A stretch of 64,000 nucleotides of DNA from Nemertoderma westbladi (taxonomy: Eukaryota; Animalia; Xenacoelomorpha), in NCBI GenBank assembly GCA_032718475.1, contig JAUCBJ010007504.1, positions 21,107-85,106 on the forward strand, in the 5' to 3' direction. Below the pieces are notes generated by a model that was not told where the DNA came from, searched no databases, and saw only the letters and a program-made list of their open reading frames with translations. Made by a program: the position numbers and the translations under genes. Positions 1 to 64,000 of this stretch are shown piece after piece; within the stretch, counting starts at the first letter, position 1, and every line of letters starts with the position of its first letter.

Positions 1-1200
1 GGTAAGAGTGTGTGGGGCCTCGAGTGTTTGGGGGAAGGAATAGAAATAAAAGCATTTAACGGGAAATACGTTCAATTCAACCGTTGGGGTGATACCAAAG
101 GACGCAACGTCGTACAAGAATCGGTAAGTCTTACTTACCAGAACATAAGATTCCTGTTTGACTTCCTCAATTATAATAAAATAGCCATTGAATATTACAA
201 GGAATACACCCGAGGCAATTTGCTTATAACACCGATAAATCATGCGTACTTACGCATTGGGAAAAACGGCGCATCAATTTTTATCTCGCGAAAAATTCTA
301 GATTACTTACAAAGCTTCTACGGCAAAGTCGTTCTTTCCCGTATTGAACCAAAAAAGAAGGAAATTCATGATGAGAATTTTATGGAGTTCGAAGATTGTG
401 GGTACATTGGATATATCTACGACTTTGAAGGGCAACGATTTGTCGGCGTTTGGGAAGCGGATGATATAGGTAGACAGCGAAAGGGTGTTATATATTACGA
501 TGGGTTGAATCTCAGAGCGGATGAATTCTGTTTGCTCGACTTTAACATAGATAAGAATGTTAACGAGAATATCGATGAGGTTAGTATGAGGTACACATCA
601 ACCGTTAACAAAAACGGGATATATTTGTCTCACAACTTCGACACCAAGGTTATTTTCATCCCACGAAACAACGCAAATGTCGCGATAATTAAGCAATTAC
701 AGAAGTACGCGGACCACGATATTCCGTCTGGGTGTGAGTTTCTACCGATTAAAAAGTTAGTTGTTGAGGCTGCGATTGATGAATTAACGGACGAGGAACT
801 AATGAAAGTGGAAATGCCGAACAATGCTACTCAGCTGAAGACGTCCGAAGCAGTAAAAGTCGCTGCTAAGAAAATGGATGAGAAAAAAATCTGGTTGCCC
901 GCGATTCCGGAAAATGAACAGGTAGACAGCACTGAAAAAAAGAATGATTATAAGGATATTGATACCCTCGTTGGGGGTGTGAGCGCTCAGATGAAGATGA
1001 AAACACCTAAAGCCATGAAAGAACAAGCGCTTAAGCGAAAAATTGATCTCATCGTGAATAAAACACCTAGCTATGAGTATGAAGATATCAGCGACTTTGA
1101 AGAGGACATCGTCAATGATACGGATGATGGTGAAGACATTTTCAATGAAATCGAGACTAATGGGCAACCTCAAATAAAGAAGAATAAACATTCAGTGTGA
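1..1200 (+). CDS. Protein with two PC4/Sub1-like motifs and acidic tail, 5' end outside window
   Basis: Frame open from base 1; EIKAFNGKYVQFNRW...ESVSLTYQNIRFL and YIYDFEGQRFVGVWE...DGLNLRADEFCLL resemble the PC4 pattern F.GK..V.IR......GI.L...Q; acidic C-terminus. Confidence 0.5.
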   Translation, partial: GKSVWGLECLGEGIEIKAFNGKYVQFNRWGDTKGRNVVQESVSLTYQNIRFLFDFLNYNKIAIEYYKEYTRGNLLITPINHAYLRIGKNGASIFISRKILDYLQSFYGKVVLSRIEPKKKEIHDENFMEFEDCGYIGYIYDFEGQRFVGVWEADDIGRQRKGVIYYDGLNLRADEFCLLDFNIDKNVNENIDEVSMRYTSTVNKNGIYLSHNFDTKVIFIPRNNANVAIIKQLQKYADHDIPSGCEFLPIKKLVVEAAIDELTDEELMKVEMPNNATQLKTSEAVKVAAKKMDEKKIWLPAIPENEQVDSTEKKNDYKDIDTLVGGVSAQMKMKTPKAMKEQALKRKIDLIVNKTPSYEYEDISDFEEDIVNDTDDGEDIFNEIETNGQPQIKKNKHSV

Positions 1201-1392
1201 ATCTTCGAGCGGTAGAAACTTTATTATATAAATAGACCATGTTTCTGGTTGGTGTCATGGTAACGGTTAAATTATTATCTGTGGGTTTAATGAATTATCG
1301 ATTGAAATAAAAATGTTATATAGATTTAGTTATTTATTTATTATACACGCATTTACCGGTATTTATTATTATTATTATTATACATATTATAC

Positions 1393-1833
1393 ATGGATGT
1401 GGTTAGAGAAGATGAGATTGTGGTGGATGAGATTGTAGAGGATGATGAGAGTATCGAGGATGATGAGATTGTGGAGGATGGAGATGATAATGAGAACGAA
1501 ATGATACTGGTAGCAATGTATTTGACAGAAAAAGATGAAGCGCGAGTGCAGAGATTGTTAGAGCCTAGGAATGCGTGGGAGGTGATAGAAAAAAAGTATT
1601 ATATGGAGGAAGAGGCGAAGAAAAACAAGAGTGTGTGGGGGGAAGATTGGGAGTTGGAGATGGCGGCTGAGGGGGATAGGAGAGCAAAGGAGGCTGAGAG
1701 GTGCGCGCGGGAGAAGGCAATGGAAGAAAGGATTGAAATGTTGATGGGAATGTTAGAGATGTTAGGCGGTGGCGGAGGTAATGGCAATAATGTGGTGGAT
1801 GTAGATAGCGAGGATAGCGGGATAAATGGGTGA
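1393..1833 (+). CDS. Small highly acidic hypothetical protein (146 aa)
   Basis: ATG-initiated D/E-rich ORF flanked by AT-rich spacers; no recognisable domain. Confidence 0.45.
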   Translation: MDVVREDEIVVDEIVEDDESIEDDEIVEDGDDNENEMILVAMYLTEKDEARVQRLLEPRNAWEVIEKKYYMEEEAKKNKSVWGEDWELEMAAEGDRRAKEAERCAREKAMEERIEMLMGMLEMLGGGGGNGNNVVDVDSEDSGING

Positions 1834-2559
1834 GGTGGTGGAAGAAATTTTAAAATAGTAATGGTGATGGATTTAAGTATAATAATCAAATTTGTCGGTA
1901 TAATGATAATATTATAAATACAATAACCTTACTTCGCCGTAGCTCGCCCCACAACTCATTAATGGCGCCCATATGCTAAGGCTTCACTCGCTTCATGGCT
2001 CGCCCCATTTTTTCAATGTTGGAAAGGAATGAAGGGGACGTCGGGTGATGGCGGTAGTGGTAATGATGTTGTGGGTGAGGAAGAACTCACTTCACGGCTC
2101 GCCCCCATAAGTCTGTGTTTATTTACCTTTTTTAGTTGTTGCGTCATAACCTTACTTCGGCGCTATCACTCACACTTCGACGCTATCACTCACTTCATGG
2201 CTCGCCCCATAGGTAGAATAATCAAATCATGTTAAAGACTTTTATAATAACAAACGTCTGCAACCCACTTACTATATTGGGTTTTACCTATTGCGGTTCA
2301 AGGTCAAACGCCGACCGGTAGACACGAATTAATTAAATTACTTCCGCCTGCAAACTGGCCTTATACCGCGTATGTCACATATATACACAGCGGTGACATA
2401 TGTTACATATGCACAATGGTAACCATGGTAACCATAGTAAGTGGGTGGGGCAACAATAGTAATCATAGTAAGTAGGCGGGGCAAGAGCCGTTCGGCAAAT
2501 TCTTTAACATGGTAGACTATGGCAGACGCTGTCTCAATCACGTTGTTTAGCCTACTACT

Positions 2560-5338
2560 ACCGGCATATAAGATGGTAGTAAAAAACATGGGGGCCAAGT
2601 CGTCTTCATTTGCGATGACTATGGTAGTGAGAGACACAGTTAAGGGAAAAGAAGATAGATACAGCACTAGGGCCGTCGATATGATTCGACGTGGTTTCTA
2701 CATAGACGACGGAATGGGGTCTGGAAATACGGTTAAGGAGATACTGGACACAGGGCGCGAGGTTCGCGACATCCTAAAAGGATCCGTCTTTAATCTGACC
2801 AAATTCCAATCCAGTTCGGAAGAATTTATCAAGGCAATAGAAGACAAGAGGCCAGAATCGACCATGGATAATCCAACAACAGTCAAAGGGCAGGACATGG
2901 CGAATAAGAGAACACAATCTCAACAGAAGGCATTGGGAATCGTGTGGGATAGAGAGACAGACAAATTGAAGTATCAGCTGAGCCAGGAGGGCGCAGACAC
3001 CCATACAAAGAGGGGCTATGTATCGTATATAGCAAGGATATACGATCCCCTAGGCCTAGCATCCCCATTATTAGTCACGGGGAAACAGATACTCAAGAGA
3101 GTATACAAATTGAAGGATGAGTGGGACGTAGAGGTACCAGAGGAAATCAAGAAACAGTGGAACAAGTGGACAGGAGACTTGGAGAAGATGGAAACATACG
3201 ACATGCCACGTGTGTATTTCCCGGATGGGAACATGACGAATCTGGACTTACACATGTTCTCCGATGCGTCGCTGGAGGCGTACGGAGCGGCACTCTACTT
3301 AGTACAACGAGAGGTGGCTCAAAAGCCCAGACTAGCCTTTAGCAAAGCAAAGTCGATGCCGCCAGATTCAGCATCTGTTCCCAAGTTGGAATTAACAGCT
3401 GCGAGACTAGGAGTTAGAGCCACAGCCTACCTAGTGGATACTATTCCCAACATAGTGGAGACACACTACTGAACGGACTCCATGGTAGTGCTTGGTTGGC
3501 TACATAACGAAAGGACAAGATACCCGATATTCGTCGCGAATAGAGTGGACGAAATAAGAGCGACCACAGAACTGGAAAGGTGGCACTACTGCCCAACAGA
3601 CAAGAACCCAGCGGACTTGCTGTCGAGGGGCGTGGAACGCCACTCTTTCTTGAAGAAGGAAGTATTGTGGCAACATGGGCCACAATTTCTGAGCGATAAG
3701 GAGGCCTGGCCGCCGATGAGAAAGGTGGAGCCGGGCTCAGAAGTAGTGTCAGAGGGAGAAGAAGGAGATTCAGAGGGAGAAGAGATATACTCCCAGATGG
3801 TGAGGGAGATTAGGGACGTGCAACCAAAATGAGAACTGTGCGATAACCCGACGGATAAACTCCTCAGCTACAGTTCTAGTTGGTATAAGACCACGAAACT
3901 AGTGGCGTACTGGAGAGCTTTCGGGGATTTCCTCGCGGGAGTTGGCAAGGACAAGAAGATCAGGACAACCATAGATCTGGAAGGAGCGGCCAAGGCAGTG
4001 ATCCGCTATGAACAACGGAAGAACTACGGCGACGAGGTGGAACGCGTCGGTAACCAACAGCACCTCCGACGGGACAGCGAGCTGATTACGCTGTCGCCAC
4101 AACTCAATGACGATGGGATTCTAGTAATGAATTCTAGGGTGGGATATAACAACAGCATAGTCGTACCACCGAAACCCATCATCATTCCCACAGGATCGCC
4201 AATAGTCCACCAGATTATCTGGGACTCCCACAAATCAATTTTGCATGGGGGCACCAACCAAACCCTCACAGAGATAAGGAGGACCTATTGGGTCAAACAA
4301 CTGAGAAAGAAGGTAAAAGCGGTAGTGGGGCAGTGCCAGACCTGCCGACGAGCGAAGAAGGAGCGAGCCGTACAGGAGATGGCACCACTACCAGCGAGTA
4401 GGGTAAGACAGCACGACCCGCCATTTACGCATTGCGGTGTGGACATGTTCGGGCCGATAAAGATCAAAGTGATGCGACACACGGAGAAACGCTACGGCAT
4501 TATCTTCGTATGCAACAACACACGGGCAGTGGGGATAGAACTCGCCCAAGATGCAACCGCATCAGCATTCATTAATGCCTTAGAAAGGTTTAGAGACCGC
4601 AAAGGTGGGACGATCGCAGTGATATACAGCAACAACGGCACCAACTTTGTGGGCGCAGAGAGTGAGATGGCGGAGGCCTTGGACATCTTGGAAGGGGAGG
4701 AAGTCAGGGCGGCCATGAGACGACGACAGGTGAAGTGGGAGAGAAGGACGCCGTATGCACCACATACACTAGGATGCGTCGAGAGACTGGTGGGCAGTTC
4801 AAAGCGTCTAATGACGAAGTTAATGAACACCCACATGGTCACGGAGGACATCTTGAGGACAGTGCTTGCAAAGTGTGAGGGCATCATTAATAGTAGACCG
4901 CTATATCCGGAGAATGATGACCCTGAGTCACTAGACGTGCTGATGCCTAGCCACTTTCTGATGGAAAGGCCAGCAACCATCGATATGCAGGGTGTAAACC
5001 CAGATGACATACACTCTCGCCAGAGTTGGAAAGTCGCTAAAGCAATAAACGCAGAGTATTGGAGGAGGTGGGTCGAGGAATACCTACCCACGCTCCATAA
5101 AAGGAGTAAGTGGAGGAAACAAAATAGGGAGTTAAGAGAGGGAGATCTCGTAATCGTTACGGATGATACTATCATCAACAACCAGTGGCGGTTGGCGAGA
5201 GTTGTAGGCACCTACTCCGACGAGGACGGAAGAGTCCGATCGGTAGAAGTGCGGATAGGTGGCAAGATAGGTGCGAAGGACAGAAAAACCTACAGGAGAG
5301 CTGTGGGAAAATGCTGTCTGTTAGAAGGGGCACCTTAG
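2560..5338 (+). pseudogene. pol: BEL/Pao pol (RT C-part, RNase H, integrase) with two in-frame stops
   Basis: FYIDDG, YDPLG, MFSDAS, VPKLEL, HY*TDS, NPADLLSRG, integrase H..HGG..CQTC, CGVDMFGP, VERL, INSRPL, YWRRW.EEYL; three ORF-track pieces share one frame with TGA at 3470 and 3830; SDNG is SNNG. Confidence 0.92.
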
Positions 5339-5489
5339 TAGAGTTAGAGAAAAGTTTAGTCGTCCAAGTTTTGGACTGAGGGGGGTGGGATTGAGGGCGA
5401 GACGCCCTTCCCACACAAATAAAATAAAATAAAATAAAAATAATAGTACGTAGTAGGTACGCAGTTAATAGGCAGAAGGTAGAAGTTGT

Positions 5490-6030
5490 TAGAAGGTACG
5501 TAGTACCTAGAGTTAGTTAATTAGTTAGGAGGTACGTAGTACCGTTAGGTTAGAAGAGTTAGAGGGTACGTAAGTACTGATAGTTAGTTAGAGTTAGAGT
5601 TAGAGGGTACGTAAGTACTGATAGTTAGTTAGAGTTAGAGTTAGAGGGTACATAAGTACCGCTAGTTAGTTAGAGTTAGAGTTAGAGGGTACGTAAGTAC
5701 CGCTAGTTAGTTAGAGTTAGAGTTAGAGGGTACGTAAGTACCGCTAGTTAGTTAGAGTTAGAGGGTACGTAAGTACCGCAAGTTAGTTAGAGTTAGAGTT
5801 AGAGGGTACGTAGTACCGTTAGTTAGAGAAGAGTTAGAGTTAGAGGGTACGTAGTACCGTTAGTTAGAGAAGAGTTAGAGTTAGAGGGTACGTAGTACCG
5901 TTAGTTAGAGGAGAGTTAGAGGGTACGTAAGTACCGCTAGTTAGTTAGAGGAGAGTTAGAGGGTACGTAAGTACCGCTAGTTAGTTAGAGAAGAGTTAGA
6001 TGGTACGTAGTACCGTTAGTTAGAGAGAGA
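5490..6030 (+). repeat. ~35-41 bp tandem repeat (GTTAGA)n-GGGTACGTAAGTACC, about 14 units, between pol and accessory ORF
   Basis: Directly visible repeated units. Confidence 0.9.
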
Positions 6031-6524
6031 GAGAGTAGGAGGTAGAAGGGTATATAAGATATATATATTAGTTAGCAGTAAGTAGCGTTAGTAGCGAGAG
6101 GGGGGCATATGAGTACAGCTGGATAAATCTTGTGGCCACACGACGCATACTGCTGTACTACATAGGCCCACAGAGTAGGCCAGAATGTGGATTAGAGAAT
6201 AGAATAATCCATAGGCAACAGTAAGTAGTAGGACAGTAGGATTGAAATCAAAATAGATAAATAAATAGAATGGAGCTGAAAGTTACAAAATAACGGCAAC
6301 ACAAGGAAAGTTGTTCTAGAACATAATAAAAGTAACGGACGGAAATTGTAAATTAGGCTCATTTACTAGCTTCAAGATTAATTAGCAATAAATTTAGGTT
6401 AAAAGGCGCAGTTAAGTAGAAATAGGCCATTATCGAACCGTACAGAACATCCTAGATACATCACTCATCTGTATTGCGCCTTAGTAAGGCACCACCTTGC
6501 AGGTGAGCGAGTGTAGTGTTTGGA

Positions 6525-9071
6525 ATGGCGAGCAAGCTGATCAGAAAGAGGAAAGCGGAGTCAGGAGGAAAGGAGATACTGGTGGATTTCACCGAGAGGC
6601 ATCCGGAAGAGAAGACGAAAGGATACTACGAGAGGTTGGAAAGGGGTCACGCGGCACGAGCGCTGCAGGATCACTTCCGGGAGATGCACAAACAGCGGCT
6701 GGTCGGGACCTACGGGATGCCGTCGCTGGACAACGCGATCTCCCGACACTTCCACTACGTAGTGAAAGGGGACGAGGCGAAGTTCGGGATTCCGAAATAC
6801 CCGAGGGAATCACCGAGGAAGGACTGGAAGAGATTCATAGAGTCCGTCAATAGGGGAGGATATATGATCCTAGATGACGAGGGAACCGTGGAAGACGAGG
6901 AGGGTTCGAGACGAGGATCGGCGGGGTCGGCCAGGACCATACTCCTACATTTGGCCGCGCCAAATGGGGACATCTTCTTATTCGATCTAGGAACGTATGG
7001 GAAGAAGGACGGCCCGAAATTAAACCGATTGCCGAAAGCGGTACAAGTCTTGGTAAGAGAGAAGTCGACGACGAAAGTAGGATCGGCGATTCGCGAGGAT
7101 GCGGAGAGAATCATCGGTCCGGACGCCACCAACCTCCTGGATATGCAAAAGGTCTTTATGGCTATGATGGCACCGGATGGGTTGGGGGTAGTCGGAAACA
7201 CAGGCCAATGCGGGGCGGTGGCTATGGGCCAACTATTGGGGCTCGTGTGTCACAAACCGATGGACTGGGGGAAGTTCAGGGAAGAATACGGAGCAGAACT
7301 AGCAAACTCGCTAAAGTGGAGAGCGAGACCGGGAAAACAAGAGGTATATCAATTCCGCAGAGGAGCGATAAAGGTATATCAGAAGCGATATATCCTTCAG
7401 GAGGATTGGATGATGATAAGTTTGCTCAACTTATTCATGACCGTGGTTATCGAGAGGGAACCAGCGGCATTTCTATTATCGGGATCACCCCTAAGCTACA
7501 GGAGAGCCTTTAAAGTGGCCTTCGACGGTCTGGTAGACCACCTGGGGCTGAAGGGCGAGTCGGTGTACTACGACAGCCGACATCTAGTAGACGGGGAGAT
7601 AGATACGCCGTATCAGAGATGGGAGCAGTTAGAGACGGATAGACGAGAAACAAAGCGACTGGAAGAAGTCGCTAGACGAGAGAGGATAGAAGCAGAGGAG
7701 AGGGAAGAGGAGGCCAGGACACAGAGTTACGGCTTCAAGGAACAGGCAGGCTTAGACGAGCTTCGTTGGACTTCATCGGGGAGTTCGGGTGAGTCTCTAG
7801 GGCGAGAACTGGGATGGACGGTGGGTTCACCGAAACAGTCGACGTCGGGGTTGCAAGCGATGCCCATACCAGGGGGCGCCGAGGGCGACCAACCACTAAG
7901 AAAGTTAGGGGAGCTAGAGGGATGGAGAGCCACGGGCGAGAGCCAAGGCGGGAAAGGACATAGTGGATCCATCGGGATACTGGGGTTGGAACCACTGTGA
8001 GAGGAGGATGAGGACGACGACGAGTTCGGGGAGATGCCGCCCATCGAGAGGATAGGCCACTCGGACACGGACTGGGTTGGCGGGAGGGTGGTGACGACCA
8101 GTGGGGCGAGAGCCTTCTGGGAAAAACCCGGCAAGCGGGCCTGGGTGCATGAGGAGCCGGTGATGGATTTCGCGGGGAGCACTATCAGGTTGGGCGAGCA
8201 ACCGGGGACGGCACCACGGGTAGTATTCGGAGAGACGATGCCCGGGAGGGGCGAGGAGATCGACGTAAACAGGGACGCTAAAGTCCAGAAGTTTGCCTAT
8301 CAGCGACTCCACAGACCGCGGAGATTGCTTGGGACAAAAGACGACGTGGGGCGGGAGACCTTGGTACTCGGTTGCGACTACTGTGGGAGACAGACCCACC
8401 AGGAAAGGAGCTGCTTGTACCGGTTCCAAAAGGGAACCTTTTGTCTCTACTGCCGAGAGTCGAGCCACAGGATGGGGGCGTGTCCACGGTTGCATAACCG
8501 ATGTCCAAAGTGCAACTTTCAGGGACACTTCGGACGCCAGTGCGACTGGATGGACGACGAAGAGAAGTTCAGGATCTTCGAGGAATGGGCCGACGTCGGG
8601 GCGAGGACCCGGCAACGCATGAAGGCCCAGGAGTTCAAGTGGGGCTTTTTCCTTATCAATCAGGAGGCTCACATGGAAATCATAAAGTGGAGGCTACCGT
8701 TTACCTATCAAGAGGTAGCAACGGCGGCGTCGTATGCCGGAGTGATGAACACACAAAGATACTTGGACAGATGGAGCCCACAGAATCGAGGGGAGTTTAG
8801 GGATTTCTTGGCGGAGCACGTGAAACGAGCAATGAAGATGATCCTATGGGACGCCACAAGGGGGAGACAACAGGGCCACTCGGAGGGGCCACCGGCGAAG
8901 CGGTATCGGGCACTAATAACACCAGCGCCCAAGGAGCCAACAACCGGAATCAGCAGGGAGGTGGCGGCGAAAGTCCGAAAGCAGAAAGCGGATCCCAGAG
9001 GGGCGGTGGTAACCAAGAAACGACCCAGGGAAGAGGACGCCAGGGGGAACTATCCCCAGAGGAACAGATAG
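6525..9071 (+). pseudogene. Accessory ORF: DEDDy/RNase D-like 3'-5' exonuclease plus three CCHC zinc knuckles, one in-frame TGA at 7998
   Basis: ILDDEG, LLHLAAPNGDIFLFDL, LPKAVQVLV...KVGSAIRED, LLDMQ, QKRYILQED; CDYC..H..C, CLYC..H..C, CPKC..H..C; ORFs 6516-8000 and 8034-9071 are in the same frame. Confidence 0.75.
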
Positions 9072-9769
9072 GCTTACAGAGCCGAGGGAGAGAAATTGGG
9101 ACTTGGACGTGGTACGCCTGGAAGGCGCCGCGTGGGACGTACGAACTATTAAGTACAAATTTAATTAATGCAAATAATCATAATAAGTGCAATTTGTATG
9201 TACGTACGTAGTAATTAGCAGTAAAATACATACGTTCGGAGTAAGTACTATAGTCATACAACCTTTCTCAATTAGCTACTGGGACTGGGGGGATAACTGA
9301 CTATAGCACTATGGACGAGACACCAGACGATTTCACACTTCTTGAGTGCGACGGCACAAAAGGGGGGGGAGATTTGTCAGAAGGGGTGAGGAAGTCGAAG
9401 TGGGGTTGAGGGACGGAGTAATGGTGCAAAGTGCGGAGAGAGTGCGGACGCAATTCTAGTGTGGGGGGGGGGGAATGAGAGTTTGAGTGAAGGACGAGGA
9501 GGTCCGAGGGTATGTGAGAGTTGGAGTGAGAGTGGAAGAGAGATAGGGCGAAAGTGTTGGGGAAACAAAAGTTGCGCGAGAGGTAAGCGCAATCGGCCCG
9601 ACATGAGACACCAGGCATTAGGGTAGCGTTATCATACCCATAGGGAGCGGCCTGGACAGCCGACTCCGTGAGAAAAGATTTCCACCCCACACCCGATACT
9701 AGATCGGGATCCCGCGGGATTGCAGCGCACTTTTTGGTTGATGCTATCTTCTTACCGGGAAGATAGCAT

Positions 9770-9778
9770 GGGGGGGAG
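9770..9778 (+). promoter_or_regulatory. Polypurine tract of BEL/Pao element
   Basis: GGGGGGGAG immediately before TGTTAG. Confidence 0.75.
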
Positions 9779-10360
9779 TGTTAGCTTATTCAATCCCGCT
9801 AACACCCTATAAATGTTAAGCCGATAAGCAATATTGGGGGCCACGAGATTGGGGTAATAACCAACTCGTGTCACCCCAACAAAATGGGAAGGTGAACAAC
9901 ACAACAAGGGTCAGGGGCCAAACCCCTAACCCAGAGAGAACAGGTGGAGTGAAGGGGATCACTCCAAGGGCGCCAACAAGGGTATCAACCAATCAGAGGG
10001 GGGGAAGCATCGATTGAGTAGCAATAAGGCCACCGTGCAATATAACCAGTAACCTGTAATCATATCACTTCAGTTATCTATTGGTGCTAGTTAGGTTAGT
10101 TAGTTTAGCTAGGGAAGGACCGGGACTTTAGTTACCGTATCCCGCCTTCTGCATACAACAACGTTATCTCAATTACACCTATATCTATATACCCTATATA
10201 TCTATATCAGTCATTATATACAACGAACGACACGGATTCCCTTTTCTACCTTTCATACACACGGTGGGGACGAGTGAACTAAACAACAGATAAATCGGGA
10301 TCCTTCCTGGATCCCGTCACAGAAAACAAATCCAGAACAATTAAAATACATTTTACAACA
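9779..10360 (+). repeat. Putative 3' LTR of BEL/Pao element
   Basis: Starts TGTT after PPT; candidate AACA ends at 10339, 10360, 10367; no partner LTR in window to fix the end. Confidence 0.6.
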
Positions 10361-10932
10361 CTTAACATTATATAAGTATAATATATAATTATGGGAAAGG
10401 GTAGCAGCCAATAGCATAGCTAGTCGAGGGCTGCTACCGGTGGGAGGGTTTGGGGGATGGGGGGGGGGGGGGGGGGGGTGGGGTGGGGAGTGTGAGTGGG
10501 GTTTGGACTGTGACTTTACAATTTTGAACTTAACTTAAATTTTGTGGTCGTTTTTTTTTCAGTTAGCAGAAAATATCTAGATTCTTGTAGTCTACACATC
10601 ACCTGGCATAAACTAATCGGACGCACACACACAGTCGCACAGAGCTACAACAGGAATTAACAATTATTTAAAATTATAATGTTAGACCTGTTGTTTCCTT
10701 GTCCTGTTGTTTGAACGTACTACATATGTATTCTAGAATACACTATTTTATGAATTGTGCTAAAGTCAAGCAATGGAAAAAACGTGGCAAAAACGCGGTG
10801 AAAACGTGGAAAAAAAGCGGCCAAAAATAAGGCAACCAAAATGGTCCTTAACGAAATAGGAAATGTCAGAGAACAACTGTTATTCTCATCCTAAACCAAT
10901 TATTCAAACCATTATTGGAATCCTGAAATAAT

Positions 10933-11796
10933 TAGGGTGGTGGGCTTTTCACTTTTTTTCGATTTCATTGTTCTACCGGTGCACAAAAGTTGATAAATGG
11001 TAAAAAAGTAAGGCAAAAAAAATTATTTAAATTTCGTCTATATCTTCACGGATCCCAAGAGGGTTAAATTTTGAGCCGTCGCGATGCACCATAATGAGAT
11101 ATATAACAATATAACACATTGATAAAAGATCAATGACTCAAAGAAAGAACTTCCTGCATGCATCAAATGTGATCAAATGGGTCCAAACTTAGTTAGATAG
11201 TTGGGACTAAGGGAAGTAGTGCCACAGGCACATAGCCAGAACCTACCCTTTGGCACAAGTGACTCTTATTCTCAATTTTGGTGATGGACAACTTTTAGGC
11301 TATAAAAAGGCTGTAATGTAGACTTGTGTCTGACTTCACTTTTTCTGCGATATCTCAAGAACTATTCGCTCTACGTTTGTTTTGAAGGTGTCTACCCCCA
11401 CTAAGTCGGTCATTGCGGTTATAATGTGCATAATATTAATGCCGTAGGAGAACTCAAAGTTGGCCATCGCGAAAATTGAGAATAATCTAGTGGCACTAGT
11501 TCCATTGATCCAAAAAATTAAATTTTGGTATCTAACTAGGTTTGGACCAATTTGAAGACATTTGATGCAGGGAAGAAGTTCCTTCTTGAGTCTTTGATCT
11601 TTCATCAATGTGTTATATTGTTATATATCTCATTATGGTGCATCGCGACGGCTCAAAATGTCAACCCTCTTGGGATCTGTGAAGATATAGAGGAAATTTA
11701 AAGAAATTTTTTTTGCTTTATTTTTTTACCATTTGGCAACTTTTGTGCACCGGTAGAACAATGAAATCGAAAAAAAGTAAAAAACGAACCACCCTA
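10933..11796. mobile_element. Non-autonomous hAT-like foldback element with ~265-bp inverted repeats
   Basis: TAGGGTGGT...ACCACCCTA termini; 10933-11200 is the imperfect reverse complement of 11530-11796; 8-bp flanks GAAATAAT/GAAATCAT. Confidence 0.85.
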
Positions 11797-12280
11797 GAAA
11801 TCATTTTTTAATTTTTTTTGGCCAGACGAATCCAAGTAGGGTTAGAAGTTTAGACCAATAATGCTGGAATAGATTTAAGACATTTCTTGTCTTAGATTTT
11901 ATATTCCCTATTTGAGGCCAAATTAAATTAAAAAAAACTATTATTATCATTGCTACTGTAGTTCTAGTTATAGAGTAGTTTATTGATTATTAGCCTAATA
12001 AACAATTATACCAAATACGGTATGTAACTAATAAACGAACGATACCTTAATTAACGATCAATATTAGACTAATATCAGACGCACGGCGCACATCGGATAT
12101 CAGATTCAGACCATCTGAAGTCTGATTCCGTATGTAACGATGCACAATGCTCTTCAAATTCAGAGTTAAAAATCGGACACCTCTGACAGTCCAGATAGTT
12201 TATACTCAAACAGACCATTGTATCAGATGTGAGGCACCTAGGAACGCTGTTTATATACAGTATCCCTGTCATATCATAGT

Positions 12281-12365
12281 CAGCTCATATCAGTTGTCCC
12301 CAGCTCTTATCAGTTGCCCCCAGCTCCTATCAGTTGTCCCCAGCTCCTATCAGTTGTCCCCAGCC
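12281..12365. repeat. 20-bp minisatellite CAGCTCCTATCAGTTGTCCC, ~4 copies
   Basis: Visible tandem units. Confidence 0.85.
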
Positions 12366-12647
12366 CCTTTTTGTAGTAGCATGTAAAATTATATTTGAGA
12401 CGATAACACTCAATAGTTTAACCACTTAAAAACAATAACTTCATATCAACACTAAATGATTAATATTGATTTAGTACATAAATGTATTAATGTTATGTTA
12501 TATTAAATTGTTATTATTATTTTATATCCACAGTATTGAATCGCAAACTTTCAACATTAAACTCAGATTCACCTGTAATGATTGGACTGGAAGGATAAAG
12601 TAACGAACAATAATTATTATAATATATTCAAATGCGTGATCCAAGAA

Positions 12648-14643
12648 AATTAGAAGGATCTTACCTACAACCCTGCCTCTTGTACAGGTACTACTATAAT
12701 ACCAGTAGTCCAGGACTTCGGTAAGTATCCAATTAGAAGGATCTTACCTACAACCCTGCCTCTTGTACAGGTACTATAATACCAGTAGTCCAGGCCTTCG
12801 GTAAGTATCCAATTAGAAGGATCTTACCTACAACCCTGCCACTTGTACAGGTACTATAATACCAGTAGTCCAGGCCTTCGGTAAGTATCCAATTAGAAGG
12901 ATCTTACCTACAACCCTGCCACTTGTACAGGTACTATAATACCAGTAGTCCAGGCCTTCGGTAAGTATCCAATTAGAAGGATCTTACCTACAACCCTGCC
13001 ACTTGTACAGGTACTATAATACCAGTAGTCCAGGCCTTCGGTAAGTATCCAATTAGAAGGATCTTACCTACAACCCTGCCACTTGTACAGGTACTATAAT
13101 ACCAGTAGTCCAGGCCTTCGGTAAGTATCCAATTAGAAGGATCTTACCTACAACCCTGCCTCTTGTACAGGTACTATAATACCAGTAGTCCAGGCCTTCG
13201 GTAAGTATCCAATTAGAAGGATCTTACCTACAACCCTGCCACTTGTACAGGTACTATAATACCAGTAGTCCAGGCCTTCGGTAAGTATCCAATTAGAAGG
13301 ATCTTACCTACAACCCTGCCACTTGTACAGGTACTATAATACCAGTAGTCCAGGCCTTCGGTAAGTATCCAATTAGAAGGATCTTACCTACAACCCTGCC
13401 ACTTGTACAGGTACTATAATACCAGTAGTCCAGGCCTTCGGTAAGTATCCAATTAGAAGGATCTTACCTACAACCCTGCCACTTGTACAGGTACTATAAT
13501 ACCAGTAGTCCAGGCCTTCGGTAAGTATCCAATTAGAAGGATCTTACCTACAACCCTGCCACTTGTACAGGTACTATAATACCAGTAGTCCAGGCCTTCG
13601 GTAAGTATCCAATTAGAAGGATCTTACCTACAACCCTGCCTCTTGTACAGGTACTATAATACCAGTAGTCCAGGCCTTCGGTAAGTATCCAATTAGAAGG
13701 ATCTTACCTACAACCCTGCCACTTGTACAGGTACTATAATACCAGTAGTCCAGGCCTTCGGTAAGTATCCAATTAGAAGGATCTTACCTACTACCCTGCC
13801 TCTTGTACAGGTACTATAATACCAGTAGTCCAGGCCTTCGGTAAGTATCCAATTAGAAGGATCTTACCTACAACCCTGCCACTTGTACAGGTACTATAAT
13901 ACCAGTAGTCCAGGCCTTCGGTAAGTATCCAATTAGAAGGATCTTACCTACAACCCTGCCACTTGTACAGGTACTATAATACCAGTAGTCCAGGCCTTCG
14001 GTAAGTATCCAATTAGAAGGATCTTACCTACAACCCTGCCACTTGTACAGGTACTATAATACCAGTAGACCAGGCCTTCGGTAAGTCCAATTAGAAGGAT
14101 CTTACCTACAACTCTGCCACTTGTACAGGTACTATAATACCAGTAGTCCAGGCCTTCGGTAAGTATCCAATTAGAAGGATCTTACCTACAACCCTGCCTC
14201 TTGTACAGGTACTATAATACCAGTAGTCCAGGCCTTCGGTAAGTATCCAATTAGAAGGATCTTACCTACAACCCTGCCACTTGTACAGGTACTATAATAC
14301 CAGTAGACCAGGCCTTCGGTAAGTATCCAATTAGAAGGATCTTACCTACAACCCTGCCACTTGTACAGGTACTATAATACCAGTAGTCCAGGCCTTCGGT
14401 AAGTATCCAATTAGAAGGATCTTACCTACAACCCTGCCTCTTGTACAGGTACTATAATACCAGTAGTCCAGGACTTCGGTAAGTATCCAATTAGAAGGAT
14501 CCTTACCTACAACCCTGCTACTTGTACAGGTACTATAATACCAGTAGTCCAGGCCTTCGGTATGTATCCATTTAGAAGGATCTTACCTAAAACCCTGCCA
14601 CTTGTACAGGTACTATAATACCAGTAGACCAGGCCTTCGGTAA
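12648..14643 (+). repeat. 80-bp satellite, ~25 near-identical copies
   Basis: Unit AATTAGAAGGATCTTACCTACAACCCTGCCACTTGTACAGGTACTATAATACCAGTAGTCCAGGCCTTCGGTAAGTATCC. Confidence 0.97.
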
Positions 14644-15379
14644 TTATCCTCAAAATTATAATTTATGAGCCAAAGTTCTAAAATATTTCTAAAATGACCC
14701 CCCCCCCCCCTGGACCAATTGCATTGTAAAATAGTCCGGGCCAGATAGGGTTTAATATTCTGCTATACGGTTGCTTTAAAGTATATCGTATCATAATTCT
14801 ATATGAAAAATAAATAAAGAATACGATATTATATATCTGGGTAAAAAGTCGGATTGGGCTGAGGCTGGTGGAAGGGTGGAGCTGGAGCCACAGCGGGTGG
14901 TATAGGGAGGAGCGGTTGGATTGGGCTGAGGCTGGTGGTAGGGTGGAGCAGGAGCCACAGCGGGTGGTGTAGGCAGGAGCAGGTGGATTGGGCTGAGGCT
15001 GGTGGAAGGGTGGAGCTGGTGCCACACCGGGTGGTTTAGGGAGGGGCAGTTGGATTGGGCTGAGGCTGGTGGAAGGGAGGAGCTAGAGTCACAGCGGGTG
15101 GTATAGGGAGGAGCAGTTGGATTGGGCTGAGGCTGGTGGAAGGGTGGAGCTGGTGCCACAGCGGGTGGTATAGGGAGGGGCAGTTGGATTGGGCTGAGGC
15201 TGGTGGAAGGGTGGAGCTGGTGCCACAGCGGGTGGTATAGGGAGGGGCAGTTGGATTGGGCTGAGGCTGGTGGAAGGGTGGAGCTGGAGTCACTGCGGGT
15301 GGTATAGGAAGGAGCAGTTGGATTGGGCTGAGGCTGGTGGAAGGGTGGAGCTGGTGCCACAGCGGGTGGTATAGGGAGG

Positions 15380-15772
15380 GGTACTTTTGCACTTTAGGTC
15401 CCCACCCCTAGATTTTTTTTGTGTGTGTTTTTTATGCAAATTACACTACTACAAGGTTAGTGTGACTATCTAGGAACATTTTTGGTATAAAAAATGTTAG
15501 ATTATGTTGCACCCCCGATCAACCCTAACCCAAAACAAAAAGGTTTATTTATTTATTTTTATTTAAAATAGTCAAGCGTTAAATCATTTTATGTAATTAA
15601 ATAGCTAAAAAAAAGTAGAGTTCATTTTAGGCTACTGCTTTTATTAAAAATGTTAAACTGAATACATAAAAATGTTCTCAGATAATGCTATTCATATTCT
15701 AGAACATAATAATATTATGTTTCCTTGATATAAAAAAATCTGGGTGGTGGGGACCTAAAGTGCAAAAGTACC
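15380..15772. mobile_element. MITE with ~27-bp TIRs and 8-bp TSD (Merlin-like, tentative)
   Basis: GGTACTTTTGCACTTTAGGTCCCC...GGGGACCTAAAGTGCAAAAGTACC; TSD TAGGGAGG at 15372-15379 and 15773-15780. Confidence 0.88.
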
Positions 15773-16303
15773 TAGGGAGGGGCAGTTGGATTGGGCTGGG
15801 GCTGGTGGAAGGGTGGAGCAGGAGTCACAGCGGGTGGTATAGGGAGGAGCAGTTGGATTGGGCTGAGGCTGGTGGAAGGGTGGAGCTGGTGACACAGCGG
15901 GTGGTATAGGGAGGGGCAGTTGGATTGGGCTGAGGCTGGTGGAAGGGTGGAGCTGGAGCCACAGCGGGTGGTATAGGGAGGAGCAGTTGAATTGGGCTGA
16001 GGCTGGTGGAAGGGTGGAGCTGGAGCAACAGCGGGTGGTATAGGGAGGGGCAGTTGGATTGGGCTCAAGCTGGTGGAAGGGCGGAGCTAGAGCCACAGCG
16101 TGTGGTATAGGGAGGAGCAGTTGGATTGGGCTGAGGCTGGTGGAAGGGTGGATCTGGAGCCACAGCGGGTGGTATAGGGAGGAGCAGTTGGATTGGGCTG
16201 AGGCTGGTGGAAGGGTGGAGCTGGAGCCACAGTGGGTGGTATAGGGAGGAGCAGTTGGATTGGGCTGGTGCAAGCGGAAGGGTGGAGCTGGAGCCACAGC
16301 GGG

Positions 16304-17480
16304 TGTAAAAGCTTTTGCGGAATTAGCTGATTGTTTTTCCCGCAAAGTACTCTGTAGTTGGTTTAACGGACATAAAAAGCCATTTTCTTACTGTACCGGT
16401 GTTTTAGTGGACATAAAAAGCCATTTCTTCTGTATGTGTACTTTAGCGGACATAACTAGCAATTCTATGTCGCAATACGCTAAATATTCTTGAAACAGTG
16501 TAGTTACTATGACGACAGCTAACAGCTGATCTGTACACATGTAGCTTTTTCCTTGTTCTCTGTTGTTTCTTTGTTCGGTCAACCAATCAGAGCGATTCTC
16601 CTGCTTTTTGTACAGAAACCTCCGGGAAATCGCGCAATGCATTATGGGTCAACGTTTACCTTTTTCCTGAGCCCAGAAGACCGGCTTTGGAATCTCTGTG
16701 GTTTCAGGCTTTAGCCCAACATTAGTAGGCTTAATCATAGAAACGTATATCTGTTATTGCATCTCACAATAACTCACCTAATCATATTGTTAACTACAAA
16801 CACCGCATTTTTACTGCTATTTACTGTCGGTCATTAATTATATCAGTCGATGGAATATTATTATATTTGGAATATCGATAAATAATTATAAAACCCTCAA
16901 TCTTCTTGATATACTGAAGGTAAGAGAGACCGGTTACATATAACAATTGCGACTTACATTAAAGTGGTTTTGGAGTGAATCTAATGCTATTTCATAGGCA
17001 CTACATGAGTCGGTTGTTGTTCTCTTTATATGTGACTAAAAGTAGTGAAGGTCGGCAGATCGGTGTGCAGCATTGTGCGGTTGTGTACATGATTGTGACT
17101 GATAACAAAGCATCTCCTAAAGAATGCGCTATATACGTGAATCCATAGCCATCCCGTTGTGTCTAGTGTAAGTCATAACTCTGTTTACATATTTAGAGCG
17201 CCACGTCCTAAAGGAACTGTTAATATTTCCCGAAAGTGAATAATATTTGTCAGAGATTATATATTACGATCAGTCGAATAATACAGTAGGCCTACACCGC
17301 AATAAGGTTAGGCTTCCGAATCCAGTCTCCCGGGTATATCCAGCGGGTGAATGGTCGCGCATAGACTGGCTTCGGCTAATGTAGTGTATCAAATACTCGT
17401 CATAGGCTAAAGTCGATTTATTATCTTGAAGACATCCAAATTTGGCAGGTTAAACTGCTAAAGGTTTGAAAGCGTGAACA
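16304..17480 (+). mobile_element. Solo LTR (1177 bp) related to the LTR at 57896-59081
   Basis: TGTAAAAGCTTTTG...GCGTGAACA, 5-bp TSD GCGGG on both sides; 3' ~780 bp clearly homologous to 58300-59081. Confidence 0.92.
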
Positions 17481-18945
17481 GCGGGTGTTATAGGGAGGAC
17501 CAGTTGGATTGGGCCGAGGCTGGTGGAAGGGTGGAGCTGGAGCCACAGTAGGTGTTATAGGTATGAGCAGTTGGATTGGGCTGAGGCTGGTGGAATAGTG
17601 GAGCTGGAGCCACAGCGGGTGGTATAGGGGGGAGCAGTTCGATTGGACTGAAGCTGGAGCCACAGCGGCTATTATAGTGAGGAGCAGTTGGATTGGGCTG
17701 AGGCTGGTGGAAGGGTGGAGCTGAAGCCACAGCGGGTGGTATAGGGAGGAGCAGTCGGATTGGGCTGATGCTGGTGGAAGGGTGGAGCTGGAGCCACAGC
17801 GGGTGGTATAGGGAGGGGCAGTGGGATTGGGCTGAGGCTGGTGGAAGGGTTGAGCTGGAGCCACAGCGGGTGGTAGGGATGAGCAGTTGGATTGGGCTGA
17901 GGCTGGTGGAGCTGGAGCCACAGCGGGTGTTATAGGGAGGAGCAGTTGGATTGGGCTGAGGCTGTTGGAAGGGTGGAGCTGGAGCCACATCGGGTGGTAG
18001 GTAGGAGCAGTTGGATTGGGCTGATGCTGGTGGAAGGGTGGAGCTGGAGCCACAGCGGGTGGTATAGGGAGGAGCAATTGGATTGGGCTGAGGCTGGTGG
18101 AAGGTGGAGCTGGAGCCACAGCGGGTGGTATAGGGAGGAGTAGTTGGATTAGGCTGAGGATAGTTGAAGGGTGGAGCTGGAGCCACAGCGGGTGGTATAG
18201 GGAGGAGCAATTGGATTGGGCTGATGCTGGTAGAAGGATGGAGCTGGAGCCACAGCGGGTGGTATAGGGAGGAGCAGTTGGATTGGGCTGGTGCAAGCGG
18301 AAGGGTGGAGCTGGAGCCACAGCGGGTGTTATAGAGAGGGACAGTTGGATAGGGCTGAGGCTGGTGGAAGGGTGGAGCTAGAGCCACAGCAGGTGTTATA
18401 GGGAGGAGCAGTTGGATTGGCCTGAGGCTGGTAGAAGGGTGGAGCTGGAGCCACAGCGTATGGTATAGGGAGGAGCAGTTGGATTGGGCTGAGGCTGTTG
18501 GAAGGGTGGAGCTGGAGCCACATCGGGTGGTAGGGAGGAGCAGTTCGATTGGACTGAAGCTGGAGCCACAGCGGCTGTTATAGTAAGGAGCAGTTGGATT
18601 GGGCTGATGCTGGTGGAAGGGTGGAGCTGGAGCCACAGCGGGTGGTATAGGAAGGAGCAGTGGGATTGGGCTGAGGCTGGTGGAAGGGTGGAGCTGTAGC
18701 CACAGCGGGTGGTAGGGATGAGCAGTTGGATTGGGCTGAAGCTGGTGGAGCTAGAGCCACAGCGTGTGTTATAGGGAGGAGCAGTTGGATTGGGCTGAGG
18801 CTGTTGGAAGGGTGGAGCTGGAACCACATCGGGTGGTAGGGAGGAGCAGTTGGATTGGACTGAAACTGGAGCCACAGCAGCTGTTATAGGGAGGAGCAGT
18901 GGGATTGGGCTGAGGCTGGTGGAAGGGTGGAGCTGGAGCCACAGC

Positions 18946-19695
18946 GGTATTATAGTACCTGTACAAGTGGCAGGGTTGTAGGTAAGATCCTTCTAATTTG
19001 ATACTTACCGAAGGCCTGGACTACTGGTATTATAGTACCTGTACAAGTGGCAGAGTTGTAGGTAAGATCCTTCTAATTTGATACTTACCGAAGGCCTGGA
19101 CTACTGGTATTATAGTAATTGTACAAGAGGCAGGGTAGTAGGTAAGATACTTCTAATTGTATACTTACCGAAGGCCTGGACTACTGGTATTATAGTACCT
19201 GTAGAAGTGGCAGAGTTTTAGGTAAGATCCTTCTAATTTGATACTTACCGAAGGCCTGGACTACTGGTATTATAGTACCTGTACAAGTGGCAGAGTAGTA
19301 GGTAAGATCCTTCTAATCGGATACTCACCGAAGGCCTGGACTACTGGTATTATAGTAATTGTACAAGAGGCAGGGTAGTAGGTAAGATACTTCTAATTGT
19401 ATACTTACCGAAGGCCTGGACTACTGGTATTATAGTACCTGTACAAGTGGCAGAGTTTTAGGTAAGATCCTTCTAATTTGATACTTACCAAAGGCCTGGA
19501 CTACTGGTATTATAGTACATGTACAAGTGGCAGGGTAGTAGGTAAGATCCTTCTAATTGGGTACTTACCAAAGGCCTAGACTACTGGTATTATAGTACCT
19601 GTACAAGAGGCAAGGTTGTACTGTAGGTAAGATCCTTCTAATTGGATACTTACCGAAGGCCTAGACTACTGGTATTATAGTACATGTACAAGTGG
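18946..19695 (-). repeat. 80-bp satellite in inverted orientation, ~9 more diverged copies
   Basis: Reverse complement of the 12648-14643 unit. Confidence 0.95.
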
Positions 19696-19923
19696 ACATA
19701 CACCTACAAGTACACATACACCTACACTTGAGGAGTTACCAGTTAGATCCCCACCTGTAGGAGTTCCTTCACACATACACGATTACCGGTCCGCTGATTA
19801 ACTGAGCACTATGTAGCACTGTTACTGCCGTAGGCCTACCTACTGCAACCAACATACATTTTACATACTGACCGCGGTCCTACAATGCCGAGCCCCGGCT
19901 CCAGTTGATATCGATATTCAACT

Positions 19924-21033
19924 ATGTCTATAACACTTGACGCGGTTTACCGAGAAATAATTGAACTACGCAAAACTAGTGAGGCGAATTATCTGAACCT
20001 GCAACACAGCATTGATATATCTAGAGCTGCAAGCGAAAGCACACGCAGGCAGATTAACGAACACCAACAATTCCTTACAGCCAGTTTCCTAAACAATGAC
20101 TCTGAACACCAATATCGACGCAGATGCAACATTCTGCTACACGGTATCGAAATTCGTTCCACAGGAAAACCTGAGGATGTCCGAAAAATCATTGAACCTA
20201 TTGTACGCGCTTTTATAGACCTTCAGCAGTTTAACCTGCCGAAATTTATATGTCTTTATTGATAATCTGCCTTTTGTAAGATGATAAGATTTAATACAAA
20301 ACAAACCAAAAACATTAGCCGAAGCCAGTCCATGCGCGTCCAAATGACCCGTTTATAACACCGGGAGACTGGATTCGTGGGCTTAAATTTATTTGCGGTC
20401 AAGCCTACTGTATTATTCATCTTGGAGTCACTAAAAGTCTCCGACGGATTGAAGTCAGTAGATGGTTGTCATCGACTTGGCCCTCAACGCCCTGGTTCTA
20501 AACGACCACCACCAATTATTGTTAAGTTTAAGTACCATTCCCCGCGTTCTGAAATATTTTCAAATATCAAACATGTTCCTAAAGGCGTTCAGATTAGCGA
20601 CCATCTTACGATTTATCGCTCGCGTTTGCTAAACTTCCTTAGGAAGATCCGTGCGGATGGTATCATATATGGCTGTGGCTCACGTAATGGCAACATTAGC
20701 GTACAGCTGGCCACAAAATCTCGACACATAAGGATTACGACCTTCGAGGACATCGAGGACGTTCTGGGATCAAAGAAACCTCAATCGCTCATCATCCCCG
20801 ACACGTACGAGGAGATTCGATCCTGCATGGATCTCCCAGTTAGCGAATCAATCTCTGGGGGGACAGGGGGTGAACCGCAAACATCTCGTGACGACGAGTC
20901 GACAGCTGTTCCAGTACCGAAGGACAAGGGGAAGAAACAACGCGTCCAACTCAGCCGATCTCGAACCGGTCTACGATCCCACCCCACGTCAACTGACAAC
21001 CAATATATTTCCCTTGAAGAAGAATCCCAATAG
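19924..21033 (+). pseudogene. LINE (CR1/L2-like) ORF1 interrupted by an LTR fragment
   Basis: Coiled-coil N-terminus, QYRRRCNILLHGI, CHRLG...RPPPIIVKF, ISDHLT; removing 20202-20420 restores IEPILESLK in one frame. Confidence 0.85.
20202..20420 (-). mobile_element. 3'-terminal ~220-bp fragment of the same BEL-associated LTR family, inverted
   Basis: CAGTTTAACCTGCC, CATTAGCCGAAGCCAGTC, CCGGGAGACTGGATTCG and GCCTACTGTATTATTC match the reverse complement of 17275-17480. Confidence 0.85.
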
Positions 21034-21401
21034 TAATTATATTATTCATTTAATATGCAGTCTTATGTATTTTGTCTGTCTGCCTTAAGATTGATTAATT
21101 TAGAAAGTGTAACTGTTATGCACTCTATAGGTTTATGATCTGCAATGTGTCGTCTATATTTAGGTTTATTATTCCACTTTTATCGTCCTAAATGTGTCTT
21201 ACATCACTGGTGTTTCTACTACATCTTAGTTCACTATTTCATCTTTCCTTGCTTCATGTCAGGATGTTGAATGTCATACTCGAACTAATATTTCACTCTG
21301 CTTCATTCAGAATAACAAGTAATTTCACAATAATAATATCCTTTCATTATATTTCATATTAATTTCTCAATTTCTTTATTTCAAACAAACATACGAACAA
21401 G

Positions 21402-21840
21402 TTGGTTGTGGGTAGCCTATGGCCTTCACATGCTACTTTCGTCACTTATAATGCCCCAGCATCACCCTACCCCACCACCCCATCCCCTTCCTGTACCTTC
21501 TGTTACTCGATAGTATCCCCCACCGAAACCTCCTTAAAGTGCTCACTATGTCAAAATTTATATCACTATCCTTGTGGGACCTGTCTCGATTTAGCGCATT
21601 TTCCATTGTCTAACACAAATTCGATCCTAACATACTGTATATACTGTTACTTGGATATTTTTCCTTTTAATAATGTCCCTAACTCTGATACTGATATTTT
21701 TTCTGACGGGGCCGAGGACACTAATTCAATAGACTTTTCTGCTTCAAATAATCAATTCAAATCAATTGACCCCGACAGAAATATAATATCTTCCATCAAT
21801 AGCTCTGACTACTTTAACACTGACTCTTACAACTCCCTTC
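21402..21840 (+). pseudogene. LINE ORF2 N-terminus with PHD-like finger, cut by Gypsy insertion
   Basis: CTFC...KCSLCQNLYHYPC...YCIYC..IFPF, IDPD; continues after 27109. Confidence 0.75.
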
Positions 21841-22067
21841 TGAAATGATTGTCTGGTTTAAGATCTTGCATATCGGTATTATATTTGAACTCAGTTCATA
21901 AGATATATAAGAGTACATATACTACTGTACTGCCGAAGCACTACTGCACTCAAATACCCCAACACCAGTATCTCGCTATGCCCTAAGCCTAATACAGTCC
22001 TAGGCCCAACCTCAAGGGGCGAGCCATCTGAATTGGTGAGTCTCCTCCTTATCACCTAATTCCATCA
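21841..22067 (-). repeat. 3' LTR of Gypsy element
   Basis: TG...CA, 227 bp, adjacent to PPT (AATGGGGGGA on minus strand). Confidence 0.97.
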
Positions 22068-25000
22068 TCCCCCCATTAAGATCGATTGGTCCTTATCAGA
22101 TTGGAATCTAACGGTTTTAGTACGTGTTCGAGTTCCTCGTCTCAAGGCTGATTTGGGTGTTTCCGTAGGAGTTTCATCCCTTGTCTCTATGGAATCACTG
22201 GAGCTTGGATATGGTCGCAGGAAGCGACGATTACGCCATAAGACTTTCCCGGATGGTAATTTCACGTGGTAATCTCTACTCATCTTTCCCCTTTCAAAAA
22301 TAATCCCCTTCCTTGTCCATCTCTTAGAAACGGGATCCTGTATGAGTACGTGTGTTCCAGGTTCAAGCGGTTTTAATGTGTGTGCGGATCTGTCATAATA
22401 TTCTTTCTGTTTATTTGCCTTTATAAAGTCAGTATCTGCGGCCATCGTCAGCCAATTGGCAGAGAATGTTGAGTAATGAGCTGGAACTCGTGAACGCAAC
22501 GGATGTCCATACAGTATGATAGCGGGAGAACGTCCGTCGATGTGTGGGGTATTTCTTAATTCTAAAAGGCCATGAAGGAATGAATCCGTATGTAAGTTTC
22601 CGCCATCTGTTTTTGCAACCAAATTTTTTAATATGCGGACATTGACCTCAGCGTGTCCGTTGGATTGGGCGTATGTTGGAGATGATGGTATCCATTCTAC
22701 TCCCCAAGTTTTAAGGAAATCTGAAAATATCTTGGAACTGTATTGGGGTCCTCCATCTGAGCGGAGTCGAACTGGTACTCCCGTTTGGACGAAATAACCT
22801 TTGATTTCTTTCAAAACCTGTTGGGAGGTTGGAGTATAATTCCAATGAGATATGAATGGAAATCCTGAGTAGCGGTCTACATAGACTAAGTAAGTGTGTG
22901 TTCCAAGTGAGAATAGGTCTGTTGAAACAGATTCGAATACGCGTGTTGGCATAGGATCGCTTATTAGCGGTTCCTTAGGGTTGCTTGGCAACCGAAGTTG
23001 ACACTTATCACATGATTGTACAGCCATTGTGAGGTCGTTCGTTATACCCGGCCAGTACACACACTGTCTGGCGCGCATTTTCGTCCTTTCAATACCCTGA
23101 TGTGAGTCATGGAGTCTATTGATAACATTTTTGCGTAGGTCAAAGGGTATCACTAGACGGCGCCCGAACAACACAAGACCGTTGTCAGTGGTCAGGTCAT
23201 TTTTTAATTTGTCAAACATTTTGACAAATTGGCAATTTGCGTGAGGCCCCTCAAAGCCTGTCTCAATTGATTTTATTAGTAATTGATAATTATAGTCTAA
23301 TTTAGCCGCGACTTTTATGTCTTCTATTACAGGATCAGGGAAATGGTGAGTTTCACCTGAATTCGTTCCTGCTATCATTATTGTAACGGCATTCAGTATA
23401 ATATTAGCGGTCATGTACCCAGTCGTAGTGTTAATTTCAGTTTCGGGGTCATCGACCGGTGCTCTGGATAAGGCATCAGGTATTTTATTATCTGAACCTT
23501 TCCGCCATTTAACAACAAAATTGTAGCTGCTGAGCTTCATTTTGTGATTGAGTAAGCGCACATTATCTATCGTGTCTAATGTTTGTTTGTTGTAAATGGA
23601 CACTAAAGGACTGTGATCGGTAATTACTGTATACAATGCTAGGCCGGTAAGATAGATGCGACACTTCTGAGTTGCCCAGAGTATTGCAAGGGACTCTAGC
23701 TCTACCATAGCATATCTAGACTCCGCGTCTGATAAAAAACGCGAGCCGCATTGAATTAGTTTAAAACATTCGTCTTGTTTCTGTAACAAGGCATATCCTA
23801 GGCCACCTTTACGTGCCGCATCTACTTCTAAAACAATTTCGGCCTTGGGGTCAAAATTGGATAAAATTGGCGTAGATGATAAAGCAATTTTCATATTGTC
23901 AAATGCTTTCTGGTGGTTTGGTGTCCACAAAAATTGATTTTTTGTTTTCAGTATATCTCTCAAAGGACTAGCTATTAAACTTATTTCGGCCGAAAAGTGG
24001 CCCAACTGTTGTACTAAACCCATAAAGGATCGAAGTTCGGTTCTATTGGTAGGTGTAGGGAATTGACTAATCCCTTTTACCTTCACTGGGTCTGCTTTTA
24101 TTCCCTCTTGCGACACTATATAACCTGCAAAATTCATTTCACTTTGGGCGAATTTGAATTTTTTTTGGTTTATAGTGATATTATATTTCATGCAACGTTC
24201 TAAAACGTTACAAACATTTCGGACGTGGTCCTGAAAGTTGACATTATAAATTATAATGTCATCTACGATTTTCTGGATATTGTCTAAACCTTCCAGAGCG
24301 GTGTCACCCCTGAGACTATAAATATCTCCGGTTGAGATAAAACCCATGGGAGCCCTAACGTACATGTATCTTCCCCAAGGAGTAATAAAACATGTCAGTT
24401 TTTGTGACTCTATAGCTAATGGCATTTGCCAATATCCTGATTTTGCATCAAGTTTAGTAAACCAATTGCAACCAGGTGGGATACTCGAAACACAATCGTT
24501 TGGTGTTTTGGTAGGGTATACTACTCGCTCTACTTGTCTATTTAAGTTGGATAGGTCTACACAAATTCTAATCCCGCCATCAGGTTTATTGGCTATAACC
24601 ATAGGATGGCACCACTCGGTAGGTTTATCGCCTGCTGGTTTGATAATGTTCCATTTAATTAAATTATCTATTTCAGCTTTTACTTGGTCTCGCTGTGCAA
24701 ATGGAATAGGGCGTGCTCCGTGCACTGCGTACGGTATTGCGTCCTTTTTAAGGTATATTGTCATAGGCTTACCTACATCTGTACCGGACATTTGTTTCAG
24801 TTCAGTATTATTGAAAAATACGTCTGAATATATGTCCGAGAGTTTATTATGAACTCTCTCAATTTCGCATTTGTTAGGAGAAATAGGCAATTGGTTAATC
24901 CATTTTTCTCTTGCGTCATGTTTAAAAGTTTCACTTACGTTTAATTTAACGTCGTCAAGTGATCGAATTATTTCCTTCTTTTGGTTAATATTCGATCCAA

Positions 25001-26741
25001 CTTGATCATTAGGGACAGAGGTATTGGTAACATGTATAGGTAAGTTACACTGGCAAAAGGCAGCTGCATTGGCAAAAAGTGGCGGTGGGTTCGGAAAATG
25101 TTTAGAAACTATATCTAATGCCTTACAAACAGATAGTGATAAATATAAACGCGGAATGCCGTCACATATTTTCACACTTTCTATTACAGACCGACCACTA
25201 ATTTTGAGACAGACCTTTATCTGGCCCAATTGTTTAATAACTTTGCCATTTATACTGACTAACCGTTCTATAGACGGTTTCTGGAGGTCTGTTTCGTTTA
25301 AATTTAATGACCTCAAGAATGTCATGTTTGCAACTGTGCGTTGGGACCCGGTATCAGGTACTGCCTGACTATAACCAAATAATTTATCCGTTTCGGGATG
25401 GCATATCCCTACGGAAATGAGTGGCGGGTCCTCGAAATCGACCGTCGCTACTCGAACAGCTGCTTGTTCTACAGCTCCTAGGGATTTATTACGACATACG
25501 TTAGCGAAATGGTTAAGTTTATGGCACGCGCTACACTTTTCCCCTTTCGCTGGACACCTTTTAAAGTTAGTGTGACTATATCCACATTTGGTACAAGGTT
25601 TCTTATCCTGATTTCCGGAATTCCGTTCCGGGGATGGAGACCGGTTTCTCCCGGAGCTCGTAGATCTTCCGGAAAAATATTTATTTTTCCGATATTGATT
25701 CGAAGAGGATCCTGACTTTGAAGTCGCTCCCGCCAAACTAGTGTTCTTGTAAGGACCGTGGGCTAGGACTTTCTTAACTTTGTCCTTGTGTATTCGCGCC
25801 GCTTCTTCGGTCCGACAAAATTTAATAGTCGCCTCATGGTTTAAAGGCGGTGATTTCGCCAGGAGATCCTGTCTGATTTCGTCGTTTTGAATTCCAACGG
25901 TGATCAATGTCGACATCCATTCGTCGTCTCCCATCTCTTGTAACGCTGCAGTGTTGGCCAATTCGCTCAAACGAGTATAAAAGTCGTCGAACTTTTCCAT
26001 CTCGTGTTGTCGGCACAACGTAAGTTCTAATCTGTCGAGGGCTATATTCTGTTTTTCGCGCAGATATATTTCCAAGTTGTTTAGGACTTCATCAAGGGAT
26101 AGGGATGTGGTTTGGGGAATCCGTACGACATATTCAAGTTTCGATAAGAATGCCGGCGAACAGTATCCGAAAAATGCAGATACCTGCTCGTCTCTCGGCT
26201 GTCGGGATAGTTGAACAACTTTCGCGTAGTTATTCCAGGTCTTTCTCCATCTCTGGAACATCGTTATATCGACATCTTCTTCGAGATTGGGAGGTCGGTT
26301 TACGGGTGCTCGAGGTGCATTGTCCGTTTTACTTGGTGCTGGTGGGAATCCTCCGGTACCGGAAGCAGTCGTCCTACTTCCTTCATTCATAGATCTACAG
26401 TCTTCCTGGTTTTGTGCAATCGCCATCTTGACGTCAGACTTTATTTGTAATAATTCGGTAGTGCATTGGTCATAATGGGTATACTCGTCAGTGAGATCCA
26501 ACTGAGTTTCATCCATCGCCATTAAGGATTCACCAAGATGGTCATATGCAACTTCCAGTTTTAAGAGCTGTTTTTCCAGGTCGTTAACCAACAGAGGGTG
26601 GCGATTTACCGGATCGATGCGGTTTAAATCGCGAATACTTGATATACACAAATTTACGGCCCGAGTGAAACTTCCCTTGAAACCACCGAGTTTCCGCTTT
26701 AGGTGTTTCATCCCCTCGAGGTCCATAATTGAATTCCTCAC
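22065..26741 (-). CDS. gag-pol: Gag-Pol polyprotein (first ATG at 26726): gag, two knuckles, protease, RT, RNase H, integrase
   Basis: CTKCGYSH...CSACHKLNHFANVC; PDTGS; LDAKSGYWQ, IVDDII; VDAA, YAMVELE, TDHSPL; HDSHQG, TDLF, SDGGPQY, SNGHAE. Confidence 0.97.
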   Translation of the reverse strand: MRNSIMDLEGMKHLKRKLGGFKGSFTRAVNLCISSIRDLNRIDPVNRHPLLVNDLEKQLLKLEVAYDHLGESLMAMDETQLDLTDEYTHYDQCTTELLQIKSDVKMAIAQNQEDCRSMNEGSRTTASGTGGFPPAPSKTDNAPRAPVNRPPNLEEDVDITMFQRWRKTWNNYAKVVQLSRQPRDEQVSAFFGYCSPAFLSKLEYVVRIPQTTSLSLDEVLNNLEIYLREKQNIALDRLELTLCRQHEMEKFDDFYTRLSELANTAALQEMGDDEWMSTLITVGIQNDEIRQDLLAKSPPLNHEATIKFCRTEEAARIHKDKVKKVLAHGPYKNTSLAGATSKSGSSSNQYRKNKYFSGRSTSSGRNRSPSPERNSGNQDKKPCTKCGYSHTNFKRCPAKGEKCSACHKLNHFANVCRNKSLGAVEQAAVRVATVDFEDPPLISVGICHPETDKLFGYSQAVPDTGSQRTVANMTFLRSLNLNETDLQKPSIERLVSINGKVIKQLGQIKVCLKISGRSVIESVKICDGIPRLYLSLSVCKALDIVSKHFPNPPPLFANAAAFCQCNLPIHVTNTSVPNDQVGSNINQKKEIIRSLDDVKLNVSETFKHDAREKWINQLPISPNKCEIERVHNKLSDIYSDVFFNNTELKQMSGTDVGKPMTIYLKKDAIPYAVHGARPIPFAQRDQVKAEIDNLIKWNIIKPAGDKPTEWCHPMVIANKPDGGIRICVDLSNLNRQVERVVYPTKTPNDCVSSIPPGCNWFTKLDAKSGYWQMPLAIESQKLTCFITPWGRYMYVRAPMGFISTGDIYSLRGDTALEGLDNIQKIVDDIIIYNVNFQDHVRNVCNVLERCMKYNITINQKKFKFAQSEMNFAGYIVSQEGIKADPVKVKGISQFPTPTNRTELRSFMGLVQQLGHFSAEISLIASPLRDILKTKNQFLWTPNHQKAFDNMKIALSSTPILSNFDPKAEIVLEVDAARKGGLGYALLQKQDECFKLIQCGSRFLSDAESRYAMVELESLAILWATQKCRIYLTGLALYTVITDHSPLVSIYNKQTLDTIDNVRLLNHKMKLSSYNFVVKWRKGSDNKIPDALSRAPVDDPETEINTTTGYMTANIILNAVTIMIAGTNSGETHHFPDPVIEDIKVAAKLDYNYQLLIKSIETGFEGPHANCQFVKMFDKLKNDLTTDNGLVLFGRRLVIPFDLRKNVINRLHDSHQGIERTKMRARQCVYWPGITNDLTMAVQSCDKCQLRLPSNPKEPLISDPMPTRVFESVSTDLFSLGTHTYLVYVDRYSGFPFISHWNYTPTSQQVLKEIKGYFVQTGVPVRLRSDGGPQYSSKIFSDFLKTWGVEWIPSSPTYAQSNGHAEVNVRILKNLVAKTDGGNLHTDSFLHGLLELRNTPHIDGRSPAIILYGHPLRSRVPAHYSTFSANWLTMAADTDFIKANKQKEYYDRSAHTLKPLEPGTHVLIQDPVSKRWTRKGIIFERGKMSRDYHVKLPSGKVLWRNRRFLRPYPSSSDSIETRDETPTETPKSALRRGTRTRTKTVRFQSDKDQSILMGG

Positions 26742-26858
26742 AGTTGTTCCTTCCCTATTGCAGTAGGGGCCTATTGGATTTACTGTTTGGTCGGTTATCG
26801 TTTCTGGTGGGTTTGTAGGTATCGGTACCGGTATGTTATCCCGGAACGACCGAACTGC

Positions 26859-26877
26859 TATCCTACTCGCAGCGCCA
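26859..26877 (-). promoter_or_regulatory. Primer binding site, tRNA-Ser-like
   Basis: TGGCGCTGCGAGTAGGATA directly after the 5' LTR; tRNA identity from memory of tRNA-Ser 3' ends. Confidence 0.75.
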
Positions 26878-27104
26878 TGAAATGATTGTCTGGTTTAAGA
26901 TCTTGCATATCGGTATTATATTTGAACTCAGTTCATAAGATATATAAGAGTACATATACTACTGTACTGCCGAAGCACTACTGCACTCAAATACCCCAAC
27001 ACCAGTATCTCGCTATGCCCTAAGCCTAATACAGTCCTAGGCCCAACCTCAAGGGGCGAGCCATCTGAATTGGTGAGTCTCCTCCTTATCACCTAATTCC
27101 ATCA
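26878..27104 (-). repeat. 5' LTR of Gypsy element
   Basis: Matches 21841-22067. Confidence 0.97.
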
Positions 27105-27272
27105 CCTTCTAGAACAAGCACAGCACAATACAAACAAAAAACCACTTACTGTGTTTCACCTTAACTGTCGCAGTCTCAATAAAAATATACAGGAAACTTC
27201 AGACTATCTGGATTTATTAAATAAAAAGTTCGATATACTTACATTCTCTGAAACCTTTCTTACAGATAATAC
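27105..27272 (+). pseudogene. LINE ORF2 APE endonuclease N-terminus, truncated
   Basis: LTVFHLNCRSLNKN...FDILTFSETFL; similarity ends after about 27272. Confidence 0.85.
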
Positions 27273-28404
27273 ACGTTGTGGGGTCTTCGAGCAGCACGTG
27301 TTCAAATGTTCAATGACTGCGCAGCGACTAATTAACAAATTTATGAGGGATTCATTGACCAGCTACCGACAGACCAATATTGTGACATATATTTTAGTTT
27401 AATGTTTGATTCAATTAGAGGCACAAATTAAAAAGGCTACAAATATATAGGGTTGAATAATTAAATTAGTCACCCATTAAAAGGTAGGCAAATATAAGTT
27501 GCAATCTATATAAATTTTTAAATTCAGTAGTGTGCGTGTGTTGTGTATTGATTCCGTAGATTTCATGTTGAAATAGCGTTCATTAACTTAATTTCTATTT
27601 AATTATTCAGGCATACTAATACCCACTTTAAATTAGTTCGTGTGTGTTAAGTGTGTAAGAATTGATTGTTTTGGCACGAACCCATTAGGGCACAGAAACT
27701 GACGGATTCTTCGCGAATTTCGCAAACGTCGCAAACTTCGGTAATTTTTTCTACAATTTTGACTCCTTAAGCAAAAGTGTCCCGAATGAGTTTTTTAACT
27801 TTTATTTTTTTGTGATTTTGAGTGCTTTTTTATATTAGTGAATGTTCTAGAACCTTAGTAGATTTTTTATGGTATATAGCTAGTATTTTTTACTAGCTAG
27901 TAATTTTTGGAAATTATTTTGGTCATTAATATATTCTTCAACAGTTTAACCTGAAATATCATGGACTTTCACATTTTTTATAATTTCTAAAAATACTAGC
28001 TAGCAAAAAACACTACCGGTAGCTATCAATAAGAACATCTATATATAGAACATCTTCACCAATAACAAAAAAATTTAAAAACTCTAAAAAAGGATTGGTG
28101 AATAATCGCTGGGGTGTCGACAGGGCGAAGTAGGGACCGTGTTGCTTAACCCCTTAGAGCCTATGACGTCCACTGCACGTCACCATGGACAACACTAAGA
28201 CATGCAGTGGACGTCATGCTGCAATATGCTGCAATACATGTTTCATTGGAAGGCTCTTGGTCTAGGTATACTGGTGGATAGTATTAAAGACATTTAGTGC
28301 TCTTCATGGCAAAAAATCCATTCTGTACTGTAGATAGGCTGTATTGTAGACTGTAGTATTAGTGTTAGGTATATGGCGTAATGCCAACCACAGTACAGTA
28401 GTAC

Positions 28405-28950
28405 AGACTGACAGTAAGACCGACAGACAGACAGACTAGATTTATGTAAACGTGTAAACTGACATCAGAAATGAAATCAGCAACCCTTAACACCCCCATA
28501 GCGGGAATGTTGGTTAGTTAGTATACTTTCTTAAGTTTTGACAGACTGACTGACAGAAAGACCGACAGACCAACAGCCAGACAGACTAGATTTATTAAAC
28601 GTGAAAACTGACATCTGAAATGAAATCAGCACCCATTAAAACCCCCATAACGAGAATGTTAGTTAGTTTGTATTCTTTTTAAAGTTTTGACAGACTGACT
28701 GACTGACAGAAAGACCGACAGTCCGACAAACTAGATTAATGTAAACCTGAAAACTGACATCAGAAATGAAATCAGCACCCCTTAAAACCCCCATAGCGAG
28801 AATGTTAGTTAATTTGAATTGTTTTTTATGTTTTGACAGACTGACTAACAGAATGACCGACAGACAGACAGACTAGATTTATGTAAACGTGAAAACTGAC
28901 ATCAGAAATGTAATCAGCACCCCTTAAAACCCCCACAGCGAGAATGTTAG
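28405..28950 (+). repeat. ~145-150 bp tandem repeat x4 with GACA/GACT microsatellite cores
   Basis: Repeated AAACTGACATCAGAAATGAAATCAGCACCCCTTAAAACCCCCATAGCGAGAATGTT. Confidence 0.85.
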
Positions 28951-30648
28951 CGACACGTTTTAATTATTAACCATATTTCGTAAGATATATTTCATCATCA
29001 TAGCGCCCCATTTGGTGATCTCCAGTGAATGTTTGGATTTGACCTGACCAAAATTGGTTTACTACGGAAGATCCGCAGTGGGCACACCTAAGCGGGTGTG
29101 GGCCACTCGGAATCCGACGACGCGGCGCACATATTGACATTTGGCGTATGTACATTTCTTACAGTAGGGAGCCACTGGGTTAAGAGTTTTTACGGTATAC
29201 TTAATATGAACAAAAAGAAGAAAGTGTTGGCGATGTATCTGAAAAATAAATAAATAAACGTTGCTCTTTGTATCTCAAGTTGATTTGGATTAGGACAATG
29301 TGATACTTTTAACTCCTGCAATAATTCAGGTGGTTTGATGAGACTGCTTAGGGGTGGGGTGGGGTGTGGGGGGGGGGGGGGGGGGGGGTAACTGAGAAAA
29401 TGTGACAAAGAAATGGAAAGAAAGGCAATGTTATAGTAAATGGATTTGGGTTATGTAATACTCTGTAGCAGCTGCTGGCTCCGAGGTAACTAATTTTGTA
29501 TAGCCTGGGACTGACTGTCGCTGGGTAGTATATTATTGAAGACATAAGTACACGTTCGTGGGGCCTTCGCGCAGCACGAGGCCCAGTTATGAGATACAAA
29601 TTAAAATTGAGCGACTGTATCACAAAATCAGGTTTTGAGAAATTTACCCACACCACCAATCAATCAAAGAAAGGGGGACAGTACGTGTTCACCCCTTTTA
29701 ATCCCCCCCCCCCCCCCCACCCTTCCCAACCACCAATACATAACCGCGACATCTACCACCCACGGAAGGGTAGCACGAACTTATTTCCAATCGCACGTTC
29801 AATATGCAAAGCCAGGTGGTTTATAGGAATATAATAAACGCAGTACTCGTATTCATTATAAGCCTCGTTGCGTTCGTCCTGTTTTGTATTTAAATATATT
29901 TCTTAAACGCAGGCTAGGACGTTCTTTATAATAATAATAACTAGGGATGCGATCAATATGTGAAGCCAGGTGGTTTATATAATAATTTAGTCAACGCAGT
30001 ACTCGTCTTCATTATATGCCTCGTTGCGCTCGTCGCTTGTCCTGTTTTGTTATAAAATATTTTTCCTAAACGCAGACTGACGATCTTTATACAGTTATAA
30101 CTATGCGAAGTTTCGAAACTGTGCGAGTAACTGTTGATACATCTATGTGGATATGTGTGATATGTGGAGATGTGTGATACAACGCCAACGCATCTTATGC
30201 CGATGTAGTAATATGGGTATTGAAATAATATTAAATTAATGTACACTCTTAAAGCTGCAGCGAAAAAATGTAGCTAATTTCCTAGGTTACATATAAAATA
30301 ATAATATTATTTTTAAGAACATTAATTTTACTACTTTGCAAAAATTCAATTAAAAAATAACCAGACATATACATTGTGGAATAAACTATTTCAGAAGCCT
30401 ACACAACAACCATGCCATGGATAGTATTTATGTTATGATATCTGTCATTCACCTGAGATAGCAATACAACATTTATAGTGAATTTAAAGAATGCTGTCTG
30501 GGCTGGAATAGCAATACTGGTTGTCTATTACTATTCCTCTCTGGTTAGTCTTAGCAACAACTCCCAGCCAGCAGCAGAGACTTGACCAATAATCATTCCC
30601 AGCAACTGGGAATGACACACACATCCCATCTATGTACCAGCATGTTGG

Positions 30649-31118
30649 CCAATAAATGAGCAGTATTTAATGAGAATAAATTTTTTTTGCCGTTTTAATT
30701 ACTTTAGATCAATTAAAGACAAAATTATTAAAGCAAATCACTTGAACTAATTAAAAACTATAATAGAATGGCGTATGGGGATTACATCTGTATAATTTTT
30801 AATTATAATTATTTAAATCTTATACTGTAAAACAATTAATTTCCTTTAAAAGGCAGGTTGAAAATGGTGTTTTTACCGTAATAACTTAATTAACTAATTA
30901 ACTGCTATTATCTTAGCTTCTCGAAGGCCACACTGAAATTCTACTTGGAAAATTTCTAAACTTTTGCCAAACAACATGTGTACCAAGTTTGGATAGATTT
31001 CATCAAAGATTGGCCGAGTTATTAACGTTTAAAATTGAACACGACAGAACGACAGAACGACAGGTTGATTAATGGTACCACTACGCTAAGGCTCACTCAC
31101 TTCGTGGCTCGCCCCACA
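30649..31118 (+). repeat. Dispersed ~470-bp repeat, DINE/Helentron-like non-autonomous element, copy 1
   Basis: Near-identical to 55006-55490; ends in (ACGACAGA)n then GCTAAGGCTCACTCACTTCGTGGCTCGCCCCA. Confidence 0.75.
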
Positions 31119-31356
31119 GTTTTATTTTTGCTTGTAATCAGCTGTTATCTGCGTCGATTTTCCCCTGGAGAGAATAAAATAAAATAAATTTTCTTCGGGC
31201 GTTATTTCCAGTGCGGTCCCCCCCTCCCCACAACTACAGTATACCCCAAAGGAAGCTCCAGTATTCATTTAGCTACCACTAAAGGATGCAATGCAGAGAG
31301 ATATGCGCACTGGCAATTCCCTTCGTAGCTTTCGGGCCAAAACGAAAAAAACTGCC

Positions 31357-31430
31357 CTGGACCGTTGCGAGGATCGAACCCACAACCTCCGAGAAATGTG
31401 AATTCAATGAAACCACTACACCAAGGTGGG
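31357..31430 (-). repeat. tRNA-derived SINE-head-like sequence
   Basis: Minus strand TGGTGTAGTGG (A box) and GGTTCGATCC (B box) with tRNA-like spacing; no full cloverleaf. Confidence 0.5.
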
Positions 31431-31571
31431 ACCCCAGAGGGTTAAGATTGGATTGCAACACAGGCGCCCCCCCCCCCCCCCCATATCTGAGAAAATTCTC
31501 CCCTTTCTTTATTCGTCTAAAAAAATGAATACATCGAAGTCTATATTTACAAAGTCATATCATAATATCAT

Positions 31572-33820
31572 CAGTGCCGGATTAAGCCTCAGATGGCCCT
31601 AAGGCACATTTTAGTAATTTCCAAAAATGGCCCGAAAATTGATATTTTTCCGCAAACCCTTTCAAAAGAAAAAGCTGCTAAAAACAACTGAAATTGTGAA
31701 AATGTTGCGAAGGAAATATAAAGTTTTTTCGTCGGATTACTGCGTGCAAATTTAACATTACTAAACGGCATATTATGCCTATAAAACCTTTGCTATAAAA
31801 TGTGTAATGGTTTTGGTAGAACTTCTGAAGCTTTAATTTTTAATATATTAATGGGGGACCATTACCCCAAATCTATTTGTTTTATTTATAAAGCTACTAT
31901 TCTAAAACTTTAATACAATTATCTGTGATCTTATATATACTATTAAATAGCTAGCTTCATAAACTCTTTGTTCGAAAAATATGGCACTTTTTGAGCAGGT
32001 CGGTTTTTTCAAAAATTCTATAAATTTGTGGCATTTCTATGTAAATTATCTCATGTTTAAGGATCTGTAATATCCTTGCAGGACATTGCTTTCGCCGTGA
32101 GGACCAGCCAGTGCATAATCTTGTACTTTGGCAGCCTCATGGAGTGAATTAGCATGGTGGACAGCCCATGACTTTCTAGAGACGCATCTTAAAGGACACT
32201 GGCCTTGAAGATGCGGATGATCTAGCAAATGTCATGGGTGATAGGTAGTTGTGGCGGGGCAATTTTGTTGACAAGCCGGCACAGCATTCTTAAAATGCAG
32301 CTGCAATGCAGCATGCCGATCCTAGTAGTAGTAGTAGTAATACCCTGCATTTAAGTTCTTGGTCCAAGACTTTGGTAAAATGGACCTAAAAATGTAGGCT
32401 TTCTTCTATGATGATTTTAGCACAAAATTATTGTTTTTGAAAAATTTAGGGGGGTTTTAGTATTTCCGGGCTATATTTTGTGATAGACAAAGTGTAACAG
32501 TTACAAAATCGGTTCTAGAAGATCCAAATGGCCATGTTTTACAAAACCAACGATAGTAGTACTAAAGCTGCGGAACATTTTGGTATATGTTTGATGGAAA
32601 TTGAGTAAAAAATAAAATAGTAGTAGGGAATTTAGTGATGAATAAAGTCAAAATTGACAAACTGAGAAAAAGGTTGTTTTATACAGAGAGTCATAAATAT
32701 CAGCAATTTATTTATGTTGTTGAAAAGAGCAGTTTTGAGGTCAAAAAATAATTCACTGTTGAAAACCAATATCACCTTATGAAAGAAAGCCATTCTATCA
32801 AACTACAAAAAATTGTGTAAATTTTCGAAAATTTCATTTCTGTGGGGGTTATAGTTGGCCCCCTTAAGGCTGACTGGCCCCTGTCAGCCTGTAGGCATTT
32901 AGTAATTTTGATCGGATCTTGGGAATGTGTTATTTATTTGCTGTAGGTTTCGCAGGGTACTTATCTTTACAGGACTTGCTGAGAAATATAGCACACCAAA
33001 AGTGTGGGCTTAGTGCAAAGATCTAATATTTCTGATCTATATTTGGACTTGCTGAGAAAGTAATGTTCTTCGATAAGAGAACAGTCTCGCAAATAAGCAC
33101 TTTCTGTCGCTAATTTTAATTTACCCAAATTCAATTGTGCTGCCCAAAAGTTTTATGTTTTGCAGGTATTGCACCTAAAATGCCATCGAATGCAAAATTC
33201 AAAACACGAGGGCAGAACATCTGAATTTCGGTTAAATTAAATTACAGTAGTGACAAGAAATTATTTCTGAAATTATTTCTTTTTTTTTATCAACAACTAT
33301 TTTATCTACAATTAATTTATCCTTTTTTTTTTTATCTATTAGGGCCTATATTTATAAAACTCGTTTCCGGAAAAAAAATTAATTTCGCACTACCATATCT
33401 CCACGCCATACATTTACTATGAACAGTATTTCCAGTATGTCATTATTTGGTTGTTCTTAAGTTTAAGAGCATAACTACAAATAATTCCCCACAAATAGAA
33501 ACAAATTAAATTCTCCATTGTTCATAATTAGCACTTTAAAGTTTTACTGCCCATGTTTTATTATTTCCCTGCCATCAGATCTCGAACTAATAACACAGCA
33601 CCTGTCGGTCGACTGAGCTAGAATTTTGCACTTTCTATCACAAATAATTTAGGGATAGAAAGTAGTCGAAAGATGCACTTTGTTGCTCTGTTTCCGGACT
33701 TTTCAGATAAAAATATTTTTTTCATAGGATCACAGGAATGACTCGCAAAAAAAAATGGCCCGGATTTTCGGCTGGCCCTAAGGCACGTGCCTTATATGCC
33801 TTAAGGTTAATCCGGCACTG
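31572..33820. mobile_element. Non-autonomous hAT DNA transposon
   Basis: TIR CAGTGCCGGATTAA...TTAATCCGGCACTG; perfect 8-bp TSD AATATCAT; subterminal GGCCCTAAGGCAC at both ends. Confidence 0.93.
32100..32340 (+). mobile_element. 5'-truncated RTE-like LINE 3' end
   Basis: Decayed KDTGLEDADDLANVMGDR*LWR peptide like RTE C-termini, followed by a (TAG)n tail. Confidence 0.55.
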
Positions 33821-35842
33821 AATATCATATATAAAATTTAACAAAAACCAACAAAAATTAGCAAGAATATCATAACATCATTAATTTAGTATTTTTTCGA
33901 TAGAAATATGTAAACAAATAATTTTTTAATTAAAGATACCACACACCCATGCGGTAAACATTATTAGTAAAGTAATAAATAAATAAGATTATTCACTAAA
34001 AACAATTATAGTGTTAAGTTGGATAATCCAAACGATAAGAGTTGGACATCGAGGACATTTTAGGGCGTGGTAAAGGGACTGGGTAAACAAATACCAATTT
34101 GTATTATTTCATGTATTGCCTAATCGCTCAGATGCAAAATTTGCACTGGAATTTAAAAGCAAAGTTTTTTGTACCAAACACATTTATTTTATGTATTTGT
34201 AATTATTATAAATTAATTTCGCACAACAAAATCGCCAGGGTGACATATTTTCCAATTCCAGTCCTTTTCCTTAATGTCCAGTATATTCATAATATGTTAA
34301 GGATAGAAAGTCTTCCCCAGCAATAAAAACGTTTTGTATTATTATTATTCGCGAGGCCTCCAGTATATTCAGTATGTCACCGCGTCATTCTAAATATAAC
34401 CACATGATGACGTCATTTGAATATACAAGCATGTATTATTCATAATATGTACCTAATACTTACAAAATAATAAAATGGCTAAGATTCGAAATGACTGACT
34501 GCTCTTACATTCATAACTCAACATATCTACCAAGCTAATATGGCGCGAGATTATAACTATTTATTTTACAAATAGAAAATACAATTTTTTTGTCTGACTT
34601 TAAAATCCGTAGATTGCAAAGAGGAAAACAACTACTTTCTTATGGTAAAAGATGCTGTTTTCTTTAAAATATTCACTTTTGAATTAAAACTTTACAGTAA
34701 CAAAGTTATCTCAAATTTGTATTAAGTAAATTACGCCATGTTATTGGCAGATAAGTATAGAGTACCGGTACACATAAAAATTTAAATTTCAATACGTAAA
34801 ATAGGCGCAGCACAAATTAGAAAAACGCAGAAATCACCACTTGTTCTTTTTCTTTATTTTATCTCAAATTTGAGGTCAATTCTGCACCATGTATTTAAAG
34901 AATACTAGATACTATATACAAGTTATACTTTGTGAATGATGATGATATTCCATAAAGTTAATAAAATAGTCAAACCAAAAATTCGATTAAGCTATCTACC
35001 GGTACTACTGGAGAAAACGATTATACTAGCAAACACTGGATGCTATATTTATGTATAAATTTATTAACGTAATTACTTTATTGATCTAGAATAAATAATG
35101 CGTCTTAATTTGTTAAATTTTGCTCAAAAATACACTAAAATCGGGAGAAAAATTTTCACTTTTTTCCCTAAAGAAAAAATTGAATAAGGATTGCATTGAT
35201 TTTACTTTTTCCCGGTGAAAAAAGTAATATAACATATTTTTGGTGGAATTTCTTAAATTTTATTACATGTGTTTAAAGAGCATGGAAGTAGAAAAGGTTT
35301 GCACGTTAAGTTATTACAGCTTTAGTGTCTGCAAGACGAACTCCAAAACGGAACTCAGTATCCAATGTTGGTTTTATCTAGTTAAGCAGCTCTCTAGTTA
35401 GGTAATAAATATTCGAGAACACTAAATTATTTAACATTGAGTAAGGCAGCATTAGGAGTTGAAAAATACAATAATTTGACTCACAGAAACTATGGCAGCA
35501 ATATAGTATAGTACTATATAGTTCAATTTATTTTGTTCATATATTCATATATCGCTCTATATAAAAGCAATGCTATCCTATGGGTTACTTTTTCGTTAGG
35601 GAAAAAAGTACTCCCCTTTCTCCCAATTTTGGGGTATATTCGAGCGAAAAAGTAACAATTTACGAAGATGCCATGCTTTCCTGTTACAAGTTTATTCTAG
35701 AATATTTAAATATGCAAAACTATTATTGATAACACTCGTGCTGGGTTAGTGGATCTTTAATTCCCACGGAAATCAGCTCAGATAATAATTCAGAGGATGA
35801 TCATAGTTCGAAATAAATAGAGTTATTGAAGACAATACTTTA

Positions 35843-38800
35843 TCACTTTCTTGAGGAATGTTTCTGTTTATTCAGATTATATAGTGCTAGAATAATGCAC
35901 TCGATCAGACGCTTCTGTAACGGCCAATACTTAAATTGGTGACACATATCACTAATACATTCGTCATTAATCGCAATATTTGAAAATTCTTCTCCATTCG
36001 TGAGTAGCTGGAATGAGTGACTTACTTTCGATTCCAATGATTTATATCCATGGACTTTCACTGTTAATTCAGGAAGTATTTCCCAGCATTCATGCAAAAA
36101 GGTGTTACTAGTACTTGAAGAACCCATCATGTTCCACATGTTTGCCAATCCATTGAAAGTTTTATAAAACACATCCTTTGAGGTTTCAGGAGGCTTGAAT
36201 AACTGAACCATATCTTTAGCGAGAAATCGTTGCCATATATTAGCAGGATGAAGGTTTCGACATAAAATAAGCGAAAACTTTGACTTTCGTAGATGCAAAC
36301 TCTCAGAACTTTCACAGGAATGAATTTGGTGGATAAAATTCGTAGGAAATATTTCCAACCAGGTCGATACCCGCTTCTCAAGTGGTACCTCCTTGGCAAA
36401 ATTTTGAGCACTCATATCAGTAATATCACCGTGTGTGAGCTGAATATATGGAGTGTCAAATAGAAGCACCCGTTCTATTAATGTTGGGCTAGCAGGCCTC
36501 CAGTTTAAAATTGAGACGATAGTCCATTTTGGGCCAGGTGCAAGAACTGTCAATCTGACATCACCAAGTTGGAACAATGTCAGCTGCCGATGTACTTCAA
36601 CAATATGGGCAGAGTCACTATGACGCGTATCTGGAACTAGAATTGAATAAAGTCCATGAAGCATGGCATCTCCTATATCGTCAAACTTACTGATATTGGC
36701 TTCTTTATACCAGTTAATAACATTTAATGACACATTAAGTTCATTGGAAAACTTCATAGAGTTCCCTGACATCAATGATTTTGCAAGTTTAGATGTCTGC
36801 TGTTTGCGCATTAGTCGGTCCTTCCTCCTAGCAGCTTCTGCTTCCTTCTCCGTATTGAATTTATCAGCGTAATTTGGCCTCCGAACAAAGAGATTGAGGG
36901 CAAGTCCTTTGACAATCTTTGGCAAATGCGCTAAAGGTCCTCTTGATGCATGGAGTAAAAATCCCGCACTGTGATGTACACGAAGTGAATTATTAGCAAG
37001 TCTAAATGGAGATTGAGTGTCAAGGAACTTCCTGAGACCATCGACTAATCTCTTCGTTATCCATTTCAGTTCAGCATTATCTGGAAACTGTTCTATCGAA
37101 ATCGATAACACATCACATACTGGTAAAGAGTTTTCTTCCAGTTGATTACATGTTAAGGCTGTTAATAGACGGCAGTCTGAATTAAACAGGATCTCAATAA
37201 GAGTTGAGTCTGAGGTATGTTTATAAACTTGATGTATGAGATTCACTTTTGCACAAAAGACAAGTTCCGGAGATGACTTTGTTTTGCTGTGCCAGATTGC
37301 AATTCCCATATTAACTGTACCTGGATCGATGCCGACAGACCTGATTGATTTCAGATTTAGATTTTGGTTAATATTGTTGTCTAGTTGGCGGGAATAAATG
37401 GGTATAGTCAATATCGCTTCTCCCATTCCAAAGCGTTTAGTAAAAGCTTTGCTGTTTTCAATTAAGACAAGCTCTTCACGGTTCCTTTTTAAATCCATTT
37501 TCGATGTTCCAAGCTTCAAAAAAGTTTCTTGAGAAAAGGGTTCAGGATATAGATTGCTACAGCCATCAGCGCGCGTGAAGGATACTTGGACAAGCTGGCT
37601 CAGCATACTCAAATTGCTTCGGGCGAGTTCATCAGCATTCAAATTGATATACACTGGACGACCTGGATATTCCTTACTTTGAGATTTATGCACCGTGATG
37701 GCATGATTCGGAACGAAAGGAAATTGTGTCCGTGTGATCTTTTCCGCATATCTTCTGCGACGTTTGCCAGTGAGCCTGCTAGACATGGGGAAAATTCGAA
37801 CCCATGTAGGATGATCCGGAAAATCGGACTCCAAGCCATCCTCAATATCATATGATGGTATATCTACAACGACATGGTTAGGTTGTGGATGCTCACCGCG
37901 CATAACAGCATCACAGTCTGATCTTCCGTACACTATTTTCTTAATAGTCCCAGTGCCACCATTGATAATTCTTTTTTTGACACTAATGTTGTCTACAAAT
38001 AGTACATCCAACCCAATATATAATGGAATGCAGTGTTCAACCATTATATCAAAATCTGATGGTGAAATCTTCTCCACATTAGCAAGGTTATGATTATAGT
38101 TGGCAATTGATAAGAATAACGGAACATTGTGGAAGCAAATCTCATCTACACAAGCTCGCGCATTTCTAAACATTCTTGTACTATTATCATACAGTAGTGA
38201 TACAGGTTCAATTCCTAAATTATGTCGCGTGGGGTGGGTACCCAGTGTGTTCATTGCCTTAAAAACTTCACAATAGTCTGTTAATGTTTGATCTCCTGTG
38301 CGTATTCGCCCCGCAATACTAGCTAGTTGGCTATCGGATCGATACACATTATTCAAACATATGACATTTGGTCGTATCTCCGTTTGGTAAAGTTTATGGC
38401 CTAAATGAGATGGTGCCTTAGCTCTGGCTCCTCGACTAGGAGGAGTTGTATCCAACAGGTTCGGTGGCGAATCCCAAAGTGCGCGGGATAACACTGGTGG
38501 GAGTTGGCCAATGTCACCAACAAACATCGCTTTTTTGCCACCCCACAGCTGACCATACTTTCCTGTCGCATGTTGTAAAGAACTGTCCAACAGTGCTAAG
38601 GTTACTGGTGATGCCATTGAAATTTCATCTACAATGACTACTTTAACATCTTGTAGGAACTCTTTGATTTGGGTCTGTCGATTGGATATTTTGCTAGGAT
38701 TGTTGTCCCATAAAGTTTTACCATTATAGATACCATAAAAACCCTCTAAGGTGGAGCAATGGAGGTTTGCAGCTGCCACTCCACTAATACCATGAAGTAA

Positions 38801-41800
38801 AACCTTTGATTCACCCAGTATATGATATATCCGTTTTATGACTTCAGTCTTACCTGATCCACCGGGCCCATGTAAGAAGAGCGTTTTCACGGAAGGCACA
38901 CCATTAACCTCATCATTACACATCAAATCGACAGCAAGCTGTTGATATGGATCCAAAATACGTAATCCACCTTCATCACGAGAAGGACCGCCCATAAATG
39001 TCTTTGAAGAATTTTGCAATTCCTTCCATGATGATAATACTGCAGAATACTCTGTGGAATTAATATCTATTGAATCAAAGGAAGATATAGGTCTACAGGG
39101 AATTTCATCAATGCATGTGCGTAATATATTTTCAGGCTCTATATAGGAATCACAATCAAAATCATTGCTGAGCAATTTACTCAATGAAATCTTCTCTATT
39201 TCTAAGTTTTCTAATGTTGGATCCTGAAGAGCACCACTAGTATCACCTTCATCACAACCATAAGATTCATGTTCTATTTCTAGAGGGACGCAGTTGAATT
39301 GAGATTTTATCTTTGTAATATACTTTGAATGTTCACTCTCCGATTTGAAGGTATTTTGGAAGACCCGAAAACGAAAACAAGGATCATTACATTTGACTGA
39401 TATCTGAAATTCTTCGGTTTGATTTAATGTTGACCTGCTGCGCTCAGATAGGTTCTGCATCCACATCTCGTAAAACCTTTGGTATGCCATTATTACATCC
39501 TTCCTTCCAGATTTGATATCATCCTGTAGAATCTCATCAATAAATATGCTTAAAGAAGTAAAAGGAAAAAACGCAATACATTCTAGCCGCAGGTTCTGTA
39601 GTGCACGCTTGTCATCAGAATTTAGAGAACTCCATGTCGATCCTTGCAAAGCATTTAATTTTTCAGGACGATCTGAAAACTGTTGGGGCACAATGTGTGG
39701 AACTCTAGGAAAATTTGAATTAACTCTCTTGTATATAAAAATGTCATCTTTCTTATTATATGAACAATTTACTGTTCGGAGGAAATCGAAGTAACTCATA
39801 CTTTCAGGTGACTCTAAAGTTGATGACCAATTCACATTAGAATTTGTTCTATTTAAATAAAATTTCAAATTTGACTTAGCTGGTACAATGAATATGTTTG
39901 TAACTTTGTAAATATCGGCGTTGTTGGTCTCTAAATTACTGCTATCTTCAGTGTCGGATATTCTATCGCAAATTATTGTTTCGATAGTATTTGTATCTCG
40001 AGTTATACTTGCTACAATTGGTGATGTTTGACTGCACTTCAATGGCAGTATGCGAGGCATGCATGATATAGTGTCTGGGAGATCAAGAGAATGGAATAAC
40101 AGCTCCCTTCTAGTCATGTCCTTGGGATTAAATATATGTGCAATAGTTAATCGGCGAACAATGCTCTGTATGGTTATATCAGGTTCGCTCTCAACCAGTT
40201 GCATGAGTTTTACAACTGCAGCATCAACTGATGATGATAGTGATGTCGACTTGGCAGCATATTTAACTGCATATCTTATAACGGAAAAAGGGCAACTGAT
40301 TACTGTTAAATCGGTGTTAGCCCGCCAGTATTGTTGAAGGATGGGGTTAATATTATTTAGTCTAGCAAATGACTTATGTTCTCTCTTCGTTAAAACATGA
40401 CATTCCGTAAATTCCATTGTTGCAGTTACTTTTGAAAATCCAATTTTTGTAGAGTCCCGCCGTGGCTTCATTCCTCCATGGCGACAACCATCTCCACTGG
40501 AATTACCTCCACAAGTTTCTTGGTGGCAGTCATGGATTTGTGCTAATGCAGCTTGATGAGATCTATCTTTCCATTCGGGGTTACACAAGTCTTGATGGTT
40601 AATGGGATCTCGCATCAGAGGGTGATTATATGGAGTATATTGATCTTTTGGGGGAAGTTTGCGCCATTCCTTTAAAATCTGCCTGAGATCTACTAGAGTT
40701 TCGTTTTCATCTGCAAAATTAGTAGTTATTAAACTATCATATAGATTTGTCAAATAGACCTCAGCTAATGTACCAACGTGTAATATTCTAGTTGCCTTAT
40801 TTCTGAAGCTCTCTTTCATTTTCCCTTCTGCCCACCATTTCTTCACAGTTCGTGCACGATGAATAAGATGAGATAACAAGATTGGTTCGTATACATGATT
40901 GAGGCGAAGAAGAAAGTGCCAATGCTGCACACCACGGGAAGGTCCCCATTCAACGCGGCCCCAATACCATCCAGAAGTAGCATCGACATCACAGACACGC
41001 TGAAAAAAGGCCTTTGCCATGATCTTCATCTTCATGTGAAGGTACTGTTCCACAATAGCTGCATGCTTATTTAAAAGATTGTTCCACTCTGTTCTATTTA
41101 TAATGAACCAATCTGATGAGAACTGATCATTGTTACCATTATTCTCACATAAGAATATGAGTCGCCTAACTCCATAATCTGTTCTCAGATTATTATTAAA
41201 TGTCACGAAGACATTCGGAAATCCAGATGTCATGCATAACGATTGTAATTGCATGCGTATAGATTTCCATCGCTCACAGGAGTGTGGGTATCGTCGCAAA
41301 TGGGCGACTAGTAGTGGTGCAACCGACTCGGGATGTCCACGATTGAAAGCCAAAAGAAGATCATTGATTCTAATATTCTCAATCTCAGCCTCACTATGCA
41401 AATAGAATCTTATACCATCCATTGCCGTAGTAAGATTAAGTTGATCGTAAACTACGAAAGAATAAATATCATCTTCGGCATAAGGCCATCTAAATCGGCC
41501 ATCATTTTCCTTTACAGCATATTTAAGCTGGTGACTCAACGTTTTCTTAAGTATATCCAAATGTGTGCGATGTGATTTACCATTGTCATCCTCAGTGAAC
41601 AGAATATCAGTGATAGAGGTTTGTTTATCACCATGTAGATCTGGAAATTGATCCTGAATGCGCCAGTTGTGTGAGGACACTTTATTCTCCCACATTGAAG
41701 TGACATCAATGTGTTGCGGATTTCCAGATAATTGCGACTCCACAGCTTGCCGAATTCCAGTTTGAATATACCCACTCAGACTCTCATTGGTACGGAATAG

Positions 41801-42919
41801 GTTATGAGCAGTGCTATCAGATTGTGCATACATGTCATCCTGCACTTCCCGCACAGTGCAAACTATGTCTTCATCTTCAAGAGTCAATGGTTCTGTACAT
41901 ACACGATTAAACTCTTCCACTAAATGTAGCAACTCCTCATCAGATACAACATGAGTGTAACAACTTCTTTGATTGACGAGATGATGAACCCATAATTTAA
42001 CAACATTACTCCGCACTTTCATTCTCTTGATGATTTTATCTTTATCATCTTTTGCAACAACTACAACGTGACTGGAAAATTCTGTATGTGGAATAACATT
42101 TTCCAGTGTTTGCTTTAAGTTATGGCTTACTACTATGCTATGACAACCAAAACGCGGGCCTCCTGCAAAGTCAAATTTTACGCTGGTGAAAGCTTGCTGC
42201 TTGGAAATCATACACCGCTCAGCTGGTGAACATTTTGGTAAGTGACCAATGTTTGATTGATATTCAGCAGGAACCATTGTTGTAGATAAGGCAATATCTC
42301 GGTGATCTGGTTTCTGAGTTTTCCTTTTCATCCTTGACTTACATGTTGAACATTGATTATTGGTATATTCCTTGGAAGGTCGAACTGTAATTTCGTGGCA
42401 AACTTCGCATTGCTTTAAGCACCAATCTGTACTCCATTGCCTTACAGCATCCCCCATTACATATTTTACAAAAGCCGAATCCTGCCTCTGAATTATCTGA
42501 GCTTGATTCCGTTGATCCTTTTCAAGAAATTCAAGATGTTTTCGAATGCGCTGATCCCAGGGCCACAAGGGTATCTGCATTTTTTTAGAATCATCCTTAC
42601 AGCGCGCTAATTCAATCTGGAAATTCTCTACCTCTACTGGATTAGCATCTACATTACACATTTCAAGCTCTATGTCAGTATCAACTGATTTAACTCCCCA
42701 GTTATCTAAAGTACATTTTAACAAACTTAGTTCTTTATCAAGTTCCAAATAGAAGGGACATGATGTACAAAATTTAGTTCTCTCTTCCCATGAAGCTGGA
42801 CCCTTTGCAGACTCTGTTCCATTATTTTGTCTTTGTCTTTGACTTTGCTTCGAGTGTCGATCAGTAGTTCGTTTTTTTTCCCGCACTGTTTGAGAAGTTT
42901 GTTTTGTTCGCTTTGCATT
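35843..42919 (-). CDS. Helitron-type Rep/Pif1 helicase, giant terminal exon, with C-terminal RuvC/A22-like domain
   Basis: HUH Rep motifs FPNVFVTFN, VEWGPSRGVQHWHFLL, YAVKYAAK; Pif1 motifs GPGGSGKT, IVDEISM, GDIGQLPPV, RTQFP..AITVHKSQ; VGIDPG, ISIEQ, KFDDIGDA; acceptor TTTTTTAG just upstream of 42919. Confidence 0.92.
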   Translation of the reverse strand, partial: NAKRTKQTSQTVREKKRTTDRHSKQSQRQRQNNGTESAKGPASWEERTKFCTSCPFYLELDKELSLLKCTLDNWGVKSVDTDIELEMCNVDANPVEVENFQIELARCKDDSKKMQIPLWPWDQRIRKHLEFLEKDQRNQAQIIQRQDSAFVKYVMGDAVRQWSTDWCLKQCEVCHEITVRPSKEYTNNQCSTCKSRMKRKTQKPDHRDIALSTTMVPAEYQSNIGHLPKCSPAERCMISKQQAFTSVKFDFAGGPRFGCHSIVVSHNLKQTLENVIPHTEFSSHVVVVAKDDKDKIIKRMKVRSNVVKLWVHHLVNQRSCYTHVVSDEELLHLVEEFNRVCTEPLTLEDEDIVCTVREVQDDMYAQSDSTAHNLFRTNESLSGYIQTGIRQAVESQLSGNPQHIDVTSMWENKVSSHNWRIQDQFPDLHGDKQTSITDILFTEDDNGKSHRTHLDILKKTLSHQLKYAVKENDGRFRWPYAEDDIYSFVVYDQLNLTTAMDGIRFYLHSEAEIENIRINDLLLAFNRGHPESVAPLLVAHLRRYPHSCERWKSIRMQLQSLCMTSGFPNVFVTFNNNLRTDYGVRRLIFLCENNGNNDQFSSDWFIINRTEWNNLLNKHAAIVEQYLHMKMKIMAKAFFQRVCDVDATSGWYWGRVEWGPSRGVQHWHFLLRLNHVYEPILLSHLIHRARTVKKWWAEGKMKESFRNKATRILHVGTLAEVYLTNLYDSLITTNFADENETLVDLRQILKEWRKLPPKDQYTPYNHPLMRDPINHQDLCNPEWKDRSHQAALAQIHDCHQETCGGNSSGDGCRHGGMKPRRDSTKIGFSKVTATMEFTECHVLTKREHKSFARLNNINPILQQYWRANTDLTVISCPFSVIRYAVKYAAKSTSLSSSVDAAVVKLMQLVESEPDITIQSIVRRLTIAHIFNPKDMTRRELLFHSLDLPDTISCMPRILPLKCSQTSPIVASITRDTNTIETIICDRISDTEDSSNLETNNADIYKVTNIFIVPAKSNLKFYLNRTNSNVNWSSTLESPESMSYFDFLRTVNCSYNKKDDIFIYKRVNSNFPRVPHIVPQQFSDRPEKLNALQGSTWSSLNSDDKRALQNLRLECIAFFPFTSLSIFIDEILQDDIKSGRKDVIMAYQRFYEMWMQNLSERSRSTLNQTEEFQISVKCNDPCFRFRVFQNTFKSESEHSKYITKIKSQFNCVPLEIEHESYGCDEGDTSGALQDPTLENLEIEKISLSKLLSNDFDCDSYIEPENILRTCIDEIPCRPISSFDSIDINSTEYSAVLSSWKELQNSSKTFMGGPSRDEGGLRILDPYQQLAVDLMCNDEVNGVPSVKTLFLHGPGGSGKTEVIKRIYHILGESKVLLHGISGVAAANLHCSTLEGFYGIYNGKTLWDNNPSKISNRQTQIKEFLQDVKVVIVDEISMASPVTLALLDSSLQHATGKYGQLWGGKKAMFVGDIGQLPPVLSRALWDSPPNLLDTTPPSRGARAKAPSHLGHKLYQTEIRPNVICLNNVYRSDSQLASIAGRIRTGDQTLTDYCEVFKAMNTLGTHPTRHNLGIEPVSLLYDNSTRMFRNARACVDEICFHNVPLFLSIANYNHNLANVEKISPSDFDIMVEHCIPLYIGLDVLFVDNISVKKRIINGGTGTIKKIVYGRSDCDAVMRGEHPQPNHVVVDIPSYDIEDGLESDFPDHPTWVRIFPMSSRLTGKRRRRYAEKITRTQFPFVPNHAITVHKSQSKEYPGRPVYINLNADELARSNLSMLSQLVQVSFTRADGCSNLYPEPFSQETFLKLGTSKMDLKRNREELVLIENSKAFTKRFGMGEAILTIPIYSRQLDNNINQNLNLKSIRSVGIDPGTVNMGIAIWHSKTKSSPELVFCAKVNLIHQVYKHTSDSTLIEILFNSDCRLLTALTCNQLEENSLPVCDVLSISIEQFPDNAELKWITKRLVDGLRKFLDTQSPFRLANNSLRVHHSAGFLLHASRGPLAHLPKIVKGLALNLFVRRPNYADKFNTEKEAEAARRKDRLMRKQQTSKLAKSLMSGNSMKFSNELNVSLNVINWYKEANISKFDDIGDAMLHGLYSILVPDTRHSDSAHIVEVHRQLTLFQLGDVRLTVLAPGPKWTIVSILNWRPASPTLIERVLLFDTPYIQLTHGDITDMSAQNFAKEVPLEKRVSTWLEIFPTNFIHQIHSCESSESLHLRKSKFSLILCRNLHPANIWQRFLAKDMVQLFKPPETSKDVFYKTFNGLANMWNMMGSSSTSNTFLHECWEILPELTVKVHGYKSLESKVSHSFQLLTNGEEFSNIAINDECISDMCHQFKYWPLQKRLIECIILALYNLNKQKHSSRK

Positions 42920-43536
42920 CTAAAAAACAAAATTGCATAAGGCTAAAAATAACAAAATCTGGCAAAATTTAAGTGAGATTTTGGTTTAGTAAAATCTTTA
43001 GTAGGTTTAGCCAATACGTACAATTATATATCATATCCTTCCCGATCTGAAACCAGAAAATCGATATAAATATGCGATGAAAATAATGCAAAGAACTAGT
43101 AAACTAATATTCGAGAACACGAAATTATTTTAACATTGAGTAAGGCAGCATCCGGAGTTGAAGAGTACAATAATATGAATCGCAGTAACTATGGAAGCAA
43201 TATACGTAGTTTAAATACTACAGTTCAATTAATCTTATAACACTACTGTACTGTAGTATATCGCTATGTTTTATTACAGAATTTAGCAACAAAAAAGTAC
43301 CAATTTATGAATAAAATTACTTATTACATGGGAAAAAAACGTAGAACATTTTTTTTTCAATATTCTATCGACCCTTTATTAACCTCGCTAGCGCTCGGTA
43401 AAAGTATCTTGAGAATAATGAAAAAAAGTTCTACTTTTTTTCCAATGTAATAAATAATTATTCTCACTACCAAATAAAATAAAACCTTGAAAAAATCATT
43501 GGAATTCTACAACAAAATTTAAATAATTCAACTAAC

Positions 43537-43662
43537 CTTATCAATAGTTCGTTCCCTAGAACGGAAGATTTCATTCATTCGTTTCCTCCCTACCCTAGAT
43601 TTGTCTATCATTCGCCTCTTTATTCTAACAGAATGGTCTTTCGACTTGGAACGTCTTGACAG
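43537..43662 (-). CDS. Predicted 126-nt phase-0 exon of the Helitron gene (copy nearest main exon)
   Basis: TTTCAG acceptor, GTTAGT donor; LSRRSKSKDHSVRIKRRMIDKSRVGRKRMNEIFRSRERTIDK. Confidence 0.65.
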
Positions 43663-43841
43663 CTGAAATATAAATAAATAACATATTATTAGTTCTCCTA
43701 TCTAACATAGAGGCCGGACTTTATCAGCCATCAGCGTGTTCTAATTTAAGAAGAATCGCAAAATCGATCAAAGGTCTGCATCTACTAACGCATGAACTGT
43801 TTCATTGATGGCTTAATATCAATCTTACTCATAAAATATTC

Positions 43842-43914
43842 ACCGGAAGCGGGGATTGAACTCGGTACCTAGAATTTTACAAGTCTAACGCTCTACCAAC
43901 TTCGCCAATGCGCC
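43842..43914 (-). repeat. tRNA-like degenerate sequence repeated in each 1.44-kb unit
   Basis: TGGCGAAGTTGGTAGAGCG and GAGTTCAATCC; copies near 46781, 48225 and partial 49675. Confidence 0.5.
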
Positions 43915-44354
43915 GTATGAAGCCTTATATGCGATGAATATGCGATGAAAATAATGCAAAGCCCAGCTTTTTGTAATGAATGATTTGGCCATGCCTGCAA
44001 CTCAAAGTAAGAAATAACAACAAAAATAAGCAATAAAGTAACGAGATTTATCCTTTCGTTTATTACACAATAATACAATAATTTCCCACCACCAGTGTAT
44101 AAAGACATAAAGTCCGTATTTTTAATAACTTTAATATTTTATAGTCTTCTGTTTTAAACTGCATAAACATGAAACATGCCACATTTCTTAACGTTTAGAT
44201 TATTGTTTTGGTTCCCTCAACGCTCAACCCGCCTCCGTAACCGGCTTCTTTACTAACATGCCTACAGCACAGTGAATATGACCATATATATAATATATAT
44301 TACAGTAGTAGGAGCCCCGCTCGACAGCGGGATACTAATGTAAAAATCTCAGGT

Positions 44355-45905
44355 GTGACTGACTGACTGACTGACTGGCTGACTGATTGACTGGCTGACT
44401 GGCTGACTGGCTGACTGGCTGAGTGGCTGAGTGGCTGACTGGCTGACTGGCTAACTGGCTGACTGGCTGACTGGCTGACTGGCTGACTGGCTGACTGGCT
44501 GACTGGCTGACTGGCTGACTGGCTGACTGGCTGACTGGCTGACTGGCTGACTGGCTGACTGGCTGATGGCTGACTGACTGACTGGCTGACTGACTGACTG
44601 ACTGACTGACTGACTGACTGACTGACTGACTGACTGACTGACTGACTGACTGGCTGGCTGGCTGGCTGGCTGACTGGCTGACTGACTGACTGGCTGACTG
44701 GCTGACTGGCTGACTGGCTGACTGGCTGACTGGCTGACTGGCTGACTGGCTGACTGGCTGACTGGCTGACTGACTGACTGGCTGACTGGCTGAATGGCTG
44801 AATGGCTGACTGGCTGGCTGACTGGCTGACTGACTGACTGACTGACTGACTGACTGACTGACTGACTGACTGACTGACTGACTGACTGACTGACTGACTG
44901 ACTGACTGACTGACTGACTGACTGACTGACTGACTGACTGACTGACTGACTGACTGACTGACTGACTGACTGACTGACTGACTGACTGACTGACTGACTG
45001 ACTGACTGACTGACTGACTGACTGACTGACTGACTGACTGACTGACTGACTGACTGACTGACTGACTGACTGACTGACTGACTGACTGACTGACTGACTG
45101 ACTGACTGACTGACTGACTGACTGACTGACTGACTGACTGACTGACTGACTGACTGACTGACTGACTGACTGACTGACTGACTGACTGACTGACTGACTG
45201 ACTGACTGACTGACTGACTGACTGACTGACTGACTGACTGACTGACTGACTGACTGACTGACTGACTGACTGACTGACTGACTGACTGACTGACTGACTG
45301 ACTGACTGACTGACTGACTGACTGACTGACTGACTGACTGACTGACTGACTGACTGACTGACTGACTGACTGACTGACTGACTGACTGACTGACTGACTG
45401 ACTGACTGACTGACTGACTGACTGACTGACTGACTGACTGACTGACTGACTGACTGACTGACTGACTGACTGACTGACTGACTGACTGACTGACTGACTG
45501 ACTGACTGACTGACTGACTGACTGACTGACTGACTGACTGACTGACTGACTGACTGACTGACTGACTGACTGACTGACTGACTGACTGACTGACTGACTG
45601 ACTGACTGACTGACTGACTGACTGACTGACTGACTGACTGACTGACTGACTGACTGACTGACTGACTGACTGACTGACTGACTGACTGACTGACTGACTG
45701 ACTGACTGACTGACTGACTGACTGACTGACTGACTGACTGACTGACTGACTGACTGACTGACTGACTGACTGACTGACTGACTGACTGACTGACTGACTG
45801 ACTGACTGACTGACTGACTGACTGACTGACTGACTGACTGACTGACTGACTGACTGACTGACTGACTGACTGACTGACTGACTGACTGACTGACTGACTG
45901 ACTGA
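44355..45905. repeat. (GACT)n microsatellite ~1.55 kb with GGCT variants at left
   Basis: Directly visible; pure GACT from about 44827. Confidence 0.99.
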
Positions 45906-46475
45906 TATTTGACTGGAATTTGAGCAAAATCCATTCACACACTCAAAAGTTATTGCAAATTTGGTGTCTGCGTGGCGTACTCCAAAACGGAACTCAATAT
46001 CCATTATTGTTTTAAGTTGTTAAGCGGCTCTCTAGTTACGTAATAAATATTCGATAACACGAAATTATTTTAACATTGAGTAAGGCAGCATCCGGAGTTG
46101 AAGAGTACAATAATATGAATCGCAGCAACTATGGAAGCAATATACGTAGTTTAAATACTACAGTTCAATTAATCTTATAACACTACTGTACTGTAGTATA
46201 TCGCTATGTTTTATTACAGAATTTAGTAACAAAATAGTACCAATTTATGAATAAAATTACGTATTACATGGGAAAAAAACGTAGAACATTTTTTTTTCAA
46301 TATTCTATCAACCCTTTATTAACCTCGCTAACGCTCGGTAAAAATATCTCGAAAATAATGAAAAAAGTTCTACTTTTTTTCCAATGTAATAAATAATTAT
46401 TCTCACTACCAAATAAAATAAAACCTTGAAAAAATCATTGGAATTCTACAACAAAATTTAAATAATTCAACTAAC

Positions 46476-46601
46476 CTTATCAATAGTTCGTTCCCTAGAA
46501 CGGAAGATTTCATTCATTCGTTTCCTCCCTACACTAGATTTGTCTATCATTCGCTTCTTTATTCTAACAGAATGGTCTTTCGACTTGGAACGTCTTGACA
46601 G
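46476..46601 (-). CDS. Predicted 126-nt phase-0 exon copy
   Basis: Same splice sites and open frame as 43537-43662. Confidence 0.6.
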
Positions 46602-47919
46602 CTGAAATATAAATAAATAACATATTATTAGTTCTCCTATCTAACATAGAGGCCGGACTTTATCAGCCATCAGCGTGTTCTAATTTAAGAAGAATCGCAA
46701 AATCGATCAAAGGTCTGCATCTACTAACGCATGAACTGTTTCATTGATGGCTTAATATCAATCTTACTCATAAAATATTCACCGGAAGCGGGGATTGAAC
46801 TCGGTACCTAGAATTTTACAAGTCTAACGCTCTACCAACTTCGCCAATGCGCCGTATGAAGCCTTATTTCTAAATCCCAACTGGAAATTAACAACAACAA
46901 CAACAACGAATTGAACATTAGAGGTCTCGCTACGCGGACCTAAAAAGTAATTAACGAATGTAACAACAGATATATATTCGTTATTCCTGTTTATATTATA
47001 AAAACAGTTGAGAGTTCACACGTGAACATCTTGTCCCTTGAAGAATATCATTAGAGCTATAGTTGGCCCTACATTGTAACCCTGTAAACGTTATAGTTAT
47101 TTGAGAAATGCTGGTTGCTATTATCTCATGCATTTAAAACAAAATTTTTATTCTTAAATTGTAACTTTTTCGCTCGAATATACCCCAAAATCGGGAGAAA
47201 AAGTTTCACTTTTTTTCCCTGAGGAAAAGAATAACCCATAGGATTACATTGATTTTACTTTTTTCCCGGAGAAAAAATTAAAGTAAAATATTTTTGCTCA
47301 AATTTCTTAAATTTCATTACATATATTAAAATAGCATCGACGTAGAAAGGGTTTGCAAGTAATTTGAGCAAAATCCATTCATACACTCAAAAGTTATTGC
47401 AAATTTAGTGTCTGCGTGGCGTACTCCAAAACGGAACTCAATATCCATTATTGTTTTAAGTTGTTAAGCGGCTCTCTAGTTACGTAATAGATATTCGAGA
47501 ACACGAAATTATTTTAACATTGAGTAAGGCAGCATCCGGAGTTGAAGAGTACAATAATATGAATCGCAGTAACTATGGAAGCAATATACGTAGTTTAAAT
47601 ACTACAGTTCAATTAATCTTATAACACTACTGTACTGTAGTATATCGCTATGTTTTATTACAGAATTTAGTAACAAAATAGTACCAATTTATGAATAAAA
47701 TTACGTATTACATGGGAAAAAAACGTAGAACATTTTTTTTTCAATATTCTATCGACCCTTTATTAACCTCGCTAACGCTCAGTAAAAATATCTCGAAAAT
47801 AATGAAAAAAGTTCTACTTTTTTTCCAATGTAATAAATAATTATTCTCACTACCAAATAAAATAAAACCTTGAAAAAATCATTGGAATTCTACAACAAAA
47901 TTTAAATAATTCAACTAAC

Positions 47920-48045
47920 CTTATCAATAGTTCGTTCCCTAGAACGGAAGATTTCATTCATTCGTTTCCTCCCTACACTAGATTTGTCTATCATTCGCTT
48001 CTTTATTCTAACAGAATGGTCTTTCGACTTGGAACGTCTTGACAG
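47920..48045 (-). CDS. Predicted 126-nt phase-0 exon copy
   Basis: Same splice sites and open frame. Confidence 0.6.
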
Positions 48046-49361
48046 CTGAAATATAAATAAATAACATATTATTAGTTCTCCTATCTAACATAGAGGCCGG
48101 ACTTTATCAGCCATCAGCGTGTTCTAATTTAAGAAGAATCGCAAAATCGATCAAAGGTCTGCATCTACTAACGCATGAACTGTTTCATTAATGGCTTAAT
48201 ATCAATCTTACTCATAAAATATTCACCGGAAGCGGGGATTGAACTCGGTACCTAGAATTTTACAAGTCTAACGCTCTACCAACTTCGCCAATGCGCCGTA
48301 TGAAGCCTTATTTCTAAATCCCAACTGGAAATTAACAACAACAACAACGAATTGAATATTAGAGGTCTCGCTACGCGGACCTAAAAAGTAATTAACGAAT
48401 GTAACAACAGATATATATTCGTTATTCCTGTTTATATTATAAAAACAGTTGAGAGTTCACACGTGAACATCTTGTCCCTTGAAGAATATCATTAGAGCTA
48501 TAGTTGGCCCTACATTGTAACCCTGTAAACGTTATAGTTATTTGAGAAATGCTGGTTGCTATTATCTCATGCATTTAAAACAAAATTTTTATTCTTAAAT
48601 TGTTACTTTTTCGCTCGAATATACCCCAAAATAGGGAGAAAAAGTTTCACTTTTTTTCACTAAGGAAAAAAATAACCCATAGGATTGCATTGATTTTACT
48701 TTTTTCCCGGAGAAAAAATTAAAGTAAAATATTTTTGCTCGAATTTCTTAAATTTCATTACATATATTAAAATAGCATCGACGTAGAAAGGGTTTGCAAG
48801 TAATTTGAGCAAAATCCATTCACACACTCAAAAGTTATTGCAAATTTAGTGTCTGCGTGGCGTACTCCAAAACGGAACTCAATATCCAGTATTGTTTTAA
48901 GTTGTTAAGCGGCTCTCTAGTTACGTAATAAATATTCGAGAACACTAAATTATTTTAACATTGAGTAAGGCAGCATTAGGAGTTGACGAGTACAATAATA
49001 TGAATCGCAGTAACTATGGAAGCAATATACGTAGTTTAAATACTACAGTTCAATTAATCTTATAACACTACTGTACTGTAGTATATCGCTATGTTTTATT
49101 ACAGAATTTAGCAACAAAAAAGTACCAATTTATGAATAAAATTACTTATTACATGGGAAAAAAACGTAGAACATTTTTTTTTCAATATTCTATCGACCCT
49201 TTATTAACCTCGCTAACGCTCGGTAAATATATCTCGAAAATAATGAAAAAAAGTTCTACTTTTTTTCCAATGTAATAAATAATTATTCTCAATACCACAA
49301 AAGATAAAACCTTGAAAAAATCATTGGAATTCTACAACAAAATTTAAATAATTCAACTAAC

Positions 49362-49487
49362 CTTATCAATAGTTCGTTCCCTAGAACGAAAGATTTCATT
49401 CATTCGTTTCCTCCCTACACTAGATTTGTCTATCATTCGCTTCTTTATTCTAACAGAATGGTCTTTCGACTTGGAACGTCTTGACAG
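49362..49487 (-). CDS. Predicted 126-nt phase-0 exon copy
   Basis: Same splice sites; lies in ORF-track 49353..49538. Confidence 0.6.
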
Positions 49488-50922
49488 CTGAAATACAGTA
49501 TAAATAAATAACATATTATTAGTTCTCCTATCTAACATAGAGGCCGGACTTTATCAGCCATCAGCGTGTTCTAATTTAAGAAGAATCGCAAAATCGATCA
49601 AAGGTCTGCATCGATTACTAACGCATGAACTGTTTCATTAATGGCTTAATATCAATCTTACTCAAAAAATATTCACCGGAAGCGGGGATTGAACTCGGTA
49701 CCTAGAATTTTACAAACATAGCAAACACGGCTCTTATAGTAGATGTAACGATTATAAATTTATGAAAGATTACTATTTTGAATATGAAGAATTTAATGGC
49801 ATAGGCATATTTAGTTTTTTTGAAAATACCATACAACCATAGCAACCATGTGAAAACAACCTTCAAAGTTAGCAGTATTAACAAACTTAAAAACACTTAC
49901 ACTTAACAAACAAAATTAAACGGGTCTAATGCATATACAGTAGTCGTAGCGTCATGGGATCATAGTCTATCACCAATATATCAAGTATGTAATATGCACT
50001 ATTTTTAAGGTTCTAGTTGCCATGGCAACGGGTAACTTTGACTAGAAACGGGCTATACATTAAATCAACATCCACCCCCACTATATAGAGTATAAGAAAA
50101 AATATGCAATATGTTTCAGTTTCTAGATGAGATGCCATGGCAACTATAGTCAGAATTGTTAACAACGTGTTTTTCATATCACTTAACAGTTTTTACTATA
50201 CATAAAAGAGGGCATTCGAATTTGTAAGGTTCTTTTAAACAATACGTTTTTGACAGATAAGAGAGTTTGATATGTTACGTATACCATGCTTCTCTAACGA
50301 CAGACTGGAGAACTGCTGGCCGATCAACCTCCTCACAAAGTCGCAGCACGTAGTCTACGCCAAGCCAAGAATCAGCTTAAACGGATTGAGGTCATCGAAA
50401 TGGAGAAGCTTATCATTTTCAGATACCTCGCCCGCCCTCATGCGACAGACTGGAAAACTGCATATCGATTACTGTTCCCACAATGACGGAGGCTGTGTTC
50501 CAATTTTTCAATTTGTACGGTATTATAAATAACTTGAGATGAGATATGTTATTCACAATTACACATTTCGCCCTCTAGCGGTAGACTTGAGAACTGTTGG
50601 CGGATTAGCCTCCTTTGAAATATACAGCTGATTGTCTAGTACATATCTGCCAAGTTTCATCTTGATATTTTTGTAAAATTTTTTTTTGAGTCCACAATAT
50701 GTTCCAGAACATAAATCAATAGTCAAAAACAGCTATATAAAAAGGGCAAAATAATACTTAGTTAGATTGTGTTAGCTTAAACAAGATAGGTTAAAGACTA
50801 CATTCTGAGAATTTAGACAAAAAATATCGTTTATCACACATTTTATAACAACTTTAATCTCATTTATACGCTAAGCGACCAGACCACGTTAGTATGAAAT
50901 GTTATAAAATTATGAAGCTTAC

Positions 50923-51204
50923 CTTCTTTCGAGCAGCAATGCAATTTTTAGAGCGGGATTGGTGAAGTTGCAATGCAGCCTGAGATTTAAATTCCCTGGA
51001 GCAGAAACTGCACACTATTTGTAATGGTGTAGAAGCCGGTTGACATTCAGGTTCCCTGACAACACCTTCAGGCACCATACCTTCAGGTTCCATACCTTCA
51101 GGTTCCATACCTTCAGGTTCCATACCTTCAGGTTCCATACCTTCAGGTTCCATACCTTCAGGTTCCATACCTTCAGGTTCCACAGACATACAATCGCGAT
51201 TTTC
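50923..51204 (-). CDS. Predicted 282-nt phase-0 exon: (MEPEG)n repeat plus C2HC/C2H2-like zinc finger
   Basis: CATTTAG acceptor, AAG|GTAAGC donor; CSFCSREFKSQAALQLHQSRSKNC; 15-bp repeat 51065-51181. Confidence 0.65.
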
Positions 51205-52518
51205 CTAAATGAACGGGAAATTTAATTAGTCTAGGTAAACAGCAGTATACTTAATGTGGATAAGAAACTAACATGATTTAGCCACGTATTATTTGTGGAT
51301 TTCCTTAATACAACTCCATTAGTATTGTTTGTTAATCATTATACAATGAATTAGGTGACCTATAAATATTGATATCAGGTCAATAATGGTCAAACGTTAC
51401 AAAGAGTACATGTGTCGAAATGTGGAACAATTAAGGAATGTGGAAAAACGCTGGAAAATTAACGGCGCCATATCAAATAGTTGAACAGTTTTCGGTACTT
51501 GGGCACGCTACAAAACCACCGTGTCAAAGGATCGAAAGGGCACTTTAAAGGGTAAACATTGGCAAGCTTCTCTCAAATACGAAATCAGTATTTTAGTATA
51601 GGACGGACGGTCCAGTGTCATTGTTAAGACAATATTAGACATTCAAAGTACTCGGAAAACCTGTTTTGGTAAATTAAAAGCACGTCCCGGCGAATTAATA
51701 ATGATAATTCGATGATAAGATAATTCGATGACTGAGTGAGGGAAAGGAGCAGGTTGCTGTGGTAGGATAATGGATAGAATAATAATGATTTTTATTACGA
51801 ACTATATTTATTTAGGAATAAATATGTAAGGTAAAAAGAGCACAAAACGGCAGAAATGTATAACCAATAAAATATAATTTGGTTGTACCGGTAATAATTA
51901 TTTATAGCATTATTTATTGTTACAAACAACTTACATTGTTTTGGTTAGAAAAGCGACACCATGTGACCTGGCCAACATATTTTAAAGTATATTGTTTTGG
52001 TTATGAGTCAACAACAACGTTTATTTTTTGGTTAGAAAAGTCCGCCACTCTAACCTGCTACTTTCCCTCATTTTGTAGGTAACAAGATGTTTATTGTTTT
52101 GGTTTGAAACTGCTGTCGCTGTAACCTGCTCCTTTCCTTAAATGGGTAGGTAGCAACATCGTTTATTGATTTCCACATTCCCATTCAGCCACCTTCCCAT
52201 TGGTTAGAGTCTGAGAGTACATAGAGCTACCGGCATACTGATAATATTTAAATGTAAACTACTAAGTTACATCGATTGCTTGTTGATTTAGTGCATTTAA
52301 TACTGGCCAAGATAGCAAGTAATCACATAACAATCAATCACACAGAACAGCCCATAACAACTTACAGCATTTATAAAACAGGCAATATCATTGGATGTTC
52401 AGAAAATGATTGCTTGGGTTTTACTCTCATGTCAGAACGACAGGTTGATTAATGATACCCCTACGCTAAGCTGCTAAGGCGGCCTCACTACGTGGCTCGC
52501 CCCACATGTCATCCATAT

Positions 52519-52672
52519 GCGCACCAGGATCCTCAATGCGCGCCACACGACCTTGTTGCTCCGCGCCAGGATCCTTAATGCGCGCCACACGACCTTGTTG
52601 CTCCGCGCCAGGATCCTTAATGCGCGCCACACGACCTTGTTGCTCCGCGCCAGGATCCTTAATGCGCACCAC
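52519..52672. repeat. 42-bp minisatellite, ~3.5 copies
   Basis: GCGCCAGGATCCTTAATGCGCGCCACACGACCTTGTTGCTCC units. Confidence 0.9.
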
Positions 52673-52724
52673 ACATCAGCACATGTTGGAATTGGAATTT
52701 CTAATTTGACGTTAAATCAGTTAA

Positions 52725-53760
52725 AATAATTATTTGGCTGAATGAGAGTGTAGATAGAATATATAAGGCAACCCCGTCTGCATCTCGTCTGCGATCTGCT
52801 CTGTAAAGGAGATGGCCTTCTACTTCGACTTCTTTGTTGGTGATGGAGTCATCGAGCCATGTCACTGAGATTGTCAGAATATGTAGTTTATTCGTGGCAA
52901 GTGTAAATTTTATTTCGGGCAGTTTTGGATATAGGCTTTGTGTATTCAGGTGTGCGATATGGATGCCTCTGTTGTTTTGCCATGGATATAGTGGTAGAGT
53001 AGTTGAGCGTGCGCGTGTGTATAATGCAGCTGGGGTCCGTGTGGCTGCGGATAACGCAGCTGGGGACCGTGTGGCTGTGGATAACGCAGCTGGGGACCGT
53101 GTGGTTGCGGATAACGCAGCTGGTGACCGTGTCGGCACGTATAGTGCAGCTGGGGACCGTGTGGCTGCGGGTAATGCAGCTGGGGACTGTGTGGCTGCGG
53201 ATAATGCAGCTGGGGACCGTGTGTCTGCCGATGATGCAGCTGGGGACTACGTGATTGCGGATAATGCAGCTGGGGACCGTGTCGGCGCGTATAGTGCAGC
53301 TGGGGCAGCTGGGGAGCGTGTGTCTGCGGATAATGCAGTCAATGTTACAAAACACATTGGTATAAATGCTTCACAAAGGTACGGGGTGCACAGTAGTACA
53401 AGCTACACAATGATTGGTGATAGTGATTGGCTTGTACTAATGTGCACTGCCGGCGGACACAGCAACATCGCACAGTTCTAAAGTCGGTTTCCATTTAGGC
53501 ATGCCTTTAAGGAAAGTCATTTGTTGTCTTCCACTTATATTCTCACAAGCAGACTTCCACAGCAAAAGGTTGTGTACAGGTGGATTTTGCCGGCGACAAC
53601 AGTGCCAGCAATCTCCATCATGTATCTCTGCAGGGTGATGCTGTGCCTTGGCAATACGATTTTGCCATAATAACACCCCATTTCTTATCTGTAGCACTGC
53701 GCATCATAGGCAGGGTTGTGCAACCTGCGCTGCATCCTGATACACAATGCAACTCAGTGT
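52725..53760 (-). pseudogene. CR1/L2-like LINE fragment: Cys-rich region, 30-bp repeats, APE endonuclease N-terminus
   Basis: IAHLNTQSL...ILTISVTWLDDSI...YRADR...GVALYI; 30-bp tandem repeat 53020-53340. Confidence 0.75.
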
Positions 53761-55005
53761 TAAATTACTAGCTTTTTATTATTCGCATTGTTATTCGCAT
53801 ATAGTCCGCCGATATAATTGTCATGCCTAATAACAATTATGCATTGATAAAATAACATGCCAAACAGGCATAGCTGCAGCGGTTAAGATTTTCAATAGGA
53901 AAGACTGAAAGGATTATATAAGCATTTATAAATTAATATAACTGATAAACCAATTACAACAGTTTATTAATTCTCTTTCTCCTGACTTTTACGTCCTATA
54001 TTAAATACGTATATATTCTGAATTCGGTGCATTAAGACTACTGTACTATATATTTATATGCTACAATCTGCATGCTAGTTGCCTATTGAATTTAGGTGTA
54101 ATTAATTTATGTCTGTCTGTAGCCATATCAGAATATGCCAATATAGACGAACTGACAAAATTTAAATCATATCAGAACATTAAGTAACCCTACCGTAATA
54201 GATAATATATAAAAAATTAACTAACCTGAATCCGTTGAAATCAATATACTTCAATTACAAGCCAATTGCGTTTAAATCTCAATTTGCGATTATCACAAAC
54301 CCTAAAGTAAAAAAAAAAGTTAAGTACCATACTGCTGTAATAAGTACAATAGTACAGATGGGTACAGGAATAAGAAACCTACAGACATTTTCTACCCAAA
54401 ATCCAAAACCCTAAATGTAAGAGCATACAAGATATAGAACTGCGGGATGGATAATTATATGGTAGGCCTAACTACAATCTCTTAATACAAACAATACTAC
54501 TGTACTACTCAGATGAAATAATACCCGAAATAAATTAACTTTCAGTTAAATACAATATACTTGTTTGCTCTGTAAAAATTTTAATTAAAAACAATCCTGC
54601 CATTTAATATACCTAATTAGCATGGTTGCGTAAGCAGTATGAATTGGAATGAAATTGTGAAATAATTTATTTAAACTATTATGTACATTTAGATTAAATA
54701 ATAATACAGTAAGTTGGCCTACAGAAATAAACATTGATATTCGGAACAGTAAAACAATTATTTATTTCATTCATTCAACTAACCAGAGAGACTCGACTCA
54801 TAGCTCCAGTGAATATTAACATCCCGAAGTTACTTTAGTAATAATATTAATGTCATTGAACCCGATACACACACACCTCCAATCAGCCAGTTCAATGGAG
54901 AGTGAGTGAATGGATGGCTACCAGCAGCAGCAGCAGTCTGCCTCTTACAAGCGAGGCTGACTGAATACCTCAAGTGTTGCTGGGAAACAAGCCAACTTGA
55001 GTTAA

Positions 55006-55520
55006 CCAATAAATGAGCAGTATTTAATGAGAATACATTTTTTATGCCGGTTTAATTACTTTAGATCAATTAAAGACACGATTATTAAAGCAAATCACTT
55101 GAACTAATTAAAAACTATAATAGAATGGAGTATGCGGATTACATCTGTATATTTTTTAAGTATAATTATTGAAGTCTTATACTGTAAAACAATTAATTTC
55201 CTTTAAAAGGCAGGTTGAAAATGGTGTTTTTACCGTAATCAACTTAATTAACTAATTAACTGCTATTATCTTAGCTTCTCGAAGGCCACACGGAAATTCT
55301 ACTTGGAAAATTTCTAAACTTTTGCCAAACAACATGTGTACCAAGTTTGGATAGATTTCATCAAAGATTGGCCGAGTTATTAACGTTTAAAATTGAACAC
55401 GACAGAACGACAGAACGACAGAACGACAGAACGACAGGTTGATTAATGGTACCACTACGCTAAGGCTCACTCACTTCGTGGCTCGCCCCACGCCTCACTC
55501 ACTTCGTGGCTCGCCCCACA
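55006..55520 (+). repeat. Dispersed DINE/Helentron-like repeat, copy 2, terminal motif duplicated
   Basis: Near-identical to 30649-31118 with more ACGACAGA units. Confidence 0.75.
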
Positions 55521-57895
55521 TGAAGGAGAGATAGTGTTTACTTTAGCTTTGATTTATGTTGTCAGCCTGGGGCGTCCTTCCGGTTCAATGAGTTATTGGG
55601 CAGATTTATTACATTGCAAGACTGTTTGATGCTTATGGCATATGAATCGAGGTGAAGTTATCATTATAAACATTGTCAAATTAAACAGAGTTATCAGGAT
55701 GGAAAACTCATTTTGTATAATGTAGTATCCTCAGACCACACCTGTGACAAAAATTGATGGATTGGGATAAATAGGGCTGTAGGGTGGGAGTTGGTGTGTA
55801 AGCCGCCTATGGAATCGGAAGAATATATCAAATTGACTGTTTTAATTATAACATTGACCTGCGGAATCAATGAGAATTGTATGGAAGTAGAAATCTAATA
55901 TTTATATCAAACACATGCTTGGTACTGTATCAGGGGATTGCCGCCTGTCAATATGTACACGTTCTCTGAACCCAGAGTTATACTGCCGTATTTGGGCGAA
56001 TACGACAGGCTACTGTACTATACAGTACGTTTGTTGTGGTTAGTGACGGGTTGTTAGTATCTCATGCAAAATAAATGTAGGACTTTGTAATTATTTTGCA
56101 AATATTGGGACCATGCATTTTCTAACTTACAGGTTTCGTTGCATTGCTTGGATCAAACTTATCCTGTATTCTATAATGCGTGGTATTTTACTCTCCGACA
56201 TCGGTAGAGGTGAAGAGGTGTGTTGTTGGTCTGCCTCTGCCTCATTGGGGCGGGGGGGGGGGGGGGGGGGGGGTGTTGGGGCGTTGGGGCAAGTGTCAGA
56301 TTTATCTATTCGTGTTGATGCTTACTGCATCAGGGACGCGTTTTTCGACAGAGCCCCGTCAGCTGAAACAGCCAGTGCCGCTAGTCGGTGGGGTTGACTT
56401 GTTGACGAGAGGCTATTATGAGGCGCAATGGGATACGCATTGCGTATCTCCTTTTGTCAACCAATACTGGCCTAAGATATATTTTAAAACATTTGTTTAT
56501 TAATAATGCAATAACTGAATAACCATATAACGGAAAGACAAATCGAATTGAAACTTTGAATTACTAATAATAATTGTGGTGAGAGGTGATTGGAAATCAA
56601 GCATATATGTTATGTTATGGTAGGCAGAGGCAAATGAATTGATGTCTGTTGAGATGTATTGAAGGAGCACTATTCCTTCTACTATACTACTACAGGTTAG
56701 GCCATGTCCTTGTGTGCTAGCCTAGGCACTGGCTTGGTCAATGACTTTAGCTTTAGCTGCCATTTTAGTAATGTACAACTTCAAGAAATATTATTGGGCA
56801 CGGCTGCCCTTGTTCATGCCTTGTTGTCACACACACACATACACACACAGAGACTTTTGAAAAACGGCCATAGTATAATTACAGTATATCAGTTCGCTGA
56901 TGGCTCGCCATTCGTGTCTCGCCCCACACAAAATACGCATTCACGCAAACAAACAAGTAAAATTAGCCTCGAGATAGCGATAGTTTATGTGCTCAGGAAG
57001 AGAGCTTTCGATCATTTGCTCAGATTGGTGCTCGTGTGTCGGAGTGTACAGCTTGGACAGACTCACAGACTCATAGACTCACAGACAGACAATGCATATT
57101 TATATATAACACTAGAAACCTTCTAGTTCACAAGCTTCTATACAGTCAATCAATCAATGGACAATATCAAACATAAATAAATTAATTAATTAACTTAACA
57201 AAACTTTACATGTATAACTGCGTGTGTAACTGGAAAACTGTATAACTGCAGAGTAGTGGTTAGCGTTCTCGCAAACATAACCTACAGTATAGTGCAGTAG
57301 GTCACTGCAGCAACTCTATCGTATTAAAATGGAAGGTTGTAATTTCAGACATTTCGCCCCCTAGTGGCAGACTGCCTGCCAAGTGCCAAGTATCAGCAAA
57401 AAAGCATTCATAAACAACAAAATTGTAGGTTTCCTCATTCAGACATTTCATCCCCTAATAGCGGCAGACTGGGGAACTGTAGATTGGTCATCGTCTCCCC
57501 AAGCCCAAATACACACCCTTACGGTGTAGTATACTCTGCTTGGTATCAGCAAAAAAACATTATAAACATATTGTGTAAAGGACCTAAGTATCAGCTAAAA
57601 ATCATTATTAATAACAAAATAGGATAAGATTTTCACTTTCAGACATTTCGCCTCCTAGTGGCAGACTGAAGAACCGCAAACTGGTCGGCGTCCTCCCAAA
57701 ACGCAGCTATGGTCTGGTAGAATTTATTTTGCAAAGTGTCAGCAGAGTGGTTACGATGATGCTGTTATAATTTCCTGCTTGCTGATCAGTAATTTCTCAG
57801 ATAACAAAACAACTGCAGAATAATGCAATTTTACCTCAAAGACGCATTCATGCAAGTATCAAGTAAATGTGTAAAATAATCAGCCTCGAGATAGC

Positions 57896-59081
57896 TGTAA
57901 AAGCTTTTGTGGGATAACTGATTCGTTTGCTTTGCTAACCAGTTCCCCCCAAGGCGCTGGAATACTCTAAAAGGGATCTCTAGCTCGAATAGTGCAAGCT
58001 ACCGGCTGATTGGCTGATTTGCTGTACGAAGGGATCTGGGCTATGTTCGATCGTCCAACCAGCTTGGGAAGGTTGCCCCATAGCCCTGCTTTCTGTATCT
58101 GCCAATAGGATTTGAGTTGGTTTTGATTTTGACCTATCACAGATCTACTGAACTGAATTTCCTATCTGTATGCTCATTCTCTGTGGTGGGTGAGATCTTT
58201 GTAGAATAAGGGTAGCTGGTATTCTTATAGTTATTCTTATCAGTGTTCAGTGTTGGTTATCCTGAGCCAGGAAGAACGGCTTTGGAATATTTTTGTGCTT
58301 TTCTGCTTTAGCCTTACACTAGTAGGCTTAATTATAAGGACATATATCCGTTATCTGCATACCATACATAACATACCATACCTAATCAAACAACCTGTGC
58401 ATACTTTTATAACGTTATACTGCTATTTACTGTCAGTTCTTCATAATATGGTTGATGAATTATTATATTTGGAATAACGAGAAATAACCCCGAAACCCAA
58501 TATTCTTGATATACCGAAGGTAAGAGAGAAGGGTTACATATAACGATTGTGACTTATGTTAAAGTGGTTTGAAGTGAATCTAATGTTATTTGATAGACCC
58601 TACATGAGTCGGTCCGTGTTCCTTTTATATGTGACTAAAATCAGTGAAGATCGGCAGATTAGTGTGCAGTATTGTGCAGCATTGTGTATGAGTGAGACTG
58701 ATAACGAAGCATTTCCTAAAGAATGCGCCATATATGTGAATTGTAACTAAGCCATATCGTTGCGTGTAGTTTAAGTCATAACTCTGTTTATATAGATAGA
58801 GCGCCACGTCCTAAAGGAACTGTTAATATTCCCCGAAGGTGAATAATATTGTCAGAGATTATATAATACTGTCAGTCGAATAATACATTAGGCTTACATA
58901 GCAATAAGATTAAGCTGTCGAAATCAATCTCCCGGGTATATCCAACGGGTGAATGATCGCGCACAGATTGGTTTCAACTAGTGTAGTGAATCAAATACTT
59001 GTTAGAGGCTAAAGCGATTTATTATCTAGAAGACATCCTAATTTGGCGGGTTAAACTGCCAAAGGTCTGAAAGCGCGAACA
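57896..59081 (+). repeat. 5' LTR (1186 bp)
   Basis: TGTAAAAGCTTTTG...GCGCGAACA, ends fixed by comparison with 16304-17480. Confidence 0.9.
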
Positions 59082-59363
59082 ATAACGGATATTGCTTCTG
59101 GATTGCGGTGTAAGCAATCTAGTCGAAAGTACCGGTCGATCGGTAACCAGTAGGCCTGACTGCCTGATCATCCGGACCGGTACCTACAGTAGTACAGGTA
59201 CAGCAGTATTATTCGATTGTGGTATTGTATACCGGTGGGCTGTTTAAGAGAATAGGGATTGATCACCCCTCATTCTTTTGTATAGTTTACTTATTTCTGC
59301 CAGTTTTATTTATTTGTAGGCCAGTATTGAGCAGAAGGCGTGTAAGCCTGCTCAGATTGTACA

Positions 59364-59935
59364 GATAATTTGTAGGCTTGACTGTTGGCTAACTGTTGAT
59401 TAGGTCTGAACGGATTGCAGTGCATGTAGAGTGTATGTCCGATAAAGAACGGTTAGGAAGTAGGGGCAGCCATAGCGGTAAGGTAAACCCCCATCTAAAG
59501 AATAAGTCGTACTACTGAGTTAGAGCGCATACTACCTAATCATTTCGGAGTCTGCATGTCCTGTAGTTTATTTAGGCTTGAGAGTAGTCTGCCATCGTTT
59601 AGTCTGTACTTTGTTTGTGTAGTCTGTACAGGTAGCGTATAATATTTATTTGGATAATTTGTAGGCTGGATAGTTGTCTGGCTGTTATTAGGTCGGAACG
59701 GATTGTAGTGTGTGTAGAGCCCCTGTCCGATAAAGAACGGTTAGGAAGTAGGGGCAGCCAATGCTGTAAGGTAAACCCCCATCTAAAGAATAAGTCGTAC
59801 TACTGAGTTAGAACGCATACTACCTAATCATTTCGGAGTCTGCATATACCGTAGTTTGTTTGGGCTTGATAGTAGTCTGTCGGTATTTGGTCTGCATTTT
59901 GTTTGAGTAGTTTGTACGCGTAGCGTAATATTTAT
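59364..59935 (+). repeat. ~289-bp tandem duplication in the leader
   Basis: GATAATTTGTAGGCT at 59364 and 59653 with shared GTCCGATAAAGAACGGTTAGGAAGTAGGGGCAGCCA core. Confidence 0.88.
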
Positions 59936-61265
59936 TATTCAGAGTTTATGCGATTATTCGCAACATTCAAGTCCCCAAGTTTGTTCCTACAGTAATTGTG
60001 TTTGTTGTACATACCGTTATAGTTAAATTAACCCCGGTACTACACGGGCTGCTTGGCGTAGGTAAAGACTGGTGATTTTGTGCACCGGTCACTCCAGCAG
60101 ATGCCGTGGTTCTTTTAGCTGTTCAAGTATATTTAACTACTGATTATCTGTTGTACAAGTACTCGTACCTAATTTAGGGTTTAGTGTACAGTGCTTTTCG
60201 AAAGTAATTAGTGTAGGCATTATATTTGTGTTGTAAAGTGGTTGATAGGCACATTCGATTAGCTCTATTAACTTCTAGGTAGGAACACTCCGTGATACAT
60301 AACGTAGAACCTATAGCGATACGGCTATAGGTCGTCAGGCGGTGGTATTTTCCTATCTGGACAACGCAGTGTATTTACTACTACTTATTATTTTCAAATA
60401 CCGTAGTACCCTGTCCGTTGTAATAACCAGATTTCTAACCCTTTGTTAGGCTGGTTTGTAGACTTCTTGTAAAATTACCCTGAAAATTCGTATTTTGTGT
60501 TTTTTGTAAATTTTGTGTTTATTTAGAGATTGTAATCTCAACCCGAATCGTAAGTAATTTGTAGATAAGTAACTTAGAAAGTAGAATTATTTGTTTTAGT
60601 GTCCTATAAGTAACACTTCACTGAAAGCGCACCGCTTTGTGTAGTGATTACTCCCCAGAAATAATAACATTTATTTCAAACATTGACAAAAACCCATTCA
60701 ACGGGTATATATATATTATAAATGAACTCAAACAATTTATAAATAGTAGGCCTGCCATACAACAATTAGGTCTCAATATCAGTTGGACTACTGCTTAAAT
60801 AACGGTAATAAAGTAAGTTAAAGTAACCAAGTAACCCTTAAAATTCAGAAATTCAATTATTCTAAAATAATTGACATACCGGTATTTACAATAGGCTTAT
60901 TATATTTATTTCTATAAATTTTAGGTTGAAATCATACCGGTATTCTGTAATTAATTTTAGTTAATAATTATACTTATATATACTATAAGTGTAAACTGCA
61001 TACCGGTATCCACGATAGGCCTATTATATATTTATATATATTTTTGTGCTAAAATTTTATACCGGTATTTTGTGAAAAACCTAGTCTGTAATAATACTTC
61101 TATATACCATAAGCATACTGGTATTCTAATATATTATATATATATCACGCTACACTGAGTAGCAGTATCGGTAATTAATTACTAGGCTAGCAGTTAATAC
61201 TGAATTACTAGACTTGCTTAGACTGTAATATAGCAGTAGGCATTCAACTGTACAATCAAACAAAC

Positions 61266-64000
61266 ATGTCTGACACAAAACAAACATTGTCAGATAGCCT
61301 CTTAGAAAGTGCTAGAATGAGTGTTAGACAGGGTCTTAAAAAGATCTGGGACTCAGCTAAGAGTATAGAGCGTCTGAGGCCAAAGTCCAAGTCCCCTCCT
61401 ACTGTAAGCAAGGTCATCCCTACAGTAGTAATAACAGAACCGAGGCTGGTCCAACATCGTAGGTCTATCATAGGCACTCGAGCTCAGGTCAAGCGAGACC
61501 AAGAAGCAGCAGAACAGCAACAACCCGCGAGCCAAGAACTTATTTCTCAGCGGTCCGACAGCTCCAGTAGTTCGGATACTGATGAGCGGACGCCCGAACG
61601 CGGAGCGAAGATGGCGGATACGGTTTATGATGAACGGCCAACCTATGAAGAATCTACCGACGCCACTTCTTCTCAAGAAGAAAGCGAAGGAACAGCGGAG
61701 GGGCCGCGAAAGAGAGATGCCATTGACATCTATCTGTCAGACTATCAACGCTTTGTGGGAGATGAAGAGTTGAGGAGAAGGCTGGAGGGGCTTAGCCCTA
61801 ATAGTGAAGGAACCAAGCTGGTGCTGGACGCAATCGATGCGGAAATGTTAGCTGCGAACCAAGCTAAATTTGATGAACTCCTCCGCATCACTAGAGTCCA
61901 AGAAGAGCAAGTAAAGAAAAAACTTATAGAAGACAGAAAGAAAATAGCAGTGGCAGTGGCAGCGGCAGAGGCAAAAGCGGCAGAAGCAAAAGCGGCAGCA
62001 GCAAAAGCGGCAGCAGCAAAAGCGGCAGCAGCGGCAGAAGCGGAAAGAAAGATAGTGGTGGCAGAAGCAGAACGGAGAGCGGCTGAAGAGATCACCCAAT
62101 TAGAATTGGAAAGCATTCAGGATAATCAAGACTGCATAAATAAACAGTTAACAGCTAGTAATATGCAGATGATGAGTCGATCTACTCCCAAAAGACAAGG
62201 TTATACATCATCTGAGGAAGGCGATACCACCGATACTGAAGGCAAAGGAAATAGATCTCGTCTAAGCAGAAGTAAAAGAACATTCCACCGTCAGAAATTG
62301 CCTGATTTGCCTCCAGCTGTTAGAAGGCAACTAAATAACACCAACTTAGGTAGTACAGAACCCACAGACCAAATAATTAAAATAGAAAGACTCCCTACTA
62401 TAGTAGATGAGCCTGAAATAATTAGGCCTGTTCTCGAAATCACCCCTTCGGTGATAGACACACCTGTACTCCCTGAAGTTACCTCTAAATTCCCTCTGCA
62501 CAGTACTAAGCTACCTGTGCCCAGTAGAACAGCCCATGAAACAGTTCAAGTCCTGGACCCCGAGCGAAATATTCATGATTTGTCGCCCGTTGTCCCTCGT
62601 CTGCCCGCTACAACGTTGGCGACTCCCGCTTCGGCGGTCGAATGGGTGGACGAGAGACGGCGGGGGATGGATCTCCTGCTCGGGCAGATGCAGGAGACTG
62701 TTCAGCAATTCAAGGGCACAGTAAGGGAAAGTAGGCTAGAGTTGCAAGAAGTGCAGCAAAGTATCGCGCTCGAACGCGATAAATTAGTAAATACACAAAA
62801 GGGTATACCACCACCCTCGGTAACAATGTGTCAGCCTGTTAGGTCTGAAGTATCTCATGCGCAAGGTGTGGAGCCTACACGCATATACACTGCTAGCGAA
62901 GTAGAAACTCCTATAGTGAACCCTATTAAGGGTAATTATAGACCTGTTGATAATGACATTCCCTATAGACCTGATCATAATCCGAGAAATTTATATACCG
63001 ATAATTCGATATTAAATAACACGATGGCCCAAGAAAGTTTTACGCGTCAAATGGCTAGAACCGAAGCCCGACAAGCGGTAAAGGTGGGAGAGATCGTCAA
63101 GTTCAACGGAGATGAGATGAAATGGTTACCTTTTAATGAATATTACAAAGATAACATACAGAACTCTGTACTATCTAATGGAGAGAAACTTAGATTCATC
63201 ATCGAGTGCTTGGAAGGATCTCCCAAGTTAATGGCGTTAAAGTTTATTGGACATCCAGACGGATTAAGACAAGTTTGGGATACACTAAACATCAGGTATG
63301 GTAATAGGAATAACATAGCTGGGTATTTGTATGCAAAGTTGGTAGCGCCCCGAAAGTTTATTAGCAGCGGGATTATAGAGTTTTCCGATGAAATTCAGGA
63401 GATCTGCAGACAATTAGATTGGCTAGGTAAGTCTCATGAGTATCAGAGTGCTATGGTTATTAGAGCAGTGGCTTCTACTTTACCGAAGGGTGGAGTAGGT
63501 ACACGCTGGGACAAGAAAGTGTTATATATGATGGAACAACAACAACGAGACCCTACCATGGCTGATCTCATGTCATTCTTGGATAGTGAGGTGAAATTAC
63601 AGCTCATAAAGCAGTCCAGAGAGAAGACAGCGGAAAGTAAGGTAAGTGAGAAACCCGTTTCTAGGAGAAGGGTAACACCAGTATGTTATACCGACGACGG
63701 TGAAAGTCAAACCTCTCAAGGAGAGGACAGCGGGAAAGACACTGACAGGTCTTATTATGTCAATAAAATGCCTAAAGATCAGGTAAGTAAATCCAAGTCT
63801 CGACCCAATGACAGAAGGGAACCGGTACAAAAAACCCCTCCTACGTCTCCTAAAAGAATTCAGGTGAGAAAGCCCGAGGAAAGAACAAGTGTGCACCACA
63901 TAGCACAGGTTAAAGTAAGTAACATCAAGCCGAAATGTGTGCTGTGCGACGGGCCCCACCGTTTGAATGTGTGTGATGAATTCCTGAGGAAATCACTCGA
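61266..64000 (+). CDS. gag: BEL/Pao Gag(-Pol), >910 aa, runs off window (absent from ORF track)
   Basis: ATG at 61266; same frame holds IVKFNGDEMKWLPF...LSNGEKLRF (DUF1759-like) and CVLCDGPHRLNVC knuckle. Confidence 0.88.
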   Translation, partial: MSDTKQTLSDSLLESARMSVRQGLKKIWDSAKSIERLRPKSKSPPTVSKVIPTVVITEPRLVQHRRSIIGTRAQVKRDQEAAEQQQPASQELISQRSDSSSSSDTDERTPERGAKMADTVYDERPTYEESTDATSSQEESEGTAEGPRKRDAIDIYLSDYQRFVGDEELRRRLEGLSPNSEGTKLVLDAIDAEMLAANQAKFDELLRITRVQEEQVKKKLIEDRKKIAVAVAAAEAKAAEAKAAAAKAAAAKAAAAAEAERKIVVAEAERRAAEEITQLELESIQDNQDCINKQLTASNMQMMSRSTPKRQGYTSSEEGDTTDTEGKGNRSRLSRSKRTFHRQKLPDLPPAVRRQLNNTNLGSTEPTDQIIKIERLPTIVDEPEIIRPVLEITPSVIDTPVLPEVTSKFPLHSTKLPVPSRTAHETVQVLDPERNIHDLSPVVPRLPATTLATPASAVEWVDERRRGMDLLLGQMQETVQQFKGTVRESRLELQEVQQSIALERDKLVNTQKGIPPPSVTMCQPVRSEVSHAQGVEPTRIYTASEVETPIVNPIKGNYRPVDNDIPYRPDHNPRNLYTDNSILNNTMAQESFTRQMARTEARQAVKVGEIVKFNGDEMKWLPFNEYYKDNIQNSVLSNGEKLRFIIECLEGSPKLMALKFIGHPDGLRQVWDTLNIRYGNRNNIAGYLYAKLVAPRKFISSGIIEFSDEIQEICRQLDWLGKSHEYQSAMVIRAVASTLPKGGVGTRWDKKVLYMMEQQQRDPTMADLMSFLDSEVKLQLIKQSREKTAESKVSEKPVSRRRVTPVCYTDDGESQTSQGEDSGKDTDRSYYVNKMPKDQVSKSKSRPNDRREPVQKTPPTSPKRIQVRKPEERTSVHHIAQVKVSNIKPKCVLCDGPHRLNVCDEFLRKSL

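Follow-up and report, generated by a model that had tools for sequence, protein, structure and literature searches.

The locus and its surroundings

The window, i.e. the whole 64,000-nucleotide stretch of Nemertoderma westbladi contig JAUCBJ010007504.1 that was analysed, carries on its minus strand a single stop-free frame of 2347 codons (P0001, 42886-35843) in which a Rep domain, a helicase and a resolvase-like C-terminus are joined. A possible polyadenylation signal (AATAAA, 35691-35696, minus strand) can be read in the sequence about 150 nt past its stop. The frame opens with GTG directly 3' of a likely splice acceptor near 42920, and its earliest ATG is that of M77 (42658), so the true N-terminus of the protein is uncertain. 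A 63-codon ORF beginning with ATG (42727-42918, minus strand) overlaps the start of the long frame in another frame, across a run of eight A which we take to be a possible -1 slippery site, and this ORF may be the source of the true N-terminus.

The original prediction placed resolvase motifs behind a Pif1 helicase in one 2347-aa ORF, and the stop-free frame, the positions of the motifs and the contigs across the junction all bear this out. An assembly chimera is ruled out as the source of the fusion, since single contigs span the helicase-resolvase junction in all three sequencing runs examined (two studies) with 1-4 differences each, covering 35633-38312, 35633-38755 and 35635-38150; the fusion is therefore real DNA. 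At least 22 variants fall within the ORF, and those listed (9 silent, 13 replacing) have little bearing on selection acting on the window copy. The ORF and its flanks have similar contig depth, apart from a deeper gapped contig at 38121-39917. This suggests few intact copies and additional decayed pieces, depth being a poor measure of copy number. The window copy is itself only putatively mobile.

A search for short inverted repeats and hairpins around the ORF gave no credible terminus pair and no terminal inverted repeat or hairpin pair, where an HLE2 element would be expected to have asymmetric or subterminal inverted repeats, a 3' hairpin and a TT target. Contigs over 26700-35100 form only a patchwork of high-copy repeats. 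The high-copy repeat on both sides of the ORF (35103-35666 and 43106-43462) was considered as the element ends and rejected for the upstream copy. That copy sits inside a polymorphic insertion of 868 bp (43069-43936), which is bordered by a 25-bp direct repeat and is missing from an X1 contig, where 43068 is joined directly to 43937. This insertion, which is not an element terminus, is a 98% copy of part of a 1.44-kb tandem unit at 45917-49715 and has, by eye, a tRNA-like head; ARAGORN and Rfam were negative on it, and it is possibly a retroposed read-through. The tandem array consists of about 2.6 head-to-tail copies of the unit, which contains a very high-copy element of about 700 bp that has a long hairpin end, and a diverged fold-back version lies at 35103-35666. 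Between 44316 and 45905 there is a 1.55-kb four-base microsatellite followed, on the minus strand, by a GC-rich hairpin, much like the 3' terminus of the non-autonomous elements associated with Helentrons.

The window is repeat-rich overall, with Ty3/Gypsy- and BEL-type ORFs and satellites that point to eukaryotic, probably animal, DNA. An intact Ty3/Gypsy-type LTR retrotransposon (21841-27104, minus strand) has a 1558-aa ORF with RT, RNase H and integrase, and its two 227-bp LTRs are 100% identical, so its insertion is recent. Nested satellites occupy 12648-19695, where oppositely oriented 80-bp arrays (12648-14649 and 18946-19695) enclose 67-bp arrays. A BEL/Pao-type gag ORF (DUF1759; 61266-63998, plus strand) runs off the window edge.

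Rep and helicase domains

The Pfam families found in P0001 cover its N-terminal three quarters, with no resolvase family on the last ~500 residues. The first is DUF6570 (aa 215-320, 41927-42244, minus strand), which lies upstream of Rep and falls just below the Pfam cut-off (E 7.7e-5, 23.6 bits against 24.3), with relatives reaching E 2e-9; DUF6570 is a marker of HLE2 elements in the HELIANO paper (PMC11417382). The HUH Rep domain follows at 40259-41209 (minus strand), with Helitron_like_N placed at aa 508-660 (E 2.7e-8). Its motif 1 (VTFNNN), motif 2 (RVEWGPSRGVQHWH) and motif 3 (YAVKY) are conserved in the Rep alignment. A Pif1-family SF1 helicase spans aa ~1332-1790 (37517-38893, minus strand), with a PIF1 match at aa 1332-1468 (E 4.8e-15), matches to Pif1 structures in the PDB, and the last helicase motif, VSFTRAD, at aa 1768. 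An HUH Rep with all three motifs thus stands upstream of a Pif1 helicase within one ORF, as in Helitron-like elements.

A predicted resolvase-fold domain behind the helicase

About 80 aa past the last helicase motif begins a series of motifs comprising VGIDPGTVNMG (aa 1851, 37336-37304), ISIEQ (aa 1929), RKQQT (aa 2027) and KFDDIGDAML (aa 2067, 36688-36659). These lie in a predicted domain of the A22/Ydc2/TEFM-type RuvC fold (domain 1, aa ~1847-2083, 36638-37348, minus strand), whose predicted catalytic acids are D1854, E1932, D2070 and D2073, with N1859, K2028 and K2067 as further site residues. By spacing rather than superposition, these residues match D7, N12, E60, R101/K102, K129, D132 and D135 of the fowlpox resolvase (PMC6962361).

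The predicted D, E, DD.D pattern is present, and its four acids are invariant in domain 1. D1854 and E1932 are unchanged in all 26 rows covering these positions, K2028, K2067, D2069, D2070, D2073 and H2077 in 29 of 29, and N1859 in 21 of 26. The KxDDxGDA motif served as the search pattern for the metagenome loci, so that its invariance there is built in, while D1854 and E1932 lie outside the pattern. The resolvase-type spaced pattern, although composed after the sequence had been seen, fits the ORF at a single place and none of 2000 shuffles; together with residue conservation across the alignment rows, this rules out a chance motif.

The fold was modelled with AlphaFold2 on a 30-row alignment made up of the window, 17 proteins and 12 of the 22 metagenome loci, chosen for open frames. 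The C-terminal model (pLDDT 77, pTM 0.62) has two alpha/beta domains that share strand order; a single-sequence prediction was uninformative (pLDDT 34). The model of domain 1 matches the fowlpox resolvase 6p7b with Z 12.9 (rmsd 3.1, 148 of 149 residues aligned), followed or equalled by TEFM (Z 12.9), the canarypox resolvase (11.6) and Ydc2 (11.1). Herpesvirus terminase nucleases (Z 10.3-10.8) and bacterial RuvC (9-10.4) rank lower, and Cas9, Cas12 and IscB reach at most 8.8. Foldseek agrees with a resolvase fold, its top viral match being a Medusavirus Holliday junction resolvase (E 1.8e-6), so the proposed RuvC/A22/Ydc2 fold held up in both comparisons. In the ESM Atlas, domain 1 leads to Pox_A22/Ydc2 clusters (0.91-0.92), although only 14-31% of the cluster members are assigned to those families.

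Sequence searches of the PDB gave no resolvase match, and there was no Pox_A22 or Ydc2-catalyt match at the Pfam cut-off, the best being Ydc2-catalyt at E 0.0066 (one of 13 members) and Pox_A22 at E 0.12 (P0007).

Two unsaturated pairs of six give dN/dS values of 0.18 and 0.21 for domain 1, compared with 0.12 for the helicase, also from unsaturated pairs. The resolvase module is under purifying selection (dN/dS ~0.1-0.25). From the model and the retained residues, domain 1 is likely to be an active, branch-specific nuclease.

A second, degenerate copy of the predicted fold

The original prediction placed the motifs of the first domain correctly, but ended the module at 36630, which did not stand, as a second resolvase-fold domain follows (domain 2, aa ~2104-2346, 36577-35849, minus strand), delimited by model secondary structure, a TEFM match and column counts. 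TEFM chain 9mna_B aligns to this domain alone with Z 9.5 (rmsd 3.7, 169 residues, model residues 249-501), and the RuvC region of CasPhi matches it at Z 7.3; an ESM Atlas search with domain 2 gave nothing useful.

In a comparison with domain 1 by eye, varied residues stand at the position of the first Asp, and Lys or Arg takes the place of the Glu in 29 of 29 rows. Only the last acidic position is retained, as Asp in 23 rows and as Glu one column off in four. The profile-profile similarity of the two domains is weak, with an hhalign probability of 1.8% and a score of 22.4, none of 20 shuffled controls exceeding 19.0. Domain 2 lies directly behind domain 1 in 21 of 22 metagenome loci, and its dN/dS values (again two unsaturated pairs of six) are 0.09 and 0.25. 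Domain 2 is likely to be a tandem duplicate of domain 1 that is catalytically dead.

Relatives of the fusion

The same fusion recurs in many other elements. A search with the C-terminal 513 aa found one protein, P0002 (34% identity), whose N-terminus aligns to the helicase tail. A profile of these two sequences gave six matches among 1.84 billion representatives, namely P0002, four fragments (33-38% identity) and P0007, in which Pif1 and the resolvase are fused in a protein of 950 aa (about 22% identity). Scanning metagenomes with K[AF]DD[LIY]GDA gave 336 pattern matches, from which 22 loci were confirmed. Helicase sequence lies directly upstream of the resolvase in 18 of these; the other four are on short contigs (1.2-2.4 kb) where the match begins within ~300 nt of the edge. 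In four loci the ORF is unbroken over 3041-3075 codons and encodes zinc fingers, DUF6570, Rep and Pif1; the Rep of these loci is 24-26% identical to that of the window (E ~1e-60).

A profile search among proteins of 985-2810 aa, a range that cannot reveal stand-alone forms, found 16 matches, some of which duplicate loci (P0008 is L009); PIF1 is present in 15 and Helitron_like_N in five. One cluster of relatives has 21 members on contigs of at least nine different lengths, including a 2932-aa protein with an N-terminal OTU domain. Relatives thus appear to be multi-copy, decayed and frameshifted copies exist among them, and tandem repeats lie downstream of several family loci. On this sequence evidence, the helicase-resolvase fusion marks a whole lineage whose members are ~20-35% identical.

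No match was found in a first homolog search among proteins of 1290-4108 aa, nor were relatives found in prokaryote genomes or in an initial metagenome scan. Viral contigs yielded no relative in three protein scans, and Helitron motif patterns were also without a match there.

Placement among Helitron-like elements

For the trees, the outgroups were 12 HLE1-type and 12 HLE2-type Rep regions on Helitron-bearing contigs, drawn from 86 motif matches in prokaryote assemblies. Contigs with full eukaryote-type Helitron/Helentron transposases occur in many bacterial and archaeal assemblies (L023-L107, e.g. L030, L045 and L048); these contigs are likely eukaryotic and present through binning contamination. 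A FastTree phylogeny of Rep (34 sequences, 276 columns) unites the window with nine relatives in one clade (support 1.0), which is sister to the 12 sampled HLE2 sequences and not nested inside them. The outgroups were picked by a motif absent from the window lineage, and represent HLE1 and HLE2 without the HELIANO subgroups, proto-Helentron and the elements of Paramecium. Built from 25 sequences, the helicase tree likewise sets the resolvase carriers apart from both outgroup groups (support 0.998). Five of the close pairs in the helicase tree also appear in the resolvase tree, consistent with joint inheritance. A profile of domain 1 found no match in 85 outgroup loci (best E 0.93), many of them short or non-Helitron.

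According to PMC4067079, the diagnostic motif 2 of HLE2 has (F/Y)xR before VE and S in RG-S-PH. The window lineage keeps the aromatic-x-R (W/F), has V, C or L at the S/L position, and is one residue longer in spacing. APE (Exo_endo_phos) had no match in the window or in seven relatives scanned, whereas it is fused behind the helicase in 3/3 canonical HLE2 controls; the resolvase pair fills this same slot. The best reading of these sequence data is a Helitron-like rolling-circle transposase of a separate lineage on the HLE2 side, which may be a class of its own.

The lineage had been suggested to be possibly undescribed, and we found no Helitron-resolvase fusion in the full-text literature, including the available text of PMC4067079, PMC13085455 and PMC5148889, with Repbase, Dfam and subscription reviews lying outside this search. 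HELIANO reports 20 extra domains, and the part of that source available to us has no Pox_A22, Ydc2 or RuvC among them (PMC11417382). Its Pfam cut-off, given there as E 1e-3, would miss a resolvase domain of the window type, and its unclassified clusters might include the resolvase-carrying lineage. Surveys based on Pfam miss the module, and the lineage may be much wider than found here.

Possible roles in transposition

Release and integration of the double-stranded, branched intermediate of a Helitron fall to an enzyme that cuts only one strand. The Helraiser (HLE1) transposase cuts and transfers only the plus strand, with a fork at the donor and double-stranded circles (PMC5876387); the other strand of the branches must therefore be cut by another activity. 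Poxvirus resolvases are homodimers which cut Holliday junctions, Y-junctions and bulges with little or no sequence preference (PMC6962361).

Our preferred reading, to which we give about an even chance (roughly 0.5), is that the tandem resolvase-fold pair, with one active and one dead copy, cuts one strand of the element's own transposition branches. Domain 1, carried by the helicase, would cut the strand that Rep cannot. Domain 2 would replace the second subunit, and the two domains would pack as an intramolecular pseudo-dimer with a single active site. This helicase-tethered site would then nick the branch behind Rep, either at donor release or after strand transfer. To our knowledge, other Helitrons transpose without such a nuclease, which counts against this reading, as does the structural ranking, where TEFM ties as best match and herpesvirus terminase nucleases are close behind. 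The weak sequence similarity between the two domains and the fruitless search for termini also speak against it.

A broader and more tentative proposal, plausible but short of an even chance, is that these elements are a further, deep-branching class of eukaryotic rolling-circle transposons whose junction resolvase came from a large DNA virus and was then duplicated, with one of the copies losing its activity, so as to leave a single-chain, helicase-tethered, one-sided resolvase for the second-strand step. If so, the element completes a step that other Helitrons leave to the host.

The classical alternative is that transposases dimerise through domain 1 and make paired cuts across Holliday or cruciform junctions, resolving concatemers or circle dimers, domain 2 being a structural or DNA-binding arm. 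The solved relatives are all homodimers, the poxvirus enzyme resolves concatemers (PMC6962361), and tandem repeats occur downstream of several family loci. However, the second fold copy in cis in 21 of 22 loci suggests that the dimer face is occupied, and Rep itself is able to cut plus-strand end junctions. Symmetric concatemer resolution is less likely because of the degenerate second copy, and we consider this alternative unlikely.

It is doubtful, too, that the module serves as a target-site nickase in place of the Helentron APE, so that the DNA it opens would be the insertion target and not the branches of the element. The resolvase pair does sit in the position of APE, for which PMC4067079 hypothesises a role in nicking and target preference, and a single active site would suit a nickase, but the nearest folds are those of branch-selective enzymes.

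We regard it as improbable that the window copy has been domesticated as a host gene, or that the family consists of endogenous viral or episomal replicons of the rolling-circle type and not of transposons. The window copy is intact, with low contig depth, a likely upstream intron, a poly(A) signal and no termini found, and the closest resolvase look-alikes are viral. Against this stand the decayed and frameshifted relatives, the 21-member cluster on contigs of at least nine different lengths, the gapped paralogous pieces in the host's sequencing runs, and the three protein scans of viral contigs without a relative.

A non-cutting, TEFM-like DNA clamp, which would hold the fork by its tandem fold and make the helicase more processive, is very improbable. 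TEFM, a resolvase-fold transcription factor not known to have nuclease activity, is among the top structural matches of both domains, but domain 1 keeps all four of its acids unchanged in proteins that are ~20% identical.

Fanzor1 is associated with some Helitrons, and an RNA-guided nuclease of the Fanzor/TnpB kind would also place a RuvC fold inside a Helitron (CasPhi matching domain 2), but we give this the slightest chance of all and reject the identity on fold ranking and architecture, since the RuvC region is contiguous and joined directly to the helicase, resolvases (Z 11-13) rank above Cas9, Cas12 and IscB, no TnpB/OrfB Pfam family occurs in the window or the relatives scanned, REC/WED lobes, a split RuvC with a zinc finger and a guide RNA were not found, no 3' flank is common to divergent loci at >80% identity, and Rfam is empty across 33000-50000.

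A lineage that keeps its own branch nuclease under selection makes the second-strand step testable with a single D-to-A mutant. A natural single-chain resolvase with one live and one dead half would represent a novel enzyme design and might serve as a tool for nicking junctions.

Comparison with known systems

The Helitron-associated Fanzor1 is likewise a RuvC-fold nuclease inside a Helitron. Fanzor is an RNA-guided descendant of TnpB, whereas the window domain is of the resolvase type, in frame with the helicase and with no guide found. TEFM, the mitochondrial transcription elongation factor, is an equally good structural match for both window domains; it is a stand-alone host factor, whereas domain 1 of the window retains all four acids invariant.

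With the poxvirus A22 enzymes (fowlpox 6p7b, canarypox 5e6f), Ydc2/Cce1 and the giant-virus resolvases, the window domain shares the fold, the D-E-D-D spacing, and the N, K and R/K residues. It differs in size, domain 1 having ~240 aa with insertions compared with ~150 aa in the poxvirus enzymes, at 15-18% identity. Unlike the A22/Ydc2 resolvases, it is also part of a transposase and is followed in tandem by a degenerate duplicate.

Helentron/HLE2 subgroup b elements (Rep-Hel-APE; PMC4067079, PMC11417382) have the same DUF6570-Rep-Pif1 order and a nuclease fused behind the helicase, and their zinc fingers and OTU are also found in relatives of the window lineage. OTU is N-terminal in P0029 of the window lineage and C-terminal in the HLE2 controls. 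Motif 2 of Rep reads RVE(F/W)xxxRGVQHWH in the window lineage compared with ExQxRG(S/L)PHxH in Helentron/HLE2, and the resolvase carriers are a separate clade from these elements in both the Rep and the helicase trees. The nuclease of Helentrons is an APE, whereas that of the window lineage is a tandem RuvC/A22-type module; two unrelated nucleases have thus come to occupy the position that follows the helicase.
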